A DNA stretch of 64,000 nt from Candidatus Undinarchaeota archaeon (GTDB lineage: Archaea > SpSt-1190 > JASMDC01). The stretch's first letter is position 1; every line of letters begins with the position of its first letter. The position numbers and the translations under genes are program-made. The notes beneath the pieces were generated by a model, which worked only from the letters and a program-made list of their open reading frames with translations, was not told the DNA's origin and made no database searches. The DNA is taken from NCBI GenBank assembly GCA_964519305.1, contig CAZFHY010000007.1, positions 64,001 through 128,000 on the forward strand, in the 5' to 3' direction. Shown piece by piece: positions 1 through 64,000 of this stretch.

Positions 1-1843
1 CGATGGAGAGGGTATCTGCTGTCGGGAGACCTGCATACCGGGAGCCGCCTCCTGTGCAGTCGTCCTTGGATGCGAGGAAGGCCTTGATGGTGTAGCCTGT
101 GCAGGAGGAACTTGCTGCGATAGCTACTGTGTGCAAGGTGCGACATCATGTGGGGCCTATATCGGTGAGTGTGCAGATGCGGAGGACCTGACACTATGCA
201 CTGGCAACGGTCTTTGCTGCAGGGAGAGGTGCATCCCAAGTGCGACCTCGTGTGGAGGATCCGTTCATCCTCCCGTGCCGGATGAGATCGCAGCGACCTG
301 CGGGAAGGCATGCGAAGAGGATCATGCGAGCCCGTACTATTGTCATCCTACGGAGAGGATGTGTGCGTGCAGGACAGATACAGGTCCTCGGTTCAAAGAA
401 GAGATCACTTGTACTCCAAGGGTTACCCGACGAATGGTCAGGAACCTTATGCGATGCTGTGAGCGCCATGAGCTCGATGAGCTGGATGTGTGCTACACGA
501 CAAGGAGCGAGACTGGTTTCTGTTGCCAGGGTGCGTTCTACGAGGTACCCATCGACCTGTCCTGTATCGATGATGCGCCAATAATGGAGATAGCTTCCAT
601 CGCCTGGGAAGCTGATGGTCGCGAGGTCCTCTCCAGGGTCGCCGGTGAACCGGTCAACCTGACCGTCGTGCTCAGGAACACCGGGAAGGACCTTGAGAAC
701 GGAGACCTTTCATTCCGGGTCGACGCAGGTGATGATAGGATGGTGGAGGAGGACCGGCATGGTATCATGGTGGGAGGGGATAGCGTGGAGCGCTTCATAC
801 TTCCCGTGATACCGGAGCGCAGACTGGCCGGTACGGCACTCGATGGGATAGCCCTTCTTGGATACCTCAATCTTCAGGTGAGTTCCAACGATACACGCCT
901 GTACCTACTCGATGACGATACAATCGATGTCGTCGAGGGACATTTCGAGTCGGGCGGTCTACCCATCCATCATATCATTGCAGGCGACACGGTGACCGGA
1001 GTTGCTTCCATTGTCTCGTCACGTGACGAGGCCGTGATGGCCATCATATCTGTCGCATTGACGCTCAATGGACTGGAGCTCGAGGGTACAAGGAATAGTG
1101 AGCTGGTCAACCTTGAGCCAGGGGCGACCGTTACCATTGGATCAGAGTATCGAGTGGTCGGTGCTGACGACGTGTCCACGGAGTTCGGTATCCTCGTGGA
1201 GGTCGTAGGGCAGGACGACGCGATGCTCCAGTACAAGCGCTTGGACGAAGTGGTATACGAGGACGCGGTCCGAACCGTGCTCTCACCGTTCCTCAACATC
1301 AAGGAAGTAGCTTGGACCGATGATGACGGGAGCCTGCTGGAACGTGTGTTCGAGGGGAAGCTCGTGAGAGCGGAAGTGACCGTTGTCAATCCTCTTGCAA
1401 TGAGGTTCTTCGGGACCGTTGAGGTAAGGGTGAAGGACGAGTCCGATGTGAACATCGTCGCAGGACGTATGGTCCTCACGCTTGAGAAGGGACATGAGGC
1501 CGTCATCAAGCTCCCGTCGTTCACTACCGATGTCGCCGAGATTATCGCGCTCGGCGAAGGCGAGACGACAGTGGAGAAGGCGAACAAACGGTACCATGTC
1601 TACGTCAACGCTACGGATGACGAGCTCAGCTGGCTGGACATCGAGGACACGGTGTTCGTTCTCGATTCACTGGTCCTCTCGGAGACGGACACGGTCGATG
1701 TATCGGCCACGAGCGAATTCGAGGGATGTAACCTGAGGGTCACATGCACGGGATGCAATATGGGCTGCGAGATAAAGGTGCAGGAGTGCCGACCCGTGTT
1801 CAACCTGTGCAACTGCTATCAGTGCTCTTACTCGAACGATTGA
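1..1843 (+). CDS. Giant cysteine-rich secreted protein, paralog 1 (5'-truncated by window; C-terminal ~610 aa)
   Basis: Frame is open from position 2 (DGEGICCRETCIPGAASC...), upstream of the ORF-track start. It has G-x-CC-x3-C-IPGA repeats, the YCHPTERMCAC motif, Ig-like beta domains and the 8-Cys tail, collinear with the two downstream paralogs. Confidence 0.9.
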   Translation, partial: DGEGICCRETCIPGAASCAVVLGCEEGLDGVACAGGTCCDSYCVQGATSCGAYIGECADAEDLTLCTGNGLCCRERCIPSATSCGGSVHPPVPDEIAATCGKACEEDHASPYYCHPTERMCACRTDTGPRFKEEITCTPRVTRRMVRNLMRCCERHELDELDVCYTTRSETGFCCQGAFYEVPIDLSCIDDAPIMEIASIAWEADGREVLSRVAGEPVNLTVVLRNTGKDLENGDLSFRVDAGDDRMVEEDRHGIMVGGDSVERFILPVIPERRLAGTALDGIALLGYLNLQVSSNDTRLYLLDDDTIDVVEGHFESGGLPIHHIIAGDTVTGVASIVSSRDEAVMAIISVALTLNGLELEGTRNSELVNLEPGATVTIGSEYRVVGADDVSTEFGILVEVVGQDDAMLQYKRLDEVVYEDAVRTVLSPFLNIKEVAWTDDDGSLLERVFEGKLVRAEVTVVNPLAMRFFGTVEVRVKDESDVNIVAGRMVLTLEKGHEAVIKLPSFTTDVAEIIALGEGETTVEKANKRYHVYVNATDDELSWLDIEDTVFVLDSLVLSETDTVDVSATSEFEGCNLRVTCTGCNMGCEIKVQECRPVFNLCNCYQCSYSND

Positions 1844-1852
1844 GGTCAGGCC

Positions 1853-4800
1853 ATGGTACGTCGACCTGTTGTCGGTATGGTCGTTGTCATGCTCATTCTT
1901 ACGAGTGCGACCGCAGGTCTCATCCCGATGTCACAGAAGGCATCAGCGAGCGCAAAGAACATGTGCAAGACGTGCATAGACTGTGTGGGTACCGAGGGAG
2001 AGGAGCAGAACGCATGTCTCATGGGCTGCCTACAGGCCGGCGTCATGGCGTTCCTGGGTCCCATGTGCGAGAAGATCTGCAAGGACAGCCAGATGTGCTC
2101 GAACCTCTGTGGCAAATGCATACCTTGCGCGTTCGAGAAGGGCGAAGGTGCGGAGAAGTGTCTCATCAAATGTGTCGGTGAATCTGTCCTTCTCGGCCCG
2201 CTCTGTGGTGAGCTGTGCTCATCGGCGACAGCTCAGTCATGGATGAAGGACGCTGACAAGTGCACGGGCAAATGCACGGAGTGTGCCTCGTGCGTGTTCG
2301 AGGATAGCGCGGACGCGCGGAAGGAGTGCGCTCTGACCTGCGTGGTGGAGGACCTGATCCTGGGCCCCTTGTGCGAGAAGGCCTGTTCCAAGGCAAAGGA
2401 TGCTGCCGGGTGCACGGAAACATGCTTGAAGGTCGCTGACTGTGCGGAATGCGCGTTCAAGGACACCGACAAGGAGAAGGAGCTGTGCGCTCTCGCGTGC
2501 GTCGGTGTGAACTTCGTGTTCGATGCGGTGTGTGAGAAGGCCTGCAACAAGACCGCCAATCCCGGTAATTGCACAGCGACCTGCATGAAGATCGCCAAGG
2601 ACTGCGCCCCCTGTGCCATGAAGCCCACCCCGGACACTCGTGAGGAGTGCCTGATCAGGACATGCGTAGGGTTCGAGATCATCGGCCCCCTGTGCGAGAA
2701 CCTGTTCGTCGGTGATGTTGTGCAGAAGTGCAAGGAGTGTGGGGCCTGTGCAAGGGAGCCTGAAGAGAATCGCGATGCCTGTCTCAAGGAGTGCGTTGGC
2801 AGGCAGCCGGAGGCGTTCGACGTATGCGAACAGGTCAGCTGCGATCCCATTTGTGGTGGCCAGCGTACCGCAGAGTGCCGGGAACAATGTGGTGAGGACA
2901 GCACCTGCATAGAGAACTGCAAGCAATCATGCATGAACGACTGTAAACAGCTATGCGGCAGTTGTGGACAGTGCGGGTACGAGAAGAGCCGTGAGGCTAT
3001 GCACGAGTGCACTATCAAGTACTGCGTGCAGCCGTTCATGATGACGCCCGTGTGCGAGGACTTCTGCAGTAACTCTATGATGGGTCTTCAACCCAATGAC
3101 TGTGTGGCCATATGCAACTCTTGCGAAGACTGCATCATGTCGGTCGACTGCGTCACCGGTACGGCACAGGTCGAGTCCTGCCTCAAGGAATGCATGTTCG
3201 ATGATTCTTGTTCAAAGAACTGCAATAGAATGTACAGCTCATCAAAGAACGTCGATGATTGTAAGAAGAACTGCCAGAGCTGCAAGCACTGCGCCAATGA
3301 GGACAATGTAACGATGCAGCCGTGTCTCATGGAGTGCTTTGATTCGCTCGATGTGAAGGATGATTGTTCGGGGCTCTGCCAACAGTGGGGTGTCGCTAGC
3401 GGGGACAGTATGACCCGGTGCAATGCATTATGTGCATCATGCATCAAGTGCGATGGCCTACCTGGGCAGGAGAAGACAGGTTGTCTTCGAAACTGCACGA
3501 TGGGGCAGATGGAGGACTACTTCGGTGACCAGTGCGACAGCCTATGCAGGGACCAGAACGATACCGCATCGTGCCGGTATAAATGCATGCACTGCGACAG
3601 CTGTGTGTTCGAGGCCGATGGTCAGAACATGACCTCCTGTATCCTCGATAAATGCATCTCGCCACTGGACGTGGCCAAACCCATTTGTGAAGAGATCTGC
3701 GCCAACGAGCCAGACGTCAATACTTGTGTAGCCTCCTGCATGGAGAAGCCGGAGTGCGTGCACCACGACACGCGACGCAAGCGTCAGGACTGTTACACTG
3801 AACATGTGGCCCCCGCTCAGCTGGGACCCTCGTGCGACCAGCTCTGTAATGATCTGCCTGAGCCCGACAAGTGCAAACGGCGGTGCCGCAGCTGTAATCT
3901 ATGCATGAACGACCGGGGGACGAACCGTGACGGATGCCTGGAAAGGTGCGCCGATCGGGGCAGAAGAGGGGACTCGTGCGAGGACCATTGTGCTTCAGCA
4001 AAGGACCCACGCTCGTGCAGGAGCGCCTGCATGACCTGCCCTATGTGTGACCGGTTAGAGGGAGATGCGCAACAGTCCTGTATCGCTGAGTGCACGGGCG
4101 AGGTCACGGCCCAGATGACGTTCGACACGTGCGACGACCTCTGTTCGACCTATAACGACTTCGACAGGTGCATGGCCGCCTGTGGTGACTGCAATCAATG
4201 CTCGATGGGACCTGAACAGTACGGATGCCTTGAGGATTGTGTTGATGCCACCGATCCCGGCCTCGACTTCTCTACAAAGGAGAAGGAGAAGAAAGAGAAG
4301 GCAAAGAAGGCACTCTTATCGGGAATGTGCGACCTCGCGTTCGGCAACTTCTGGGATGCGTTCTCCTGCGACCTGGTCTGTTCCATGGGAGGAGTGTGCC
4401 CGATCGTGGATGAGCGGTATCTTCTCAAGTGCCCGCCGATGGCACAGGAGAACCTCTACCTCTACTACTCAGATCTCATCACCTACTTCGAGAACGTGGC
4501 ACTGTTCTACGAGAACATGGAGAAAGCCCTTGACGGTATCATGATGGGAACGGTGGGCCTGTGCGCCATGTGCAATTATGAGCTGATCAATCTTCAGGCC
4601 ACCTATAGCACATGTACGGGTATCTGGAATCCCACACCATGGGGAGCCGCGACGATCCCCTGGAACGAATGGATGTGCGACGTCTCCGGTATGATCAGCT
4701 GTCAGCCACGTATCTGCTCTGCCCTAGCGGGGGTTAACCGATGTCCTCAGTTATGCTCACTAGCGGAATGTCACTATGTGTTTGGTGGTATGTGCTGCTG

Positions 4801-7800
4801 TGGGTGGCCATTCTGCTGCCCCAGCTACATCGCAGTACCATCCACAACGGTCCATGTCAATCCCACGGGCATGAAGAGCTGCCATCGGCTCGTCCATGAG
4901 ACCGACGACGCGTGTACCATGGATGGCCTGTGGTGGCGTGGGGTCGTGGAGGCACCTGCTCTGCGCAATCCGTGTCATGTTGTGACCAAGATCGCAGAGC
5001 TCAAGAACTATGTCCACAAGTTCCGGACCGAGATCCTCCCTGACATTATCGTACAGTTGCGTGCCATGCGGGCGAACGCCCGACGCTGTACCGTGCGTAT
5101 CTCTTGCTCGTCTAACATAAAGATCTATCTCGACATCCTCGAGGAGATATGGGACCGGGCCAACCACATCGATGGCTGGGACACAGAGAAGTTCGAGTTC
5201 GAGACGAACAAGTTCACCCTCGCCATGCAGGACTTCAACGAAGATATCAACTCAGGCGGTTCAGGATTCGGCTTCGATTTCTCAAGTGGCAGCGGTTGGA
5301 CCAACTTCAAGACCGGTCTAAGTGTAGGTGCTTCGGCCTACTTTGATAATATGCAGGGGAAGAATCCGGAGAAGTACCTTGTTTGGGTACCGGATTACAA
5401 TCCTCCTTATTGTATCCCCGGTGCAACGAGTGCTGCTACGACAGCAGCCACTACCGCAGCTGCGGACAAGCTCGTCGATAAGGTCAAGAAGAGCCTGAAA
5501 GAAAAGATGATGGATGCTGTGAAGGAGACCTTCGGTGTCAGACAGATAGCAGTGCTCGCTGCTTACCATGCAGAGCTCCTCGCGGTTTCCCTGTCCAACT
5601 CGTTCGCCGGTGTTGCGGGAGTCCCCGGGCCGTGGTGCACTGGGGGCTTCCCGATGACATGCATCGACGCCTTCCCAATACGCTGGCACTTGGTAGAAGG
5701 GATGAACCTCGGTGAGGACCTCGTGTTCAAAATGCCGGTCATCCCCAGCTGTGGAGTGGAAGCCTTCGCGAAATCGATGCCGGGTGACGCCTTCTGGCAT
5801 TACCACGAATGCCTGCTCTACCAGGGCCACACGCCCGATCCTACCAGTGGTGATGAGGAAAGGGAACTGGAAGATGAACTGGAGGAGGAAGAGGAAGTAG
5901 AAGAGGAGGAGTTCGAGGAAGAAGAGGAGCAAGAAGAAGAGGAGTTCGAGGAAGAGGTTGACTGCTCAGACAAGGAGGACCAGGAATCCTGTTTCGAAGG
6001 CGATGGCCTCTGCTGCAACGGTGAATGCATACCCGGGGCCGAGGCATGTACAACGGAAGGTGAGGAGGAGTGTGCCATTGCCGAGGACGGTTCCTCGTGT
6101 GGTGGTGGTAAGGGCATCTGCTGCCTGGGGACCTGTGTTCCCGGAGCGAGCGGCTGTGGCGAGGAAGAGGAGGAGTGCGCGGGCGAGGAGGCCGGAGCAC
6201 CTTGTGATGGTGGACAATGCTGTGAGGGTAGATGTGTCCCAGGGGCGACCGGTTGCAGTGGTACCGCGGACTGCATCAAGAGGCCTGATGGCGCCTCTTG
6301 CGTCAATGGTACTGGCATGTGCTGCGAACAGAACTGTATCCCGGGTGCGGAAGCATGCGCTGTTGCGCCCGAATGTCAGGCCGGGTACGATGGGCTACCT
6401 TGTGCGGACGGGACGTGCTGCGATGGCGTTTGTGTACCCGGAGCATTATCCTGTGGAGGTTACTCGCACGAGTGCGTTGAAGGAGGTGACCTGACGGTCT
6501 GCACAGCGGACGGTCTCTGCTGCAGGGACCGGTGCATCCCCGGAGCTACCTCCTGCGGCGGACGACCGGGCGGGGAACTGCCCGACGATATCAAGGAGAT
6601 CTGTACGAGGGCATGTGATGAAGCGAGCGGTGGCGACCATTACTGCCATCCCACCGAGCGCATGTGCACGTGTCGTACGACCAGGGGACCCGTGTACATC
6701 GAGGATATACCCTGCGCTCCGCGTGTCTCTAAGCGACTGGTCGCGGGACTGCGACGATGCTGTGAGAGCAAGGGGATGGACGAGGTCGACCACTGTTACA
6801 CACTAGAGAGCGAGACCGGGTTCTGTTGTCAGGGCGCGTTCACTGAGGTACCTATAGAGTTCGAGTGCGTCAAGGACGCACCGGTCGTAGAGATCGCCTC
6901 AATTGCGTGGATGGACGGTGACAGGGAGGTCCTCTCGATGGTCGCCGGAGCTACCGCTAACCTTACAGCAGTCCTCAGGAACACAGGGAAGCGTCTAGAG
7001 GACGGCGACCTATCGTTCCGTATCGATTCCGACGGGAAACGGCTTATCTCCCAGGACGAACACAATATCGCGATAGGCGAGTCGAGCGTTCATCGTGTGG
7101 GCCTTCCCGTCGAGCTGGAAACACGGCTCGCTGGCAGAGCGCTAATAGCGCATGCCCTCATCGGATACCTCAACGTCCAAGTGTCGTCGGATCCTGTTCG
7201 TCTCTACGTCCTCGCTGAGGATACGATAGATATAGCGGACGGGTACTTCGAATCATCGCGCGAGCGTGACTACTACGTCATCGCAGGTGATGTGGTGGCA
7301 GCAGCAGCGGCTGTCACGTCATCGAAGGACGATGCCGTTGAAGTGGTCATCGAGATTGTCATGACCGCTAACGGTACTGAACTCGAATCCACGAGGACCG
7401 CCAGGACCACGACACTTGAGAGAGGGGCGACCGTTACCATCCGTACACCGACCCGGTTCATCGGAGAGAGCGATGTTGGGACAGAGCTTGGTATGATCGT
7501 ACGGGTCGAGGGAGCCCGGGGAAAGGTCCTCCAGTACAAACGGCTCGAATCCGAAACCTATCCCGACGCCGTCAGGTCGGTCGGATCTCCCTATCTTTTC
7601 CTGCGTGATGTCGCTTGGAAGGACGAGGGTGGGCGCCGTCTGAAACGGACCTACGAGAACGTCAATACAAGAGCTGAGGTTACGCTGCACAATCCAATTC
7701 CGATGTCCTTCGACGGAACCGTGGCTATCGAGGTCGTGGATGGTCAGGGGAACGTCGTGGCGACTGGTGGACGACGCGCGGTCATCGACATGGACGGCTC

Positions 7801-8146
7801 GGCAATCGTCCAGACAATCCCATTCACCACATCCATAACAAAGGCCTTTGCGATCGGCCCCGATGGTAGCGCTGTCGAGAAGTCGGAGGATAGCCGCTAC
7901 CGTGTCAGGGTGACCGCGAAGACCGATGCGATAACATGGGCGGACATCGATGATCATGTATACGTTCTTGAGACGCGTGCCCTCGGAGAGGGGGTGACCT
8001 CGGACGTCATGGCCTCCAGCGAGTTCGAGGGTTGTAGCGTCAATGTCAGCTGCACGGATTGTTCAGAAGGATGTGAAATCACGATAATGGACTGTGAGCC
8101 GGTCCTTAACCTGTGCAAATGTGCTACTTGTACATTTTCGAGATGA
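1853..8146 (+). CDS. Giant cysteine-rich secreted protein, paralog 2 (2097 aa)
   Basis: GAGGT RBS. Signal peptide (MVRRPVVGMVVVMLILTSATA/GLIP), ~14-15 CX3C/CX2C repeats, helical core, poly-Glu tract, six CC repeats, Ig-like domains, 8-Cys tail. Confidence 0.92.
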   Translation: MVRRPVVGMVVVMLILTSATAGLIPMSQKASASAKNMCKTCIDCVGTEGEEQNACLMGCLQAGVMAFLGPMCEKICKDSQMCSNLCGKCIPCAFEKGEGAEKCLIKCVGESVLLGPLCGELCSSATAQSWMKDADKCTGKCTECASCVFEDSADARKECALTCVVEDLILGPLCEKACSKAKDAAGCTETCLKVADCAECAFKDTDKEKELCALACVGVNFVFDAVCEKACNKTANPGNCTATCMKIAKDCAPCAMKPTPDTREECLIRTCVGFEIIGPLCENLFVGDVVQKCKECGACAREPEENRDACLKECVGRQPEAFDVCEQVSCDPICGGQRTAECREQCGEDSTCIENCKQSCMNDCKQLCGSCGQCGYEKSREAMHECTIKYCVQPFMMTPVCEDFCSNSMMGLQPNDCVAICNSCEDCIMSVDCVTGTAQVESCLKECMFDDSCSKNCNRMYSSSKNVDDCKKNCQSCKHCANEDNVTMQPCLMECFDSLDVKDDCSGLCQQWGVASGDSMTRCNALCASCIKCDGLPGQEKTGCLRNCTMGQMEDYFGDQCDSLCRDQNDTASCRYKCMHCDSCVFEADGQNMTSCILDKCISPLDVAKPICEEICANEPDVNTCVASCMEKPECVHHDTRRKRQDCYTEHVAPAQLGPSCDQLCNDLPEPDKCKRRCRSCNLCMNDRGTNRDGCLERCADRGRRGDSCEDHCASAKDPRSCRSACMTCPMCDRLEGDAQQSCIAECTGEVTAQMTFDTCDDLCSTYNDFDRCMAACGDCNQCSMGPEQYGCLEDCVDATDPGLDFSTKEKEKKEKAKKALLSGMCDLAFGNFWDAFSCDLVCSMGGVCPIVDERYLLKCPPMAQENLYLYYSDLITYFENVALFYENMEKALDGIMMGTVGLCAMCNYELINLQATYSTCTGIWNPTPWGAATIPWNEWMCDVSGMISCQPRICSALAGVNRCPQLCSLAECHYVFGGMCCCGWPFCCPSYIAVPSTTVHVNPTGMKSCHRLVHETDDACTMDGLWWRGVVEAPALRNPCHVVTKIAELKNYVHKFRTEILPDIIVQLRAMRANARRCTVRISCSSNIKIYLDILEEIWDRANHIDGWDTEKFEFETNKFTLAMQDFNEDINSGGSGFGFDFSSGSGWTNFKTGLSVGASAYFDNMQGKNPEKYLVWVPDYNPPYCIPGATSAATTAATTAAADKLVDKVKKSLKEKMMDAVKETFGVRQIAVLAAYHAELLAVSLSNSFAGVAGVPGPWCTGGFPMTCIDAFPIRWHLVEGMNLGEDLVFKMPVIPSCGVEAFAKSMPGDAFWHYHECLLYQGHTPDPTSGDEERELEDELEEEEEVEEEEFEEEEEQEEEEFEEEVDCSDKEDQESCFEGDGLCCNGECIPGAEACTTEGEEECAIAEDGSSCGGGKGICCLGTCVPGASGCGEEEEECAGEEAGAPCDGGQCCEGRCVPGATGCSGTADCIKRPDGASCVNGTGMCCEQNCIPGAEACAVAPECQAGYDGLPCADGTCCDGVCVPGALSCGGYSHECVEGGDLTVCTADGLCCRDRCIPGATSCGGRPGGELPDDIKEICTRACDEASGGDHYCHPTERMCTCRTTRGPVYIEDIPCAPRVSKRLVAGLRRCCESKGMDEVDHCYTLESETGFCCQGAFTEVPIEFECVKDAPVVEIASIAWMDGDREVLSMVAGATANLTAVLRNTGKRLEDGDLSFRIDSDGKRLISQDEHNIAIGESSVHRVGLPVELETRLAGRALIAHALIGYLNVQVSSDPVRLYVLAEDTIDIADGYFESSRERDYYVIAGDVVAAAAAVTSSKDDAVEVVIEIVMTANGTELESTRTARTTTLERGATVTIRTPTRFIGESDVGTELGMIVRVEGARGKVLQYKRLESETYPDAVRSVGSPYLFLRDVAWKDEGGRRLKRTYENVNTRAEVTLHNPIPMSFDGTVAIEVVDGQGNVVATGGRRAVIDMDGSAIVQTIPFTTSITKAFAIGPDGSAVEKSEDSRYRVRVTAKTDAITWADIDDHVYVLETRALGEGVTSDVMASSEFEGCSVNVSCTDCSEGCEITIMDCEPVLNLCKCATCTFSR
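1961..4245 (+). repeat. Intragenic array of ~14-15 degenerate 8-Cys repeats (~40-50 aa; C-x3-C...C-x3-C-x2-C-x2-C...C-x3-C)
   Basis: Example unit: GPLCEKACSKAKDAAGCTETCLKVADCAECAFKDTDKEKELCALAC. An equivalent array sits at ~8293-10655. Confidence 0.85.
5851..5960 (+). repeat. GAG/GAA low-complexity tract encoding a poly-Glu linker
   Basis: DEERELEDELEEEEEVEEEEFEEEEEQEEEEFEEEV; a shorter counterpart is at ~12286-12376. Confidence 0.9.
5962..6556 (+). repeat. Six tandem ~33-aa C..C..GxCCxxxC(I/V)PGAxxC repeats
   Basis: Six copies counted here and six at ~12379-12972. The last three copies are also visible at 1-252. Confidence 0.88.
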
Positions 8147-11100
8147 TGATCGTGAGCACTGCTAACGATCCAGTTCGCAAACGAACGTACCGGTGTGCTA
8201 TCATCGGATTGTTGACGCTCATCATCTTGATGAACACAGGGCTCGCAGGTCTAATCCCCCTGAGCGGGCAGTGGTCCGGAGCTGCCAAGGGCATGTGCAA
8301 GACCTGCATCCAGTGCGCTGACATGGAGGGAGAGGAGCAGAAGGCATGCCTTATGGAATGCCTTCGTTCTGGCGTTGGATATCTCCTTGGGCCTCTCTGC
8401 GACGAGGTTTGCGCTTTCGGTGGAAGTGATAGCGGATCCGGCTCTGGAGGCAACTCCTCCATAGGACCGCTGTGCAAGAGCCTGTGCAGCGAGTGCATTC
8501 CCTGCGCGTTCGAGAAGGGGGATGCCGCCAAGAAGTGCGTCATAAGCTGTGTCGGAGAGGCGCTCGTGGGGAACGTACTTTGCAACAACGTGTGCGGTAA
8601 GGCAGCCGAGGAGGATTGGATGCGGAACACCGCACGGTGCGAGAAGACATGCAAGGAGTGCACTATGTGTGCGTTCGAAGGATCGAGCGAGGAGCGGGAG
8701 AAGTGCGCTCTCGATTGCGTTATCAGGAACCTCGTGCTCGGTCCGCTCTGTGACAAGTCGTGCGCCAATGCCGACGATAAGGATGAGTGTGTCGAGACTT
8801 GCTTGAAGATCGAGGAGTGCGCGATGTGCATCTTCGAGAGCGATAACGAGGCCAGGAAGCAGTGCGCTCTCATGTGCGTTGCTAACAACTTCGTTTTCGA
8901 CGCGGTGTGCGACAAGACATGTCAAGGTGTCAATTCCACCTTCGGCTACAACAAGACGTCCACCTGCAAGCAGAAGTGCCTGGAGGTCGCGAGAACTTGC
9001 CCTGTATGCGGGATGAAGAACTCACAGGAAGCTCGTGAGACATGCCTCATCCGTGAATGCGTGGGCGCACATATCATCGGACCGCTGTGCAACACCCTGT
9101 TCATGGGCGATATGGTCTCAAAATGCATGGAGTGCGGCGCCTGCGCGGCAGAGCCCGAAGAGAACCGCAAGGCCTGCCTCAAGGACTGCGTGGGGAAGGA
9201 AGGGGAGACCATCGACATCTGCCGCGATGATACCTGCCGTCCAATATGTAACGGCCAGCGTACGGAGGCCTGTAGACAGAAATGTGATCCCAGTGGACTC
9301 GACGATGGATGCGAGGATACCTGCATACAGGCCTGCATGACCGAGTGCGAGGCCCTCTGCCAGCAATGCGGCAGATGCGGGTACGAACCCAACCGAGCAG
9401 CTATCCGTGCCTGCACAACCCTCTATTGCGTGCGTCCGTTCATGATGCGGCCCGTGTGCGAGGATTACTGCTCAGAGAGCGGTACGGGGGGATTGCGCAC
9501 GGAGGACTGCGTCAACGACTGCATCAACTGCGAGGACTGCATCATGGAGGTGGACTGTGTCACACGCAAATCACAGGTCCGCCCCTGCCTTGTCCAGTGC
9601 ATGTTCAGGGATATTTGCGAGGACTCCTGCGAGGAGAACTACAACACCGGAGTGGACACCGAACGGTGTAAGCGTAACTGTCAGCGATGCAAGCACTGTG
9701 CAGGGGACGATCCTGAGGAGACAACCTCGTGCCTCACCGGATGTTTCAATTCCCTGTCGGTGCTGGAGGAGTGCAACGTCACATGCATCAGCTGGGGCCT
9801 CCCCGAGGGCAGCGAGAGCCATACACGGTGTACTACGCTGTGCGCGGCCTGTACCAGATGCGACGTCCTTGAGGAACCGGACAAGGGCGCGTGTCTGAAA
9901 GAGTGCACCATGGCGCAGATGGGGGATTACCACGGCGATGTGTGCGACGGGCTCTGTCAGGACCATACGAACGTAACTCGCTGCCGCCAGAAGTGCATGG
10001 GGTGCACTAGCTGCGTTTTCCAGAGCGGGGGCGTTAACCTCACCACTTGCATCCTACGCCAGTGCGTGGACCCGGGTGTGCTCGCTAATTCAATATGTGG
10101 GGAGGTATGCGCTGGTGAGGACGGGCGAGAGGACTGTATCGATGCATGCGTGAGATGCCCGGGATGCATGGAGGGTGATACACGCAGGAAACGCCTGGAC
10201 TGCTTTACACAGTGCACAGCCGAGCCCATGTTCGCGGTCGAGTGCACGGACATCTGCCAGGACCGTCCAGGGATCGATGGATGCTTCGATACATGTAAGG
10301 GATGTGTGCTCTGCCTCGATGATACCGGACCACGAAGGCGGGGCTGCCTCGAGCGATGCGTCGATCGTGATACGCGACGTGAACGCTGCGACGTGTTCTG
10401 CGCATCGGCCATTGACGCGGGTTCATGCCTGAGCGCTTGCTTGACGTGCGACAAGTGCGATCCTCTTGAGGGCGCTAACCTACAGGAGTGCATACATGAC
10501 TGTACTCAGGTCATCACTGTCCAGATGCAGTGGGATATGTGTGACGATGTGTGCGCAAGCTTCCCCGATCCTGAACGATGTCTTGGTGTATGCAGCGGAT
10601 GTAACCAATGCTTTGGCCAAGAGAACCAGTACGACTGCCTCGGGCAATGCGTGGATGCATCGGACTCGGGACTCGACTTCTCCAACAAGGAGAAGGAGCG
10701 TGAGCTCGAGCTCGAGAAGGAACTGCTCTCAGGGGTTTGCGATCTCATGTTCGGCAACATCTGGGATATGTTCTCCTGCAACATGGTATGTGCTCTCGGC
10801 GGGCCTTGCCCGATAACCGAGATGCGCTATCTTCTCAAGTGCCCTGAGATAGCTCAGGACAACCTCTATGTCTACTACACCGACCTTATCACTTACTTCG
10901 AGAACGTGGCGGCCTTCTACGAGAACATGGAGAAGGCCCTCGACGCGATACTTATGGGTACCGTCGGGCTTTGCGGGATGTGCAACTACATGCTCACTAT
11001 GCTCCAGGTCACGTATACACCCTGTGTATCCGTCTGGAATCCCGGCCCCTATGGTGCCGCTACTCCGTACTGGAACGAGATGATCTGCGACCAGGCCATG

Positions 11101-14100
11101 ATGTCGACCTGCTTCGGGTGGCCCGGGTTCTGCCCACCTACATGGTTACAAGCTCTTGTCAAGTTCGCGGACCGCTGCCCCCTGTGCCAGGTCGCGGACT
11201 GCGTCGGATTCGAGTCCATATGCAAGTGTGGGTACATACCCTGTCCGAAATGGGGCGATTCACAACAGGCGTTCGCCTATCCTAAAGCGATGGACACCTG
11301 CCACGAGGTCGTGCACGAGGCCGATGACGCCTGCACGATGGAAGGATTGTGGTGGCGGAAGGTCGTCGATGATCAGGGAGAACGCAATCCCTGCCATGTC
11401 ATCGGAAAGATACAGGAACTGAAGAACTACGTCCATGTGCTCCGCACCGAGATCATCCCCGACACCATCACCCAGATCCGTGCGCTGAGAGCCAATGCAA
11501 GGCGATGCACGATCCAAGTATCATGCCGGTCGAACATCCGGATCTATCTCGATCTCCTGGAAGTGACCTGGGACCGGGCCAACCATATCGATGGATGGGA
11601 CACCAGGAAGTTCGAGGACGAGACCAACAAGTTCACCCTGGCCATGCAGGACTTCATGGGCGACATCAGCTCCGGTGGCATGGGCATCTCTCTCGGCAAG
11701 GGCGGGAACATAATGGGGAACGTCAGGGGCGGACTCACTGTGACGGCATCGGCCTATCTCGATATCACAGCTGAGGGTAACATGGAGAAGTACATGGTGT
11801 GGGTGCCCAAGTACCAGGACATGCAGTGCGGTGGCGGTGGGAAAGGTGACAAGGGGAAGGACTCGGGCAAGAACGCCGGTCAGGAGGCCGGGGACGGCGC
11901 CAAGAAAGAGGTACCGAAGACCTCGGCCATGGACGTCGTGAAAAGCACGTTCGGCGTGAGCCAGATCCAGGCAATGATCAAATACCAGAAAAAGCTCATC
12001 CAGCAGTCCAAGAACAAGAAGAGCCCAGCCGGTGACTCGAACGGACAGAGCGGATGCACGAGCTCGGGGGGTATGTACTCATCGTGCATCCCGTCATACC
12101 CTACTGACATGTACATGGTGGAGGGCGATAACCTGGGTGAGGACCTTGTGTTCAACTTCCCCCTTTTCCCAAAGTGCGGCGTCCAGGCTTTCGGCACCGC
12201 AATGCCCGGTGACGCCTTCTGGCACTACCATGAATGCCTGCTGTACCGCTCGCACACGCCGGGCATGACCATGGAGGGTCTCTTCGATGAGGAGACTGGC
12301 GGCGATGAGGAGACCTGGGATGAGGAAGAAGAGGTCTGGGGCGAGGAGGAGGAAGAACATGAGGAGGAGGAGATAGACTGCACCGACCTTCCCGATTTCA
12401 CATCATGTTACGACGACGAAGGTATTTGCTGTAATGAGGGTTGCGTTCCAGGAGCTACTGATTGCATCAGCGAGGAGGATACCTGCTCCCAGGAGGAGGA
12501 TGGATCGACATGCATGGACGGTATCGGTCTTTGCTGCACGGGCACGTGCTACCCCAACGCGACTGGATGCGGCACGCCATCGGTCGAGTGTCATGGTGAG
12601 CGCGATAAGAACACATGTAGTACTGGCCTGTGCTGCGACCAGCGGTGCATCCCCAACGCGATCGCTTGTGGTGGGACGACAGCGGACTGCCTCGGTAAGA
12701 ACGATGGTGAGAGTTGTGCCGATGGCAGGGGTATCTGTTGCGAAGAGGGTTGCATCCCAGGCGCTCTCAGCTGTGCCATAAAGGCCGAGTGCAGCAGCGA
12801 TGTCGATGGTGAGGAATGCACCGGAGGTCTCTGCTGTGACGGGTATTGCATACCGGACGCCCGGTCATGTGGTGTGTTCTCCAGCGAGTGCTCGTCGGGA
12901 GGTGACCTCCATCCGTGCATGGCAGATGGGCTCTGTTGTCGCGGCACTTGTATCCTCGGTGCGACCTCATGTGGTAGCAGACCGTGGACACCGCATCCGG
13001 ACGAGCTGTCTGGCGAGTGTAAGAAACGTTGTAATGAGGAGCACTCAAGCCCTCATTACTGCCAACCGATGGCGGGCGTTTGTGCCTGCATGACATCTAA
13101 CGGTCCGCGGGTAATAAAGGACTTGGCGTGTTCGCCTCGTGTGTCACGTGACGTGCTCGAGGGGATGAAACAGTGTTGTGCAATCCTTGGGATAGAAGAG
13201 GTGGATGTTTGCTTCTCGGAGGAGAGCGAGACCGGATACTGCTGTTTTGGTGCCTTTTCCGAGCATCCGATCGATCTTGACTGTGTGAAGGGAGCACCGC
13301 TCGCGTCCGTATCCACCCTGACATGGCGGATAGAGGAACGCACAATCGATGCATTTGAGGTCGACCGTGATGTCAACCTGACCGTCCTTATCCGCAACGA
13401 GGGGAGCGACCTCAGGTCAGGAGAACTGTCATTCGTCGTGAAGTCCATGGGTGAGCGTGTGATCGAACGCACGATAGAAGAGGTATCCGTAGCAGCTGCG
13501 AGCGTCGGGAGGTTCCATGTCCCAGTGGTCCTGGAAGATGGATTGGCAGGATCTGTTCTGGAGGCCAGAGCGGTCCTCACTTACGCGGATAACGTCGAGA
13601 TATCGGACCCGGCCTATCTCTTCGTGCTCCCCAACAATGCAGTGGGTGCGGTCGACGGCTATTTCTTGAGCAATGGTGAGCGCGACATATTCCTATTCCC
13701 CGGAGACAGGGTATCGGGTGAGGTCAAACTCGTATCATCACTTGATGAAGACGTGACCGCAAAGATAGAGCTTTGGTTGACCTCGGACGGATCAATCGTG
13801 GAGGGGACACTGTCAACTGAATACGTGGACCTCGGACCCGGGACGACGGTGAGCCTAGCAACAGAACCTCTCTACCTCGGAGAGGATGATGTGGGGAAGA
13901 TGGCCGGCATACTTGTACATATAGAGGACGATGGTGGGCGCACCCTGCTGCACAAGAATCTAGTCAGTAGCGTACTTCCTGATGCAGAACTCATCGTATT
14001 CCCGCCCTATCTCGATCTTGGGATGATCACTTGGAGCAACGAGAACGGCGACATCGTTGAACGTGCGTTCGAAGGCACGAGAATGAAGGCTGCCGTACAA

Positions 14101-14565
14101 GTCGTTAATCCGATGCCGATAATGTTTAGTGGAGAGGTTATCGTCAGTGTGATTGACAAGGACGGTAACGTCATCGTGACCGGTACGGAGTGGACCGAGC
14201 TCACCGAGGATGAGAGGGCAGTCATAGTCACCGATCAGTTCACAACGAAACTCGCCCAGGTGTACACCAGGGGGGATGATGGCAGTGCTATCACCACAAG
14301 GGAGGATAATCAGTACCAAGTCATCGTCAAGGCCTCCTCTGCGAGGCTGACGTGGCTAGAACTGGAGGACCGTGTTACCATCCTTGAATCACCCGCTCTT
14401 GAGGAGGGTGCTGAGATCGATGTTATCGCCACTAGCGAGTACGAGGATTGCGGTCTTGAAGTAAGGTGTGAGGGATGCACCTCGAACTGCGAGATCGCTA
14501 TCAAGGATTGCATGCCCGTGTTGAACCTGTGCAAGTGCAGGACCTGCAGGCATATCAGTACATGA
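8143..14565 (+). CDS. Giant cysteine-rich secreted protein, paralog 3 (~2140 aa)
   Basis: Likely start is the ATG at 8143, overlapping the previous TGA (ATGA). Signal peptide ends NTGLA/GLIP. Full-length collinear similarity to paralog 2. Confidence 0.92.
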   Translation: MMIVSTANDPVRKRTYRCAIIGLLTLIILMNTGLAGLIPLSGQWSGAAKGMCKTCIQCADMEGEEQKACLMECLRSGVGYLLGPLCDEVCAFGGSDSGSGSGGNSSIGPLCKSLCSECIPCAFEKGDAAKKCVISCVGEALVGNVLCNNVCGKAAEEDWMRNTARCEKTCKECTMCAFEGSSEEREKCALDCVIRNLVLGPLCDKSCANADDKDECVETCLKIEECAMCIFESDNEARKQCALMCVANNFVFDAVCDKTCQGVNSTFGYNKTSTCKQKCLEVARTCPVCGMKNSQEARETCLIRECVGAHIIGPLCNTLFMGDMVSKCMECGACAAEPEENRKACLKDCVGKEGETIDICRDDTCRPICNGQRTEACRQKCDPSGLDDGCEDTCIQACMTECEALCQQCGRCGYEPNRAAIRACTTLYCVRPFMMRPVCEDYCSESGTGGLRTEDCVNDCINCEDCIMEVDCVTRKSQVRPCLVQCMFRDICEDSCEENYNTGVDTERCKRNCQRCKHCAGDDPEETTSCLTGCFNSLSVLEECNVTCISWGLPEGSESHTRCTTLCAACTRCDVLEEPDKGACLKECTMAQMGDYHGDVCDGLCQDHTNVTRCRQKCMGCTSCVFQSGGVNLTTCILRQCVDPGVLANSICGEVCAGEDGREDCIDACVRCPGCMEGDTRRKRLDCFTQCTAEPMFAVECTDICQDRPGIDGCFDTCKGCVLCLDDTGPRRRGCLERCVDRDTRRERCDVFCASAIDAGSCLSACLTCDKCDPLEGANLQECIHDCTQVITVQMQWDMCDDVCASFPDPERCLGVCSGCNQCFGQENQYDCLGQCVDASDSGLDFSNKEKERELELEKELLSGVCDLMFGNIWDMFSCNMVCALGGPCPITEMRYLLKCPEIAQDNLYVYYTDLITYFENVAAFYENMEKALDAILMGTVGLCGMCNYMLTMLQVTYTPCVSVWNPGPYGAATPYWNEMICDQAMMSTCFGWPGFCPPTWLQALVKFADRCPLCQVADCVGFESICKCGYIPCPKWGDSQQAFAYPKAMDTCHEVVHEADDACTMEGLWWRKVVDDQGERNPCHVIGKIQELKNYVHVLRTEIIPDTITQIRALRANARRCTIQVSCRSNIRIYLDLLEVTWDRANHIDGWDTRKFEDETNKFTLAMQDFMGDISSGGMGISLGKGGNIMGNVRGGLTVTASAYLDITAEGNMEKYMVWVPKYQDMQCGGGGKGDKGKDSGKNAGQEAGDGAKKEVPKTSAMDVVKSTFGVSQIQAMIKYQKKLIQQSKNKKSPAGDSNGQSGCTSSGGMYSSCIPSYPTDMYMVEGDNLGEDLVFNFPLFPKCGVQAFGTAMPGDAFWHYHECLLYRSHTPGMTMEGLFDEETGGDEETWDEEEEVWGEEEEEHEEEEIDCTDLPDFTSCYDDEGICCNEGCVPGATDCISEEDTCSQEEDGSTCMDGIGLCCTGTCYPNATGCGTPSVECHGERDKNTCSTGLCCDQRCIPNAIACGGTTADCLGKNDGESCADGRGICCEEGCIPGALSCAIKAECSSDVDGEECTGGLCCDGYCIPDARSCGVFSSECSSGGDLHPCMADGLCCRGTCILGATSCGSRPWTPHPDELSGECKKRCNEEHSSPHYCQPMAGVCACMTSNGPRVIKDLACSPRVSRDVLEGMKQCCAILGIEEVDVCFSEESETGYCCFGAFSEHPIDLDCVKGAPLASVSTLTWRIEERTIDAFEVDRDVNLTVLIRNEGSDLRSGELSFVVKSMGERVIERTIEEVSVAAASVGRFHVPVVLEDGLAGSVLEARAVLTYADNVEISDPAYLFVLPNNAVGAVDGYFLSNGERDIFLFPGDRVSGEVKLVSSLDEDVTAKIELWLTSDGSIVEGTLSTEYVDLGPGTTVSLATEPLYLGEDDVGKMAGILVHIEDDGGRTLLHKNLVSSVLPDAELIVFPPYLDLGMITWSNENGDIVERAFEGTRMKAAVQVVNPMPIMFSGEVIVSVIDKDGNVIVTGTEWTELTEDERAVIVTDQFTTKLAQVYTRGDDGSAITTREDNQYQVIVKASSARLTWLELEDRVTILESPALEEGAEIDVIATSEYEDCGLEVRCEGCTSNCEIAIKDCMPVLNLCKCRTCRHIST

Positions 14566-14572
14566 CGCGCTA

Positions 14573-16360
14573 TTAACATTCCTCACGACGTGAGATAGGA
14601 ACGTAAAGGTCACCAATACGTTCTGTGAGCAATGGCTGGAGTACCACGTCCTTTCGGGTATTGTCCCCTGAGGTGATCTTCACAAGGGAAACGTCCACTT
14701 GGGCCAGATACGTCGGAGCACCCGATGCGTCAAGTGAAGGCCTAGCAACGCGGAGGTAACGCCCGGGCTCTGCTCGTTCGAGGATGTAATATCCGTCCTC
14801 ATCGACTATCGCACGGAGAAGAGGTCCGGGGCCAAGGGGTGCGAAGAGCAGCTCGATGTATTGGTCAACGCTCCCTTTGACATAACCGAGAGGCTCACTG
14901 GACCGCTCCTCTACTCTGTGATCGTTGGTACAGAGAACGGTCGAGTTGAGGTACACACGGCCTACGACCTTACCAAATGGCTCCATCGTAATGGTCTCGG
15001 AAAGTGTGTCCCTGATGTTACGCTCAAGGGTTACACGTGGCAGACCTGTAGGATCCGTGGATCCGATGATGATCGAATGGATGCCGCAAGGTACATCGTT
15101 CGCACGGAGCATACCGTCCGTGTAAGGATAAGAGCAGGCGTCAACGGAAACGGTCCCCGTGCGCGATCCTTCTATAGTGAGCTCGATCGAGCAAGGCCCA
15201 GTACAGGGATCATCGATTGTGGAAGGATGGCCTTGGTCGTCCTGGGCTTCAGTATTCTCGCCCATTAGGAGCGGGCGCATGTAGAACACCAATTCAAGCG
15301 TGTTTGACACATCCGTTCCTGATCCTCCTATCACACGATAGGCTTTATGGACATCTCTCAGAACCAAGCGGAGCGGGAAGTCAATGTTGTAGGATACCGT
15401 ATACCGCCCCATGCACTTATCGCTGGCCACGTCGACGAGGGGCATGGAGGTCGGGACTATGTGTATTATCTTCTTGCTCTCATACCCTTCAATACCTTGG
15501 TTCGCCAGCATAGTGAAGTTGACTGCGAGCACGGTCATGGAATGGTCCCATTCGAGCGATGGATACTCGAGAGCGTCGTTCGCGAGGACTATGGTGCGAG
15601 CTACGGCCAACCGTACGTTATCCCTTACAGGCTCGATGAGCTGGTCCCTTTCACGTAATACGGTCCGAGTGCTGCAAGGAGTTGTGCCCGCCACTAGGCC
15701 CGGTGGTGATGGGATGCGCTCATCGTTGATTATCCCCGTGAGTAATGTCCCTTCCATGGTCCGGTTCCTTTCATAGTCGGTAATGAACGACCGGGCGGTC
15801 TGGAGGAGCAGCCCGAGCCGGAGTGAATAGGTCCGTGTTACTGTGACGGTGTCCTTAGCCACGGTATCGTCAGTGCGTACGCTTGAAGGTATCGTGAGCT
15901 CCACGCTGATATCTTCCACGGCGATCTCAATCTTGACGGAGGGTTCACCGACCTCAATCCGTTCATGGAGCTTATTCGCCGAGAGAGCGTTGCCAATAAG
16001 GACCTCCAGTCTGCGAGCGAGCATCTGCTCCACAACCGAGTCCGTGGGGACGTTGATGACTTTACCCCTGTAGAATAGATAGGGCACTCCGTTCACGCTC
16101 AGCTTAGGTGACATACCTGCGGGGAATCCACCGTGAGCCCCTACTTCGATTATTGCATCTGCAAATGACTCGTCAAGGATCCCCGCTATCATCGCTTGTA
16201 CATCGATGAGCTCGTCCCGCGTCTCCGTGGCCTTCTGGTGCTCCTGACGCACCTGACGTTCGACCTCTCGGGACTGTGAGGTCATGTAGACCATCGTGAT
16301 AATCAGAATGACCGTAGCGGCAAGGGCAATCAGGCTGATCTGAGCGCGATGTGTTCTCAT
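14573..16360 (-). CDS. Membrane-anchored surface protein with class III (pilin-type) signal peptide and C-terminal carboxypeptidase-regulatory-like beta domain
   Basis: MRTHRA/QISLIALAATVILIITMVYM matches [KR][GA]/Q + hydrophobic helix. VGAHGG...VPYLFY motif; C-terminal DEDGYYILERAEPGRY. ATGA overlap with the upstream gene. Confidence 0.75.
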   Translation of the reverse strand: MRTHRAQISLIALAATVILIITMVYMTSQSREVERQVRQEHQKATETRDELIDVQAMIAGILDESFADAIIEVGAHGGFPAGMSPKLSVNGVPYLFYRGKVINVPTDSVVEQMLARRLEVLIGNALSANKLHERIEVGEPSVKIEIAVEDISVELTIPSSVRTDDTVAKDTVTVTRTYSLRLGLLLQTARSFITDYERNRTMEGTLLTGIINDERIPSPPGLVAGTTPCSTRTVLRERDQLIEPVRDNVRLAVARTIVLANDALEYPSLEWDHSMTVLAVNFTMLANQGIEGYESKKIIHIVPTSMPLVDVASDKCMGRYTVSYNIDFPLRLVLRDVHKAYRVIGGSGTDVSNTLELVFYMRPLLMGENTEAQDDQGHPSTIDDPCTGPCSIELTIEGSRTGTVSVDACSYPYTDGMLRANDVPCGIHSIIIGSTDPTGLPRVTLERNIRDTLSETITMEPFGKVVGRVYLNSTVLCTNDHRVEERSSEPLGYVKGSVDQYIELLFAPLGPGPLLRAIVDEDGYYILERAEPGRYLRVARPSLDASGAPTYLAQVDVSLVKITSGDNTRKDVVLQPLLTERIGDLYVPISRREEC

Positions 16361-19140
16361 GGGGCACCACCACGCATGTTCTTCCAGTTGCCGGGATTAC
16401 CTTCGAGCATCAGGGGGACACTATCGCTCAGTTCTCCCCCCGGTGAATCCATGGTCACGGTCAGTTCCAGAGATCGCCCACGTGACGGACCTGGAGGGAG
16501 CCTGATCCGGGTGAGGTGTAGCTTCACGCCTTTTTCAGTGCTCACCGAGTGGGATAAGGCCTTGGTGATATCCGTTCCGTCCAGAGTGACAGTGAAGTCG
16601 TCCTCGCTGATCGTGTCCAAGGAAGAGAGTGTCAGGTGGACCTCTATCGAGAAACCTACCGAAAGGAGGAGATTGAACAGAGGCCTATCAGCGGTCCCCG
16701 GATTGATATGAGATATGTGCATGGCTGCAGGAGCATCGCCCACTACGTCCATGAGCATCCGCGCTGCTCCGTTCCGACCGAATGACCAGACCGAGACCTT
16801 GATGTAGTTCGAGGCCGGTGGTGATGATGACTGGAATGTCGCGATCACGATCCACGTACCCGACTCGTGATCATAGGACGCGCTCGAGAACACCGGTTCC
16901 AGTTTATCGAGGGAGATATCGATGTCATCAGCGCTGAGACCCTCCACAGGATTCCCTGACTTGTCGTTGACCTCGAGCTCAAGTCGGATGGAGACACCCT
17001 GTAACAGGTCCGCAGCGTCGATACGCGACGGGGTGAATCGACGGACCTTGACGGTCAACTCGCGGTCTTCAAGTGGGTAGAGTACTTTAATGGCCCTTCG
17101 TACAGCGGAAATGCGTTCGCGATGATGTATTTCGACCACAGCATCATAGTCTCCAGGGGTTATTCGGCCCTCCACTGGAAGAGAGATGCTCCACATGGTC
17201 CCAGTAACGTCAACGGTGGCGTTCTGGGGCTGGAGGAAACCCACCCGTCCTAATGAGCTGACCTCTCTAGATGAGGAGGAATCAAGAGGCACGTCCTCGA
17301 ATCGAACGATTCCGGTCCAAGTTAAGGTGATGCCGTCAGCGATATCGGAGCTGGAGACTTTATTTGGTGTGAAGATCCGTGTCTCGAACTCGAGCTCGGT
17401 CTCGATGCATCCTTCAAGGGTGCATGTCTGACCGGCGTTGCATGACGAGATCGGGCCTCGTTCATCCATACAAAGACAGTGTCCGGAGCACACTTCACCG
17501 AGCGTGATGCAATCGAACTCCTTGCTCCCTTGACGTGCTTTGCATGAACCGGGGATCTGAACGATGATATAGGGTGACGTGCGTGGTTGTGGTTGGCACC
17601 CGTGCGGATCACAGATATCAGTTGGTCGACAAGCGGCAACTGGCTCACCACTGTTATCGAAGCAGAGGCAGCCGGGGATGGACGTCGAAAGCGCACTACA
17701 GTGCTGTCCCTCTAGAAGGCAAGCGATTGGCTCGCCATCCACCAGGAACGAACCCCTATGGCAGAGGGACTCCATGGGCGAACTGACCACGGGTTCCCAC
17801 TCTTGTACCTCGATAACACGGGATGCCATTCCCGTGAGCCTCCCATGGGAGTAGACGCGCGCCTGAACTATATAGGGCCCCGGAGAAATGGTCTCGTCCA
17901 GACTGATGCTACGCTCACCGCACCCTTCGGTCCGCGTTACAGCGTTCAGCTCATCATCGAGAACGGAGGTCTCGCACGACTCACCCGAGCTCTCGATCTT
18001 GACCACTACGTCATCACCAGGTCGATAGTCCTCGCGGTCAACGACGATCTCTGCATGGTCCGGAGCAAGACCTACAAGATCGACAGGAACGGTCACTGTG
18101 CTCATCGCCCACCAGGTTATCCCTGTGATACGGACCTGATAGCGTCCAGGGACCCATGTGGTGGACGTGCCCAGTGCCATTCTTGAGCAGTCCTCGAACT
18201 CTGAGCGTGCGATTTCACCCGTGTCCGGGGACACCAGAGAGATCTGGCATCGATCGATCTGCTCTTCCGTGGTCACTGAGATTATAATGGGCTCTCCAAG
18301 GCTGAGACCGTCACTCTGTAGGTCGACCTCGAAGGGGAGCTCTTGTTTGTTGATTGTGACAGGAGATGTCCCGAAATCTGCCTTGCCGGTGTCAAGGGAG
18401 AGCATTACGAGCTCGTAGGTACCCGGTGCGGTCCCCTGAGGAACGGATAGAAAGAAGGATTCGCATCCCTGCGAGGATGAGAGGACTATGACGTTGTCAC
18501 CGTCCATAAGGGCCCCGATGCAGAGGATACCGTCAGTAGACGGCAGATTGATTACATCCCCCGAGTCATAATAACCACCAGGGACATCGACCTGAAGTTG
18601 CCTCGTATCCTCGTTCACCACGAACGTGGATCTGATTGGTGTATCGAGCGGCCCCCCGATGATCGTCTCATGAGATGGATAACGTATGATGATCTCACGG
18701 CTGGACGCAAATATCCCGGGGGAGATCGTGAACTGAAGCGGACGATAAGTGAGGGCGAAGGATGTGGATGCCTGGCCGTCAGTGAGCTGGAGGTCCTCGA
18801 CAGTGATTCCCCCTGGGACCACTACAGTGAACACCACTCGTCTTTGGAGAGTGTCAACCAAAGCACCGCACGAAAGCGCATGTGGTAGCGTGGTGCATCG
18901 ACGTTCGAGAGATGACTGCTTAGGCAGTTCTCCGTCGTCCGGGAATGAATATGTAAGGATGGTCGTGATATAGGAAAGGGATGACACGTCCACTTCCTCG
19001 AGAAGTGAAGGTATCGTTGCTGCCGAAGATGGCAGGAGCAGGAGGATGAGGCAGATAAGGAGGACATTGACGAATGGCTTGCGGGGACATGGACTACCTT
19101 TGTACTTCGCTCGCCAGGAAGTACCGCATGTCTTGGTCAT
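16357..19140 (-). CDS. Secreted multi-Ig-like protein with internal Cys-rich module
   Basis: ATG at 19140 preceded by GAGGG. Signal peptide (VNVLLICLILLLLPSSAA), repeated PGxY beta-sandwich motifs, and two copies of a C..GQ/E.CS...C.C.D..G....C...C...GC unit. Confidence 0.8.
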   Translation of the reverse strand: MTKTCGTSWRAKYKGSPCPRKPFVNVLLICLILLLLPSSAATIPSLLEEVDVSSLSYITTILTYSFPDDGELPKQSSLERRCTTLPHALSCGALVDTLQRRVVFTVVVPGGITVEDLQLTDGQASTSFALTYRPLQFTISPGIFASSREIIIRYPSHETIIGGPLDTPIRSTFVVNEDTRQLQVDVPGGYYDSGDVINLPSTDGILCIGALMDGDNVIVLSSSQGCESFFLSVPQGTAPGTYELVMLSLDTGKADFGTSPVTINKQELPFEVDLQSDGLSLGEPIIISVTTEEQIDRCQISLVSPDTGEIARSEFEDCSRMALGTSTTWVPGRYQVRITGITWWAMSTVTVPVDLVGLAPDHAEIVVDREDYRPGDDVVVKIESSGESCETSVLDDELNAVTRTEGCGERSISLDETISPGPYIVQARVYSHGRLTGMASRVIEVQEWEPVVSSPMESLCHRGSFLVDGEPIACLLEGQHCSALSTSIPGCLCFDNSGEPVAACRPTDICDPHGCQPQPRTSPYIIVQIPGSCKARQGSKEFDCITLGEVCSGHCLCMDERGPISSCNAGQTCTLEGCIETELEFETRIFTPNKVSSSDIADGITLTWTGIVRFEDVPLDSSSSREVSSLGRVGFLQPQNATVDVTGTMWSISLPVEGRITPGDYDAVVEIHHRERISAVRRAIKVLYPLEDRELTVKVRRFTPSRIDAADLLQGVSIRLELEVNDKSGNPVEGLSADDIDISLDKLEPVFSSASYDHESGTWIVIATFQSSSPPASNYIKVSVWSFGRNGAARMLMDVVGDAPAAMHISHINPGTADRPLFNLLLSVGFSIEVHLTLSSLDTISEDDFTVTLDGTDITKALSHSVSTEKGVKLHLTRIRLPPGPSRGRSLELTVTMDSPGGELSDSVPLMLEGNPGNWKNMRGGAP

Positions 19141-19154
19141 CGTTGTTCCCTCTG

Positions 19155-28489: not shown

Positions 28490-29185
28490 TTAGTTCTGCT
28501 TGAGCAGCCAGCGCATTATGTTCACCATGAGGAACTTGTTGTCCGCCTTGAGCAGGTGCTCGTTCGTGATCATGGAACCATCACCGAGAGCGATAATGCG
28601 TCCCTGGCCGGACTCGGACCCAACGATGATCGGAGGATAACCCTCCTCTCCCTCATCCCGCTCCATATCCATGTCTGCGTCAGCGAAGTGGTGATCACCG
28701 TATGCAAGGATGAAGGCGTTGTCGCCGTCCGCTCTGAGCGAGCATCCTGCAAGATAGAGGACCTCTGAGACCCCGCTCATGACCGGGTGGTCATTGTCAA
28801 CTACGATCGGTGTGTAGGCTGTAGGATCCTCGGACTCTTCGGTTACATGGTCCGGATTGAATCCGATCCCAAAGGCAGCAGCTAAGGGAGTGATATTATC
28901 CTTGTGGTTGAGGATGTTCCCGAGCTCTGCGACCAAGAGGAGCCCGCCACCGTTGTCCACGAACTGCTTGAGCGAAGCGACCTCTGCCTCTGTGAATGGT
29001 TTCTGTGGTACATTGACAACGAAAACTCCTGCGTTGGAGATGGCACCGAGACTGGGTGCCGTGCTTACCTCGAAACCATATTGTTTCAAGATGTCCACGA
29101 GGAGGGAGAGTCCCTCTTCTTCTGTGTTCGCGATATGGAAATAGTCTCCATGCGACTCATCAAAAAGGATTGCCTTTCCACCCAT
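28490..29185 (-). CDS. DUF4350/GIFT (class I GATase-like) domain protein
   Basis: ILFDESHG, FVDNGGGLLL and GQGRIIALGD motifs; ATG at 29185. Confidence 0.75.
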   Translation of the reverse strand: MGGKAILFDESHGDYFHIANTEEEGLSLLVDILKQYGFEVSTAPSLGAISNAGVFVVNVPQKPFTEAEVASLKQFVDNGGGLLLVAELGNILNHKDNITPLAAAFGIGFNPDHVTEESEDPTAYTPIVVDNDHPVMSGVSEVLYLAGCSLRADGDNAFILAYGDHHFADADMDMERDEGEEGYPPIIVGSESGQGRIIALGDGSMITNEHLLKADNKFLMVNIMRWLLKQN

Positions 29186-29260
29186 GTTGGTCCTTTTCTC
29201 AGGCAATGCTTAAATCTTGAACCACGCGTGCATCCAAACTCATTATCGAGAGGCCCAACA

Positions 29261-29599
29261 TCACTCGTTGAACAGCATCTGCTCGGCTTCCGGAGAGATC
29301 GGTTCTTCCTCCTCAGGATCACCGAACATACGGGGAGCATCGTCAACACGTTCCTGTACTCCGTAATAGAGCGCAATGAGGTGTGAGCAGAAGCGAGAGT
29401 GGTCCTCCATGAACTCAGGGCACGTGCAAACGAACCTATGGAACGGTCGTGTAAGGTCCTTGATCATACAGAAATGGTCATCTTTGTCATCTGAACAACC
29501 ACCGAAGACCGTACGGTCATGGATATCGTGTATGACTATGAATCCCGATTTGAAGAAACGATGACCTTCGAACACATCATCCATCTCTACCTCTGCCAT
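29261..29599 (-). CDS. SWIM zinc-finger protein
   Basis: CTCPEF...CSHLIAL (CxC...CxH). Confidence 0.75.
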   Translation of the reverse strand: MAEVEMDDVFEGHRFFKSGFIVIHDIHDRTVFGGCSDDKDDHFCMIKDLTRPFHRFVCTCPEFMEDHSRFCSHLIALYYGVQERVDDAPRMFGDPEEEEPISPEAEQMLFNE

Positions 29600-29656
29600 G
29601 TGGAGCCCTTTCCCGTAATGACATTCATAAGTATTTGCGTAACGCGAGGAGTGCCA

Positions 29657-30763
29657 CTAGATCTCTTTGACGCCGAAGCTCGTTCCGACAGAGATGGCGA
29701 CATCGAGGAGATAGTGGTCCTTGGGAACGCAACGTTGTTTCCCGATTGTATCGGAAAGTGGTGAGGATGTTATCTCTCCCCCTTTATCAGCGACAAGTCG
29801 TCCGAACCTTCTCTGTGAAATGAGGTCAACGGCCTTCCTTCCGAACAAGGTGCCGAGCACTCGGTCCCGCGATGATGGAGGACCGCCACGTTGAAGGTGA
29901 CCTAGCACTGTGACGCGTGATTCGATCCCGGTCCGTTCCTGTATTCCATCAGCGACCACCTTTCCGATCCCACCTAACCGGATAGGGTCCGCACTGTCCT
30001 TGACCACACGCTTGACTACCTGTGTACCGCCTGCGGGTTTGGCACCTTCGGATACGACAATGATGGAGAACCGTTTACCGCGACGACTCCGATGGTCCAC
30101 AACCCTGCAGACCTCTTCAATATCGAACGGGATCTCGGGAAGGAGCAGGATGTCGCCACCACCGGCGATACCGGCATGAAGGGCAAGCCATCCAGCGTTC
30201 CGGCCCATGACCTCTATGACCATTGCACGATGGTGTGACATGGCTGTCGTGTGTATCCGGTCCAGAGCTTCAGTTATGATGCCGACCGCGGTGTCGAAGC
30301 CGAACGTGACATCGGTCCCTGCAAGGTCGTTGTCGATGGTCTTTGGGATACCAACGATGTTCATTCCGCGTTCGGCGAGCCTACCTGCAATGGATTGAGT
30401 ACCGTCCCCGCCGATAGTGATGATCGCATCGATACCTAGGTCTCTACAGGTCTCTATCACGCGTTGAGAGACATCCTCCTTGACGAGCTTCCCGTCCTGT
30501 TCGCGCGCGAATGCGAAGGGATCGGCCTTGTTGGATGTCCCGAGAATGGTCCCGCCCAAAGATAGGATCCCTGATACATCGTCGTACGAAAGCGGACGGG
30601 TCCTGCCCTCGATGAGACCGAGGAAGCCGTCCTCGATACCGATGACGTCCCAACCGTGTTCGACGATCGCTGTCTTCGATACGGAACGGATCACGGCATT
30701 AAGGCCCGGACAGTCACCGCCCGCGGTAAGGACACCGATCCTCTCGATCTTTTTATCGACCAT
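29657..30763 (-). CDS. pfkA: 6-phosphofructokinase, PfkA family (predicted ATP-dependent)
   Basis: LTAGGDCPGLNA, GGTILGTS, IGGDGT, PKTIDND, EVMGRNAG and LGHLQRGG motifs; ATG at 30763. Confidence 0.95.
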   Translation of the reverse strand: MVDKKIERIGVLTAGGDCPGLNAVIRSVSKTAIVEHGWDVIGIEDGFLGLIEGRTRPLSYDDVSGILSLGGTILGTSNKADPFAFAREQDGKLVKEDVSQRVIETCRDLGIDAIITIGGDGTQSIAGRLAERGMNIVGIPKTIDNDLAGTDVTFGFDTAVGIITEALDRIHTTAMSHHRAMVIEVMGRNAGWLALHAGIAGGGDILLLPEIPFDIEEVCRVVDHRSRRGKRFSIIVVSEGAKPAGGTQVVKRVVKDSADPIRLGGIGKVVADGIQERTGIESRVTVLGHLQRGGPPSSRDRVLGTLFGRKAVDLISQRRFGRLVADKGGEITSSPLSDTIGKQRCVPKDHYLLDVAISVGTSFGVKEI

Positions 30764-30818
30764 GATGATACACGATCGAAGGTGCGGGCGAACGCTTATA
30801 TTCGTGATGGCGGCGTGC

Positions 30819-33800
30819 TCATTGCGACTGTCCGTCCCAACCTTGGGCAGTCTCTGTTCCACGTGCCTCACCCGTCATGTACCTATATCCATAGTAGGAT
30901 GACACTGCAGGCCTATCCGTGTAAGGACTGGGTGCGGTGGACGTGGAAGTGACGGGAGCTACCGGCGCGACCGTTCGTGGTGTGAGTTCCCTGAAGACGA
31001 CCCTGGCACCGAGCACTAGAACGATAAAGATGGCTAATCCGATGACGGCCAGACCGGGGATGTTCTTCCCGGTGATGAGATCCCACAGGAAGCTCTCCTG
31101 AATCGCCCTGAGGAGCTGGTTGCTCGAGCCGAATTTTATCGTCACGTGCCCTCCGGAAGTGGCGAGTTCGGGGAACGTCTCCGATGTTACCACGATGTCG
31201 ATATCAGCGGTCCCGGCGCTGGACAGGAACGTGAGAGGGAGGAGGAACGCATGCTTGCCATTCGGTTTAATGGTCGGTACCTGTACCTCGGTGAAACCAA
31301 GACGAGCATTGACTGTATTGATACGCACGAAGTAACTATCCGGTACATTGCCCAGGTTAGTGATCTGGACAGGGACGTCTATCACAGGTGTGTCCATCAC
31401 ATCGTAGCTGCCCATGACGTCGATGGAGACAGAGCACGTGCAATCATCGCTCCCCGCGCAGGATTCGCCGATAGCGGTATCGCACACACCGTTAGCGCAG
31501 AAGATGGGTGCACAATCCCTTGAACAGAAGCTGCATTCATGCGCAGCGCATATCCCGTCCCCGCAACCGGCCTTGCACAGCTCCTCATAGGCATCGCACA
31601 CCTTACCATCAAGACACCCACAGTCCTGGCAACAGTTATCCTCGTTCTCCGTGGGTCTATCACATACACTATCTCCGCACCACACGCCAACGCATCCTGT
31701 CGAATCGGCGTCGGTCCTGTGTGGATCACAGACGTGAAGAGGACCGTCGCATGCGCACCCAGGACCTGTACGGCAATCCTCGATAAGGGTATTGCACCTT
31801 TTGACGGTCGGACAGCCGTCCCTGCGATTGGGATCACGAGGACAATCTTCGTCAGTGTCCGGTACGCCATCGCCATCGATATCACGTCGGCATGTACCCT
31901 GAGAGCATGTGTGGAGCGGGCCATATGTGCTCGTGCACTCGGAATTCGCAGTGCAGGGAACGCAAAGGCCGCGTTCGCAGACCTGGCCTTGTTCCTGACA
32001 TACCTTGATATTGGTGACGACGCAACGCTCGCTCACGCATGAGAACTTCAGGACGAGTGATCCGAGGCACGCAGTGGGGCACTCTTCGTCCTTCAGGCAC
32101 GGGAATCCCTTTCGCTGCGGATCCGGATCTATTTGGTCCGGGATGTTGTCATCGTCCATATCGGACACGCATCCGCCTTCGTCCGCATGGTCGCTCCACG
32201 GATCGCAAACGCTTCCCTCAGAACACCTACAATCGGGACACCAGAGACAGTTCTCACCAGCATCCTTCCTGCACACGCCATCGATACATGTCTGGACACA
32301 CCGCTCCTCGATACATGTATGCCCAAGGCCGTAGTCGATGGTGCAGACAACATCCGAGTCACAGCCCGAGCATCCGCTCGTCGTGCATATGGTGCCATCC
32401 TTGCAGGTATAATCCACACCCTTCTTGCAGAGGAAGTCCTCGCATACGAACGGGACGAACACGTTGTCCTCGCACAGGTTCGGACAGTTATCGTTGTTCG
32501 TACAGTTGAGTACCCGGCAGGCTCCACTGACAGGTTCGCATTGCTTGCCTTGACCATACTGGGCCGCGCATGCCTCGGTCGATGTACAAGCCATGCACCC
32601 TTCCTTCTCGCAGACGAGATATGAATCAGAACATTCACGGTTACGTCTCTCGCAAGAACCGCCGATGCAGGCGTAACCGATATGCAAGGTCCCATCACAT
32701 TTGTTGTACCGGGAGCAGTCCCCATCGTTCAGGCATGGACCGCAGGAGCCTGCACGGCAGAAGAGCATTTCAGTTGAACAATCCCGAGTTCCTGCATCTA
32801 CGCAGGCACCATCAGTGCAATCCTTGAGCAGGGCGGTGTTATCGTCACATGATCCCGGGCACTTCAACGTGTCGATGCACACGCCTGTTAGGGAACACGA
32901 TCCGAGACCACCCTCGGTGCAACATGTAGCGTTCTCCGGTCCGCATCGCCATGAACCACCGACGCAACGAACGGATTCAGTGCATGGCCCAGTGCCACAC
33001 TTCGCGTAAGGAGGGATGCCCCCGAGCTTGTCGCCTAGACTGACGCATTGACCGTCACAGCAATAACCGGTCGAGTCCAAGGTGTCGCAGGGTGCACCTT
33101 CGGGTCCGCACGCATCCTTACACAGACCGTCAGCACAGAAGTGCAGGTCACAATCTGCTTGGGTGATGCAAGGACGAGCTGCTCTGCAGGTACCTGATGC
33201 ACAGATCCCTGAGGCGCACTGGCAGTCGAGAAGGCATGATCCGCTGTCAGGAACACCTCCCGCTACGGCACAGGCCTTCTCCACACAGCAGTCCGAAGCA
33301 CAGGTCTCCGGATTGAGACAGAACCCAGCGAGGTCCCGAAGACAGGTCCGCTTGCGGTTATTGCATTTTAGTCCTTGATCACATGCGCAATCATCCGTAC
33401 AGGAACCATCGAGACCGACGGATCCCTTGACGGTACACACTTCCTTCGATGCGCACCCTGACGCGCATTCAGCGTGGCCAGTGGCATTCGTGCCCAGCTC
33501 CCTCAGGCATGACCCATCAGTGCATTCGAGCCCGCTGATGCAGTCGTTGTCGATGATGCATTGCTGAGCTAGCGTTTGGTCACCGCGTTCCCTGCAGGTG
33601 CTTCCTTTGCAGACACCGGAACTGCACTGGTCGGCAGAGTCGCACTCTACTCCGACCTTTTTGAGACATTTACCTCCTGTACATCCCATTGTGAGGCTGC
33701 ACTGGCAGTCATTTGAGCAGGTCTCGTTGAGGGTGACCGTTTCCCTCGGTACGCATGTAGCGGTTGCGCAGCATGAGGTCGCACAGTCGTTATCGAGGGA

Positions 33801-36047
33801 GCATGAACCGCCGGTCTTTGCTAGACAGAGTCCGGACTCATCGGTTATGAACTCCTTGACGCAGGAGTGTCCCGTACCGCATTCGCAGGTCTCCCTGCAC
33901 GGGTCCCCTGACGTGACCGAATCCTTGGGTACGCACCTGGCGTTCGCGCAACATCCTGAAGCGCACTCGGTCGTGAACGTGCATGCCCGGCCAAGGCCGC
34001 TCCTGCACAGTCCTTCTGCACACGTTAGCCCACCTTCGCACTGGCATGTTCCACTGCATACGTCACCAAGGGCAACAGCCAGGGATCCAAGGCAAAGACC
34101 GTTAGCGCAACAGCCAGACGTACACTGCTCATCGTCTTGGCATGATGCCCCGTCTTCCCTTTTACAGATCCCGGGGTCCTTGCACGAGAGCGTCGACGCG
34201 CACTGGCAATCGGTCTCGCACGGTCCATCAAAGACCATTGTCGTACCACAGGCACCTCCACAACAGCGTCCGAGAGCCCCGTCATCAGTTATGCAGATTG
34301 CACCCGTGTTATCCGTGCACCATCCGCACTCGCTCGGTGTACCGCTACCTAGCCTGTCGATACATGTCGTCTGATATCGACAATCATCGGAGTCCGAACA
34401 ATCGTCGGAGCAGATCCCGTTCGTACACGGGTACGGGCCGCATGACTTTCCGTTCCCGCAAGAACCTCCGGAGCAAGTACCCCTGCTCCCGGGGCCATCG
34501 CAGCAGTAGCCGCCCTCGCTCGAACAGACCAAGTTGCTCCCGCACACGACCTTACCTGAGCACGAGCCTGAACCACACGTGTCGTCTGAGTTGAGAAGAT
34601 GATCGCCATTGTTGTCGGTCAGAGGGGTGGACCGGCACTCACCGTCACAACAGTAGCCAGTACCGGTCGAGACGTCGCAGCGTGCACCATCGACCTTGCA
34701 CGTGTCACAAACATCAAGGGAACCGTCAGCGTTAACGTCGATGCATGCATATGACGCACTACAGCCTGACGAGGATGTACAACCTTTCTTGCATGCCTTC
34801 TTCCCTGCTTCCAATGAGATGCATTTGAAACCGGACGCGCAGTCACCGTCCGTTATGCAGGACACACTGCATGAACCGGCCATGCAGATGTTCGGGTCGC
34901 ATGCATGTACCCCACTGTCTGCAGTGCACTCCCCTGTAGCATCGCATCCATAGAGGTTGTCGCCAGCACCGCAACACGGCTTGCCCTTGGACGCGCATTC
35001 CCAAGCCGGGCCTCCAGGGGCATCAGTGATGCATTCATATGCGGAGATGCACTGCCCGGAGCCACAACCATCCACGCCCGAGTCGAGGACATCGTTGCCG
35101 TTCACGTCGACGACTGATCCGGGGACTATAGCGCACTCATCACCGCAGCATCGTCCTGTACGGCCTTGCTCATCCTTGCATGTCGCGCCCGGATTGTCCT
35201 CGCATGATGAGCACACAAGGTCGGCACCATCAACGGTCGTAATGCAGTCAGCGTCGCCGGAAGGGTGACAGTCGCTTGCATCAGAGCATGCTCGTTCTAT
35301 GACGAGCTCGGGACCGATAGGGCTAGTGGTGAGCATGTTGACTCCGGTGAAGGGTGCTGAATCGACAGCGACACATTCACCACCCGCCGTTGAGCAAGGA
35401 AGGTCTGGTAGCGATGGCCAAGTGTAGTAATGCGTGGGTTTGAACGCCTCGACGTGGAAAAGGATGGTCAGCCATCCAGACCTGTGTGCGAACGCGACGG
35501 CATCCGATACATCACGTTCGATAAGACAACTATCTCCAGAACAGTCAGTTCCCGCGTCACCAAGGGAGTAGTCGTTGCACGCTTCACGGACGTTGGGGAT
35601 ATTGCATGATCCGAAGGAGCAGTAATAGAGCGTTACCTTACCTTCGGGAGAACAGATGCCATTCTCAGCTTCAGCACAGGCATGGTGGAGCTTGAGGACC
35701 GCAGAACTGAACGGAGTCTGACCAGATATCTGGAACGCGATAACCGCTCCATTGTTCAACGGCTCAAGAGGATCCTGGCAACAACCGACATCTTCGATCA
35801 TATCCTCCCTGCATGGCTTGTCATCCAGCTCACGACAGCATCCGCCAAGGGACTTGCCGGGGATACATCCTGCATGGCGATAGGTCTGGCGGACGGCAAC
35901 TCGAGCGAAATCGGCATCAATGTCGACAGCACCTTCCGTGCTTACCGACCCCGTGCACAACGGACCGATAGTGGCCCCTGAAGAGAGCACAAGAAGGAGG
36001 ATGAGCGCACAGGAACAGGCCCGTATCCTTCCCCTGGGCGCTCCCAT
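30819..36047 (-). CDS. Giant Cys-rich, C-terminally membrane-anchored surface protein (adhesin-like, ~1740 aa)
   Basis: Signal peptide; many C..D.DC / C.SGCC repeats; DxDxDG Ca-binding motifs (DMDDDNIPDQID, DIDGDGVPD); CGDGIC repeats; Ig-like domain; transmembrane helix GLAVIGLAIFIVLVLGA and cytoplasmic tail. Confidence 0.88.
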   Translation of the reverse strand: MGAPRGRIRACSCALILLLVLSSGATIGPLCTGSVSTEGAVDIDADFARVAVRQTYRHAGCIPGKSLGGCCRELDDKPCREDMIEDVGCCQDPLEPLNNGAVIAFQISGQTPFSSAVLKLHHACAEAENGICSPEGKVTLYYCSFGSCNIPNVREACNDYSLGDAGTDCSGDSCLIERDVSDAVAFAHRSGWLTILFHVEAFKPTHYYTWPSLPDLPCSTAGGECVAVDSAPFTGVNMLTTSPIGPELVIERACSDASDCHPSGDADCITTVDGADLVCSSCEDNPGATCKDEQGRTGRCCGDECAIVPGSVVDVNGNDVLDSGVDGCGSGQCISAYECITDAPGGPAWECASKGKPCCGAGDNLYGCDATGECTADSGVHACDPNICMAGSCSVSCITDGDCASGFKCISLEAGKKACKKGCTSSSGCSASYACIDVNADGSLDVCDTCKVDGARCDVSTGTGYCCDGECRSTPLTDNNGDHLLNSDDTCGSGSCSGKVVCGSNLVCSSEGGYCCDGPGSRGTCSGGSCGNGKSCGPYPCTNGICSDDCSDSDDCRYQTTCIDRLGSGTPSECGWCTDNTGAICITDDGALGRCCGGACGTTMVFDGPCETDCQCASTLSCKDPGICKREDGASCQDDEQCTSGCCANGLCLGSLAVALGDVCSGTCQCEGGLTCAEGLCRSGLGRACTFTTECASGCCANARCVPKDSVTSGDPCRETCECGTGHSCVKEFITDESGLCLAKTGGSCSLDNDCATSCCATATCVPRETVTLNETCSNDCQCSLTMGCTGGKCLKKVGVECDSADQCSSGVCKGSTCRERGDQTLAQQCIIDNDCISGLECTDGSCLRELGTNATGHAECASGCASKEVCTVKGSVGLDGSCTDDCACDQGLKCNNRKRTCLRDLAGFCLNPETCASDCCVEKACAVAGGVPDSGSCLLDCQCASGICASGTCRAARPCITQADCDLHFCADGLCKDACGPEGAPCDTLDSTGYCCDGQCVSLGDKLGGIPPYAKCGTGPCTESVRCVGGSWRCGPENATCCTEGGLGSCSLTGVCIDTLKCPGSCDDNTALLKDCTDGACVDAGTRDCSTEMLFCRAGSCGPCLNDGDCSRYNKCDGTLHIGYACIGGSCERRNRECSDSYLVCEKEGCMACTSTEACAAQYGQGKQCEPVSGACRVLNCTNNDNCPNLCEDNVFVPFVCEDFLCKKGVDYTCKDGTICTTSGCSGCDSDVVCTIDYGLGHTCIEERCVQTCIDGVCRKDAGENCLWCPDCRCSEGSVCDPWSDHADEGGCVSDMDDDNIPDQIDPDPQRKGFPCLKDEECPTACLGSLVLKFSCVSERCVVTNIKVCQEQGQVCERGLCVPCTANSECTSTYGPLHTCSQGTCRRDIDGDGVPDTDEDCPRDPNRRDGCPTVKRCNTLIEDCRTGPGCACDGPLHVCDPHRTDADSTGCVGVWCGDSVCDRPTENEDNCCQDCGCLDGKVCDAYEELCKAGCGDGICAAHECSFCSRDCAPIFCANGVCDTAIGESCAGSDDCTCSVSIDVMGSYDVMDTPVIDVPVQITNLGNVPDSYFVRINTVNARLGFTEVQVPTIKPNGKHAFLLPLTFLSSAGTADIDIVVTSETFPELATSGGHVTIKFGSSNQLLRAIQESFLWDLITGKNIPGLAVIGLAIFIVLVLGARVVFRELTPRTVAPVAPVTSTSTAPSPYTDRPAVSSYYGYRYMTGEARGTETAQGWDGQSQ

Positions 36048-36165
36048 CGCTATCAATCCACACTCTCTTCATCCTTGTTTAAATAACTTGGTAAGACATC
36101 ACCATTGGGCCAAGCCCGCCCCTGAGCGGGAAGCTTATTAAAGCTGCTCATGTCCCCAATTAATA

Positions 36166-36639
36166 ATGGTCCCGAGCGTGGACGATGTGTTCCCTGTGAC
36201 AGAGATGGGGTTCGGTGAGAACATCGAAGGGGGCCTATGCTATGCTCTTGGCCCATTATCAGCCACGTTCTTCCTCACTAAGGAATGGAACAACTATTTC
36301 GTGAGGTTCCATGCGATCCAGTCCATCCTTGCGTCGACCGCTCTTACGCTCATCGTGTTCCTCATTCCAATCACCCTGATCATTGCCATCTCATACCAGG
36401 CCATGGACGTGGAAGCTGTCAACACCCTCGATGAGGAAGAGATGATCAAGCTATTAGGTGCGGCCGCCATTGTCATTATCGCCATGAACGTTCTAGTGAT
36501 CGTTGCTATCGCATTCTTCGTTCTTGCGATGTACAAGGCTTTCCTGGGGGTACGGTACAAGCTACCGCTGGTGGGCGCTCTCGCCGATAGATGGTCATCC
36601 CCTCCACCGGATGGACCAGTATTGATCTATGACGGATAA
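36166..36639 (+). CDS. DUF4870-family membrane protein
   Basis: ENIEGGLCY, FVRFHAIQS and YKLPLVG motifs. Confidence 0.85.
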   Translation: MVPSVDDVFPVTEMGFGENIEGGLCYALGPLSATFFLTKEWNNYFVRFHAIQSILASTALTLIVFLIPITLIIAISYQAMDVEAVNTLDEEEMIKLLGAAAIVIIAMNVLVIVAIAFFVLAMYKAFLGVRYKLPLVGALADRWSSPPPDGPVLIYDG

Positions 36640-36805
36640 ACCGTTCAAACAGCATTATTCTAAACGGTATCCGGTCCTATCACTGTGTAAGGGCGTCGGT
36701 GTCCCGGTCACAAGCATAGTCTAGGGAGGCCGAGAAGCATGTCCTGGACCTAGCGTAGCTTTTTAAAATACCAACAGACTCACGGTGAATAAGTACAGGT
36801 GTTGA

Positions 36806-37297
36806 ATGACCATGCCTAACGGACAACAGACCCCAACGGCCCTTGGCGTCACCGAGAACCTCGGAGGTGCTCTTGCCTACTTACTGGGACCTATCACAGG
36901 GATCCTCTTCCTGCTCATCGAGAAGAACAACAAGTTCGTGCGTTTCCACGCCATGCAGTCGACCATTCTCTGGGTGGCTATGTTCATCCTCCAGAGCATA
37001 CTGGCGGTAATACCGATCCTCGGATGGCTCGTGCTCGTACTCTTGATCCCGATACAGATCATCCTGTGGCTCTTCCTGATGTACAAGGGATACTCGCATG
37101 AGTGGTACAAGCTCCCCGTTGTCGGGGACATCGCCGAGCAGCAGATGGGTGCTATCGGTGGAGCTCCCGCTGGTGCTCCGCAGCAGGGCACCCAACAGCC
37201 TCAACAGGGCTACCAGCCTCAGCAGGGCTACCAACAGCCCTTCCAGCAGGGACAGCAGCCGCCCCCGCAGGGACAGGAGCCCTACTACCAGGGCTAG
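36806..37297 (+). CDS. DUF4870-family membrane protein with Q/G/P/Y-rich tail
   Basis: ENLGGALAY, FVRFHAMQS and YKLPVVG motifs; PQQGY repeats; AGGTG RBS. Confidence 0.88.
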   Translation: MTMPNGQQTPTALGVTENLGGALAYLLGPITGILFLLIEKNNKFVRFHAMQSTILWVAMFILQSILAVIPILGWLVLVLLIPIQIILWLFLMYKGYSHEWYKLPVVGDIAEQQMGAIGGAPAGAPQQGTQQPQQGYQPQQGYQQPFQQGQQPPPQGQEPYYQG

Positions 37298-37357
37298 GAC
37301 GACTTAGTCGTGACCGGGACCTCGAGTGAATGGGGTCCCTTCCTTCCTTCAGAAGGT

Positions 37358-38038
37358 TCAGCTCTCGACCTCGTACTGTAGCCAAACGATGCCCTCCTTG
37401 AGCTCTTCGGCCTTCTTCAAACGGACCTTGATGGGCCCATCCGGCCCTTCCAAACCTACATCACTGAACAAGGACGTGGATCGTGTACCGCCCACCAGGC
37501 ACGGATGAACGAGAACGCTCACCTCGTCAACGAGCTCGGCCCTGAGCATGACACCGTTGAGGGTGCCTCCGCTGTCCATACGGACCGTCCTCACGCCATA
37601 ACGCTCATTTAACGCCATCAGAGCGGCGCGCATATCGACATGGTCTGATCCCGCAACGATGGTCCCGATCTGACGCTCTTCCAGATAATCGATGTACTCC
37701 TGTGGGGTGGATGTTGAGATGAGTGCGACGAAATCCCGCCAGATCCCGCTGTTACGCAGATGGTGCCACGTGCGTACGCGTCCACGACTGTCAGGGATTA
37801 CTAGGAGCGGGCGTTCATCGTCAGGATCGACCTTCCATGGCTTGAGATCATCGGGGGTCTCTGCCGGGACCTCCTCGCCGAACAGCTCCGGTCCCTTGAT
37901 GATGGTGTCGGCACCTGCAAGGGTGGCGTCCTCATTCCACTGCTGGATTAGCCCGTAGTAGGTCTCCATGTCGGGCATGAAACCGGTGATACGACCATCG
38001 ACGCTCGAGGCGTTATGGATGATGACTCGGGGAAGCAT
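37358..38038 (-). CDS. RibD C-terminal/DHFR-family reductase
   Basis: PRVIIHNASSVDGRI, DSGGTLN and LVDEVSVLVHP motifs. Confidence 0.88.
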   Translation of the reverse strand: MLPRVIIHNASSVDGRITGFMPDMETYYGLIQQWNEDATLAGADTIIKGPELFGEEVPAETPDDLKPWKVDPDDERPLLVIPDSRGRVRTWHHLRNSGIWRDFVALISTSTPQEYIDYLEERQIGTIVAGSDHVDMRAALMALNERYGVRTVRMDSGGTLNGVMLRAELVDEVSVLVHPCLVGGTRSTSLFSDVGLEGPDGPIKVRLKKAEELKEGIVWLQYEVES

Positions 38039-38099
38039 GAACGTATACAATTCGGAAAGAGATAAATCCGTATTTCAGAGGTGACGTGGTGTACGTTGT

Positions 38100-39245
38100 T
38101 CATGGGTCCCGGTCGTCTTCGCTCCCGGCCTCGCCTTTAACTTCTCGTTCCATCCTCTCATGGTCCTCTTTCGTGATATCTAGAGACTTCCTGAGCGTCT
38201 CGAGCATCTTCCTCTCCTTCTTCGTGATAATGCCATCATCCCATGCTATCGAAAGCTCAGTGCGATATAGCTCGGCCTTGTCATCGTGATTCTTTAAAGA
38301 GGAAAGTCCGACTTTCGGGAGGAGCTTGTCGGTGAGGTTCTGGCTCACTGACCGGGCCGGGACAGAGAGCATTACGACGAATCCCGCGGAAACCAGGTTG
38401 GACAGGTGCATATCAGCGAACACTGTCGTTGAGACGACATCCTCCATGAGCTCCTGGACGACGAAGAACGCGATGGTGAGGATGCTCGTCATCATACCGT
38501 AGAGCACGCTCTTGCGGACGATGATATCAATATCGAACAGACGCTCCTTGACTATTCCGTACGCGATGAAACCGAACGAGATAGGCAATGCCATGAGCAC
38601 GGGATTGATACTGGGGGATGTGTTGAACATGAATCGATAGACCAACAGGGCGAACGATGTGATGAACGCAACGAACGAGGCGAGCACGAAGTACGCGGAG
38701 CGACGTCTAAGTTCGATGTCATCTCGCTGCCTGAACATACGAAAGAACGTCGAGAACAGCAGGGTAAGCATGATAGGGACGTAAATGAAGGAGAACAACC
38801 TCAGTGGTGAATCGAGACGAGGTGAGAACGCGCCGAACGAAGCATCTCCGCCCTGGACCACATCTCCTATGACCACATCGGGTGCAAGGACCATGGATAT
38901 GGCAGCAATGGTGGGAAGGATGTAGACAGCAAGGTATCTCCTGTGTTTGAGGACCACCCCCTTCTCCCAGAATGCGAACGAGAAGTGAAGGAACGCAGAG
39001 ACCGAAAAGACGTCCGCGATTAGGTACACACCGAACCACCGTTTCCAAGTGGAGAGTTCCCGGCTGCAGACGAGCATCGCGGCGGATAGGCTGATAAGGG
39101 CTGCCAGGAAGAGCGCGAGCACGAAGAGCCTGACATATCCCTCTTCCCGCTTCTTCTTCAGCAGGAACGCACCCAAGAGAGTGCAGACTATGAAAGGGAT
39201 GATGTAAATTATCGCCCGGGGATCGAACACGTATGCTGTCATCAT
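38100..39245 (-). CDS. HisKA-7TM-like multi-transmembrane sensor protein with C-terminal TerB-like helical domain, no kinase domain
   Basis: ~9 hydrophobic helices; YGIVKERLFDI motif; C-terminal AWDDGIITKKERKMLETLR. Confidence 0.7.
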   Translation of the reverse strand: MMTAYVFDPRAIIYIIPFIVCTLLGAFLLKKKREEGYVRLFVLALFLAALISLSAAMLVCSRELSTWKRWFGVYLIADVFSVSAFLHFSFAFWEKGVVLKHRRYLAVYILPTIAAISMVLAPDVVIGDVVQGGDASFGAFSPRLDSPLRLFSFIYVPIMLTLLFSTFFRMFRQRDDIELRRRSAYFVLASFVAFITSFALLVYRFMFNTSPSINPVLMALPISFGFIAYGIVKERLFDIDIIVRKSVLYGMMTSILTIAFFVVQELMEDVVSTTVFADMHLSNLVSAGFVVMLSVPARSVSQNLTDKLLPKVGLSSLKNHDDKAELYRTELSIAWDDGIITKKERKMLETLRKSLDITKEDHERMEREVKGEAGSEDDRDP

Positions 39246-39277
39246 CGGTCACGTACTCATACTGGAAAGACGGGTTA

Positions 39278-40258
39278 TTACCTGTACCGTTCTACTGCGG
39301 ACAATAGAACCGCCTGGATGAGCTGCTGATAGTCCTTACCTAGCGTACTCCAAGCATCGTAGTACGAACCGCTCTGGTGAATGGCGGCCATGGAGTTGAG
39401 CTCGAGTATCCATGGATTGCCGTCATCATCAATTCTGAAGTCAACGCGAGCACAATCCCTGCACCCGAGCGCCTTAAAGGCAGCGACGGTGAGGTCCCGT
39501 ACTTTCCCGGTCAGCTCGTCGGACATACGTGCTGGGCACACGTGGCTTGCGACACGGTCACGCTTGGTCTCGAACGAGAGGATGCGTGACGTCCCTTTCA
39601 TGTTACCGAAGTCGATCTCGAGCACAGGGAGCGCCTTGGGAGGATCGTTACCGAGTACACCACAGTTGACCTCCATGCCGGAGATGAACCGCTCTACAAG
39701 GGCAGGTTGCTGGAACTCATCGATGATAGCAGCAACAGCCTTCCGTAGGCTCGTCTCGTCCTCGACGACCTGTATCCCGAAGCTCGTGGACTCCATCTTG
39801 GGCTTTACGATGAGCGGGAAGATGAGCCCCTCCGTCAACGTATCATCAGGTGTATTGAAGAGCTGGAACGCGGGGGTAGGTAATCCGGCGCTCCTGAGAA
39901 CTACCTTTGCCAGGTACTTGTCGAGCGCGATAGTGTGCGCTCTGGGTCCGGAGCAGACATATGGGATACCGGCCAGTTCGAGTATCGATGGTATGTGGGT
40001 GTACCTGCATTCGCCCTGGACGCCATAGGCGAGGTTGAACACCATGAGGTCAGCAGGATCATCAAGGGAGGAAAGGAGGTTCTCCAGACGAGGGATCAGG
40101 TCCACGTCACCTTCGAGCACCGTTACGTCGTGCCCGCCGGCGCTCAAGGCATTCTTGACCGCTTCGATATCCTCCTCTTTGTAGTACTCCTTGTTCTGCA
40201 TTCCCAGCTGGCGAAGCCGTCGTGCCTCGGGCGTATTTCGGACGATTGCGATGTGCAT
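39278..40258 (-). CDS. D-Ala-D-Ala-ligase-like ATP-grasp enzyme
   Basis: DKYLAK, PLIVKPKMESTSFGI, LVERFISG, ARVDFR and LELN motifs; ATG at 40258 after a GAGGTG RBS. Confidence 0.9.
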   Translation of the reverse strand: MHIAIVRNTPEARRLRQLGMQNKEYYKEEDIEAVKNALSAGGHDVTVLEGDVDLIPRLENLLSSLDDPADLMVFNLAYGVQGECRYTHIPSILELAGIPYVCSGPRAHTIALDKYLAKVVLRSAGLPTPAFQLFNTPDDTLTEGLIFPLIVKPKMESTSFGIQVVEDETSLRKAVAAIIDEFQQPALVERFISGMEVNCGVLGNDPPKALPVLEIDFGNMKGTSRILSFETKRDRVASHVCPARMSDELTGKVRDLTVAAFKALGCRDCARVDFRIDDDGNPWILELNSMAAIHQSGSYYDAWSTLGKDYQQLIQAVLLSAVERYR

Positions 40259-40274
40259 AGGGTTCACCTCAAGG

Positions 40275-41474
40275 TCAGTTCGTTCTTTCGTACGAAACAT
40301 ATGTAGCGAGCAATGTCGCGGTGAGCATGGAGCGCTGTATGAGCGAAGGCAAGTATAGACGTTCCTGCGGCGTGTGGTCGTCGAAGCCGATGGGGCCAAG
40401 ACCGTCCAGCGTGGGAACACCGGATGATCCGAACCAGCTCGAGTCCGCGGTGCCGGTACGACGTTCTTTCTGAACGTTCTGTTTTAGAGCTGCGGCCACG
40501 GACTGGATCCTATCGAGGAGGTAGCCCGTCCCTTCGTTCTCTGGCCAGGCTGGACGGAAGCTCGTGACCTTGAGCGAATTCTGGGCGCCGCTCACGGTCG
40601 GGATCGCACTGATCTGCTCCATGTCCTCCTTGATAGCTCTCTCGGATGCGGGATCCCAGAACCAGATGTCCACCAGGGCGGTCGCAGAGGATGGGACCGT
40701 GTTCCTGGCCTCACCTCCCCATGCTCGTCCCACGTTAAAGGCAGTTCCTGGATACTTCTTGTTAAGACCTTCAACCGCGATGATCTTGTGGGAGAGCTCT
40801 TCCAGAGCACTGGTCTTGAACGATTGGAGCAATCCTGCGTGAAAAGGTACTCCTTGTACATCCAGCTGGTAAGCGAGCTTGGCACGTCGCGAGACGACGA
40901 CCTCTCCGTTAGGGCCTCCGCACTCGAAGTAGAGGGCAAACTCAGTGTTCCGGGCCAAGGGTTTGAAGAGAGGACGTGATGTGGTCGCTGCACGTTCCTC
41001 GTCACTGTTCAGCACGACTGTGATGGCCAGCCCGTCCATGAGTCCCGCGGCCTTGAGAGATTCTAAGGCTGCGAGCATGACGACGATCCCACCTTTCATA
41101 TCGCTCGTACCGGGGCCGATCGCATACTCTCCATTTATCGTGAAGGCGGGAAGGCGAGTGTAGTCCGTGTAGGTTGTGTCGGTGTGCCCTCCGAGAACGA
41201 TCTGCTTACCGGCCATCCCGTTCGTAGCTACGAGATGGTCACCGAAACCACGGGCAGAATGACGTCTTACGGTCATCCCAAGGGCCTGAAGTCGCTGCTC
41301 GATGATCTCGTTTACCTTCTGAACACCTTCGACCATCTCGGACCCGCATGGTATATCGACGAGTCTCTTGAGCGTCTCGATATGACGTTGTTGGTCATTC
41401 TCGAGCGTTGTGACGAGCTTTCCTACTACCGATTGCGGAACGGTGATGATATCCTGTTCGGTCATGGACTTCAC
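40275..41474 (-). CDS. M20-family metallopeptidase (glutamate carboxypeptidase-like)
   Basis: GHTDT, GPGTSDMKGG, SDEE and DGLGP..DHTPQE motifs; overlaps the eam stop codon. Confidence 0.9.
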   Translation of the reverse strand: MKSMTEQDIITVPQSVVGKLVTTLENDQQRHIETLKRLVDIPCGSEMVEGVQKVNEIIEQRLQALGMTVRRHSARGFGDHLVATNGMAGKQIVLGGHTDTTYTDYTRLPAFTINGEYAIGPGTSDMKGGIVVMLAALESLKAAGLMDGLAITVVLNSDEERAATTSRPLFKPLARNTEFALYFECGGPNGEVVVSRRAKLAYQLDVQGVPFHAGLLQSFKTSALEELSHKIIAVEGLNKKYPGTAFNVGRAWGGEARNTVPSSATALVDIWFWDPASERAIKEDMEQISAIPTVSGAQNSLKVTSFRPAWPENEGTGYLLDRIQSVAAALKQNVQKERRTGTADSSWFGSSGVPTLDGLGPIGFDDHTPQERLYLPSLIQRSMLTATLLATYVSYERTN

Positions 41475-42790
41475 TCACGAATGTAATCCGGGTCACGCTT
41501 CTCATCATCGTAGTCCATAACAAGACCTTGCCACGAGCGGAACCTTGCCTTGCCGTTGGCGTTGATGTTCAACAGGTAGTTGGGCATTACGGGTGTCTTG
41601 CCCCTGCCCATGGGCAGCGTGCAGATGTAGGTGGGCACAGCGAGACCTGATGTGTAGTTACGCAGGTACTCCATGATGTTGTACCCGTCCTGAATGCTCG
41701 GCCTGAAATGCCGGATGCCCTCGAGCATCTTGCAGTTGAAGATGTAGTACGGTCTGACTTTGACCGTCAGGAGCTCCTGGCACAACTTCTTCATTACATG
41801 GCGGTCGGTGTTGATGCCCCGCAGGAGAACGCTCTGGTTCCCGAGCAGGATACCAGCACGAGTGAGCTTATCGCACGCCTCGGCGACCTCGTTGGTGATC
41901 TCTTTTGGATGGTTGTACTGTGTGTTGAGGTAGAGCGGATCGTGCGTGGAGAGCATCTCGCACAGGTCGTCGGTGACCCGCATGGGGAGCACACAAGGCA
42001 TCCGGCTCCCTAGACGCTTGATCTCAACGTGAGGGATGGCATCCAGTTCACCGAGGATCCAATCGAGCCTATCGTTCGTGAGAGCGAACGCGTCACCACC
42101 GGTGATGAGAACGTCCCTTATCTCTTCGTGCTCCTTGACGTAATCCAGGGCCATTGAGATGTCCTTCTTCGAATAGAGAAGGTTCTCGTGGCTTATGTGT
42201 CGACGCCTGAGACAGTGGCGACAGAACATCGCACAGGCGTTAGTGACGTTGATGATGAGCCGGTCAGGATAGAGTCGGGTTGTGAGCGGGGCCGGTGAGT
42301 TGTACAGGACGGTCTCGGGGTCCTTCTCGACGGTCGTATCCAGTACCTCATTCACTATCGGAACGCTCTGCATCCGTACGGGACACTTACGGTCCTTCCT
42401 ATCCATGAGACTGGCGTAGTATGGTGAGACGCCCCAGCGGTACATCTCTTCTACATCTTTGATATGGCCCTGTTCCTCCGTGGTGAGCTCGATGATACGG
42501 GCGAGCTGGTCCACGCTCCTTATGGTGTTGCGCAGATGCCATCGCCAGTCCTTCCAGTCATCGTTCGTCCCACCGAGCACATCGAGGATGAGCTTCTTGT
42601 TCTTCTCGTACTCGGCCGCGAGCTTTCTGCCGGTCGGGATCGAGTCCTTGACCGCCAGATAGTCGGCAATGGACTCCTTGTACGACTCACATCGTTCGAG
42701 GGCATACTTACGCTTCTCGGGAGTGATGTGGAGCATGGTCTTCTCAACGGGTACGAAAGTCGAATCGGAGGTATCGTCCTTTTTCACCAT
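41471..42790 (-). CDS. eam: KamA-family radical SAM aminomutase, most similar to glutamate 2,3-aminomutase
   Basis: CAMFCRHC cluster motif, SPYYASLM, LGNQSVLL, GKTP PLP lysine. Has the Eam-type N-terminal extension (KRKYALER...DYLAVKDSIPTG) and lacks the LAM C-terminal Zn-binding cysteines. Confidence 0.8.
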   Translation of the reverse strand: MVKKDDTSDSTFVPVEKTMLHITPEKRKYALERCESYKESIADYLAVKDSIPTGRKLAAEYEKNKKLILDVLGGTNDDWKDWRWHLRNTIRSVDQLARIIELTTEEQGHIKDVEEMYRWGVSPYYASLMDRKDRKCPVRMQSVPIVNEVLDTTVEKDPETVLYNSPAPLTTRLYPDRLIINVTNACAMFCRHCLRRRHISHENLLYSKKDISMALDYVKEHEEIRDVLITGGDAFALTNDRLDWILGELDAIPHVEIKRLGSRMPCVLPMRVTDDLCEMLSTHDPLYLNTQYNHPKEITNEVAEACDKLTRAGILLGNQSVLLRGINTDRHVMKKLCQELLTVKVRPYYIFNCKMLEGIRHFRPSIQDGYNIMEYLRNYTSGLAVPTYICTLPMGRGKTPVMPNYLLNINANGKARFRSWQGLVMDYDDEKRDPDYIRE

Positions 42791-42891
42791 CAGCGTTACA
42801 CCGTGCCGTTGGCCTGTGACTCAGGCCTGATGGGGACCTTGAGACATAGCGTGGTATAAAAGGTTGTCGTTGGTGCCCTGAGCACGGTGGC

Positions 42892-43677
42892 TCAGAAGTA
42901 GCGTTCTAGGTGCTCTCGGGACGTCACGGCGTCCTCGATGCCGTAACCGTCACGCATCTCGAGGTTAACGGCCCTGAGATGGGGGAGCGCCGCCACTTGG
43001 CGATAGACATCATCGGGAAGGGCGCCGGAGACCGGTTGATGGAGGTCCGTCGTTCCATCGTTGTCGTGCATGTGCACGTGGATGGTGTATTCTCCCAGAG
43101 CCTCGATGAACTGCTCGAAGGGAATGTTGTGGATTTGGGACGCGACGTAGGCATGTCCCACGTCCAGGCAGACGTATGGTTCGTACCCTTCGTCACGGAG
43201 GTCCTCGATCAGGCCACGCACTTCCCATGGGGCCGTGTACGAGGTGCCCTCACCATGGATCAACGGGACCTCGTTCTCGATAGCGATATCGATACCGCAT
43301 TCTTGGGCTGTGTCGAGTATCTCCCGGGCGCATGACAGGAAGTTCTCCCTCCTCTCGATGTAATCGACACCCTCTGGAGGCCTCCCCTCGACATGGAGCA
43401 CAGCCACCTCGGCGTTCCCGGCGTAGGCGTGGAGCCACGACTTAATCGCATCAGTGCTCATCCCACGAGTGAAGGGATCAGGGTCCGTCAGATGGATGCC
43501 ACGGAAGGGAAGATGGATCGAGTAGACCTCCCGATCGATGCCGTCAGGGAGGTGGTAGGGGATGACCTCGACATCGAATCCTTCGGTGTAGAGCGATTCG
43601 AGACCTGAGTCGAGGTCGAAGTCGATAGTGGATGAGGCGGCGTATCGAACACCAGATCGTTCATAGCCAGCTTCCAC
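42892..43677 (-). CDS. Sugar phosphate isomerase/epimerase (AP endonuclease 2 TIM barrel)
   Basis: SIHLPF, IAIEN, CLDVGHA and HVHMHDNDG..DLH motifs; TATAAAT ~25 nt upstream. Confidence 0.88.
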   Translation of the reverse strand: MEAGYERSGVRYAASSTIDFDLDSGLESLYTEGFDVEVIPYHLPDGIDREVYSIHLPFRGIHLTDPDPFTRGMSTDAIKSWLHAYAGNAEVAVLHVEGRPPEGVDYIERRENFLSCAREILDTAQECGIDIAIENEVPLIHGEGTSYTAPWEVRGLIEDLRDEGYEPYVCLDVGHAYVASQIHNIPFEQFIEALGEYTIHVHMHDNDGTTDLHQPVSGALPDDVYRQVAALPHLRAVNLEMRDGYGIEDAVTSREHLERYF

Positions 43678-43779
43678 GGCATCTGCGGGCTTTGCATCTC
43701 CTATTTATACCTTATCCGGGTAAGGAAATATGGGTCCTTCAGTTTCGAAGGTAGAGGCCCATGCACCGTACGTGGATGA

Positions 43780-45204
43780 ATGCCCATGACGCTCGACGTT
43801 GCCGTCATCAATCCTCCGCCACCCACACAGAACTGCATCTCCAAAGAGGGCAGGTGCGCGGGGAGGGGATTCCTGCCCCTCATCCATCTTACTCCGTTAT
43901 CGCTCCTCTATCCGGCAGCGGTCATCGAGGCCCAGGGGCATAATGTCAGCGTGCATGACGGCGTAGCCTCCGGACCGTTACCGATCGATGCTATCGATGC
44001 GGACCTCGTTCTCGTGAACATATCGCCCGCATCGTACACCATGGACATGGAGTTCGTCAAAACGGTGAAGGAACAGAGGAAGGATACTCTTGTCGCGGCC
44101 CTGGGCACGCTCGCCACATCAAGGCCGGACCGTATTCTGGCCGATGGTGCAGACATGGTGCTCCGCGGAGAGATCGAGTCGACCGTCGCCGAGGTCACAC
44201 GACGGCTCGTGAGCGGACGAAAGCTGGTTGGAGTGCCCGGCCTGTCCATCCGTTCCGGTGGTAGGATAGTGCACGGCGGTGATGCGGTGCGTCCGGACCT
44301 TGATGCCCTCCCCTACCCTGCACGACATCTCATCGAACGGGACAACTACCGGTTCCTCTTCACGGGTGACATAACCACTTCGATTCTCACTGGACGAGGT
44401 TGTCCGCACCGATGCACGTTCTGTGCCTCGAGCATCATCAACGGTACTCGGACGCGTGACAGGGACCCAAGGTCGATCGTCGAGGAGATCAGGTACGTGC
44501 ATGAACACGATGGTACGAACCACTTCATCCTGTATTCCGATACGTTCAATGCCTCACGAAGGTTCGTCCTCGATCTGTGCGATGAACTCCTACGCGAGGA
44601 CATGGACATCGAATGGGCCTGCAACAGCAGAGCTGATGGTCTTGATGACGAAGTACTGGAGCGAATGTCACGTGCGGGTTGCAGGCATGTAACGATCGGG
44701 GCCGAGTCAGGGTCCGATGAGATACTGAAGCGTGCGTGCAAGGGAGAGACCACGGCCATGGTCCATGATGCCGTAGAAGCGTGCTCACGTGCCGGTATCG
44801 ATGCGTTGGTGTACTTCATATTAGGTCTTCCCGGAGAGACACGTCAAACAGTACAGGAGACCCTGGACTTCGCAGCATCTCTGAGTACGGACTACGTCAT
44901 GTTCTCAACGGCGACACCGTACATCGGGACACCATTCGCGAAAGAGGTCGGCTTCGACAACGACGACCTCGATCTACAGCGTGACGAGGTCAATGCGATC
45001 GTGGACTCGGACGCCATCGGGATAACTCCCCAAGAGATCCAGGAAGCGGTCAAGGAGTCTTACATCAGGTTCTATATGAGACCGAACACCGTAGCGAACC
45101 ATGCATCACGCATAGTCCGAAGCCCGAAGATGCTCGGTACGACCGTCACAACAGCTGCGGGTATGGCGCGGTACATACTTGGTATGGACGTGTCCGATGA
45201 GTGA
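43780..45204 (+). CDS. Cobalamin-binding radical SAM protein
   Basis: N-terminal B12-binding region, LDALPYP, TGRGCPHRCTFC, GAESGS and FILGLPGET motifs. Confidence 0.92.
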   Translation: MPMTLDVAVINPPPPTQNCISKEGRCAGRGFLPLIHLTPLSLLYPAAVIEAQGHNVSVHDGVASGPLPIDAIDADLVLVNISPASYTMDMEFVKTVKEQRKDTLVAALGTLATSRPDRILADGADMVLRGEIESTVAEVTRRLVSGRKLVGVPGLSIRSGGRIVHGGDAVRPDLDALPYPARHLIERDNYRFLFTGDITTSILTGRGCPHRCTFCASSIINGTRTRDRDPRSIVEEIRYVHEHDGTNHFILYSDTFNASRRFVLDLCDELLREDMDIEWACNSRADGLDDEVLERMSRAGCRHVTIGAESGSDEILKRACKGETTAMVHDAVEACSRAGIDALVYFILGLPGETRQTVQETLDFAASLSTDYVMFSTATPYIGTPFAKEVGFDNDDLDLQRDEVNAIVDSDAIGITPQEIQEAVKESYIRFYMRPNTVANHASRIVRSPKMLGTTVTTAAGMARYILGMDVSDE

Positions 45205-45222
45205 CACTGTTGTGGGTAAGCG

Positions 45223-46344
45223 TCATCGTCGTCGTCTGATCGACCGTGATACGGTCACATCGTGCCCATCAAGCTCGAACTCGTCCTCGGCACCATGGTC
45301 CCTGTTGGCGCGCCAGTAGGTGGAGAGGTCCTGTATGAAATCGGTCGGCTGCCGCAGTGGATCCTCTTCATACTTGGTGGCCATATCAGCGACCTTGACG
45401 AAGGGCTTGTACTTATTGGCATGGTGACCGGACCCGAACTGGATGTCAAGTCCCTTGTCCGAGAGCGTTGGCTTGAAGAAGTTACAGGCGTACACGTCCG
45501 CCCCGGACTCGGGCATGAGCTCCTCGATGGCCTTTAGAGCGGTCCTTTCGACATGGGGATCGAAATCGATGTTGGAGACGATGAGGTCGTACTGTACCAT
45601 CTCGCCTTGTGCTTTCTTTTCTGCAAAGGCGTCGTGATCACCGAGGGCATAGGGCTTGAGGTCGTCACCACGATCGAACTTGACCGCAGCAATGCGCACG
45701 TACCAGTCCTTACCTATACGCTCCTTGTAGGCGTCATCTATGCAGATGAACGAATCGTGGTCGCCAAGGTGATGTCTGAGGCCCCCGGAGCTCTCTGCTT
45801 TCTCTCGCACCTTCTGGACAGTATAGGGTTTGTCGATCGGTTTGGCTATGTGTTCGGTCTGTTCGACCTCGTCCCATTTGACGGAGCGTCCGACGACACG
45901 GTAGCCGTCACCATTGCGCTCCATATCCTCACCGGTCGGGTACAAGGCTATGGGGTCGTTGCTAAGGCCGAGCTTGCCAATGCGTCGCATGTCCTTCTTC
46001 AGGTCACGGTCCTTGGGAGCATGAGCGTAGATCCTGATCACTCCGAGCTCGCCCTCTGAATCCGTGTACACACAGTCGACATTGCCCCAGGTCGAAGTGG
46101 ACATGCGTTTGAGGTCCACGCCGAAGGCCATTGAATCTACGTCCTTTCCGACTATCGAGGATGCATCGTCGACGAGCTCGTCTATGAGACCGTCCTTGCT
46201 CTCGGCATAGGTCGAAGCAGAGACCGCGGACGTTATGAGGTGTGGCTTATCGGAGTACGGGACGAGCTTACGCTCGAGGTAGTCCTCACCCTCGGGCTCG
46301 AGCTCATCGAGTCCTCCGTACAGCATGATGATGTGACGGGCCAC
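45223..46344 (-). CDS. Hypothetical acidic protein (373 aa)
   Basis: Long ORF with typical codon usage and an upstream TTTAAATA box; no confident family. Confidence 0.7.
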   Translation of the reverse strand: MARHIIMLYGGLDELEPEGEDYLERKLVPYSDKPHLITSAVSASTYAESKDGLIDELVDDASSIVGKDVDSMAFGVDLKRMSTSTWGNVDCVYTDSEGELGVIRIYAHAPKDRDLKKDMRRIGKLGLSNDPIALYPTGEDMERNGDGYRVVGRSVKWDEVEQTEHIAKPIDKPYTVQKVREKAESSGGLRHHLGDHDSFICIDDAYKERIGKDWYVRIAAVKFDRGDDLKPYALGDHDAFAEKKAQGEMVQYDLIVSNIDFDPHVERTALKAIEELMPESGADVYACNFFKPTLSDKGLDIQFGSGHHANKYKPFVKVADMATKYEEDPLRQPTDFIQDLSTYWRANRDHGAEDEFELDGHDVTVSRSIRRRR

Positions 46345-46460
46345 TTTACCTGTATTTAAACGTTCCCACGGGCGAGTGGTGGCACGCTCGCGTCCATCGA
46401 CCTTTCACATTCTGCTCGATTAGAATAATGGGATAATCAGAGCTAAGGAGCATGAAGGTG

Positions 46461-46484
46461 AGAAGGAGGGAAGACCCTCCTCCT
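46461..46484 (-). terminator. Stem-loop downstream of tRNA-Tyr
   Basis: AGGAGGAGGG-TCTT-CCCTCCTTCT on the minus strand. Confidence 0.45.
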
Positions 46485-46489
46485 CTGTA

Positions 46490-46607
46490 TCCCGCCGCCC
46501 GGATTTGAACTGGGGACATCCTGGTTGCTGTACGAACACCGGCTACCAGCAAGCACCCGTGGTGCTCGCCTACAGCCAGGCGCTCTGCCAGACTGAGCTA
46601 CGGCGGG
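46490..46607 (-). tRNA. tRNA-Tyr(GTA) with 44-nt intron at 37/38 (46526-46569)
   Basis: Acceptor CCCGCCG/CGGCGGG+A (C1-G72), D arm GCTC/GAGC, anticodon stem CCTGG/CCAGG with CT-GTA-G, T loop TTCAAAT; TTTTTAAA box ~27 nt upstream. Confidence 0.93.
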
Positions 46608-46646
46608 ACTGACTAGTAGTGCGAGGACGTATAGGTTTAAAAAAGC

Positions 46647-48218
46647 TTACTCCTCGGCAGCGCCTTCCCACGATACGGGATTGGACTCTATCTCGAGCTT
46701 TCTCCCATCAGGTCGGTTGTGGAGGATCCGTGCTGGCGGTAGGTCTACAGTACCGATGACCTCGATAACGCTGGTCATCGAATAGGAGAACACGCGCTCC
46801 TCCTTTGGCTCCAGTCTTTCGACGGTCCATATGACTTCGGTCCACTGTTCACCCCTTTGGATGGTGGTCGGTTTCAAAGTTGGGAATGACTTAGAGACCT
46901 TTGCCATGAGCGGTACGCGATCGACCACGTTCACGTTCTCAATAGCACGCTCAGAGAAGTTGCGCAAGTGGATGGTGATGGACGCGATGGCCTTACGACC
47001 CCTCTTATCCTTCTTGATGGATATCTCTTTCTCGAGCGTGAGCGCTCTGCTTGTCTGGAGCACGAATATTGCCGCCAGTACGATAGCTACGGTCACTGCG
47101 AGGAATGGGATGTATGATACTTCTGCCCGTACCTCGGCTTCCTCCAGGGGATCGAGAGAAACCTCCCACACGTACAGGTAAGCATTACGCTCTGCGACCT
47201 TGCGTGTAGGACGGGGTTCTGCGATGGTGAATATGTCAAGGTACCACGGGATGCGCTCTTGTACAGTATATACCGTGGGTGTATTCCCCTTGTTGCGTAA
47301 CCTGTAGGTCGTCTTCTTACGCATCATCTCCTTCTCGATGACGGGGAATACATCGACACCGCTCTTGCTACCGACAGTGAAACCAAGTGTCTCGGGACCG
47401 ATGGTGAGCCCTCCGGCCATGACCGAAACCGTGATGGAGTAATCACCCGGGGCTATGTCCGGTTCAAGGGTCACCGAGTGCGAGGCGCTCAGTGTACCCC
47501 CGTCCTTGTGAACTGTCACAGGCGTCCTTCTGATGATGGGGGGGATAATATCGCCATTGATGTCAACGATCTGCACGTCCACATCAAGGCTACCCACTTC
47601 GATGTTAACTGCGTTCTCCACGATGATGCCGATATCAATGCCATCTTCGGGATAGAATGGACCAGGATCACGGAGAGAGATGCTAAGCGAAGGATTGAAC
47701 ACAGGCACAGGTGTCGGAACAGGAGTGGGTGTGGGCGTGACAACGACGACCGTCACTTCCACACGTTCGATGATCTCAGGAGTAGGTTCTGGAAGTGGCG
47801 GTGGGAGGACCTGGACATAGAACTCGTCCTCGGAACGGGATTCGGCAATAAGGTTGCGGCTCGAATTGTAATGACGAGCTATCATTGAAACGGAGAAGAC
47901 GTATGTATATGTCCGCGTCCCGTTAGGGGGGAGGATTCTAAGGATGTTCTTTCCCCTGCGACCGCTCGATGCCAATCTGAACGAGTGATCTATACTTGGA
48001 CGGATCCATGTGGGGTATGCACCTTTCGGCGTGAGTACGATCTCCATAGAACCATTGTAACGGTTCTCGACCACGACCTCAAAGGTCGCCTCTTCGCCTG
48101 GTATAACGGCGCCCTTGATGGCCTTCACGGACAATCTCACTGTGTCGACCTTTTCGACCGATGCGCAGAATGTTGAGAGCACCAGCACTAGAACGAACAG
48201 GAGGCGTGCCCGATGCAT
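46647..48218 (-). CDS. Secreted/membrane-anchored multi-Ig-like protein
   Basis: Signal peptide, Pro/Thr linker, PGDY beta domains, internal transmembrane helix, C-terminal DUF11-like domain (VVDRVP...IWTVERLEPKEERVFSY). Confidence 0.8.
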   Translation of the reverse strand: MHRARLLFVLVLVLSTFCASVEKVDTVRLSVKAIKGAVIPGEEATFEVVVENRYNGSMEIVLTPKGAYPTWIRPSIDHSFRLASSGRRGKNILRILPPNGTRTYTYVFSVSMIARHYNSSRNLIAESRSEDEFYVQVLPPPLPEPTPEIIERVEVTVVVVTPTPTPVPTPVPVFNPSLSISLRDPGPFYPEDGIDIGIIVENAVNIEVGSLDVDVQIVDINGDIIPPIIRRTPVTVHKDGGTLSASHSVTLEPDIAPGDYSITVSVMAGGLTIGPETLGFTVGSKSGVDVFPVIEKEMMRKKTTYRLRNKGNTPTVYTVQERIPWYLDIFTIAEPRPTRKVAERNAYLYVWEVSLDPLEEAEVRAEVSYIPFLAVTVAIVLAAIFVLQTSRALTLEKEISIKKDKRGRKAIASITIHLRNFSERAIENVNVVDRVPLMAKVSKSFPTLKPTTIQRGEQWTEVIWTVERLEPKEERVFSYSMTSVIEVIGTVDLPPARILHNRPDGRKLEIESNPVSWEGAAEE

Positions 48219-48276
48219 CGGTCGCAAATGGGTACCGAAGCTTTAAATGCTTACCCGGGACCCCGGTCTCTCGGTT

Positions 48277-49212
48277 CTACCCTGTCAGGGAGTAGGACAC
48301 TTCGACGTCCCTGTCCTGATAGAGCCACACTTCTTCAAGAGAGACCGTAATGGCCTTCTGCGTGCCGCGGAGGTTGCTTAGAGAGCTCTCCTTCAGTGGA
48401 AGGATTATCCTGACCTGGAACTCGTCATTGTCGAACGAGACGTTCTCTAGCGTCACCTTGTTGTCCAGGACCTTGCACATCTTGGTGGATGTAGCGTCCT
48501 CGTACTCGCACGTGCTCTTGGTAAGGTCGAAGTCGTCGGCACGGGGCACGTTCACGATCATCCGGGGGATCTTGTCCTCAAGCACACCGCTGTTATCGGT
48601 GATGCCCTTCTTGACCGTGATCTCGATCGACACCTCGGCATCCTTGTCGAGGGGGACCTCCTTAGGATCGACCTCGATTACGATGGGTACGATCTCGGAA
48701 GTAGTGGTCGTAGAACCGCTCTCTTTTGTGTCTGCAGAATCGGCTATCTTGAAGGTATTTGCGGCCTTCACAGAAGTCTTGTACTTGACACGTACCTTAA
48801 GCTTCTCGGGATTCATGGCGGGAACGAACTCGGTCTTGGCCTTGACCGCGACGTTCCACTTCTCATCGTCCTCGTCACCGTTCTTCATGTTAAGGGCGAT
48901 GGTCTTCCACATGTTACCCTTATCGATCTCCATGTTCACGGGGTCCGTGAGTACAAGGGCCTTAACATCCTCGATGGCGTCAAGAAGTCCGTTCTTGACA
49001 GCGATCTTCAGCTTGATCCGGTCACCGGGCTCGGGATTGGAGGGCACGACCGAGGACGTCACCTCTACATCTCCGGCAAAGTTGGTGGTCTTACTTGTAC
49101 CCGTTCCGGATCCTGTGGTCGTACCACCGCCAGCACCCTGCTGACAGCCTGCCATGAAGACAAGACCGCAGAGCACGACCGTGATGATGCAAACGTCCTT
49201 TATTGATGCCAT
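48277..49212 (-). CDS. Putative lipoprotein (paralog of 49224-50180)
   Basis: Lipobox VFMAGC, Gly/Thr linker; shared VKNGLLD.IEDVKA and VPI.IEVDP motifs. Confidence 0.82.
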   Translation of the reverse strand: MASIKDVCIITVVLCGLVFMAGCQQGAGGGTTTGSGTGTSKTTNFAGDVEVTSSVVPSNPEPGDRIKLKIAVKNGLLDAIEDVKALVLTDPVNMEIDKGNMWKTIALNMKNGDEDDEKWNVAVKAKTEFVPAMNPEKLKVRVKYKTSVKAANTFKIADSADTKESGSTTTTSEIVPIVIEVDPKEVPLDKDAEVSIEITVKKGITDNSGVLEDKIPRMIVNVPRADDFDLTKSTCEYEDATSTKMCKVLDNKVTLENVSFDNDEFQVRIILPLKESSLSNLRGTQKAITVSLEEVWLYQDRDVEVSYSLTG

Positions 49213-49223
49213 CCTAAGTCACC

Positions 49224-50180
49224 TCATTCTGTGAGATCGTAGGCTAAAGATATCGTTGAATCCTTGTAGAGCTTAATCCTATTGATGCCTACCCGGACCA
49301 ACCGCTCAGTACCACGCATCTCGTTCAACGATGATTCCTTCATAGGGAGCACGATGTGCACGCTCAGTTCTTCGGAGTGGAACTCTACGTCCTCGAGGGT
49401 GATCGAACCACCGGACATCACGCATGTCTTGGTCTCGGCATTATCCTCGTACGTGCACGAAGGTTTGTCGAAGTCGTCAGCATCGGGGATCTCGATCACG
49501 ATCTGTTCGATGCTGTCAAGGAGGACACCGCTGCTCTCGTCAGCTCCCTTGAGCACCTTGATGTCGATGACGACCTCCTCATCCTTGTCGAGGGGGACGA
49601 CGCTCGGGTCGACCTCGATGGTAACAGGTACGATGGATGATGTAGAAGTGGCCTTCTCACGTGTACCGCCATCTGGCGTGTCAGCGATACCGAACTTCGT
49701 GGCGGCATGCACAGATGTCGAGTAGGTAGTTCGGACCTTGACCTCTTCGGGATTGTTATCGGGTACGAACTCGCCGAGGTCCTTGACCGTCATGCTCCAC
49801 TTGACGTCACCGTCTTCACCGTTCTTCAACGTCGTGTCCACGGTCTTGAGCATTTGTCTGTCGGTGATATCGACGTTAGCGGGATTAGATTGGATCTTGG
49901 CCTTGACGTCCTCGATATTATCGAGAAGACCGTTCTTCACTGTGAGGGTCATTCTTACGCGTTCCTTTGGCTTCGGGCTCTCCTTGTCGAGCTCGATGGA
50001 AACACTGACCGCATCGCCAATGGAAATAGGATCTCCAGGCTTCACGGTCGATGAACCGCCGGAACTGCCACCGGAGCTGCCCGAACCAGGTACGTTCGGC
50101 TCACTGTCAACTTTTTCGCAACCGGCGAAAAACACCAGTGCGCATATGACGAATAATACAGTAATCCTATCAGTTCTCAT
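49224..50180 (-). CDS. Putative lipoprotein (paralog of 48277-49212)
   Basis: Lipobox VFFAGC, Gly/Ser linker; GAGGTGA RBS. Confidence 0.82.
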   Translation of the reverse strand: MRTDRITVLFVICALVFFAGCEKVDSEPNVPGSGSSGGSSGGSSTVKPGDPISIGDAVSVSIELDKESPKPKERVRMTLTVKNGLLDNIEDVKAKIQSNPANVDITDRQMLKTVDTTLKNGEDGDVKWSMTVKDLGEFVPDNNPEEVKVRTTYSTSVHAATKFGIADTPDGGTREKATSTSSIVPVTIEVDPSVVPLDKDEEVVIDIKVLKGADESSGVLLDSIEQIVIEIPDADDFDKPSCTYEDNAETKTCVMSGGSITLEDVEFHSEELSVHIVLPMKESSLNEMRGTERLVRVGINRIKLYKDSTISLAYDLTE

Positions 50181-51466
50181 GTCATTCTCACCTCAAGTGT
50201 CCCAAGATACACCGTCCCATTTGAGACTAGTTGAATATTGTTGTGTCCGGATATTAAATAAGTTGGGTTTATTGGTAGGTCTACCTTACCCTGTTCGGCT
50301 TCCCCCTTAATAATCGACCTGCTACCCTCACGGTTCATAATATACACAGTCAACCAGCTACGTTTCTTCACCTGGGTCACGTCGAGCGACATGGATAGTT
50401 CTCGCAGGTCACGCTTCAACCCGTATATCTCCTGACTCGTTATGTTGAACTCGTAGGATGCCTCGGGTGCTACCTTTGGCGAGTAGAATACGATAAGCTC
50501 GATGTCATTAAGATGATAGCTCCCTCCATCTCCGGATGAGAACTTGATGGAGTTCATCGTATGGAGGATGTGACGTGGCAATGAGAAATCGATCGTATAC
50601 GGTGGCGCGGACTTTTCGCGGACCCTGCCTGTGAAAACGACGTAATCGTTGATGGCTATGCTCAGTTCGCCGGTCGTGTCCGCCTGGTCGACGCTGAAAA
50701 CGAGACGACCTTTGACCCATCCCTTGATCTCGCGTCGTGAGAGCGCGAACTGCTTTTTATCTATGACAACCTGTCCTGTCCTGCTGGCAAGTGTCAGTCC
50801 TGAGATTATATATGTGGTCGGGGACCACACCCGCCATCCGCTCCCGGAGGCATCGACGTCGATCCGGTTCTCACCGTTCTTTAGCAGATGTGCGAATTGA
50901 AGGGGGTCGATACCATACTCACCAGGATCGGTGATCTGTGACCAGATGACCTTGTCGTTGAGCCGTATAACGAGCCGACCGTTCCGGTTCGTGGATAGGA
51001 CCGTGAAGTTGAGCTTGCTGCCGATGAGCTGGTCGAAATTCTCGCGTGATAGTGTGAAATGCGCTTTATGTACGCTCTCTGTCATTACGCCGCGGGAGAC
51101 CTCGAGCGGCCCGATCATGGTAAGAAGGGACACTGCTCCGCCCTTGTTCTTTATGTACGCCTCATAGTGGTGTGAGGGTGGTGTCGCCTCAAGGTCCACA
51201 GAGACCGAGCGAACGGTGTACTCGGAACCAATGGGGCCGACGGTCGTCCGGATTATAAGACCAGTAGAAGGATCACGCTCGATGTCGTCCTCCGGGTCCT
51301 CCCCGTCCGGGAGTTCACGTGCAACGGGTGTTGGTACTGGCGATGCCAGGGCTACAGTATCATCCGGTACCATGGTACCGAACCGCAGGAAGACAAGGAG
51401 AATGGACAGCACGAGGATAAGGAGTCCTGCGTTCATCAGGTCCCTTCGTATCCCATCGAGCGCCAT
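50177..51466 (-). CDS. N-terminally anchored beta-rich surface protein
   Basis: N-terminal transmembrane helix; three beta-sandwich-like repeats (L.I.lN...GeN.I); SGSGWRVWSPTTY motif. Confidence 0.75.
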   Translation of the reverse strand: MALDGIRRDLMNAGLLILVLSILLVFLRFGTMVPDDTVALASPVPTPVARELPDGEDPEDDIERDPSTGLIIRTTVGPIGSEYTVRSVSVDLEATPPSHHYEAYIKNKGGAVSLLTMIGPLEVSRGVMTESVHKAHFTLSRENFDQLIGSKLNFTVLSTNRNGRLVIRLNDKVIWSQITDPGEYGIDPLQFAHLLKNGENRIDVDASGSGWRVWSPTTYIISGLTLASRTGQVVIDKKQFALSRREIKGWVKGRLVFSVDQADTTGELSIAINDYVVFTGRVREKSAPPYTIDFSLPRHILHTMNSIKFSSGDGGSYHLNDIELIVFYSPKVAPEASYEFNITSQEIYGLKRDLRELSMSLDVTQVKKRSWLTVYIMNREGSRSIIKGEAEQGKVDLPINPTYLISGHNNIQLVSNGTVYLGTLEVRMT

Positions 51467-51549
51467 TATCCGGTACCGTTAATAAAAGAGTGTGATGTTC
51501 CTTTTTATAGGTGCAGTGTCTGTAATGTCAAGGATGGAGGTGAAAGAAG

Positions 51550-52629
51550 GTGAAGGTCCTCAAGCGTGATCTAAGACATGACATGCTCAAGCTCCTTGTC
51601 GAGAACATAGACGACCTCTGGCATCTCCATCACGTAATAGAGCCCCATGACGTGCTCTCCGGTCGTACCTTCAGGCGCGTGCAGTCGCGTGGTCCTGAGG
51701 AGGGCAGAGGGGAGAAACGTCCGATGTTCCTCAAGATCGCCGTCGAGCGCATCGAGTACCACGAGTTCGCCAACATCCTCCGTGTAACAGGGCCGATAAC
51801 CGAAGGCCCACCGGACGCGTCCCTTGGATCGTACCACACGTTCGGCCTCGCGGAGGGCGCCGTGTTCACTCTCTTCAAACCCGGCCGATGGGGCAAGTAC
51901 CACCTTGAGCGCATCCAGACCTCTACAAAGCTCCGCAAGAAGGTGCTAGTGGTCATAGTAGAGCCCGGTGAGGCGACCCTCGCACTGGTCCATGCCTACG
52001 GAGTGCGGATGCTGGGGACGGTGGCGACGAACCTCCCGTCCAAGCGGAACGATCCCGAAGGATACACGACGAAGGAACGTGACTTCTATGGTGAAGTCGT
52101 GAAGGGCATGGCCGAAGCGATCGACTCGCATGAACCTAGCGGCACGATCATCGCAGGGCCAGGATGGGCGAAGGACAAGCTCGCGGCCGTGTTCCGAAAG
52201 GAACGGCCCGATGACAGGGCACATGTAGAGGGCATCGGCTCGGCCGGAGAAACGGGCGTGAACGAGGTCATCAAACGTGGTACTGTCGGCAAGCTCTATT
52301 CCGACAGCAGGGTCGCCCTGGAGATGGAACTTATCGAGCGTCTCATGTCCAGCATCTCAAAGGAGGACGATCTCGCTACGTACGGTAAGGATGATGTGCG
52401 ATACGCGGTCGAATGCGGTGCCGTCAGCCACCTTCTAGTGACGGACGAGGTGTTCAGGAAGGCCAACGCGAGCGGTAAGGGTGACGCTCTCGACGGGCTC
52501 ATGGAGGACGCGGCAAAGAAACGCGGGGATGTCGTGATAGTCAGTTCTGAGCACGAGGGTGGACGACGTCTCGACGGGCTCGGGGGGATCGCGGCACTAC
52601 TCAGGTACCCGCTCTCTCGTGAAGAATGA
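51550..52629 (+). CDS. pelA: mRNA surveillance protein pelota
   Basis: ENIDDLWHL, LRVTGPI, GSYHT, AGPG, YG..DV..A...GAV..LL and LDGLGGIAALLRY motifs; GGAGGTGA RBS. Confidence 0.95.
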   Translation: MKVLKRDLRHDMLKLLVENIDDLWHLHHVIEPHDVLSGRTFRRVQSRGPEEGRGEKRPMFLKIAVERIEYHEFANILRVTGPITEGPPDASLGSYHTFGLAEGAVFTLFKPGRWGKYHLERIQTSTKLRKKVLVVIVEPGEATLALVHAYGVRMLGTVATNLPSKRNDPEGYTTKERDFYGEVVKGMAEAIDSHEPSGTIIAGPGWAKDKLAAVFRKERPDDRAHVEGIGSAGETGVNEVIKRGTVGKLYSDSRVALEMELIERLMSSISKEDDLATYGKDDVRYAVECGAVSHLLVTDEVFRKANASGKGDALDGLMEDAAKKRGDVVIVSSEHEGGRRLDGLGGIAALLRYPLSREE

Positions 52630-52854
52630 GATGGATGTGGCCCGTCACACTAACCCCCTTGCTTCATAGATTGCCGGTCGGCGTGCTCCACAGGATAACC
52701 CTCGCGGCGGGCCATGTACGGTGCCCGGGTGGTCTCCTGCTCATCGACACGACGACACGTCGCTCTTGCAGAAGGACCTTAAAGGCACCACTTAACCATA
52801 GTGCTGTGGTCGATAAATAGGTTTCGTTGTTGATCGATGAAAATAGCTCTTGGA

Positions 52855-53922
52855 TCACACGAGTATGTTCGTGAGACCTGCCTCGCGTGCCAGGGCGACC
52901 GCCTTGTCGAACTCCTTCTTCGAGAGCCGGCGCTGTAGCCCGGGATAACGCTCCGGATGTTTGCTCACGAGGTTGTCCGGGTGGTACTGGTCCATGACGT
53001 TCACGCGCGTGTCCGTACCGAGCTCATCGGCGACCCATGTCATAGCTGGTCGAGTGCAGCAGTCAAGGTGCCCTGGGAGCACGAGATGTCGGATGATGAG
53101 CTCACCATGCCGTGATGCGAGACGATGGTTGCGGGTCACGACCGTGAAGTACCGCTCTACCTCTGAGAAGCGAGAACCGCAGTCGTCGTTCCCGTACTTC
53201 AGGTCCGTGAGCCAGACGTCCACGAGCCCGTCTAGGAGGTCCATTGCCTCGACGGTCAGGTACATGTTCGAGTTCCAGACGAGGGGCACGTTCTCGTCCA
53301 TGCCGGTCAGCGCCTTGAGCACCGCGGGTAGCTGCGGTATCGGATCACCGCCCACTACGTTGAGGTTGCGGACGTTGCGGTCGATGAGCGCCCTGAACGC
53401 CTCACGCAGGCGTTCCGTTCCAGCGGGCTCTCCGACCGAGGGATTACGCGAGATGTCATGGTTCTGACAGAACACGCACCTGAGATTGCATCCGGAGAAG
53501 AACACGGTACCCGATGGGACGAGCTCCGGTTCCTCCCCCATGTGGATGAACGACGACGAAATGAAAGGTGTGATCCCGGCCCCGCAGACCCCACTGTCCA
53601 CGTTACGGTCCACTGAGCACCGTCGCTCACACAGTCCGCATGACGAATAGTGCTCGTCCGCCATCTGCGCCTTAAGGTCCAGTAGGGAGAACGGAGCCGT
53701 TGGTAGTACGATATCCTCCGCAACGACCCGGTCCAGCTCCTTGATGCCCCGGGCGTGCTCCTTGGCTGGATCGGCCTCGGGATCGATCTCGACCGTTCTT
53801 GCCAGCAACCATCGAGCGCGGGCCCGACCCTCCGCGACATCGATGTAACGGCCCAGCACCTTCCTCACACCGGGATCGTCGAAAGCGGCAGCAGCGTCCG
53901 GTCGGAGGAACTGCCAGAGCAT
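52855..53922 (-). CDS. PflX-like radical SAM protein (pyruvate formate-lyase activating enzyme family)
   Basis: CGLCERRC, HMGEEPELVPSGTVFFSGCNLRCVFCQN and IIRHLVLPGH motifs. Confidence 0.9.
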   Translation of the reverse strand: MLWQFLRPDAAAAFDDPGVRKVLGRYIDVAEGRARARWLLARTVEIDPEADPAKEHARGIKELDRVVAEDIVLPTAPFSLLDLKAQMADEHYSSCGLCERRCSVDRNVDSGVCGAGITPFISSSFIHMGEEPELVPSGTVFFSGCNLRCVFCQNHDISRNPSVGEPAGTERLREAFRALIDRNVRNLNVVGGDPIPQLPAVLKALTGMDENVPLVWNSNMYLTVEAMDLLDGLVDVWLTDLKYGNDDCGSRFSEVERYFTVVTRNHRLASRHGELIIRHLVLPGHLDCCTRPAMTWVADELGTDTRVNVMDQYHPDNLVSKHPERYPGLQRRLSKKEFDKAVALAREAGLTNILV

Positions 53923-53974
53923 GGATACGGGATGTGAGGTAACCTTTATGAGTGGAGATGGTGCCCCTTGAGCC

Positions 53975-54565
53975 GTGAGCGACGGGGATGCGGAGTGGGT
54001 CGGTCATCCTGACGTCTATAGCCCCCGTGAGGATTCGGAGCTTCTCGCCGAGGCCGTATCGAACCATTCCAAGGTTGGACGTGCCTGCGAGGTGGGGCCG
54101 GGGTCCGGATACGTCACTGTTGCTTTATCACGGATCGCGGACCTTGTCGTAGCGATCGATATCAGCATGGACGCAGCACGATTGACCAGGGAGAACCTCG
54201 TCCGCTCAGGTTCAGATAACTTCGAAGTGGTGTGCGGTGACCTGCTTACTGCTGTGGGTATTCGGTTCGACCTTATCTGTTTCAACCCACCCTACCTCCC
54301 GGAAGATCCCGGTGAGGACCCGCTCTCACGTTCATGGGCAGGCGGTCCCACAGGACGTGAGGTCCTTACACGTTTTATAGAGGGGCTGGCCGACCGGCTC
54401 GCTGAGGGCGGTGAGGCGTTCGTGGTCGTATCCTCGCTAATGGGACCGGACGAGCTCGGCGCGATCGTCCGGGATACCGGGCTGGAGCACGAAATAGTCT
54501 CGAATCAACGCCTCGACTTCGAGGAGCTCGCGATATGGCGCTTGCAGCGGCCGAGGATAAATTGA
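53975..54565 (+). CDS. HemK2/Mtq2-like release factor glutamine methyltransferase
   Basis: VYSPREDS.LL, EVGPGSG, FNPPYLP and W.GGPTGRE motifs. Confidence 0.9.
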   Translation: MSDGDAEWVGHPDVYSPREDSELLAEAVSNHSKVGRACEVGPGSGYVTVALSRIADLVVAIDISMDAARLTRENLVRSGSDNFEVVCGDLLTAVGIRFDLICFNPPYLPEDPGEDPLSRSWAGGPTGREVLTRFIEGLADRLAEGGEAFVVVSSLMGPDELGAIVRDTGLEHEIVSNQRLDFEELAIWRLQRPRIN

Positions 54566-54592
54566 TAAAGGTTCGTTGGGACCTTACAGCCA

Positions 54593-55975
54593 ATGCCGGG
54601 CAACCAGTATGACGCGGTCGTCGTTGGCTGTGGTACGGGCGGTGCCGCTTTTGCCATCAGGGCCCGGAAGCTCGGACTATCGGTATGTGTCGTTGATACC
54701 AAACCACGCGCCCGGATAGGCGAGAAGGTATGCGGTGATGCGGTACCGAGATATCACTTCGACCGGCTCGAGGAGGAAGCGGGCATCACACCTCCACGCG
54801 GCGATGAACTAGGCCAGGTCATTACCGGCATGAAGCTGATCGGCCCATCCCGGACCCGCATGGTCAGGGTCCACGAGGACGGGTACACGGTCAACAGACA
54901 CGAGTTCGGCCAAAGGCTCGTGAACGACGTGGTCGACGCTGGAGCTAACCTACTTGACAAGCACCTCGTGCTCGGTCCGATCATAGAGAATGATCGTATA
55001 GTAGGGCTCAGGACGAAGGACAAGATAACACGCATGGAGCGTAACATCTACTCTTCGGTCGTCGTGGACGCTTCAGGTGTCGGCGCCACTCTCAGGAAAT
55101 CGGTCGATTTCCCCGGCCGTGAACGTGGCATACATCCCAGGGACCTCGGTATCTGCTACAGGGAAGTGCTCAAGCTAAAGGAGCCCATCGATGATCCTGA
55201 TATCCTTGAGGTCATTTTCGACCGTAACGTCGCCCAGGGCGGGTACATCTGGGTGTTTCCCAAGTCGGACACAGTGGTGAACGTAGGTGTCGGCCTCACC
55301 ATGTCACTGGGAGCGAGCCCACTGGCTGCGTACCGTAGGTTCATCAAACGGGACAGGATATTCAATGATGCCGATGTGATCGCAAAGGGGGGCGGTATAG
55401 TGCCCATGCGCAAGCCCGTCAGTTCATTCGTGGGGGACAGATTGCTCCTCGTCGGGGACTCGGCGTGCCAGGTCAATCCGCTCCATGGCGGTGGGCTAGG
55501 GTACTCAATGATCGGTGGGTGCATGGCGGCCAACACCGCCGCCGAAGCGCTCGCCCGGGACGATGTCTCGTACAATGGTCTCTGGAGCTACAACCACGAG
55601 TACCAGACAACGATAGGTATGCGTCACGCGGCGCTCGATGTGTTCCGCATCATGCTCAATTCGCTCTCCAACCGTGATCTTGACTTCGGATGCTCGGGGA
55701 GCCTCTTCACCGAGAACGACTTCTTTGCCATCGATAAGAACGGCAAGTTGGAGCTCTCTACCGCACAGAAGCTCATCCGCGGGCTTCGAGGGCTACACCA
55801 TCCGACCCTCATGCGCTCTCTCATGTTCGCCGTCAAGCGTATGAAGGCGCTAAAAGAGCTCTACATGGCCTATCCGACAACACCGGAAGGGCTCGATTCG
55901 TGGACCTCACGCGTTGATGAGGAGTACGAACCGGTCTGGAAACGATTCAGTAAGTCGTTCGAGAAGACCGACTGA
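54593..55975 (+). CDS. Geranylgeranyl reductase family FAD oxidoreductase
   Basis: VVVGCGTGG, EKVCGD, GGYIWVFP and LVGDSACQVNPLHGGG motifs. Confidence 0.9.
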   Translation: MPGNQYDAVVVGCGTGGAAFAIRARKLGLSVCVVDTKPRARIGEKVCGDAVPRYHFDRLEEEAGITPPRGDELGQVITGMKLIGPSRTRMVRVHEDGYTVNRHEFGQRLVNDVVDAGANLLDKHLVLGPIIENDRIVGLRTKDKITRMERNIYSSVVVDASGVGATLRKSVDFPGRERGIHPRDLGICYREVLKLKEPIDDPDILEVIFDRNVAQGGYIWVFPKSDTVVNVGVGLTMSLGASPLAAYRRFIKRDRIFNDADVIAKGGGIVPMRKPVSSFVGDRLLLVGDSACQVNPLHGGGLGYSMIGGCMAANTAAEALARDDVSYNGLWSYNHEYQTTIGMRHAALDVFRIMLNSLSNRDLDFGCSGSLFTENDFFAIDKNGKLELSTAQKLIRGLRGLHHPTLMRSLMFAVKRMKALKELYMAYPTTPEGLDSWTSRVDEEYEPVWKRFSKSFEKTD

Positions 55976-56022
55976 TCCCGTCCCTGCGATAGCTTTATTA
56001 AGGAAATCGCTCTCCGTGTGGC

Positions 56023-56101
<79 letters not shown>

Positions 56102-56146
56102 TTCCCTATCCAATCTGTAGATAGCAGAATATCCAGAGTGTTCGGC

Positions 56147-56557
56147 TTATCTCAGCAGCCCCAGCCGTATGAGCAGGCGCGCCTCTTCACCTGTGATGCT
56201 GCCGTCACCTTTGGCGAGGTCCCACACGTGACGATGGATGTCTCCCGACATGTCATTGGTATCACTGAAGAGCTGATGATCCACCGCTTGTTCGGCCATG
56301 TACTCGATTATTTCGGACTCGTACTCGGCGAGATGGCCGTCGATATAAGCCAGGCTCGCGGTTGTCTTGGCACAGCCCTCGAGCACGTGATCGTACGCTT
56401 CGACGAGGCATATCCCGACAGCTGTGCCCAATCCGGCGGCAAGGGCCACTTGGGGCAGGAGGCCCGGTTCGCGGTAGGCGTCCAGGTCATCGGTGACGGT
56501 GTAACCCGTGGACGCGGCCGACCCACCGTAGCCGATGGTCTCGAGGTCTTCGATCAT
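56147..56557 (-). CDS. Unknown family B protein (copy 1), single hydrophobic helix
   Basis: 136 aa, collinear with 57445-57855 (DLET.GY, EPG.L, F.D, DI..HV..LA..DG.ITG.E..LL). Confidence 0.78.
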   Translation of the reverse strand: MIEDLETIGYGGSAASTGYTVTDDLDAYREPGLLPQVALAAGLGTAVGICLVEAYDHVLEGCAKTTASLAYIDGHLAEYESEIIEYMAEQAVDHQLFSDTNDMSGDIHRHVWDLAKGDGSITGEEARLLIRLGLLR

Positions 56558-56579
56558 GGATATCAGCGCCTCAGTTCGC

Positions 56580-57308
56580 TCACATGACGAGGTTCTGTTC
56601 GAGCCTGTCTAGTCGATAGGTCTTGCGCTCGTGCTCCATCTCGAGTCCTTTTAGATTGTGGTCGCGCAGGGGCCCGCCGATTAGCGGGATCCTCGTGGTC
56701 CAGCTCTGCTCGATAGCCTTTGTCTGCTCGGCCTTGTGCTCCTCCTGGACCCTCCGCACCTCGTCGTAGGTCGCAGAGTGCCAGAGGCCGAGGACCATCG
56801 AAGTGTTGCCCTTGGGATCCTGGTACCCGCTGAGGTGGTCGAGGAGCGCATAGGTGACCTCGGCCCTCCCCATCTCGTTCACGGCATCGGCCACGGGGGA
56901 AATGGATTCGAGCTCGTCGAGCACGTCGGGGAAGAACATCGGTTCTGCCGAATACTTGAGCACGTCAAAGGAATGTTCTCTTTGAAAGGTGAACGTCTCA
57001 ATATGATTCTCATCCCACTCGTTGCGGACGTACGCAAGGTCCCTCGTCTTGATCTTGGGGCCCAAGCCCACGCGTTTACCTTCGTAGGTTGGATTGATCC
57101 CGATCTCGTGACAATCATACCACAGGTCGATCGCGGTCATCAGGACATCGGTCCGGGTGGGCCCTTCACCAGTGAAGTGCCGTACCATCATACCAGAATA
57201 TATCTTGGAATGTTCCTGTATGAACGCATAGTGCTTCTCGAGGCCGTTCTCCAGAGCGGCCTGCTCTCCGATCGCATCTAGGACCGTTTCGACGTTCGTC
57301 TCGTACAT
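56580..57308 (-). CDS. Unknown family A protein (divergent copy)
   Basis: AIGEQAALENGLEK, HSF, YALLDHLSGYQDPKGNT and RIPLIG motifs shared with the three paralogs; AGGTGA RBS. Confidence 0.8.
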   Translation of the reverse strand: MYETNVETVLDAIGEQAALENGLEKHYAFIQEHSKIYSGMMVRHFTGEGPTRTDVLMTAIDLWYDCHEIGINPTYEGKRVGLGPKIKTRDLAYVRNEWDENHIETFTFQREHSFDVLKYSAEPMFFPDVLDELESISPVADAVNEMGRAEVTYALLDHLSGYQDPKGNTSMVLGLWHSATYDEVRRVQEEHKAEQTKAIEQSWTTRIPLIGGPLRDHNLKGLEMEHERKTYRLDRLEQNLVM

Positions 57309-57444
57309 CGTTCGCTCACCTTATCAGGGCAAGGCTAGGTTTCGGTTTACCTAATATACATCCCCTTTGGTATGCCTAAATATTCCGATGAATATGGAAA
57401 TCGTGGATGTCATAGTCCAATAAGACCGATATTGGGGGAACTGA

Positions 57445-57855
57445 CTACCGTAACCGCGCAAGCTTTCCGAGCAGGCTCGACTCGGTCCCTGTGATGACAC
57501 CGTCCCGCCTCGCCAGCTTCGCGACGTGTGCGTAGATGTCCGATTCGGTCTCCGCGGCATCGCCGAACCACTGGTTCTCCACGGCCTTCTCCGCTACTTC
57601 CGCGATCGATTCCGCCTCGCTGGGTGAGAGATGGTTGTTGATGTATGAGAAGTTGGCGGTCATCTTGGCGTGCTGTTCCAGTTTCACATCGTGGGTGGCG
57701 ACGTAGGCGGCACCTATTGCGGCGCCGATTCCCAGGAAGAGACCGTACTTGGAAAGGAATCCAGGCTCGTTGTTCGCGTTGAGGTCCTCAGCTGTCGAGT
57801 ACTGGAGGGCGGCGTCGGCAGAGTCATAGCCCGCAGTTTCAAGATCATCATACAT
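57445..57855 (-). CDS. Unknown family B protein (copy 2)
   Basis: 136 aa; hydrophobic segment YGLFLGIGAAIGAAYVA; AGGTGA RBS. Confidence 0.78.
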   Translation of the reverse strand: MYDDLETAGYDSADAALQYSTAEDLNANNEPGFLSKYGLFLGIGAAIGAAYVATHDVKLEQHAKMTANFSYINNHLSPSEAESIAEVAEKAVENQWFGDAAETESDIYAHVAKLARRDGVITGTESSLLGKLARLR

Positions 57856-57926
57856 TAGTCGTCACCTAACGGAGCTTGGGCCGCACTGTTCCGTTCTAAA
57901 AGGTACCCTTGGGGAAGAAGTGTGGC

Positions 57927-58559
57927 CTAGGACAGCACACCTTGTGCCCATTGGCCGAACTCCTGTCCGAACCTGAAGGCATCGCCTGACCGTGCTTTTA
58001 CATCGGCCCCGCTCATCCAGAGCTCATGAGGGAAAGGGGCCCATCCCCACTGTCGTGCATCGTTCGAGATTATCTGGTACTCCCAGGTGAGCTCGAACTT
58101 GTAGGTGCCGAAGGCACCGATCGGACGACCATGACGCGACTCCCATCGAAGGCATCCGAGGAACTGGGCCGTCGGCTCGGAAAGACCCTCGATGGCGCTC
58201 GTGGACCCGATGAGTACCGCGTCGGCGAGGAGCACGTCAGGGATGGAGGCCTTTTCCGCGATGACGAGATGTGGTTCGCACCCCGATTCCTTTACACCGG
58301 CGGCGATGTGATGGGCTAGCTCCTCGGTCTTGCGCTTGGGCCTGTCGTACACGATGAGCACACGTTTCGGCCAGGGATCCTTACGTTCGAGGACGACCGC
58401 ATGTACGGGACAAGCACGGACGCACGCTTCACATTCGGTGCATGCGTCAGGGTTCGCGACCAGGGCCTGTGCGCCCGCGACATAGAAGACAGATCCGGGG
58501 CAGACATCGGCGCATGCGCCGCTCCCCCGACAACGGTTCTTGTCTATCCACGGAGGCAT
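57927..58559 (-). CDS. Ferredoxin-flavodoxin-like fusion protein
   Basis: CRGSGACADVCP and CTECEACVRACP Fe-S motifs, followed by a flavodoxin fold (ADAVLIGS, GAFGTY, AFRFG); ATG at 58559. Confidence 0.82.
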   Translation of the reverse strand: MPPWIDKNRCRGSGACADVCPGSVFYVAGAQALVANPDACTECEACVRACPVHAVVLERKDPWPKRVLIVYDRPKRKTEELAHHIAAGVKESGCEPHLVIAEKASIPDVLLADAVLIGSTSAIEGLSEPTAQFLGCLRWESRHGRPIGAFGTYKFELTWEYQIISNDARQWGWAPFPHELWMSGADVKARSGDAFRFGQEFGQWAQGVLS

Positions 58560-58626
58560 ACTGTTAGAGGTATGATGGATGAGCAATAAAAACATGACGC
58601 CATCGCGGCGTCCAAAAGGAAAGGAT

Positions 58627-58654
58627 GTGGGGGACCGGTTCGACGGCCCCCCAC
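58627..58654 (-). terminator. GC-rich hairpin + pyrimidine tract after family A gene
   Basis: GTGGGGGGCCG-TCGAAC-CGGTCCCCCAC then ATCCTTTCCTTTT on the minus strand. Confidence 0.55.
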
Positions 58655-58671
58655 GTTCTGTTCGCGGGTGC

Positions 58672-59451
58672 TCAGGCTAGGAGCGCTTCCTCAAGACCGT
58701 CGATGATCTCGGCCTTGTGCTCGCGCATCATCTCGAGCTTGCCCGTCCGGTAGGTGCTTACCATCTTACCGACACCCGGGACCTTGTTCACCCAGCTGTC
58801 CTTGATGGCGGCCTTGCGCTCAGTGACCTCTTCGTCGAGCTTCCCGCGAAGCTCAGCGTAGGTCCCTTCTTCGGAAAGACCGAACACCTCGGCGGTGTTT
58901 CCCTCGGGATTGTCGTAGCCGGAGAGGCTCTCGAGCAGCTCATAGGTCACCTGGCCCTTCCCTGCAGAGTACAACGCTCCGGTCACAGCGGATGTATCCT
59001 TGAGAGCGTCCACGGTAGAAGTGAGCTTCTCGGGGAGTGCCCCGTACTCGTTCACCTTGAAGGAATGCTCCTTGGTGATGTGGTCGTTATGCCACATGAA
59101 ACCGCTCTCGCACTCCCGGGAGGTCTCCTTGCTCTTAACGAACTCCCAGTGCACGGTGCGGTATCCGGGGAACATGTCACCTTCTACCTTTGCGTGGATA
59201 CCCTTCTCGGAGCAGGTACGTTCGAGCTTGCATATCTCGCCCTCGACGTCCCACTTGGAGTATCCTTCTTGATTGACCTCGGCCCGATGAGTGCCTGCTC
59301 GCATGACATCATAGGACTCGGTAAAGGAATAGTCCTTTTCAAGACCAGCCTCGATGGCAGTCTGCTCACCGATGGAGCCAAGGACCCCGTAGGCCTCCTG
59401 GCTCACATCGAATTGGTACGGCATGTTGACGCGTTCTAATCCGCCTAGCAT
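58672..59451 (-). CDS. Unknown family A protein
   Basis: ATG at 59451 after AGGTGA; MPY...IGEQTAIEAGLEK, HSF.VNEYGALPE and GYDNPEGNTAEVFGL motifs. Confidence 0.85.
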   Translation of the reverse strand: MLGGLERVNMPYQFDVSQEAYGVLGSIGEQTAIEAGLEKDYSFTESYDVMRAGTHRAEVNQEGYSKWDVEGEICKLERTCSEKGIHAKVEGDMFPGYRTVHWEFVKSKETSRECESGFMWHNDHITKEHSFKVNEYGALPEKLTSTVDALKDTSAVTGALYSAGKGQVTYELLESLSGYDNPEGNTAEVFGLSEEGTYAELRGKLDEEVTERKAAIKDSWVNKVPGVGKMVSTYRTGKLEMMREHKAEIIDGLEEALLA

Positions 59452-59590
59452 GTCTGTTGTCACCTGAGAGGGACACTGGGGCGTCCCGTATATAAACGTT
59501 CGTTTGGGTCGTGCCTTTGACCCGTAATAGCACGATTGTACTGGATCAATACGATATCGATCCACGGTCTATATAGTAGAAAGAAAATGG

Positions 59591-59609
59591 TCCCGCCGAA
59601 TTGGCGGGA
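59591..59609 (-). terminator. Hairpin + U-tract after family A gene pair
   Basis: TCCCGCC-N5-GGCGGGA followed on the minus strand by CCATTTTCTTTCT. Confidence 0.55.
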
Positions 59610-59627
59610 TTTCCTGTAAGTGCTGTA

Positions 59628-60407
59628 CTACTCGACCAGGGATTCTTCGAGCTGGTCGATGATGGCGGACTTGCGCTCCATCTCTTGGGAGACCTTCTCG
59701 TGACGCTTGGCGGTAATGTGGTCTCCGACCACAGGGAGCTTGCCCGCGAGGCTGTTGTTTATCTTCTGGTGCTCGCTGTCGGTCACGAGCTGGAGCACCT
59801 CGCGCATCCCTGCGTAGGTCTCACGGTCACCGAGCTTGAGTATCTCGGCCGTATTGCCGGACTTATCGCTGTAACCGTCGAGGTGATCGATGAGATCGTA
59901 GGCGATGACGTCGATCGGCATGTACTTCACTGACGCCTTGACAGCAGAAGTGTCCTCGAGCTTGTCCAGGTTCTCCGCGAAACGCTCGGGGAGCGCACCG
60001 TACTCGTTGACCGTGAACGAATGCTGGTCCACATATCGGAAGTGGCCCCAGAAGAGACCACGTTCACCGTCCTTGGACACGCTCTCGGTCTTCACCACGC
60101 CCCACCGGGGGATGGTGTAGCGGGTGGTCATACCGGTTTCGAACGTTGCATGGATACCGAGCTCGTCTGCCTTGGCCTCGAGCCCCTTGACCTCCTTGTA
60201 CACTTCGCCGCGGGTCGAACCCCACACGGTGTCGTACTTGTATAGTCCACCGCCGAAGGCCTCGTCGATCGTCTCGGTGAACGAATGGCTCTTCTCGAGC
60301 CCGGCTTCCTTTGCGACCTGCTCACCGATGGCGCCGAGCATGCCGTAGGTACCGTAGTTCACTTCTGCCTCGTAGGGCATGGATGTCCGATCGACGACGC
60401 CTAGCAT
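59628..60407 (-). CDS. Unknown family A protein
   Basis: GGAGG RBS; same conserved motifs; 259 aa. Confidence 0.85.
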   Translation of the reverse strand: MLGVVDRTSMPYEAEVNYGTYGMLGAIGEQVAKEAGLEKSHSFTETIDEAFGGGLYKYDTVWGSTRGEVYKEVKGLEAKADELGIHATFETGMTTRYTIPRWGVVKTESVSKDGERGLFWGHFRYVDQHSFTVNEYGALPERFAENLDKLEDTSAVKASVKYMPIDVIAYDLIDHLDGYSDKSGNTAEILKLGDRETYAGMREVLQLVTDSEHQKINNSLAGKLPVVGDHITAKRHEKVSQEMERKSAIIDQLEESLVE

Positions 60408-60411
60408 GTGT

Positions 60412-61200
60412 TCAGGCCTCCTTTAGTAGCGATCCCTCGAGCTGGTCGATGATGTCCGCCTTTCGCTCCCTAAGGGCCTCGACCTTGGCGAGCTGGCGGT
60501 CCTTGATGTACTTGCCCACGAGCGGGATCTTACCGAAGAACCCGTCATCTATCTTTTCCTTGCGGCCCTGTACCTCGGAATCGAGGAGGGTGCGGTAGGA
60601 GTCGAACGTACTTCCATCGTTGAGACCGAACACTTCAGCGGTGTTCCCCTCGGGATCGGCGTACCCTGCGATGCTGTCGAGCAGTTCGTAGGCGACCTTC
60701 TCGCGTCCGGCAGTGTCCAGTGCATCCTTGACGGATGATACGTCCTGCAAGCGGTCGATGGTCTCGGTCAGCCTCCGCTCCGGGATCGCGCCATACTCCT
60801 CCACCTCGAAGGAGTACTGGTCCACGCAGCGCGTGTTGCTCCAGTGGAACCCGCTCTGCTCGTCCCGGGAGATGGGCGTGGTCTTGACTACCTCCCAATC
60901 CACCCTGCGATATTGTACGTTGATCTCGCCCTTGAGCTTGGCATGGATGCCCAGACTGGCGGCCTTTCCCTCAAGTTCCTCGAGCGCGTGGTACGCGTCC
61001 GACGGGGTGTCGCCATCGATATGGACAGTGACATGCCTGATCCCCGCGTTGATCTCATCGTACGTCTCTGTGCACGAGAATCCCTTCTCCAAGCCGGCCT
61101 CGCTAGCGGTCTGCTCGCCGATGGCCCCGAGCACATCATAGGTCGCTGAGCTCACGTCAAGTGAGTATGGCATCGTGATCCGTTCGTAGTTCTCGATCAT
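60412..61200 (-). CDS. Unknown family A protein
   Basis: ATG at 61200 (MIENYERITMPY) aligns with the paralog starts; TATA-like TTATAAAA upstream. Confidence 0.85.
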   Translation of the reverse strand: MIENYERITMPYSLDVSSATYDVLGAIGEQTASEAGLEKGFSCTETYDEINAGIRHVTVHIDGDTPSDAYHALEELEGKAASLGIHAKLKGEINVQYRRVDWEVVKTTPISRDEQSGFHWSNTRCVDQYSFEVEEYGAIPERRLTETIDRLQDVSSVKDALDTAGREKVAYELLDSIAGYADPEGNTAEVFGLNDGSTFDSYRTLLDSEVQGRKEKIDDGFFGKIPLVGKYIKDRQLAKVEALRERKADIIDQLEGSLLKEA

Positions 61201-61360
61201 TTGTGATCCACCCTGAGGGGATGGCGGCCCCGGCCCTCCTTTTATAACCACCCTTGGGCTCACACCGTGATAAATCGAATCACGTCTTGTTGTCTCACGG
61301 GCCGTCACCTTGGGCAGGTTTATATACGCCTGAACCGTGTTGTACCCCGAGCGTGGTGAC

Positions 61361-62323
61361 ATGGAGCGGTACGATCTGACCGAACATCCGTTGACCATCG
61401 TGAACGAAGCGGGCGGAACACTGTCCGTGTATGTGGGCGAGCGTTCCTTCAATAGCTACCTCGATGATGTAGCCGATAAGGGTGCTTACGGGGAAACGCT
61501 CGTGTTCAATCCTCCTGATTCTACAATGACCGTCACATCGGAGACCGAGAGCTATCTGCTCGACGGTGCCGGTACAGTGGTCGTCGCAAAGGACGCATCT
61601 CCGCGGTTCCTGTACTCCGTACCCGAGACCGGCTCCATGGGCCCCCTGGCCATGACCACGACTGCGCCCGAGTGGTGGGAGAGCTACGAAGGTGAGCCTA
61701 TGAACACAACGGGCTACAGGGGCGACGAATGGGTCGGTGTCTACGACCTGTCCGAGCGCAGGAACACCGACACTGGTGGCTCTACCGAGTGGACCAACGA
61801 CGCGGTCTCTGCCCGACCTGAGGAAGCGGACGGTGTGTTCGGGTTCTCCTACATGACATCCGGCAGGGTGAACGACGGCGGTCCGAACGACATGGTCCCA
61901 ATCTACGAGAACAGACCTGTTGAGAGCATACACCGGCACCCCAAGGTCCATCAGTACGTGCAGGGTTCGGACATCACGGGCATCCACGAGCTATATGTGG
62001 TTGTAGAGGGGAAGGTCGGTATAGGTGTGTTCCACCCGGAAGAAGGTACGATGGACTACCATCTCCTCGAGGCCGGAGAGGCATTGGTGGTCGATCCGGA
62101 CGAGACGCACGCGATACTGGCCACATCTAAGGAGTTCGCGTACGCTTGCGCCCAGACACCGAGCACCTACCATTACCCCTTCGAGTACACGAAGCACGAC
62201 TTCTCACCCGTATCCGAGATGGAGCAGAGGCTCGGCTACGATGTCAACGAACGCCTGAAAGGGTTCACCGAGCCAGGTGTCTACACACTGGACGTGGACG
62301 CCCGAGCACTTGGTATTGACTAG
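61361..62323 (+). CDS. Protein with C-terminal cupin domain
   Basis: H..VHQ...HELYVVVEG and GEALVVDPDETH cupin motifs; ATG at 61361 after GGTGA; TTTATATA box upstream. Confidence 0.75.
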   Translation: MERYDLTEHPLTIVNEAGGTLSVYVGERSFNSYLDDVADKGAYGETLVFNPPDSTMTVTSETESYLLDGAGTVVVAKDASPRFLYSVPETGSMGPLAMTTTAPEWWESYEGEPMNTTGYRGDEWVGVYDLSERRNTDTGGSTEWTNDAVSARPEEADGVFGFSYMTSGRVNDGGPNDMVPIYENRPVESIHRHPKVHQYVQGSDITGIHELYVVVEGKVGIGVFHPEEGTMDYHLLEAGEALVVDPDETHAILATSKEFAYACAQTPSTYHYPFEYTKHDFSPVSEMEQRLGYDVNERLKGFTEPGVYTLDVDARALGID

Positions 62324-62327
62324 TACA

Positions 62328-62735
62328 TCACGAGGAAAGCTCTTCGATCAGTCCATTTACCCTTCGTACGATATCGTCCCGTATCGCACGTACCTCTTCG
62401 AGAGGGCGTCCCTTCGGGTCGGGCAGCTCCCAGTCCTCGGTAGGGATCCCTGTCCTGGGACATGCCCCGTCCATACATCCCATGGTGATGGCACGGACCG
62501 CCCCGTCGATCATCTCTTTAGTGAGCATCTTCGGGCGCTCTTTCGATAGATCGATGTCCATTTCCATCATGACCTCCACGGTCTCTGGATGGACATGGTC
62601 CGCCGGCTCGGTCCCGGCGCTCACGCCGATGTAGCCTTCAGGTGCATCGCGGTCGAAGAACGCGGCGGCCATCTGAGACCTGCCGGCATTGTGCACACAG
62701 ATGAAGAGGACTTTACGAGCGGGATTGTCTTCCAT
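62328..62735 (-). CDS. arsC: Thioredoxin-coupled arsenate reductase / LMW-PTP family
   Basis: FICVHNAGRSQMA, SAGT, ITMGC...CP and DW.LPDPKG motifs. Confidence 0.9.
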   Translation of the reverse strand: MEDNPARKVLFICVHNAGRSQMAAAFFDRDAPEGYIGVSAGTEPADHVHPETVEVMMEMDIDLSKERPKMLTKEMIDGAVRAITMGCMDGACPRTGIPTEDWELPDPKGRPLEEVRAIRDDIVRRVNGLIEELSS

Positions 62736-62775
62736 CGACAGAGGATTCGCGATATCAGGTTAAAGAGGTTACGTC

Positions 62776-64000
62776 CTAGACCCGGTCGGGCCGGTCCTGG
62801 AGAAGATCTACCATGTCGTAGACGACGCAATCCCAGGCGAGCGGTTTCGCGCCCCCGCCTTTGCCGTTCTCCGGATTGTAGTGCTCCCACCAGTCGTTCT
62901 CTTTCACAAGGTCGACGGTCTTATGTGCGACCTCCTTTGCGAGGTCCGTCCTTCCCTGGTTCTCAAGGCCTTTCATGACGAACCAGTTGACGTTCAGCCA
63001 GACATTCCCACGCCAGTAAGTGTCTGGATCGTAACTATCGTTGTCCATAGAGGTCGTGGATATGCCGTACTGTGCCCAGAACTCTTTGGTGTTCGTTAGA
63101 TGCTCGTCTATCATCTTTGAGTAGTCGAACTTCCTATCAAGGAGCATCGGGTAGAACATCGCGGCCGACTTAACAGGCGAGAGTGTTCCATCTGAAAGAA
63201 TGTCGCAGAACTTGTCACCATCGTACATCGTGTTGAAGATGGCGTCCGTTGTCTTTGCTGACTGCTTCTCGAGCCATGTAGCATCCCTTCCGATCTCTTT
63301 GCTCAGGCTAGCGAGGATCTTCACGTTCTTTGCGTAGAGCACGTTGAAGTCAACGGGCTTAACTTCGAAGCTACCGTTTGCCAGTATCTTCTTCTCGTTC
63401 CATCCCTGCTCCTGGCACTCCTTGAAGATGCGCATCTTGTGCTCTCCTATCTCTTCACGAGTACCTTCGGTCACACCGTAGGTCGAGTCCCACCTTTGTG
63501 AGTTGTCCCAGCCGCTCTCCCAGGAATGATAGATCGATAGAAGCTCGTCACCGTCCGGGTCCCTGACGTCCTTGAGGTGCTTGTAGTAGTTCTCCAACTG
63601 GGGGAGGACCTCTTTAAGGAACTCCTTGTCACCCGTGCGAGCGTAGATGCGTTCTACGGCCATAGCGATGATGGGGGGTTGGACCATGTCGGAATGATAG
63701 GGTGAGGACCAGTACTCGTCCACGAGGTCCTTGAAGCCTTCGGGTACCTCCTGTCCATCACCATTGAAGTAGTTCATGTGAGGGATGAACCCGTCAGCAC
63801 GCTGGTTCGCCAGCATGGACCGGACCTCTTCCTTGGCTACACCGGGCTCTCTTTCAGCAAGCACATAAGCATGGAAGCAGGAGTCCCAGAACCATTGCCG
63901 ACCGACATAGCCCTCGTGGTTCACACTGGGGGTCGTGAACGTGTGGCCATCGACGGTGACACGCTGCTCTGTGAGCAACCTGTATGCTGATTCCTTGACT
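62776..64000 (-). CDS. GH63/MGH1-like (trehalase-like) glycoside hydrolase, 5'-truncated by window
   Basis: QWFWDSCFHA, QPPIIA, WESGWDNS, YWRGNVW and EHYNP motifs; frame is open to the window edge. Confidence 0.88.
   Translation of the reverse strand, partial: VKESAYRLLTEQRVTVDGHTFTTPSVNHEGYVGRQWFWDSCFHAYVLAEREPGVAKEEVRSMLANQRADGFIPHMNYFNGDGQEVPEGFKDLVDEYWSSPYHSDMVQPPIIAMAVERIYARTGDKEFLKEVLPQLENYYKHLKDVRDPDGDELLSIYHSWESGWDNSQRWDSTYGVTEGTREEIGEHKMRIFKECQEQGWNEKKILANGSFEVKPVDFNVLYAKNVKILASLSKEIGRDATWLEKQSAKTTDAIFNTMYDGDKFCDILSDGTLSPVKSAAMFYPMLLDRKFDYSKMIDEHLTNTKEFWAQYGISTTSMDNDSYDPDTYWRGNVWLNVNWFVMKGLENQGRTDLAKEVAHKTVDLVKENDWWEHYNPENGKGGGAKPLAWDCVVYDMVDLLQDRPDRV

What the first reader, a model, noticed from the sequence alone, without database searches (positions are those of the whole stretch)
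39278..42790. Glutamate 2,3-aminomutase + M20 peptidase + ATP-grasp ligase: candidate new beta-glutamyl metabolite pathway
Seen: a tight three-gene operon (4-bp overlap, 16-bp gap). Established: Eam makes beta-glutamate, a known archaeal/bacterial osmolyte. ATP-grasp enzymes form amide bonds, M20 enzymes hydrolyse them, and archaea have no D-Ala-D-Ala peptidoglycan to explain a Ddl-like ligase. Inference: synthesis and turnover of a beta-glutamyl amide or dipeptide (for example beta-glutamine or a beta-Glu peptide) as a compatible solute, storage compound or protein/cofactor modification. MscS and a GH63 hydrolase in the window fit an osmolyte theme.
Basis: partly seen in the sequence, partly recalled or inferred. 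Interest (0 to 1): 0.7.

Follow-up and report, generated by a model that had tools for sequence, protein, structure and literature searches.

The report
Beta-glutamate ligase and hydrolase gene trio
A marine archaeon carries three tightly linked genes that recur together in unrelated microbes and probably make, join and cleave the unusual amino acid beta-glutamate, pointing to a small compound nobody has described.

Summary
Three co-directional genes on the minus strand, with a 4-bp overlap and a 16-bp gap, encode a KamA-family radical-SAM aminomutase, a carboxypeptidase-G2-like M20 hydrolase and a Ddl-fold ATP-grasp ligase.

- **Aminomutase:** it scores best, over its full length, on the glutamate 2,3-aminomutase model, but below the curated cut-off (577.5 vs 650 bits). 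It has Lys where lysine aminomutase has its substrate-binding Asp293.
- **M20:** it keeps all metal and catalytic residues.
- **Ligase:** it fails the Ddl cut-offs, and the genome has no Mur ligase.
- **Linkage:** the trio is a self-contained module. All 8 loci whose ligase is at least 49% identical carry the aminomutase and/or the active M20, in two gene orders. A more distant locus shows a third order. Flanking genes differ between loci.
- **Wider ligase family:** other clades pair with gamma-glutamyltranspeptidase, N-formylglutamate-amidohydrolase-like, class-I amidotransferase or a second KamA-like enzyme. Many are fused to an M20-like domain that has lost its metal ligands.

Best reading (about 0.55): the module makes and recycles a beta-glutamate-containing amide, probably a compatible solute. 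The product is unknown. I found no description in print. Earlier notes of this scan report sibling aminomutase-plus-ligase modules on other DNA.

The parts
41471..42790 (-). KamA-family radical-SAM/PLP aminomutase, glutamate 2,3-aminomutase-like (439 aa)
   Evidence: TIGR04368 577.5 bits over model positions 1-403 of 404 (cut-off 650); AblA 430.2; KamA family 313.8, above its cut-off of 199.2. Aligned to LAM 2A5H, it keeps C186/C190/C193, R195 and the PLP Lys K398. LAM Asp293 is K354 and LAM Asp330 is T391.
40275..41474 (-). M20 metallo-amidohydrolase, carboxypeptidase G2-like (399 aa), catalytically intact
   Evidence: Peptidase_M20 68.4 bits and M20_dimer 43 bits. NF004788 glutamate carboxypeptidase 212.6 bits (cut-off 349). 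The closest solved structure is CPG2 1CG2, E 4e-41. The motifs H(GGHTD), D(TSDMK), EE(SDEER), E(YFECG) and H(DDHTP) are all present.
39278..40258 (-). Ddl-fold ATP-grasp carboxylate-amine ligase (326 aa)
   Evidence: Dala_Dala_lig_C 125.1 bits. The Ddl models NF002378 (164.1 bits, cut-off 243) and TIGR01205 (156.6 bits, cut-off 245.65) are not reached. AlphaFold model pLDDT 91.9. The top Foldseek hits listed are Ddl or Ddl-type (VanA, D-Ala:D-Lac) ligases, TM 0.72-0.83 at 19-28% identity.
40264..40270 (-). GAGGTGA Shine-Dalgarno-like motif 5 nt upstream of the ligase ATG
   Evidence: Read directly from the sequence.
42855..42861 (-). TTTTATA, an archaeal TATA-box-like motif about 65 nt upstream of the aminomutase ATG; a possible operon promoter
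   Evidence: Read directly from the sequence. It was not tested further.
38100..39245 (-). 7TM membrane protein (HisKA_7TM domain, no kinase domain) 32 bp downstream of the ligase; possibly co-transcribed, and specific to this genus
   Evidence: PF16927 50.7 bits. The 32-bp gap has no long T-run. Homologues were found only in the same-genus loci L003 and L019.

Best explanation
This is a self-contained three-gene module that makes a beta-glutamate-containing amide and can take it apart again.

- Step 1 (inferred from homology and active-site residues): the radical-SAM/PLP aminomutase converts L-glutamate to beta-glutamate (3-aminoglutarate).
- Step 2 (inferred from fold and conserved ATP/Mg residues): the Ddl-fold ATP-grasp ligase activates a carboxylate as an acyl phosphate and joins it to an amine. 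Beta-glutamate is one of the two substrates. The glutamate-carboxypeptidase-like partner and the extra basic residues in the ligase lid loop favour an N-acyl or aminoacyl-beta-glutamate, that is, beta-Glu as the amine acceptor. A beta-glutamyl-X product is not excluded.
- Step 3 (inferred): the intact M20 hydrolase cleaves that amide or a close relative, for turnover, recycling or trimming.

The most likely role is a compatible solute in a marine organism. The archaeon probably acquired the module from bacteria.
For: 1. Enzyme identities are given under 'parts'.

2. Position 354 tracks substrate charge. It is Lys in the window protein and in 119 of 119 closest homologues. A bona fide arginine 2,3-aminomutase used as control (TIGR04468 639.9 bits, above its cut-off of 600) has Asp there.

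3. Linkage. Among 89 loci holding a ligase relative, 8 have a ligase at least 49% identical.
- 6 of these 8 carry the Eam-type gene. The other two (L020, L022) are contigs that begin inside the upstream M20 gene.
- 7 of the 8 carry an active-type M20. The eighth (L023) ends inside the ligase gene.
- L003 and L019 are the same genus as the window.
- Three gene orders occur: Eam-M20-Lig (window, L021), Eam-Lig-M20 (L024, L037) and Lig-Eam-M20 (L090).
- Genes flanking the trio differ between loci.
- 12 contig lengths coincide between the closest ligase hits and the closest aminomutase hits.

4. All five stand-alone M20s examined in Eam-type loci (window, L021, L024, L037, L090) keep all six metal or catalytic residues. 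All nine fused M20-like domains examined have lost most of them.

5. The ligase tree follows context. 8 of 9 Eam-context ligases form one group (SH-aLRT 91, quick tree).

6. Eam-type ligases have clade-specific residues: T9, D30, H294 and R/K at 233 (the Ddl lid Tyr position). R85, Y86, H88, K232 and R275 are invariant in all 87 rows.

7. Other clades of the same ligase family pair with other glutamyl-amide enzymes: GGT in 32 of 89 loci, FGase-like in 18 of 89, class-I GATase in 22 of 89. Some pair with a second KamA-like enzyme that has Arg at the 354 position.

8. One locus (L028) fuses the ligase to a KamA-like radical-SAM domain.

9. Beta-amino acids are established archaeal osmolytes (passages read in PMC1224877), and eam is listed among osmoprotectant genes under Na+ riboswitches (passage in PMC9337991).
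Against: - The aminomutase and all ligase-linked relatives tested (4 of 4: window, L023, L037, L090; also P0123 and P0133) score 563-592 bits, below the curated Eam cut-off of 650.
- The residue at LAM Asp330 is Thr. I recall Asn for the characterised C. difficile enzyme and could not check it. Glutamate is therefore probable, not shown.
- No product, substrate or expression data exist. No RNA run was listed.
- A synthase and a hydrolase in one operon could be futile. The M20 may instead act on a precursor or a different amide.
- No transporter or salt-responsive element is conserved with the trio.
- The MscS and GH63-like genes are distant.
- Within the archaeal phylum only 2 of 17 genomes, both of one genus, carry the ligase. 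It is therefore not a general archaeal trait.
Confidence: 0.55

Rival explanations
1. Macromolecule or cofactor modification. The ligase attaches beta-glutamate (or attaches something to it) on a protein C-terminus, carrier protein, cofactor tail or envelope glycan, and the M20 removes it. This would resemble EpmB/EpmA beta-lysylation of EF-P, RimK glutamylation of S6, or LysX/LysK on LysW.
For: KamA-family aminomutases are known to feed a protein modification (EpmB; that family scores 203 bits here). M20 enzymes release products from carriers (LysK-type models give weak hits). A membrane 7TM gene follows the ligase in this genus. Earlier scan notes describe aminomutase plus ATP-grasp pairs in envelope or spore contexts (untested).
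Against: The ligase has the compact three-domain Ddl fold, and every listed structural neighbour is a small-molecule Ddl-type ligase. No small carrier-protein gene or conserved target gene accompanies the trio, and the flanks differ between loci. The 7TM gene is absent from the other Eam-type loci.
Confidence: 0.15
2. The aminomutase has a substrate other than free L-glutamate. Candidates are glutamine, 2-aminoadipate, D-glutamate or a glutamyl amide made first by the ligase. The module would then build a different beta-amino acid compound.
For: It scores below the curated Eam cut-off, as do all linked relatives. The residue at LAM Asp330 is Thr in 119 of 119 relatives, not the Asn I recall for the characterised Eam.
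Against: It matches the Eam model over the full length, including the N-terminal 50 positions. It scores about 150 bits above any other KamA subfamily model. Lys at the Asp293 position fits an acidic side chain.
Confidence: 0.15
3. Catabolic or salvage route. The M20 frees glutamate or beta-glutamate from imported N-acyl or peptide compounds, and the aminomutase runs in reverse to feed glutamate into central metabolism.
For: The aminomutase reaction is reversible. A preprint passage states that bacterial Eam serves glutamate fermentation. CPG2-like enzymes are typically catabolic.
Against: An ATP-consuming ligase has no role in such a route, yet it is the best-conserved partner. No transporter is conserved with the trio.
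Confidence: 0.08
4. The ligase is an ordinary D-Ala-D-Ala ligase and the clustering is incidental.
For: Ddl models and Ddl structures are its best-named matches.
Against: All Ddl cut-offs are missed. The Ddl lid Tyr is replaced. The genome has no Mur_ligase_M domain, against 12 of 14 control genomes that do. The linkage to the aminomutase and M20 is conserved.
Confidence: 0.02

Closest known systems
Glutamate 2,3-aminomutase (Eam) of Clostridioides difficile (Ruzicka and Frey 2007; reference seen in the list, content recalled) and NCBIfam TIGR04368
   Same: Radical-SAM CxxxCxxC motif, PLP lysine, full-length match to the family model, and Lys at the LAM Asp293 position.
   Different: It scores 577.5 bits, below the cut-off of 650. 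It has Thr, not the recalled Asn, at the LAM Asp330 position. Here it sits in a conserved trio with a ligase and a hydrolase.
Methanogen lysine and glutamate 2,3-aminomutases for osmolytes (Tunckanat et al. 2022, Biochemistry 61:1077; only the reference entry was seen; the paper is not held)
   Same: An archaeal KamA-family enzyme proposed to supply a beta-amino acid for salt tolerance.
   Different: I could not compare sequences. The control genomes of M. jannaschii and M. acetivorans match TIGR04368 only below the cut-off. No ligase or M20 partner is known to me for those enzymes.
[quoted passage not shown]
   Same: An aminomutase product is capped by a second enzyme to give a zwitterionic or neutral beta-amino acid solute.
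   Different: The capping enzyme here is an ATP-grasp ligase, not a GNAT or GS. A hydrolase is built into the operon. The substrate side chain is acidic, not basic.
D-alanine-D-alanine ligase (Ddl)
   Same: Three-domain ATP-grasp fold (TM about 0.8). The Arg/Asp/Glu/Asn catalytic and Mg residues align (R271, D273, E286, N288) and the lid Lys is kept.
   Different: Identity is 19-28%, below the family cut-offs. The N-terminal 70 residues do not align by sequence. There is a two-residue insertion carrying the invariant R85-Y86. The lid Tyr is replaced by Arg or Lys. The genome has no peptidoglycan machinery.
Carboxypeptidase G2 (glutamate carboxypeptidase, PDB 1CG2)
   Same: It is the best solved relative (E 4e-41), and all metal ligands and the Glu-Glu pair are kept.
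   Different: It is below the NF004788 cut-off (212.6 vs 349 bits). The substrate is unknown. It is encoded between an aminomutase and a ligase.
Carnosine synthase (ATP-grasp) with carnosinases CNDP1/2 and PepV (M20); glutathionylspermidine synthetase/amidase; the NAGGN osmolyte cluster with its peptidase (all recalled, not tested)
   Same: An ATP-grasp ligase makes an amide involving a beta- or unusual amino acid, and a dedicated hydrolase cleaves the same bond. In some cases both are in one operon or one protein.
   Different: There is no sequence orthology. The precursor here is made in situ by a radical-SAM aminomutase.

Membership tests
Glutamate 2,3-aminomutase (TIGR04368 equivalog) | Score at or above the curated cut-off (650 bits) | tested here: not met
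   577.5 bits. Linked relatives score 563.5-591.5, and the next clade 605-632.
Glutamate 2,3-aminomutase (TIGR04368 equivalog) | Best-scoring KamA subfamily, matched over the full length | tested here: met
   Model positions 1-403 of 404. The next family, AblA, scores 430.2 bits.
Glutamate 2,3-aminomutase | Basic residue (Lys) in place of LAM Asp293 | tested here: met
   K354. 119 of 119 homologues have Lys. The arginine aminomutase control has Asp.
Glutamate 2,3-aminomutase | Asn in place of LAM Asp330 (recalled from Ruzicka and Frey 2007) | tested here: inconclusive
   T391 here and in 119 of 119 homologues. It is non-acidic, but not the recalled residue. I had no characterised Eam sequence to compare.
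Glutamate 2,3-aminomutase | Converts L-glutamate to beta-glutamate | not testable with these tools
   This needs an anaerobic enzyme assay.
KamA family radical SAM (TIGR00238) | Curated cut-off, CxxxCxxC motif and PLP lysine | tested here: met
   313.8 bits against 199.2. C186/C190/C193 and K398 are present. It is the only such gene above the cut-off in the genome.
Lysine 2,3-aminomutase (AblA/KamA) | Asp293 and Asp330 binding the lysine epsilon-amine; curated cut-off of 525.4 bits | tested here: not met
   K354 and T391. 430.2 bits.
D-Ala-D-Ala ligase | Curated family cut-offs | tested here: not met
   NF002378 164.1 vs 243 bits; TIGR01205 156.6 vs 245.65 bits.
D-Ala-D-Ala ligase | Ddl three-domain ATP-grasp fold with ATP/Mg residues | tested here: met
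   The top Foldseek hits listed are Ddl-type ligases, TM 0.72-0.83. R271, D273, E286, N288 and K232 align.
D-Ala-D-Ala ligase | Lid-loop Lys-Tyr pair (E. coli DdlB K215/Y216, numbering recalled) | tested here: not met
   The Lys is kept (K232). The Tyr position is R233. Across the 9 Eam-context ligases it is R in 4, K in 4 and F in 1.
D-Ala-D-Ala ligase | Works with Mur ligases in a peptidoglycan pathway | tested here: not met
   There are 0 Mur_ligase_M matches in the 99.83%-complete genome. The same search matched in 12 of 14 control genomes.
M20 peptidase / carboxypeptidase G2-like | Pfam M20 and dimerisation domains; two-zinc ligand set plus catalytic Glu | tested here: met
   PF01546 68.4 bits and PF07687 43 bits. 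H, D, EE, E and H are all aligned to CPG2. The CPG2 residue numbers are recalled.
Glutamate carboxypeptidase subfamily NF004788 | Curated cut-off of 349 bits | tested here: not met
   212.6 bits.
AblA/AblB-type beta-amino-acid osmolyte operon | GNAT acetyltransferase next to the aminomutase | tested here: not met
   No acetyltransferase domain appears in the cluster or its neighbours.

The most novel reading that the evidence does not exclude
The trio makes a previously unknown compatible solute: a dipeptide-like amide with beta-glutamate at its core, for example an aminoacyl- or glutamyl-beta-glutamate. The built-in M20 hydrolase lets the pool be released quickly.

The module has spread by horizontal transfer among marine and saline bacteria and into one large-genome archaeal genus.

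It would be one branch of a large, uncharacterised radiation of Ddl-fold ligases devoted to glutamyl-amide metabolism. In that radiation each ligase clade is paired with its own amide-cleaving or amide-transferring partner, and many carry a degenerate M20 domain.
Probability: 0.35. Interest if true: 0.75.

Novelty: new variant of a known kind. Interest (0 to 1): 0.6.

Why it matters
Beta-glutamate is a known osmolyte, but no enzyme is known that ligates it through an ATP-grasp mechanism. I found no natural beta-glutamate dipeptide in the literature I could search.

If the reading holds, it would have three consequences:
- It would add a new class of compatible solute and a compact three-gene route to beta-amino-acid amides.
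- It would assign a function to a widespread group of proteins now annotated as 'D-alanine-D-alanine ligase' or 'ATP-grasp domain-containing protein'. That group numbers 814 clusters at E <= 1e-20.
- It would explain what a Ddl look-alike does in an organism without peptidoglycan.

The degenerate M20 domain fused to most family members is also an untested example of a pseudo-enzyme partner.

Tried and rejected
- **Literature.** 'glutamate 2 3-aminomutase' as a phrase, and with 'Eam', found 0 papers. 'ATP-grasp' + 'beta-glutamate' found 0. 'aminomutase' + 'ATP-grasp' + 'glutamate' found 0. 'aminomutase' + 'ATP-grasp' found 3, none relevant by title or abstract. 'beta-glutamate' + 'ligase' found 13, of which 11 were listed and none was relevant by title or abstract. 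'Asp293' + 'Asp330' + 'aminomutase' found 0.
- **Papers not held.** These were Ruzicka and Frey 2007, Tunckanat et al. 2022 and Iyer et al. 2009 on ATP-grasp amidoligases. Any of them may bear on novelty or on the specificity residues.
- **Search for a characterised Eam sequence.** A tblastn of the plasmid collection gave only lysine or arginine aminomutases and unnamed KamA proteins. The best hit proved to be an arginine aminomutase and was used as a control.
- **Eam in the genomes with fused ligases.** 0 of 5 have a match near the cut-off; the best scores were 67-81 bits.
- **Expression.** No RNA holder was listed. The 8 DNA runs, from 2 marine or seawater studies, may be the source of the assembly.
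- **The 7TM gene.** I tested whether the 7TM gene after the ligase is related to the 7TM_transglut proteins found beside distant ligases. It shows no similarity (BLASTP E 2.0) and only HisKA_7TM in Pfam.
- **Earlier notes.** Look-ups by place and by sequence returned nothing.
- **Tree.** The careful tree search did not finish. The quick tree is reported instead.
- **Complex prediction.** I sent no complex-prediction job because I do not claim that these proteins bind.


Full report
**What is there**

Three minus-strand genes lie head to tail.
- A 439-aa aminomutase at 41471-42790.
- A 399-aa M20 hydrolase at 40275-41474. Its GTG start overlaps the aminomutase stop by 4 bp. An ATG 9 nt further on is an alternative start.
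- A 326-aa ATP-grasp ligase at 39278-40258. The mechanical ORF extends to 40420, but the ATG at 40258 sits 16 bp after the M20 stop and 5 nt after a GAGGTGA.

A TTTTATA lies about 65 nt upstream of the aminomutase ATG. A 7TM membrane gene follows the ligase after 32 bp with no long T-run. Transcription may therefore continue into it, but that gene is found only in same-genus loci.

**The aminomutase**

It passes the KamA-family cut-off (313.8 vs 199.2 bits). It scores best, over model positions 1-403 of 404, on the glutamate 2,3-aminomutase equivalog, with 577.5 bits. That is below the curated cut-off of 650 and well above AblA (430.2), arginine aminomutase (373.4) and EpmB (203.2).

Aligned to the only solved relative, lysine 2,3-aminomutase 2A5H, it keeps the CxxxCxxC cysteines, the carboxylate-binding Arg and the PLP Lys. 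LAM Asp293 is Lys354 and LAM Asp330 is Thr391. The roles of the LAM residues are recalled.

All 119 closest database homologues share Lys and Thr at these positions. An actinomycete protein that passes the arginine aminomutase cut-off has Asp at position 354, so this position tracks the charge of the substrate side chain.

I recall that the characterised C. difficile enzyme has Lys and Asn. I could obtain neither that paper nor a characterised Eam sequence. An acidic substrate, most simply L-glutamate, is therefore probable but not shown.

It is the only KamA-family gene above the cut-off in the genome.

**The hydrolase**

Its best solved relative is carboxypeptidase G2 (E 4e-41). The aligned His, Asp, Glu-Glu, Glu and His of the di-zinc site are all present. 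It is below the curated cut-off of the glutamate carboxypeptidase subfamily (212.6 vs 349 bits).

**The ligase**

- It has a clear Ddl C-terminal domain (125.1 bits) but misses every Ddl cut-off.
- By sequence it aligns to Ddl structures only from residue 72 onward.
- A confident model (pLDDT 91.9) finds Ddl-type ligases as its listed structural neighbours (TM 0.72-0.83, 19-28% identity).
- The catalytic Arg/Asp and the Mg-binding Glu/Asn align.
- The Lys of the Ddl lid loop is kept. The neighbouring Tyr is Arg here, and Arg or Lys in 8 of 9 Eam-context ligases.
- A two-residue insertion carries an invariant Arg85-Tyr86.
- The genome, 99.83% complete, has no Mur-ligase domain, while 12 of 14 control genomes do. 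Its only other Ddl-domain match is weak (31.3 bits). This is not a cell-wall Ddl.

**Is the trio a unit?**

I collected 89 loci holding a ligase relative: 9 from reference genomes and the best 80 of 497 confirmed metagenome matches.

Eight loci have a ligase at least 49% identical. L003 and L019 are the same genus as the window.
- Six of the eight carry an Eam-type gene (69-95% identical). The other two contigs begin inside the upstream M20 gene.
- Seven of the eight carry an active-type M20 (39-91% identical). The eighth contig ends inside the ligase gene.

A ninth locus, L090, has a 45% ligase, a 58% Eam-type gene and a 38% M20.

Three gene orders occur: Eam-M20-Lig, Eam-Lig-M20 and Lig-Eam-M20. 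Genes outside the trio differ from locus to locus.

Every ligase-linked aminomutase I scored falls at 563-592 bits on the Eam model. Unlinked relatives at 57-65% identity score 605-632. The linked enzymes are thus a distinct sub-clade.

**The wider ligase family**

The remaining 80 loci hold ligases 42-48% identical. Most are fused to a C-terminal M20-like domain.

In all nine fusions I examined, that domain has lost most metal ligands. All five stand-alone M20s of Eam-type loci keep them. Two Eam-type loci (L024, L037) have both the degenerate fused domain and an intact separate M20.

Partners sort by ligase clade in a quick maximum-likelihood tree of 87 rows. Partial ligases under 900 nt, such as L023, L011 and L074, were left out (counts; domains).
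- Gamma-glutamyltranspeptidase (32 of 89 loci) with an N-formylglutamate-amidohydrolase-family gene (18 of 89).
- A class-I glutamine amidotransferase directly upstream (22 of 89).
- A second, distant KamA-like radical-SAM gene (5 of 89) with a 7TM_transglut membrane protein (8 of 89) and GGT.

That second KamA-like enzyme has Arg at the position of Lys354. One protein (L028) fuses the ligase to such a domain.

R85, Y86, H88, K232 and R275 are invariant in all 87 ligases. T9, D30 and H294 mark the Eam-context clade.

The common theme is an ATP-dependent amide ligase paired with an enzyme that cleaves or transfers glutamyl-type amides. This is my inference, not a tested result.

**Organism and origin**

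The window has archaeal markers: an eRF1-family gene and geranylgeranyl reductase. The 94%-identical locus is titled a Candidatus Undinarchaeales MAG. In the 17-genome phylum only the two genomes of this genus carry the ligase.

All other relatives with a named source are bacterial. I infer acquisition from bacteria. Base composition gives no sign that it was recent.

**Mechanism proposed, and its limits**

Glutamate is converted to beta-glutamate. The ligase joins beta-glutamate to a second small molecule through an acyl phosphate. The M20 cleaves the amide.

The glutamate-carboxypeptidase likeness of the M20, and the added basic residues in the ligase lid, make me favour beta-glutamate as the amine acceptor, giving an N-acyl or aminoacyl-beta-glutamate. 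The reverse polarity and beta-glutamine remain open.

A compatible-solute role fits three things: the marine source records (possibly the assembly's own samples), the known use of beta-amino acids by archaea (PMC1224877, passages), and the listing of eam among osmoprotectant genes under Na+ riboswitches (PMC9337991, passage). Nothing in the locus shows salt control.

**Novelty**

My searches of the held library found no paper linking an aminomutase or beta-glutamate to an ATP-grasp ligase. Three relevant papers could not be read.

Earlier notes of this scan report sibling modules on other DNA:
- A nine-gene operon with KamA enzymes, ATP-grasp ligases, M20 and GGT.
- Beta-lysine plus Ddl-like ligase trios in Omnitrophota.
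- Eam with YheC/D ligases in spore formers.

They are unchecked leads. My own loci with KamA-like, GGT and ligase genes agree with the first of them. The enzymes belong to known superfamilies, so I rate this a new variant of a known kind.

Noticed in passing
whole genome G000 (window = contig 7, 64001-128000): The genome is 3.63 Mb (99.83% complete, 4.29% contamination), and its one congener is about 3.8 Mb. The other 15 genomes of the phylum are 0.6-1.2 Mb. The near-identical public locus is titled Candidatus Undinarchaeales. A genome three to six times larger than its phylum's norm deserves a check of its classification and of its gene gain.
   Followed up: no
window 1853-8143 (+), 8113-14562 (+), 16360-19176 (-), 19158-22793 (-), 30822-36056 (-): Five very long ORFs (2097, 2150, 939, 1212 and 1745 aa) have no Pfam match at E <= 1e-4.
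   Followed up: no
L004, L005, L007-L010, L043, L050, L061, L098 and others: Bacterial proteins of about 715-810 aa fuse the Ddl-like ligase to an M20-like domain that has lost its metal ligands. They are often followed by gamma-glutamyltranspeptidase and an FGase-family gene. This looks like a separate, uncharacterised glutamyl-amide system.
   Followed up: partly
L044:1857-5084 and, by ORF size only, L032, L033, L035, L045, L056, L073: The amidotransferase-linked ligase fusions sit near arginine decarboxylase, agmatinase and deoxyhypusine-synthase-like genes. These were annotated only in L044; elsewhere the match rests on similar ORF sizes. This hints at a link to polyamines.
   Followed up: partly
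L028:6848-9577: A single 909-aa protein fuses the Ddl-like ligase to a divergent KamA-like radical-SAM domain.
   Followed up: partly
L066:3440-4318, L084:2593-3456: Stand-alone 7TM_transglut membrane proteins lie between GGT and the ligase. The same module, fused to an inactive transglutaminase, is RloB of the P. aeruginosa rlo operon, which has an ATP-grasp gene and a hypo-osmotic stress phenotype (passages read in PMC11957051).
   Followed up: partly
window 42892-43677 (-) and 43780-45204 (+): A xylose-isomerase-like TIM-barrel gene lies 101 bp upstream of the aminomutase on the same strand. In the congener locus L003 it matches as two ORFs. A B12-binding radical-SAM gene (HpnJ-like, 219 bits, below its cut-off) is divergent from it. 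Both were found only in same-genus loci.
   Followed up: partly
window 25977-27086 (+) and 62779-63999 (-): An MscS-type channel and a mannosylglycerate-hydrolase-like GH63 gene (PF22422, 251 bits) are present. The latter hints that the organism handles a glycoside solute.
   Followed up: no
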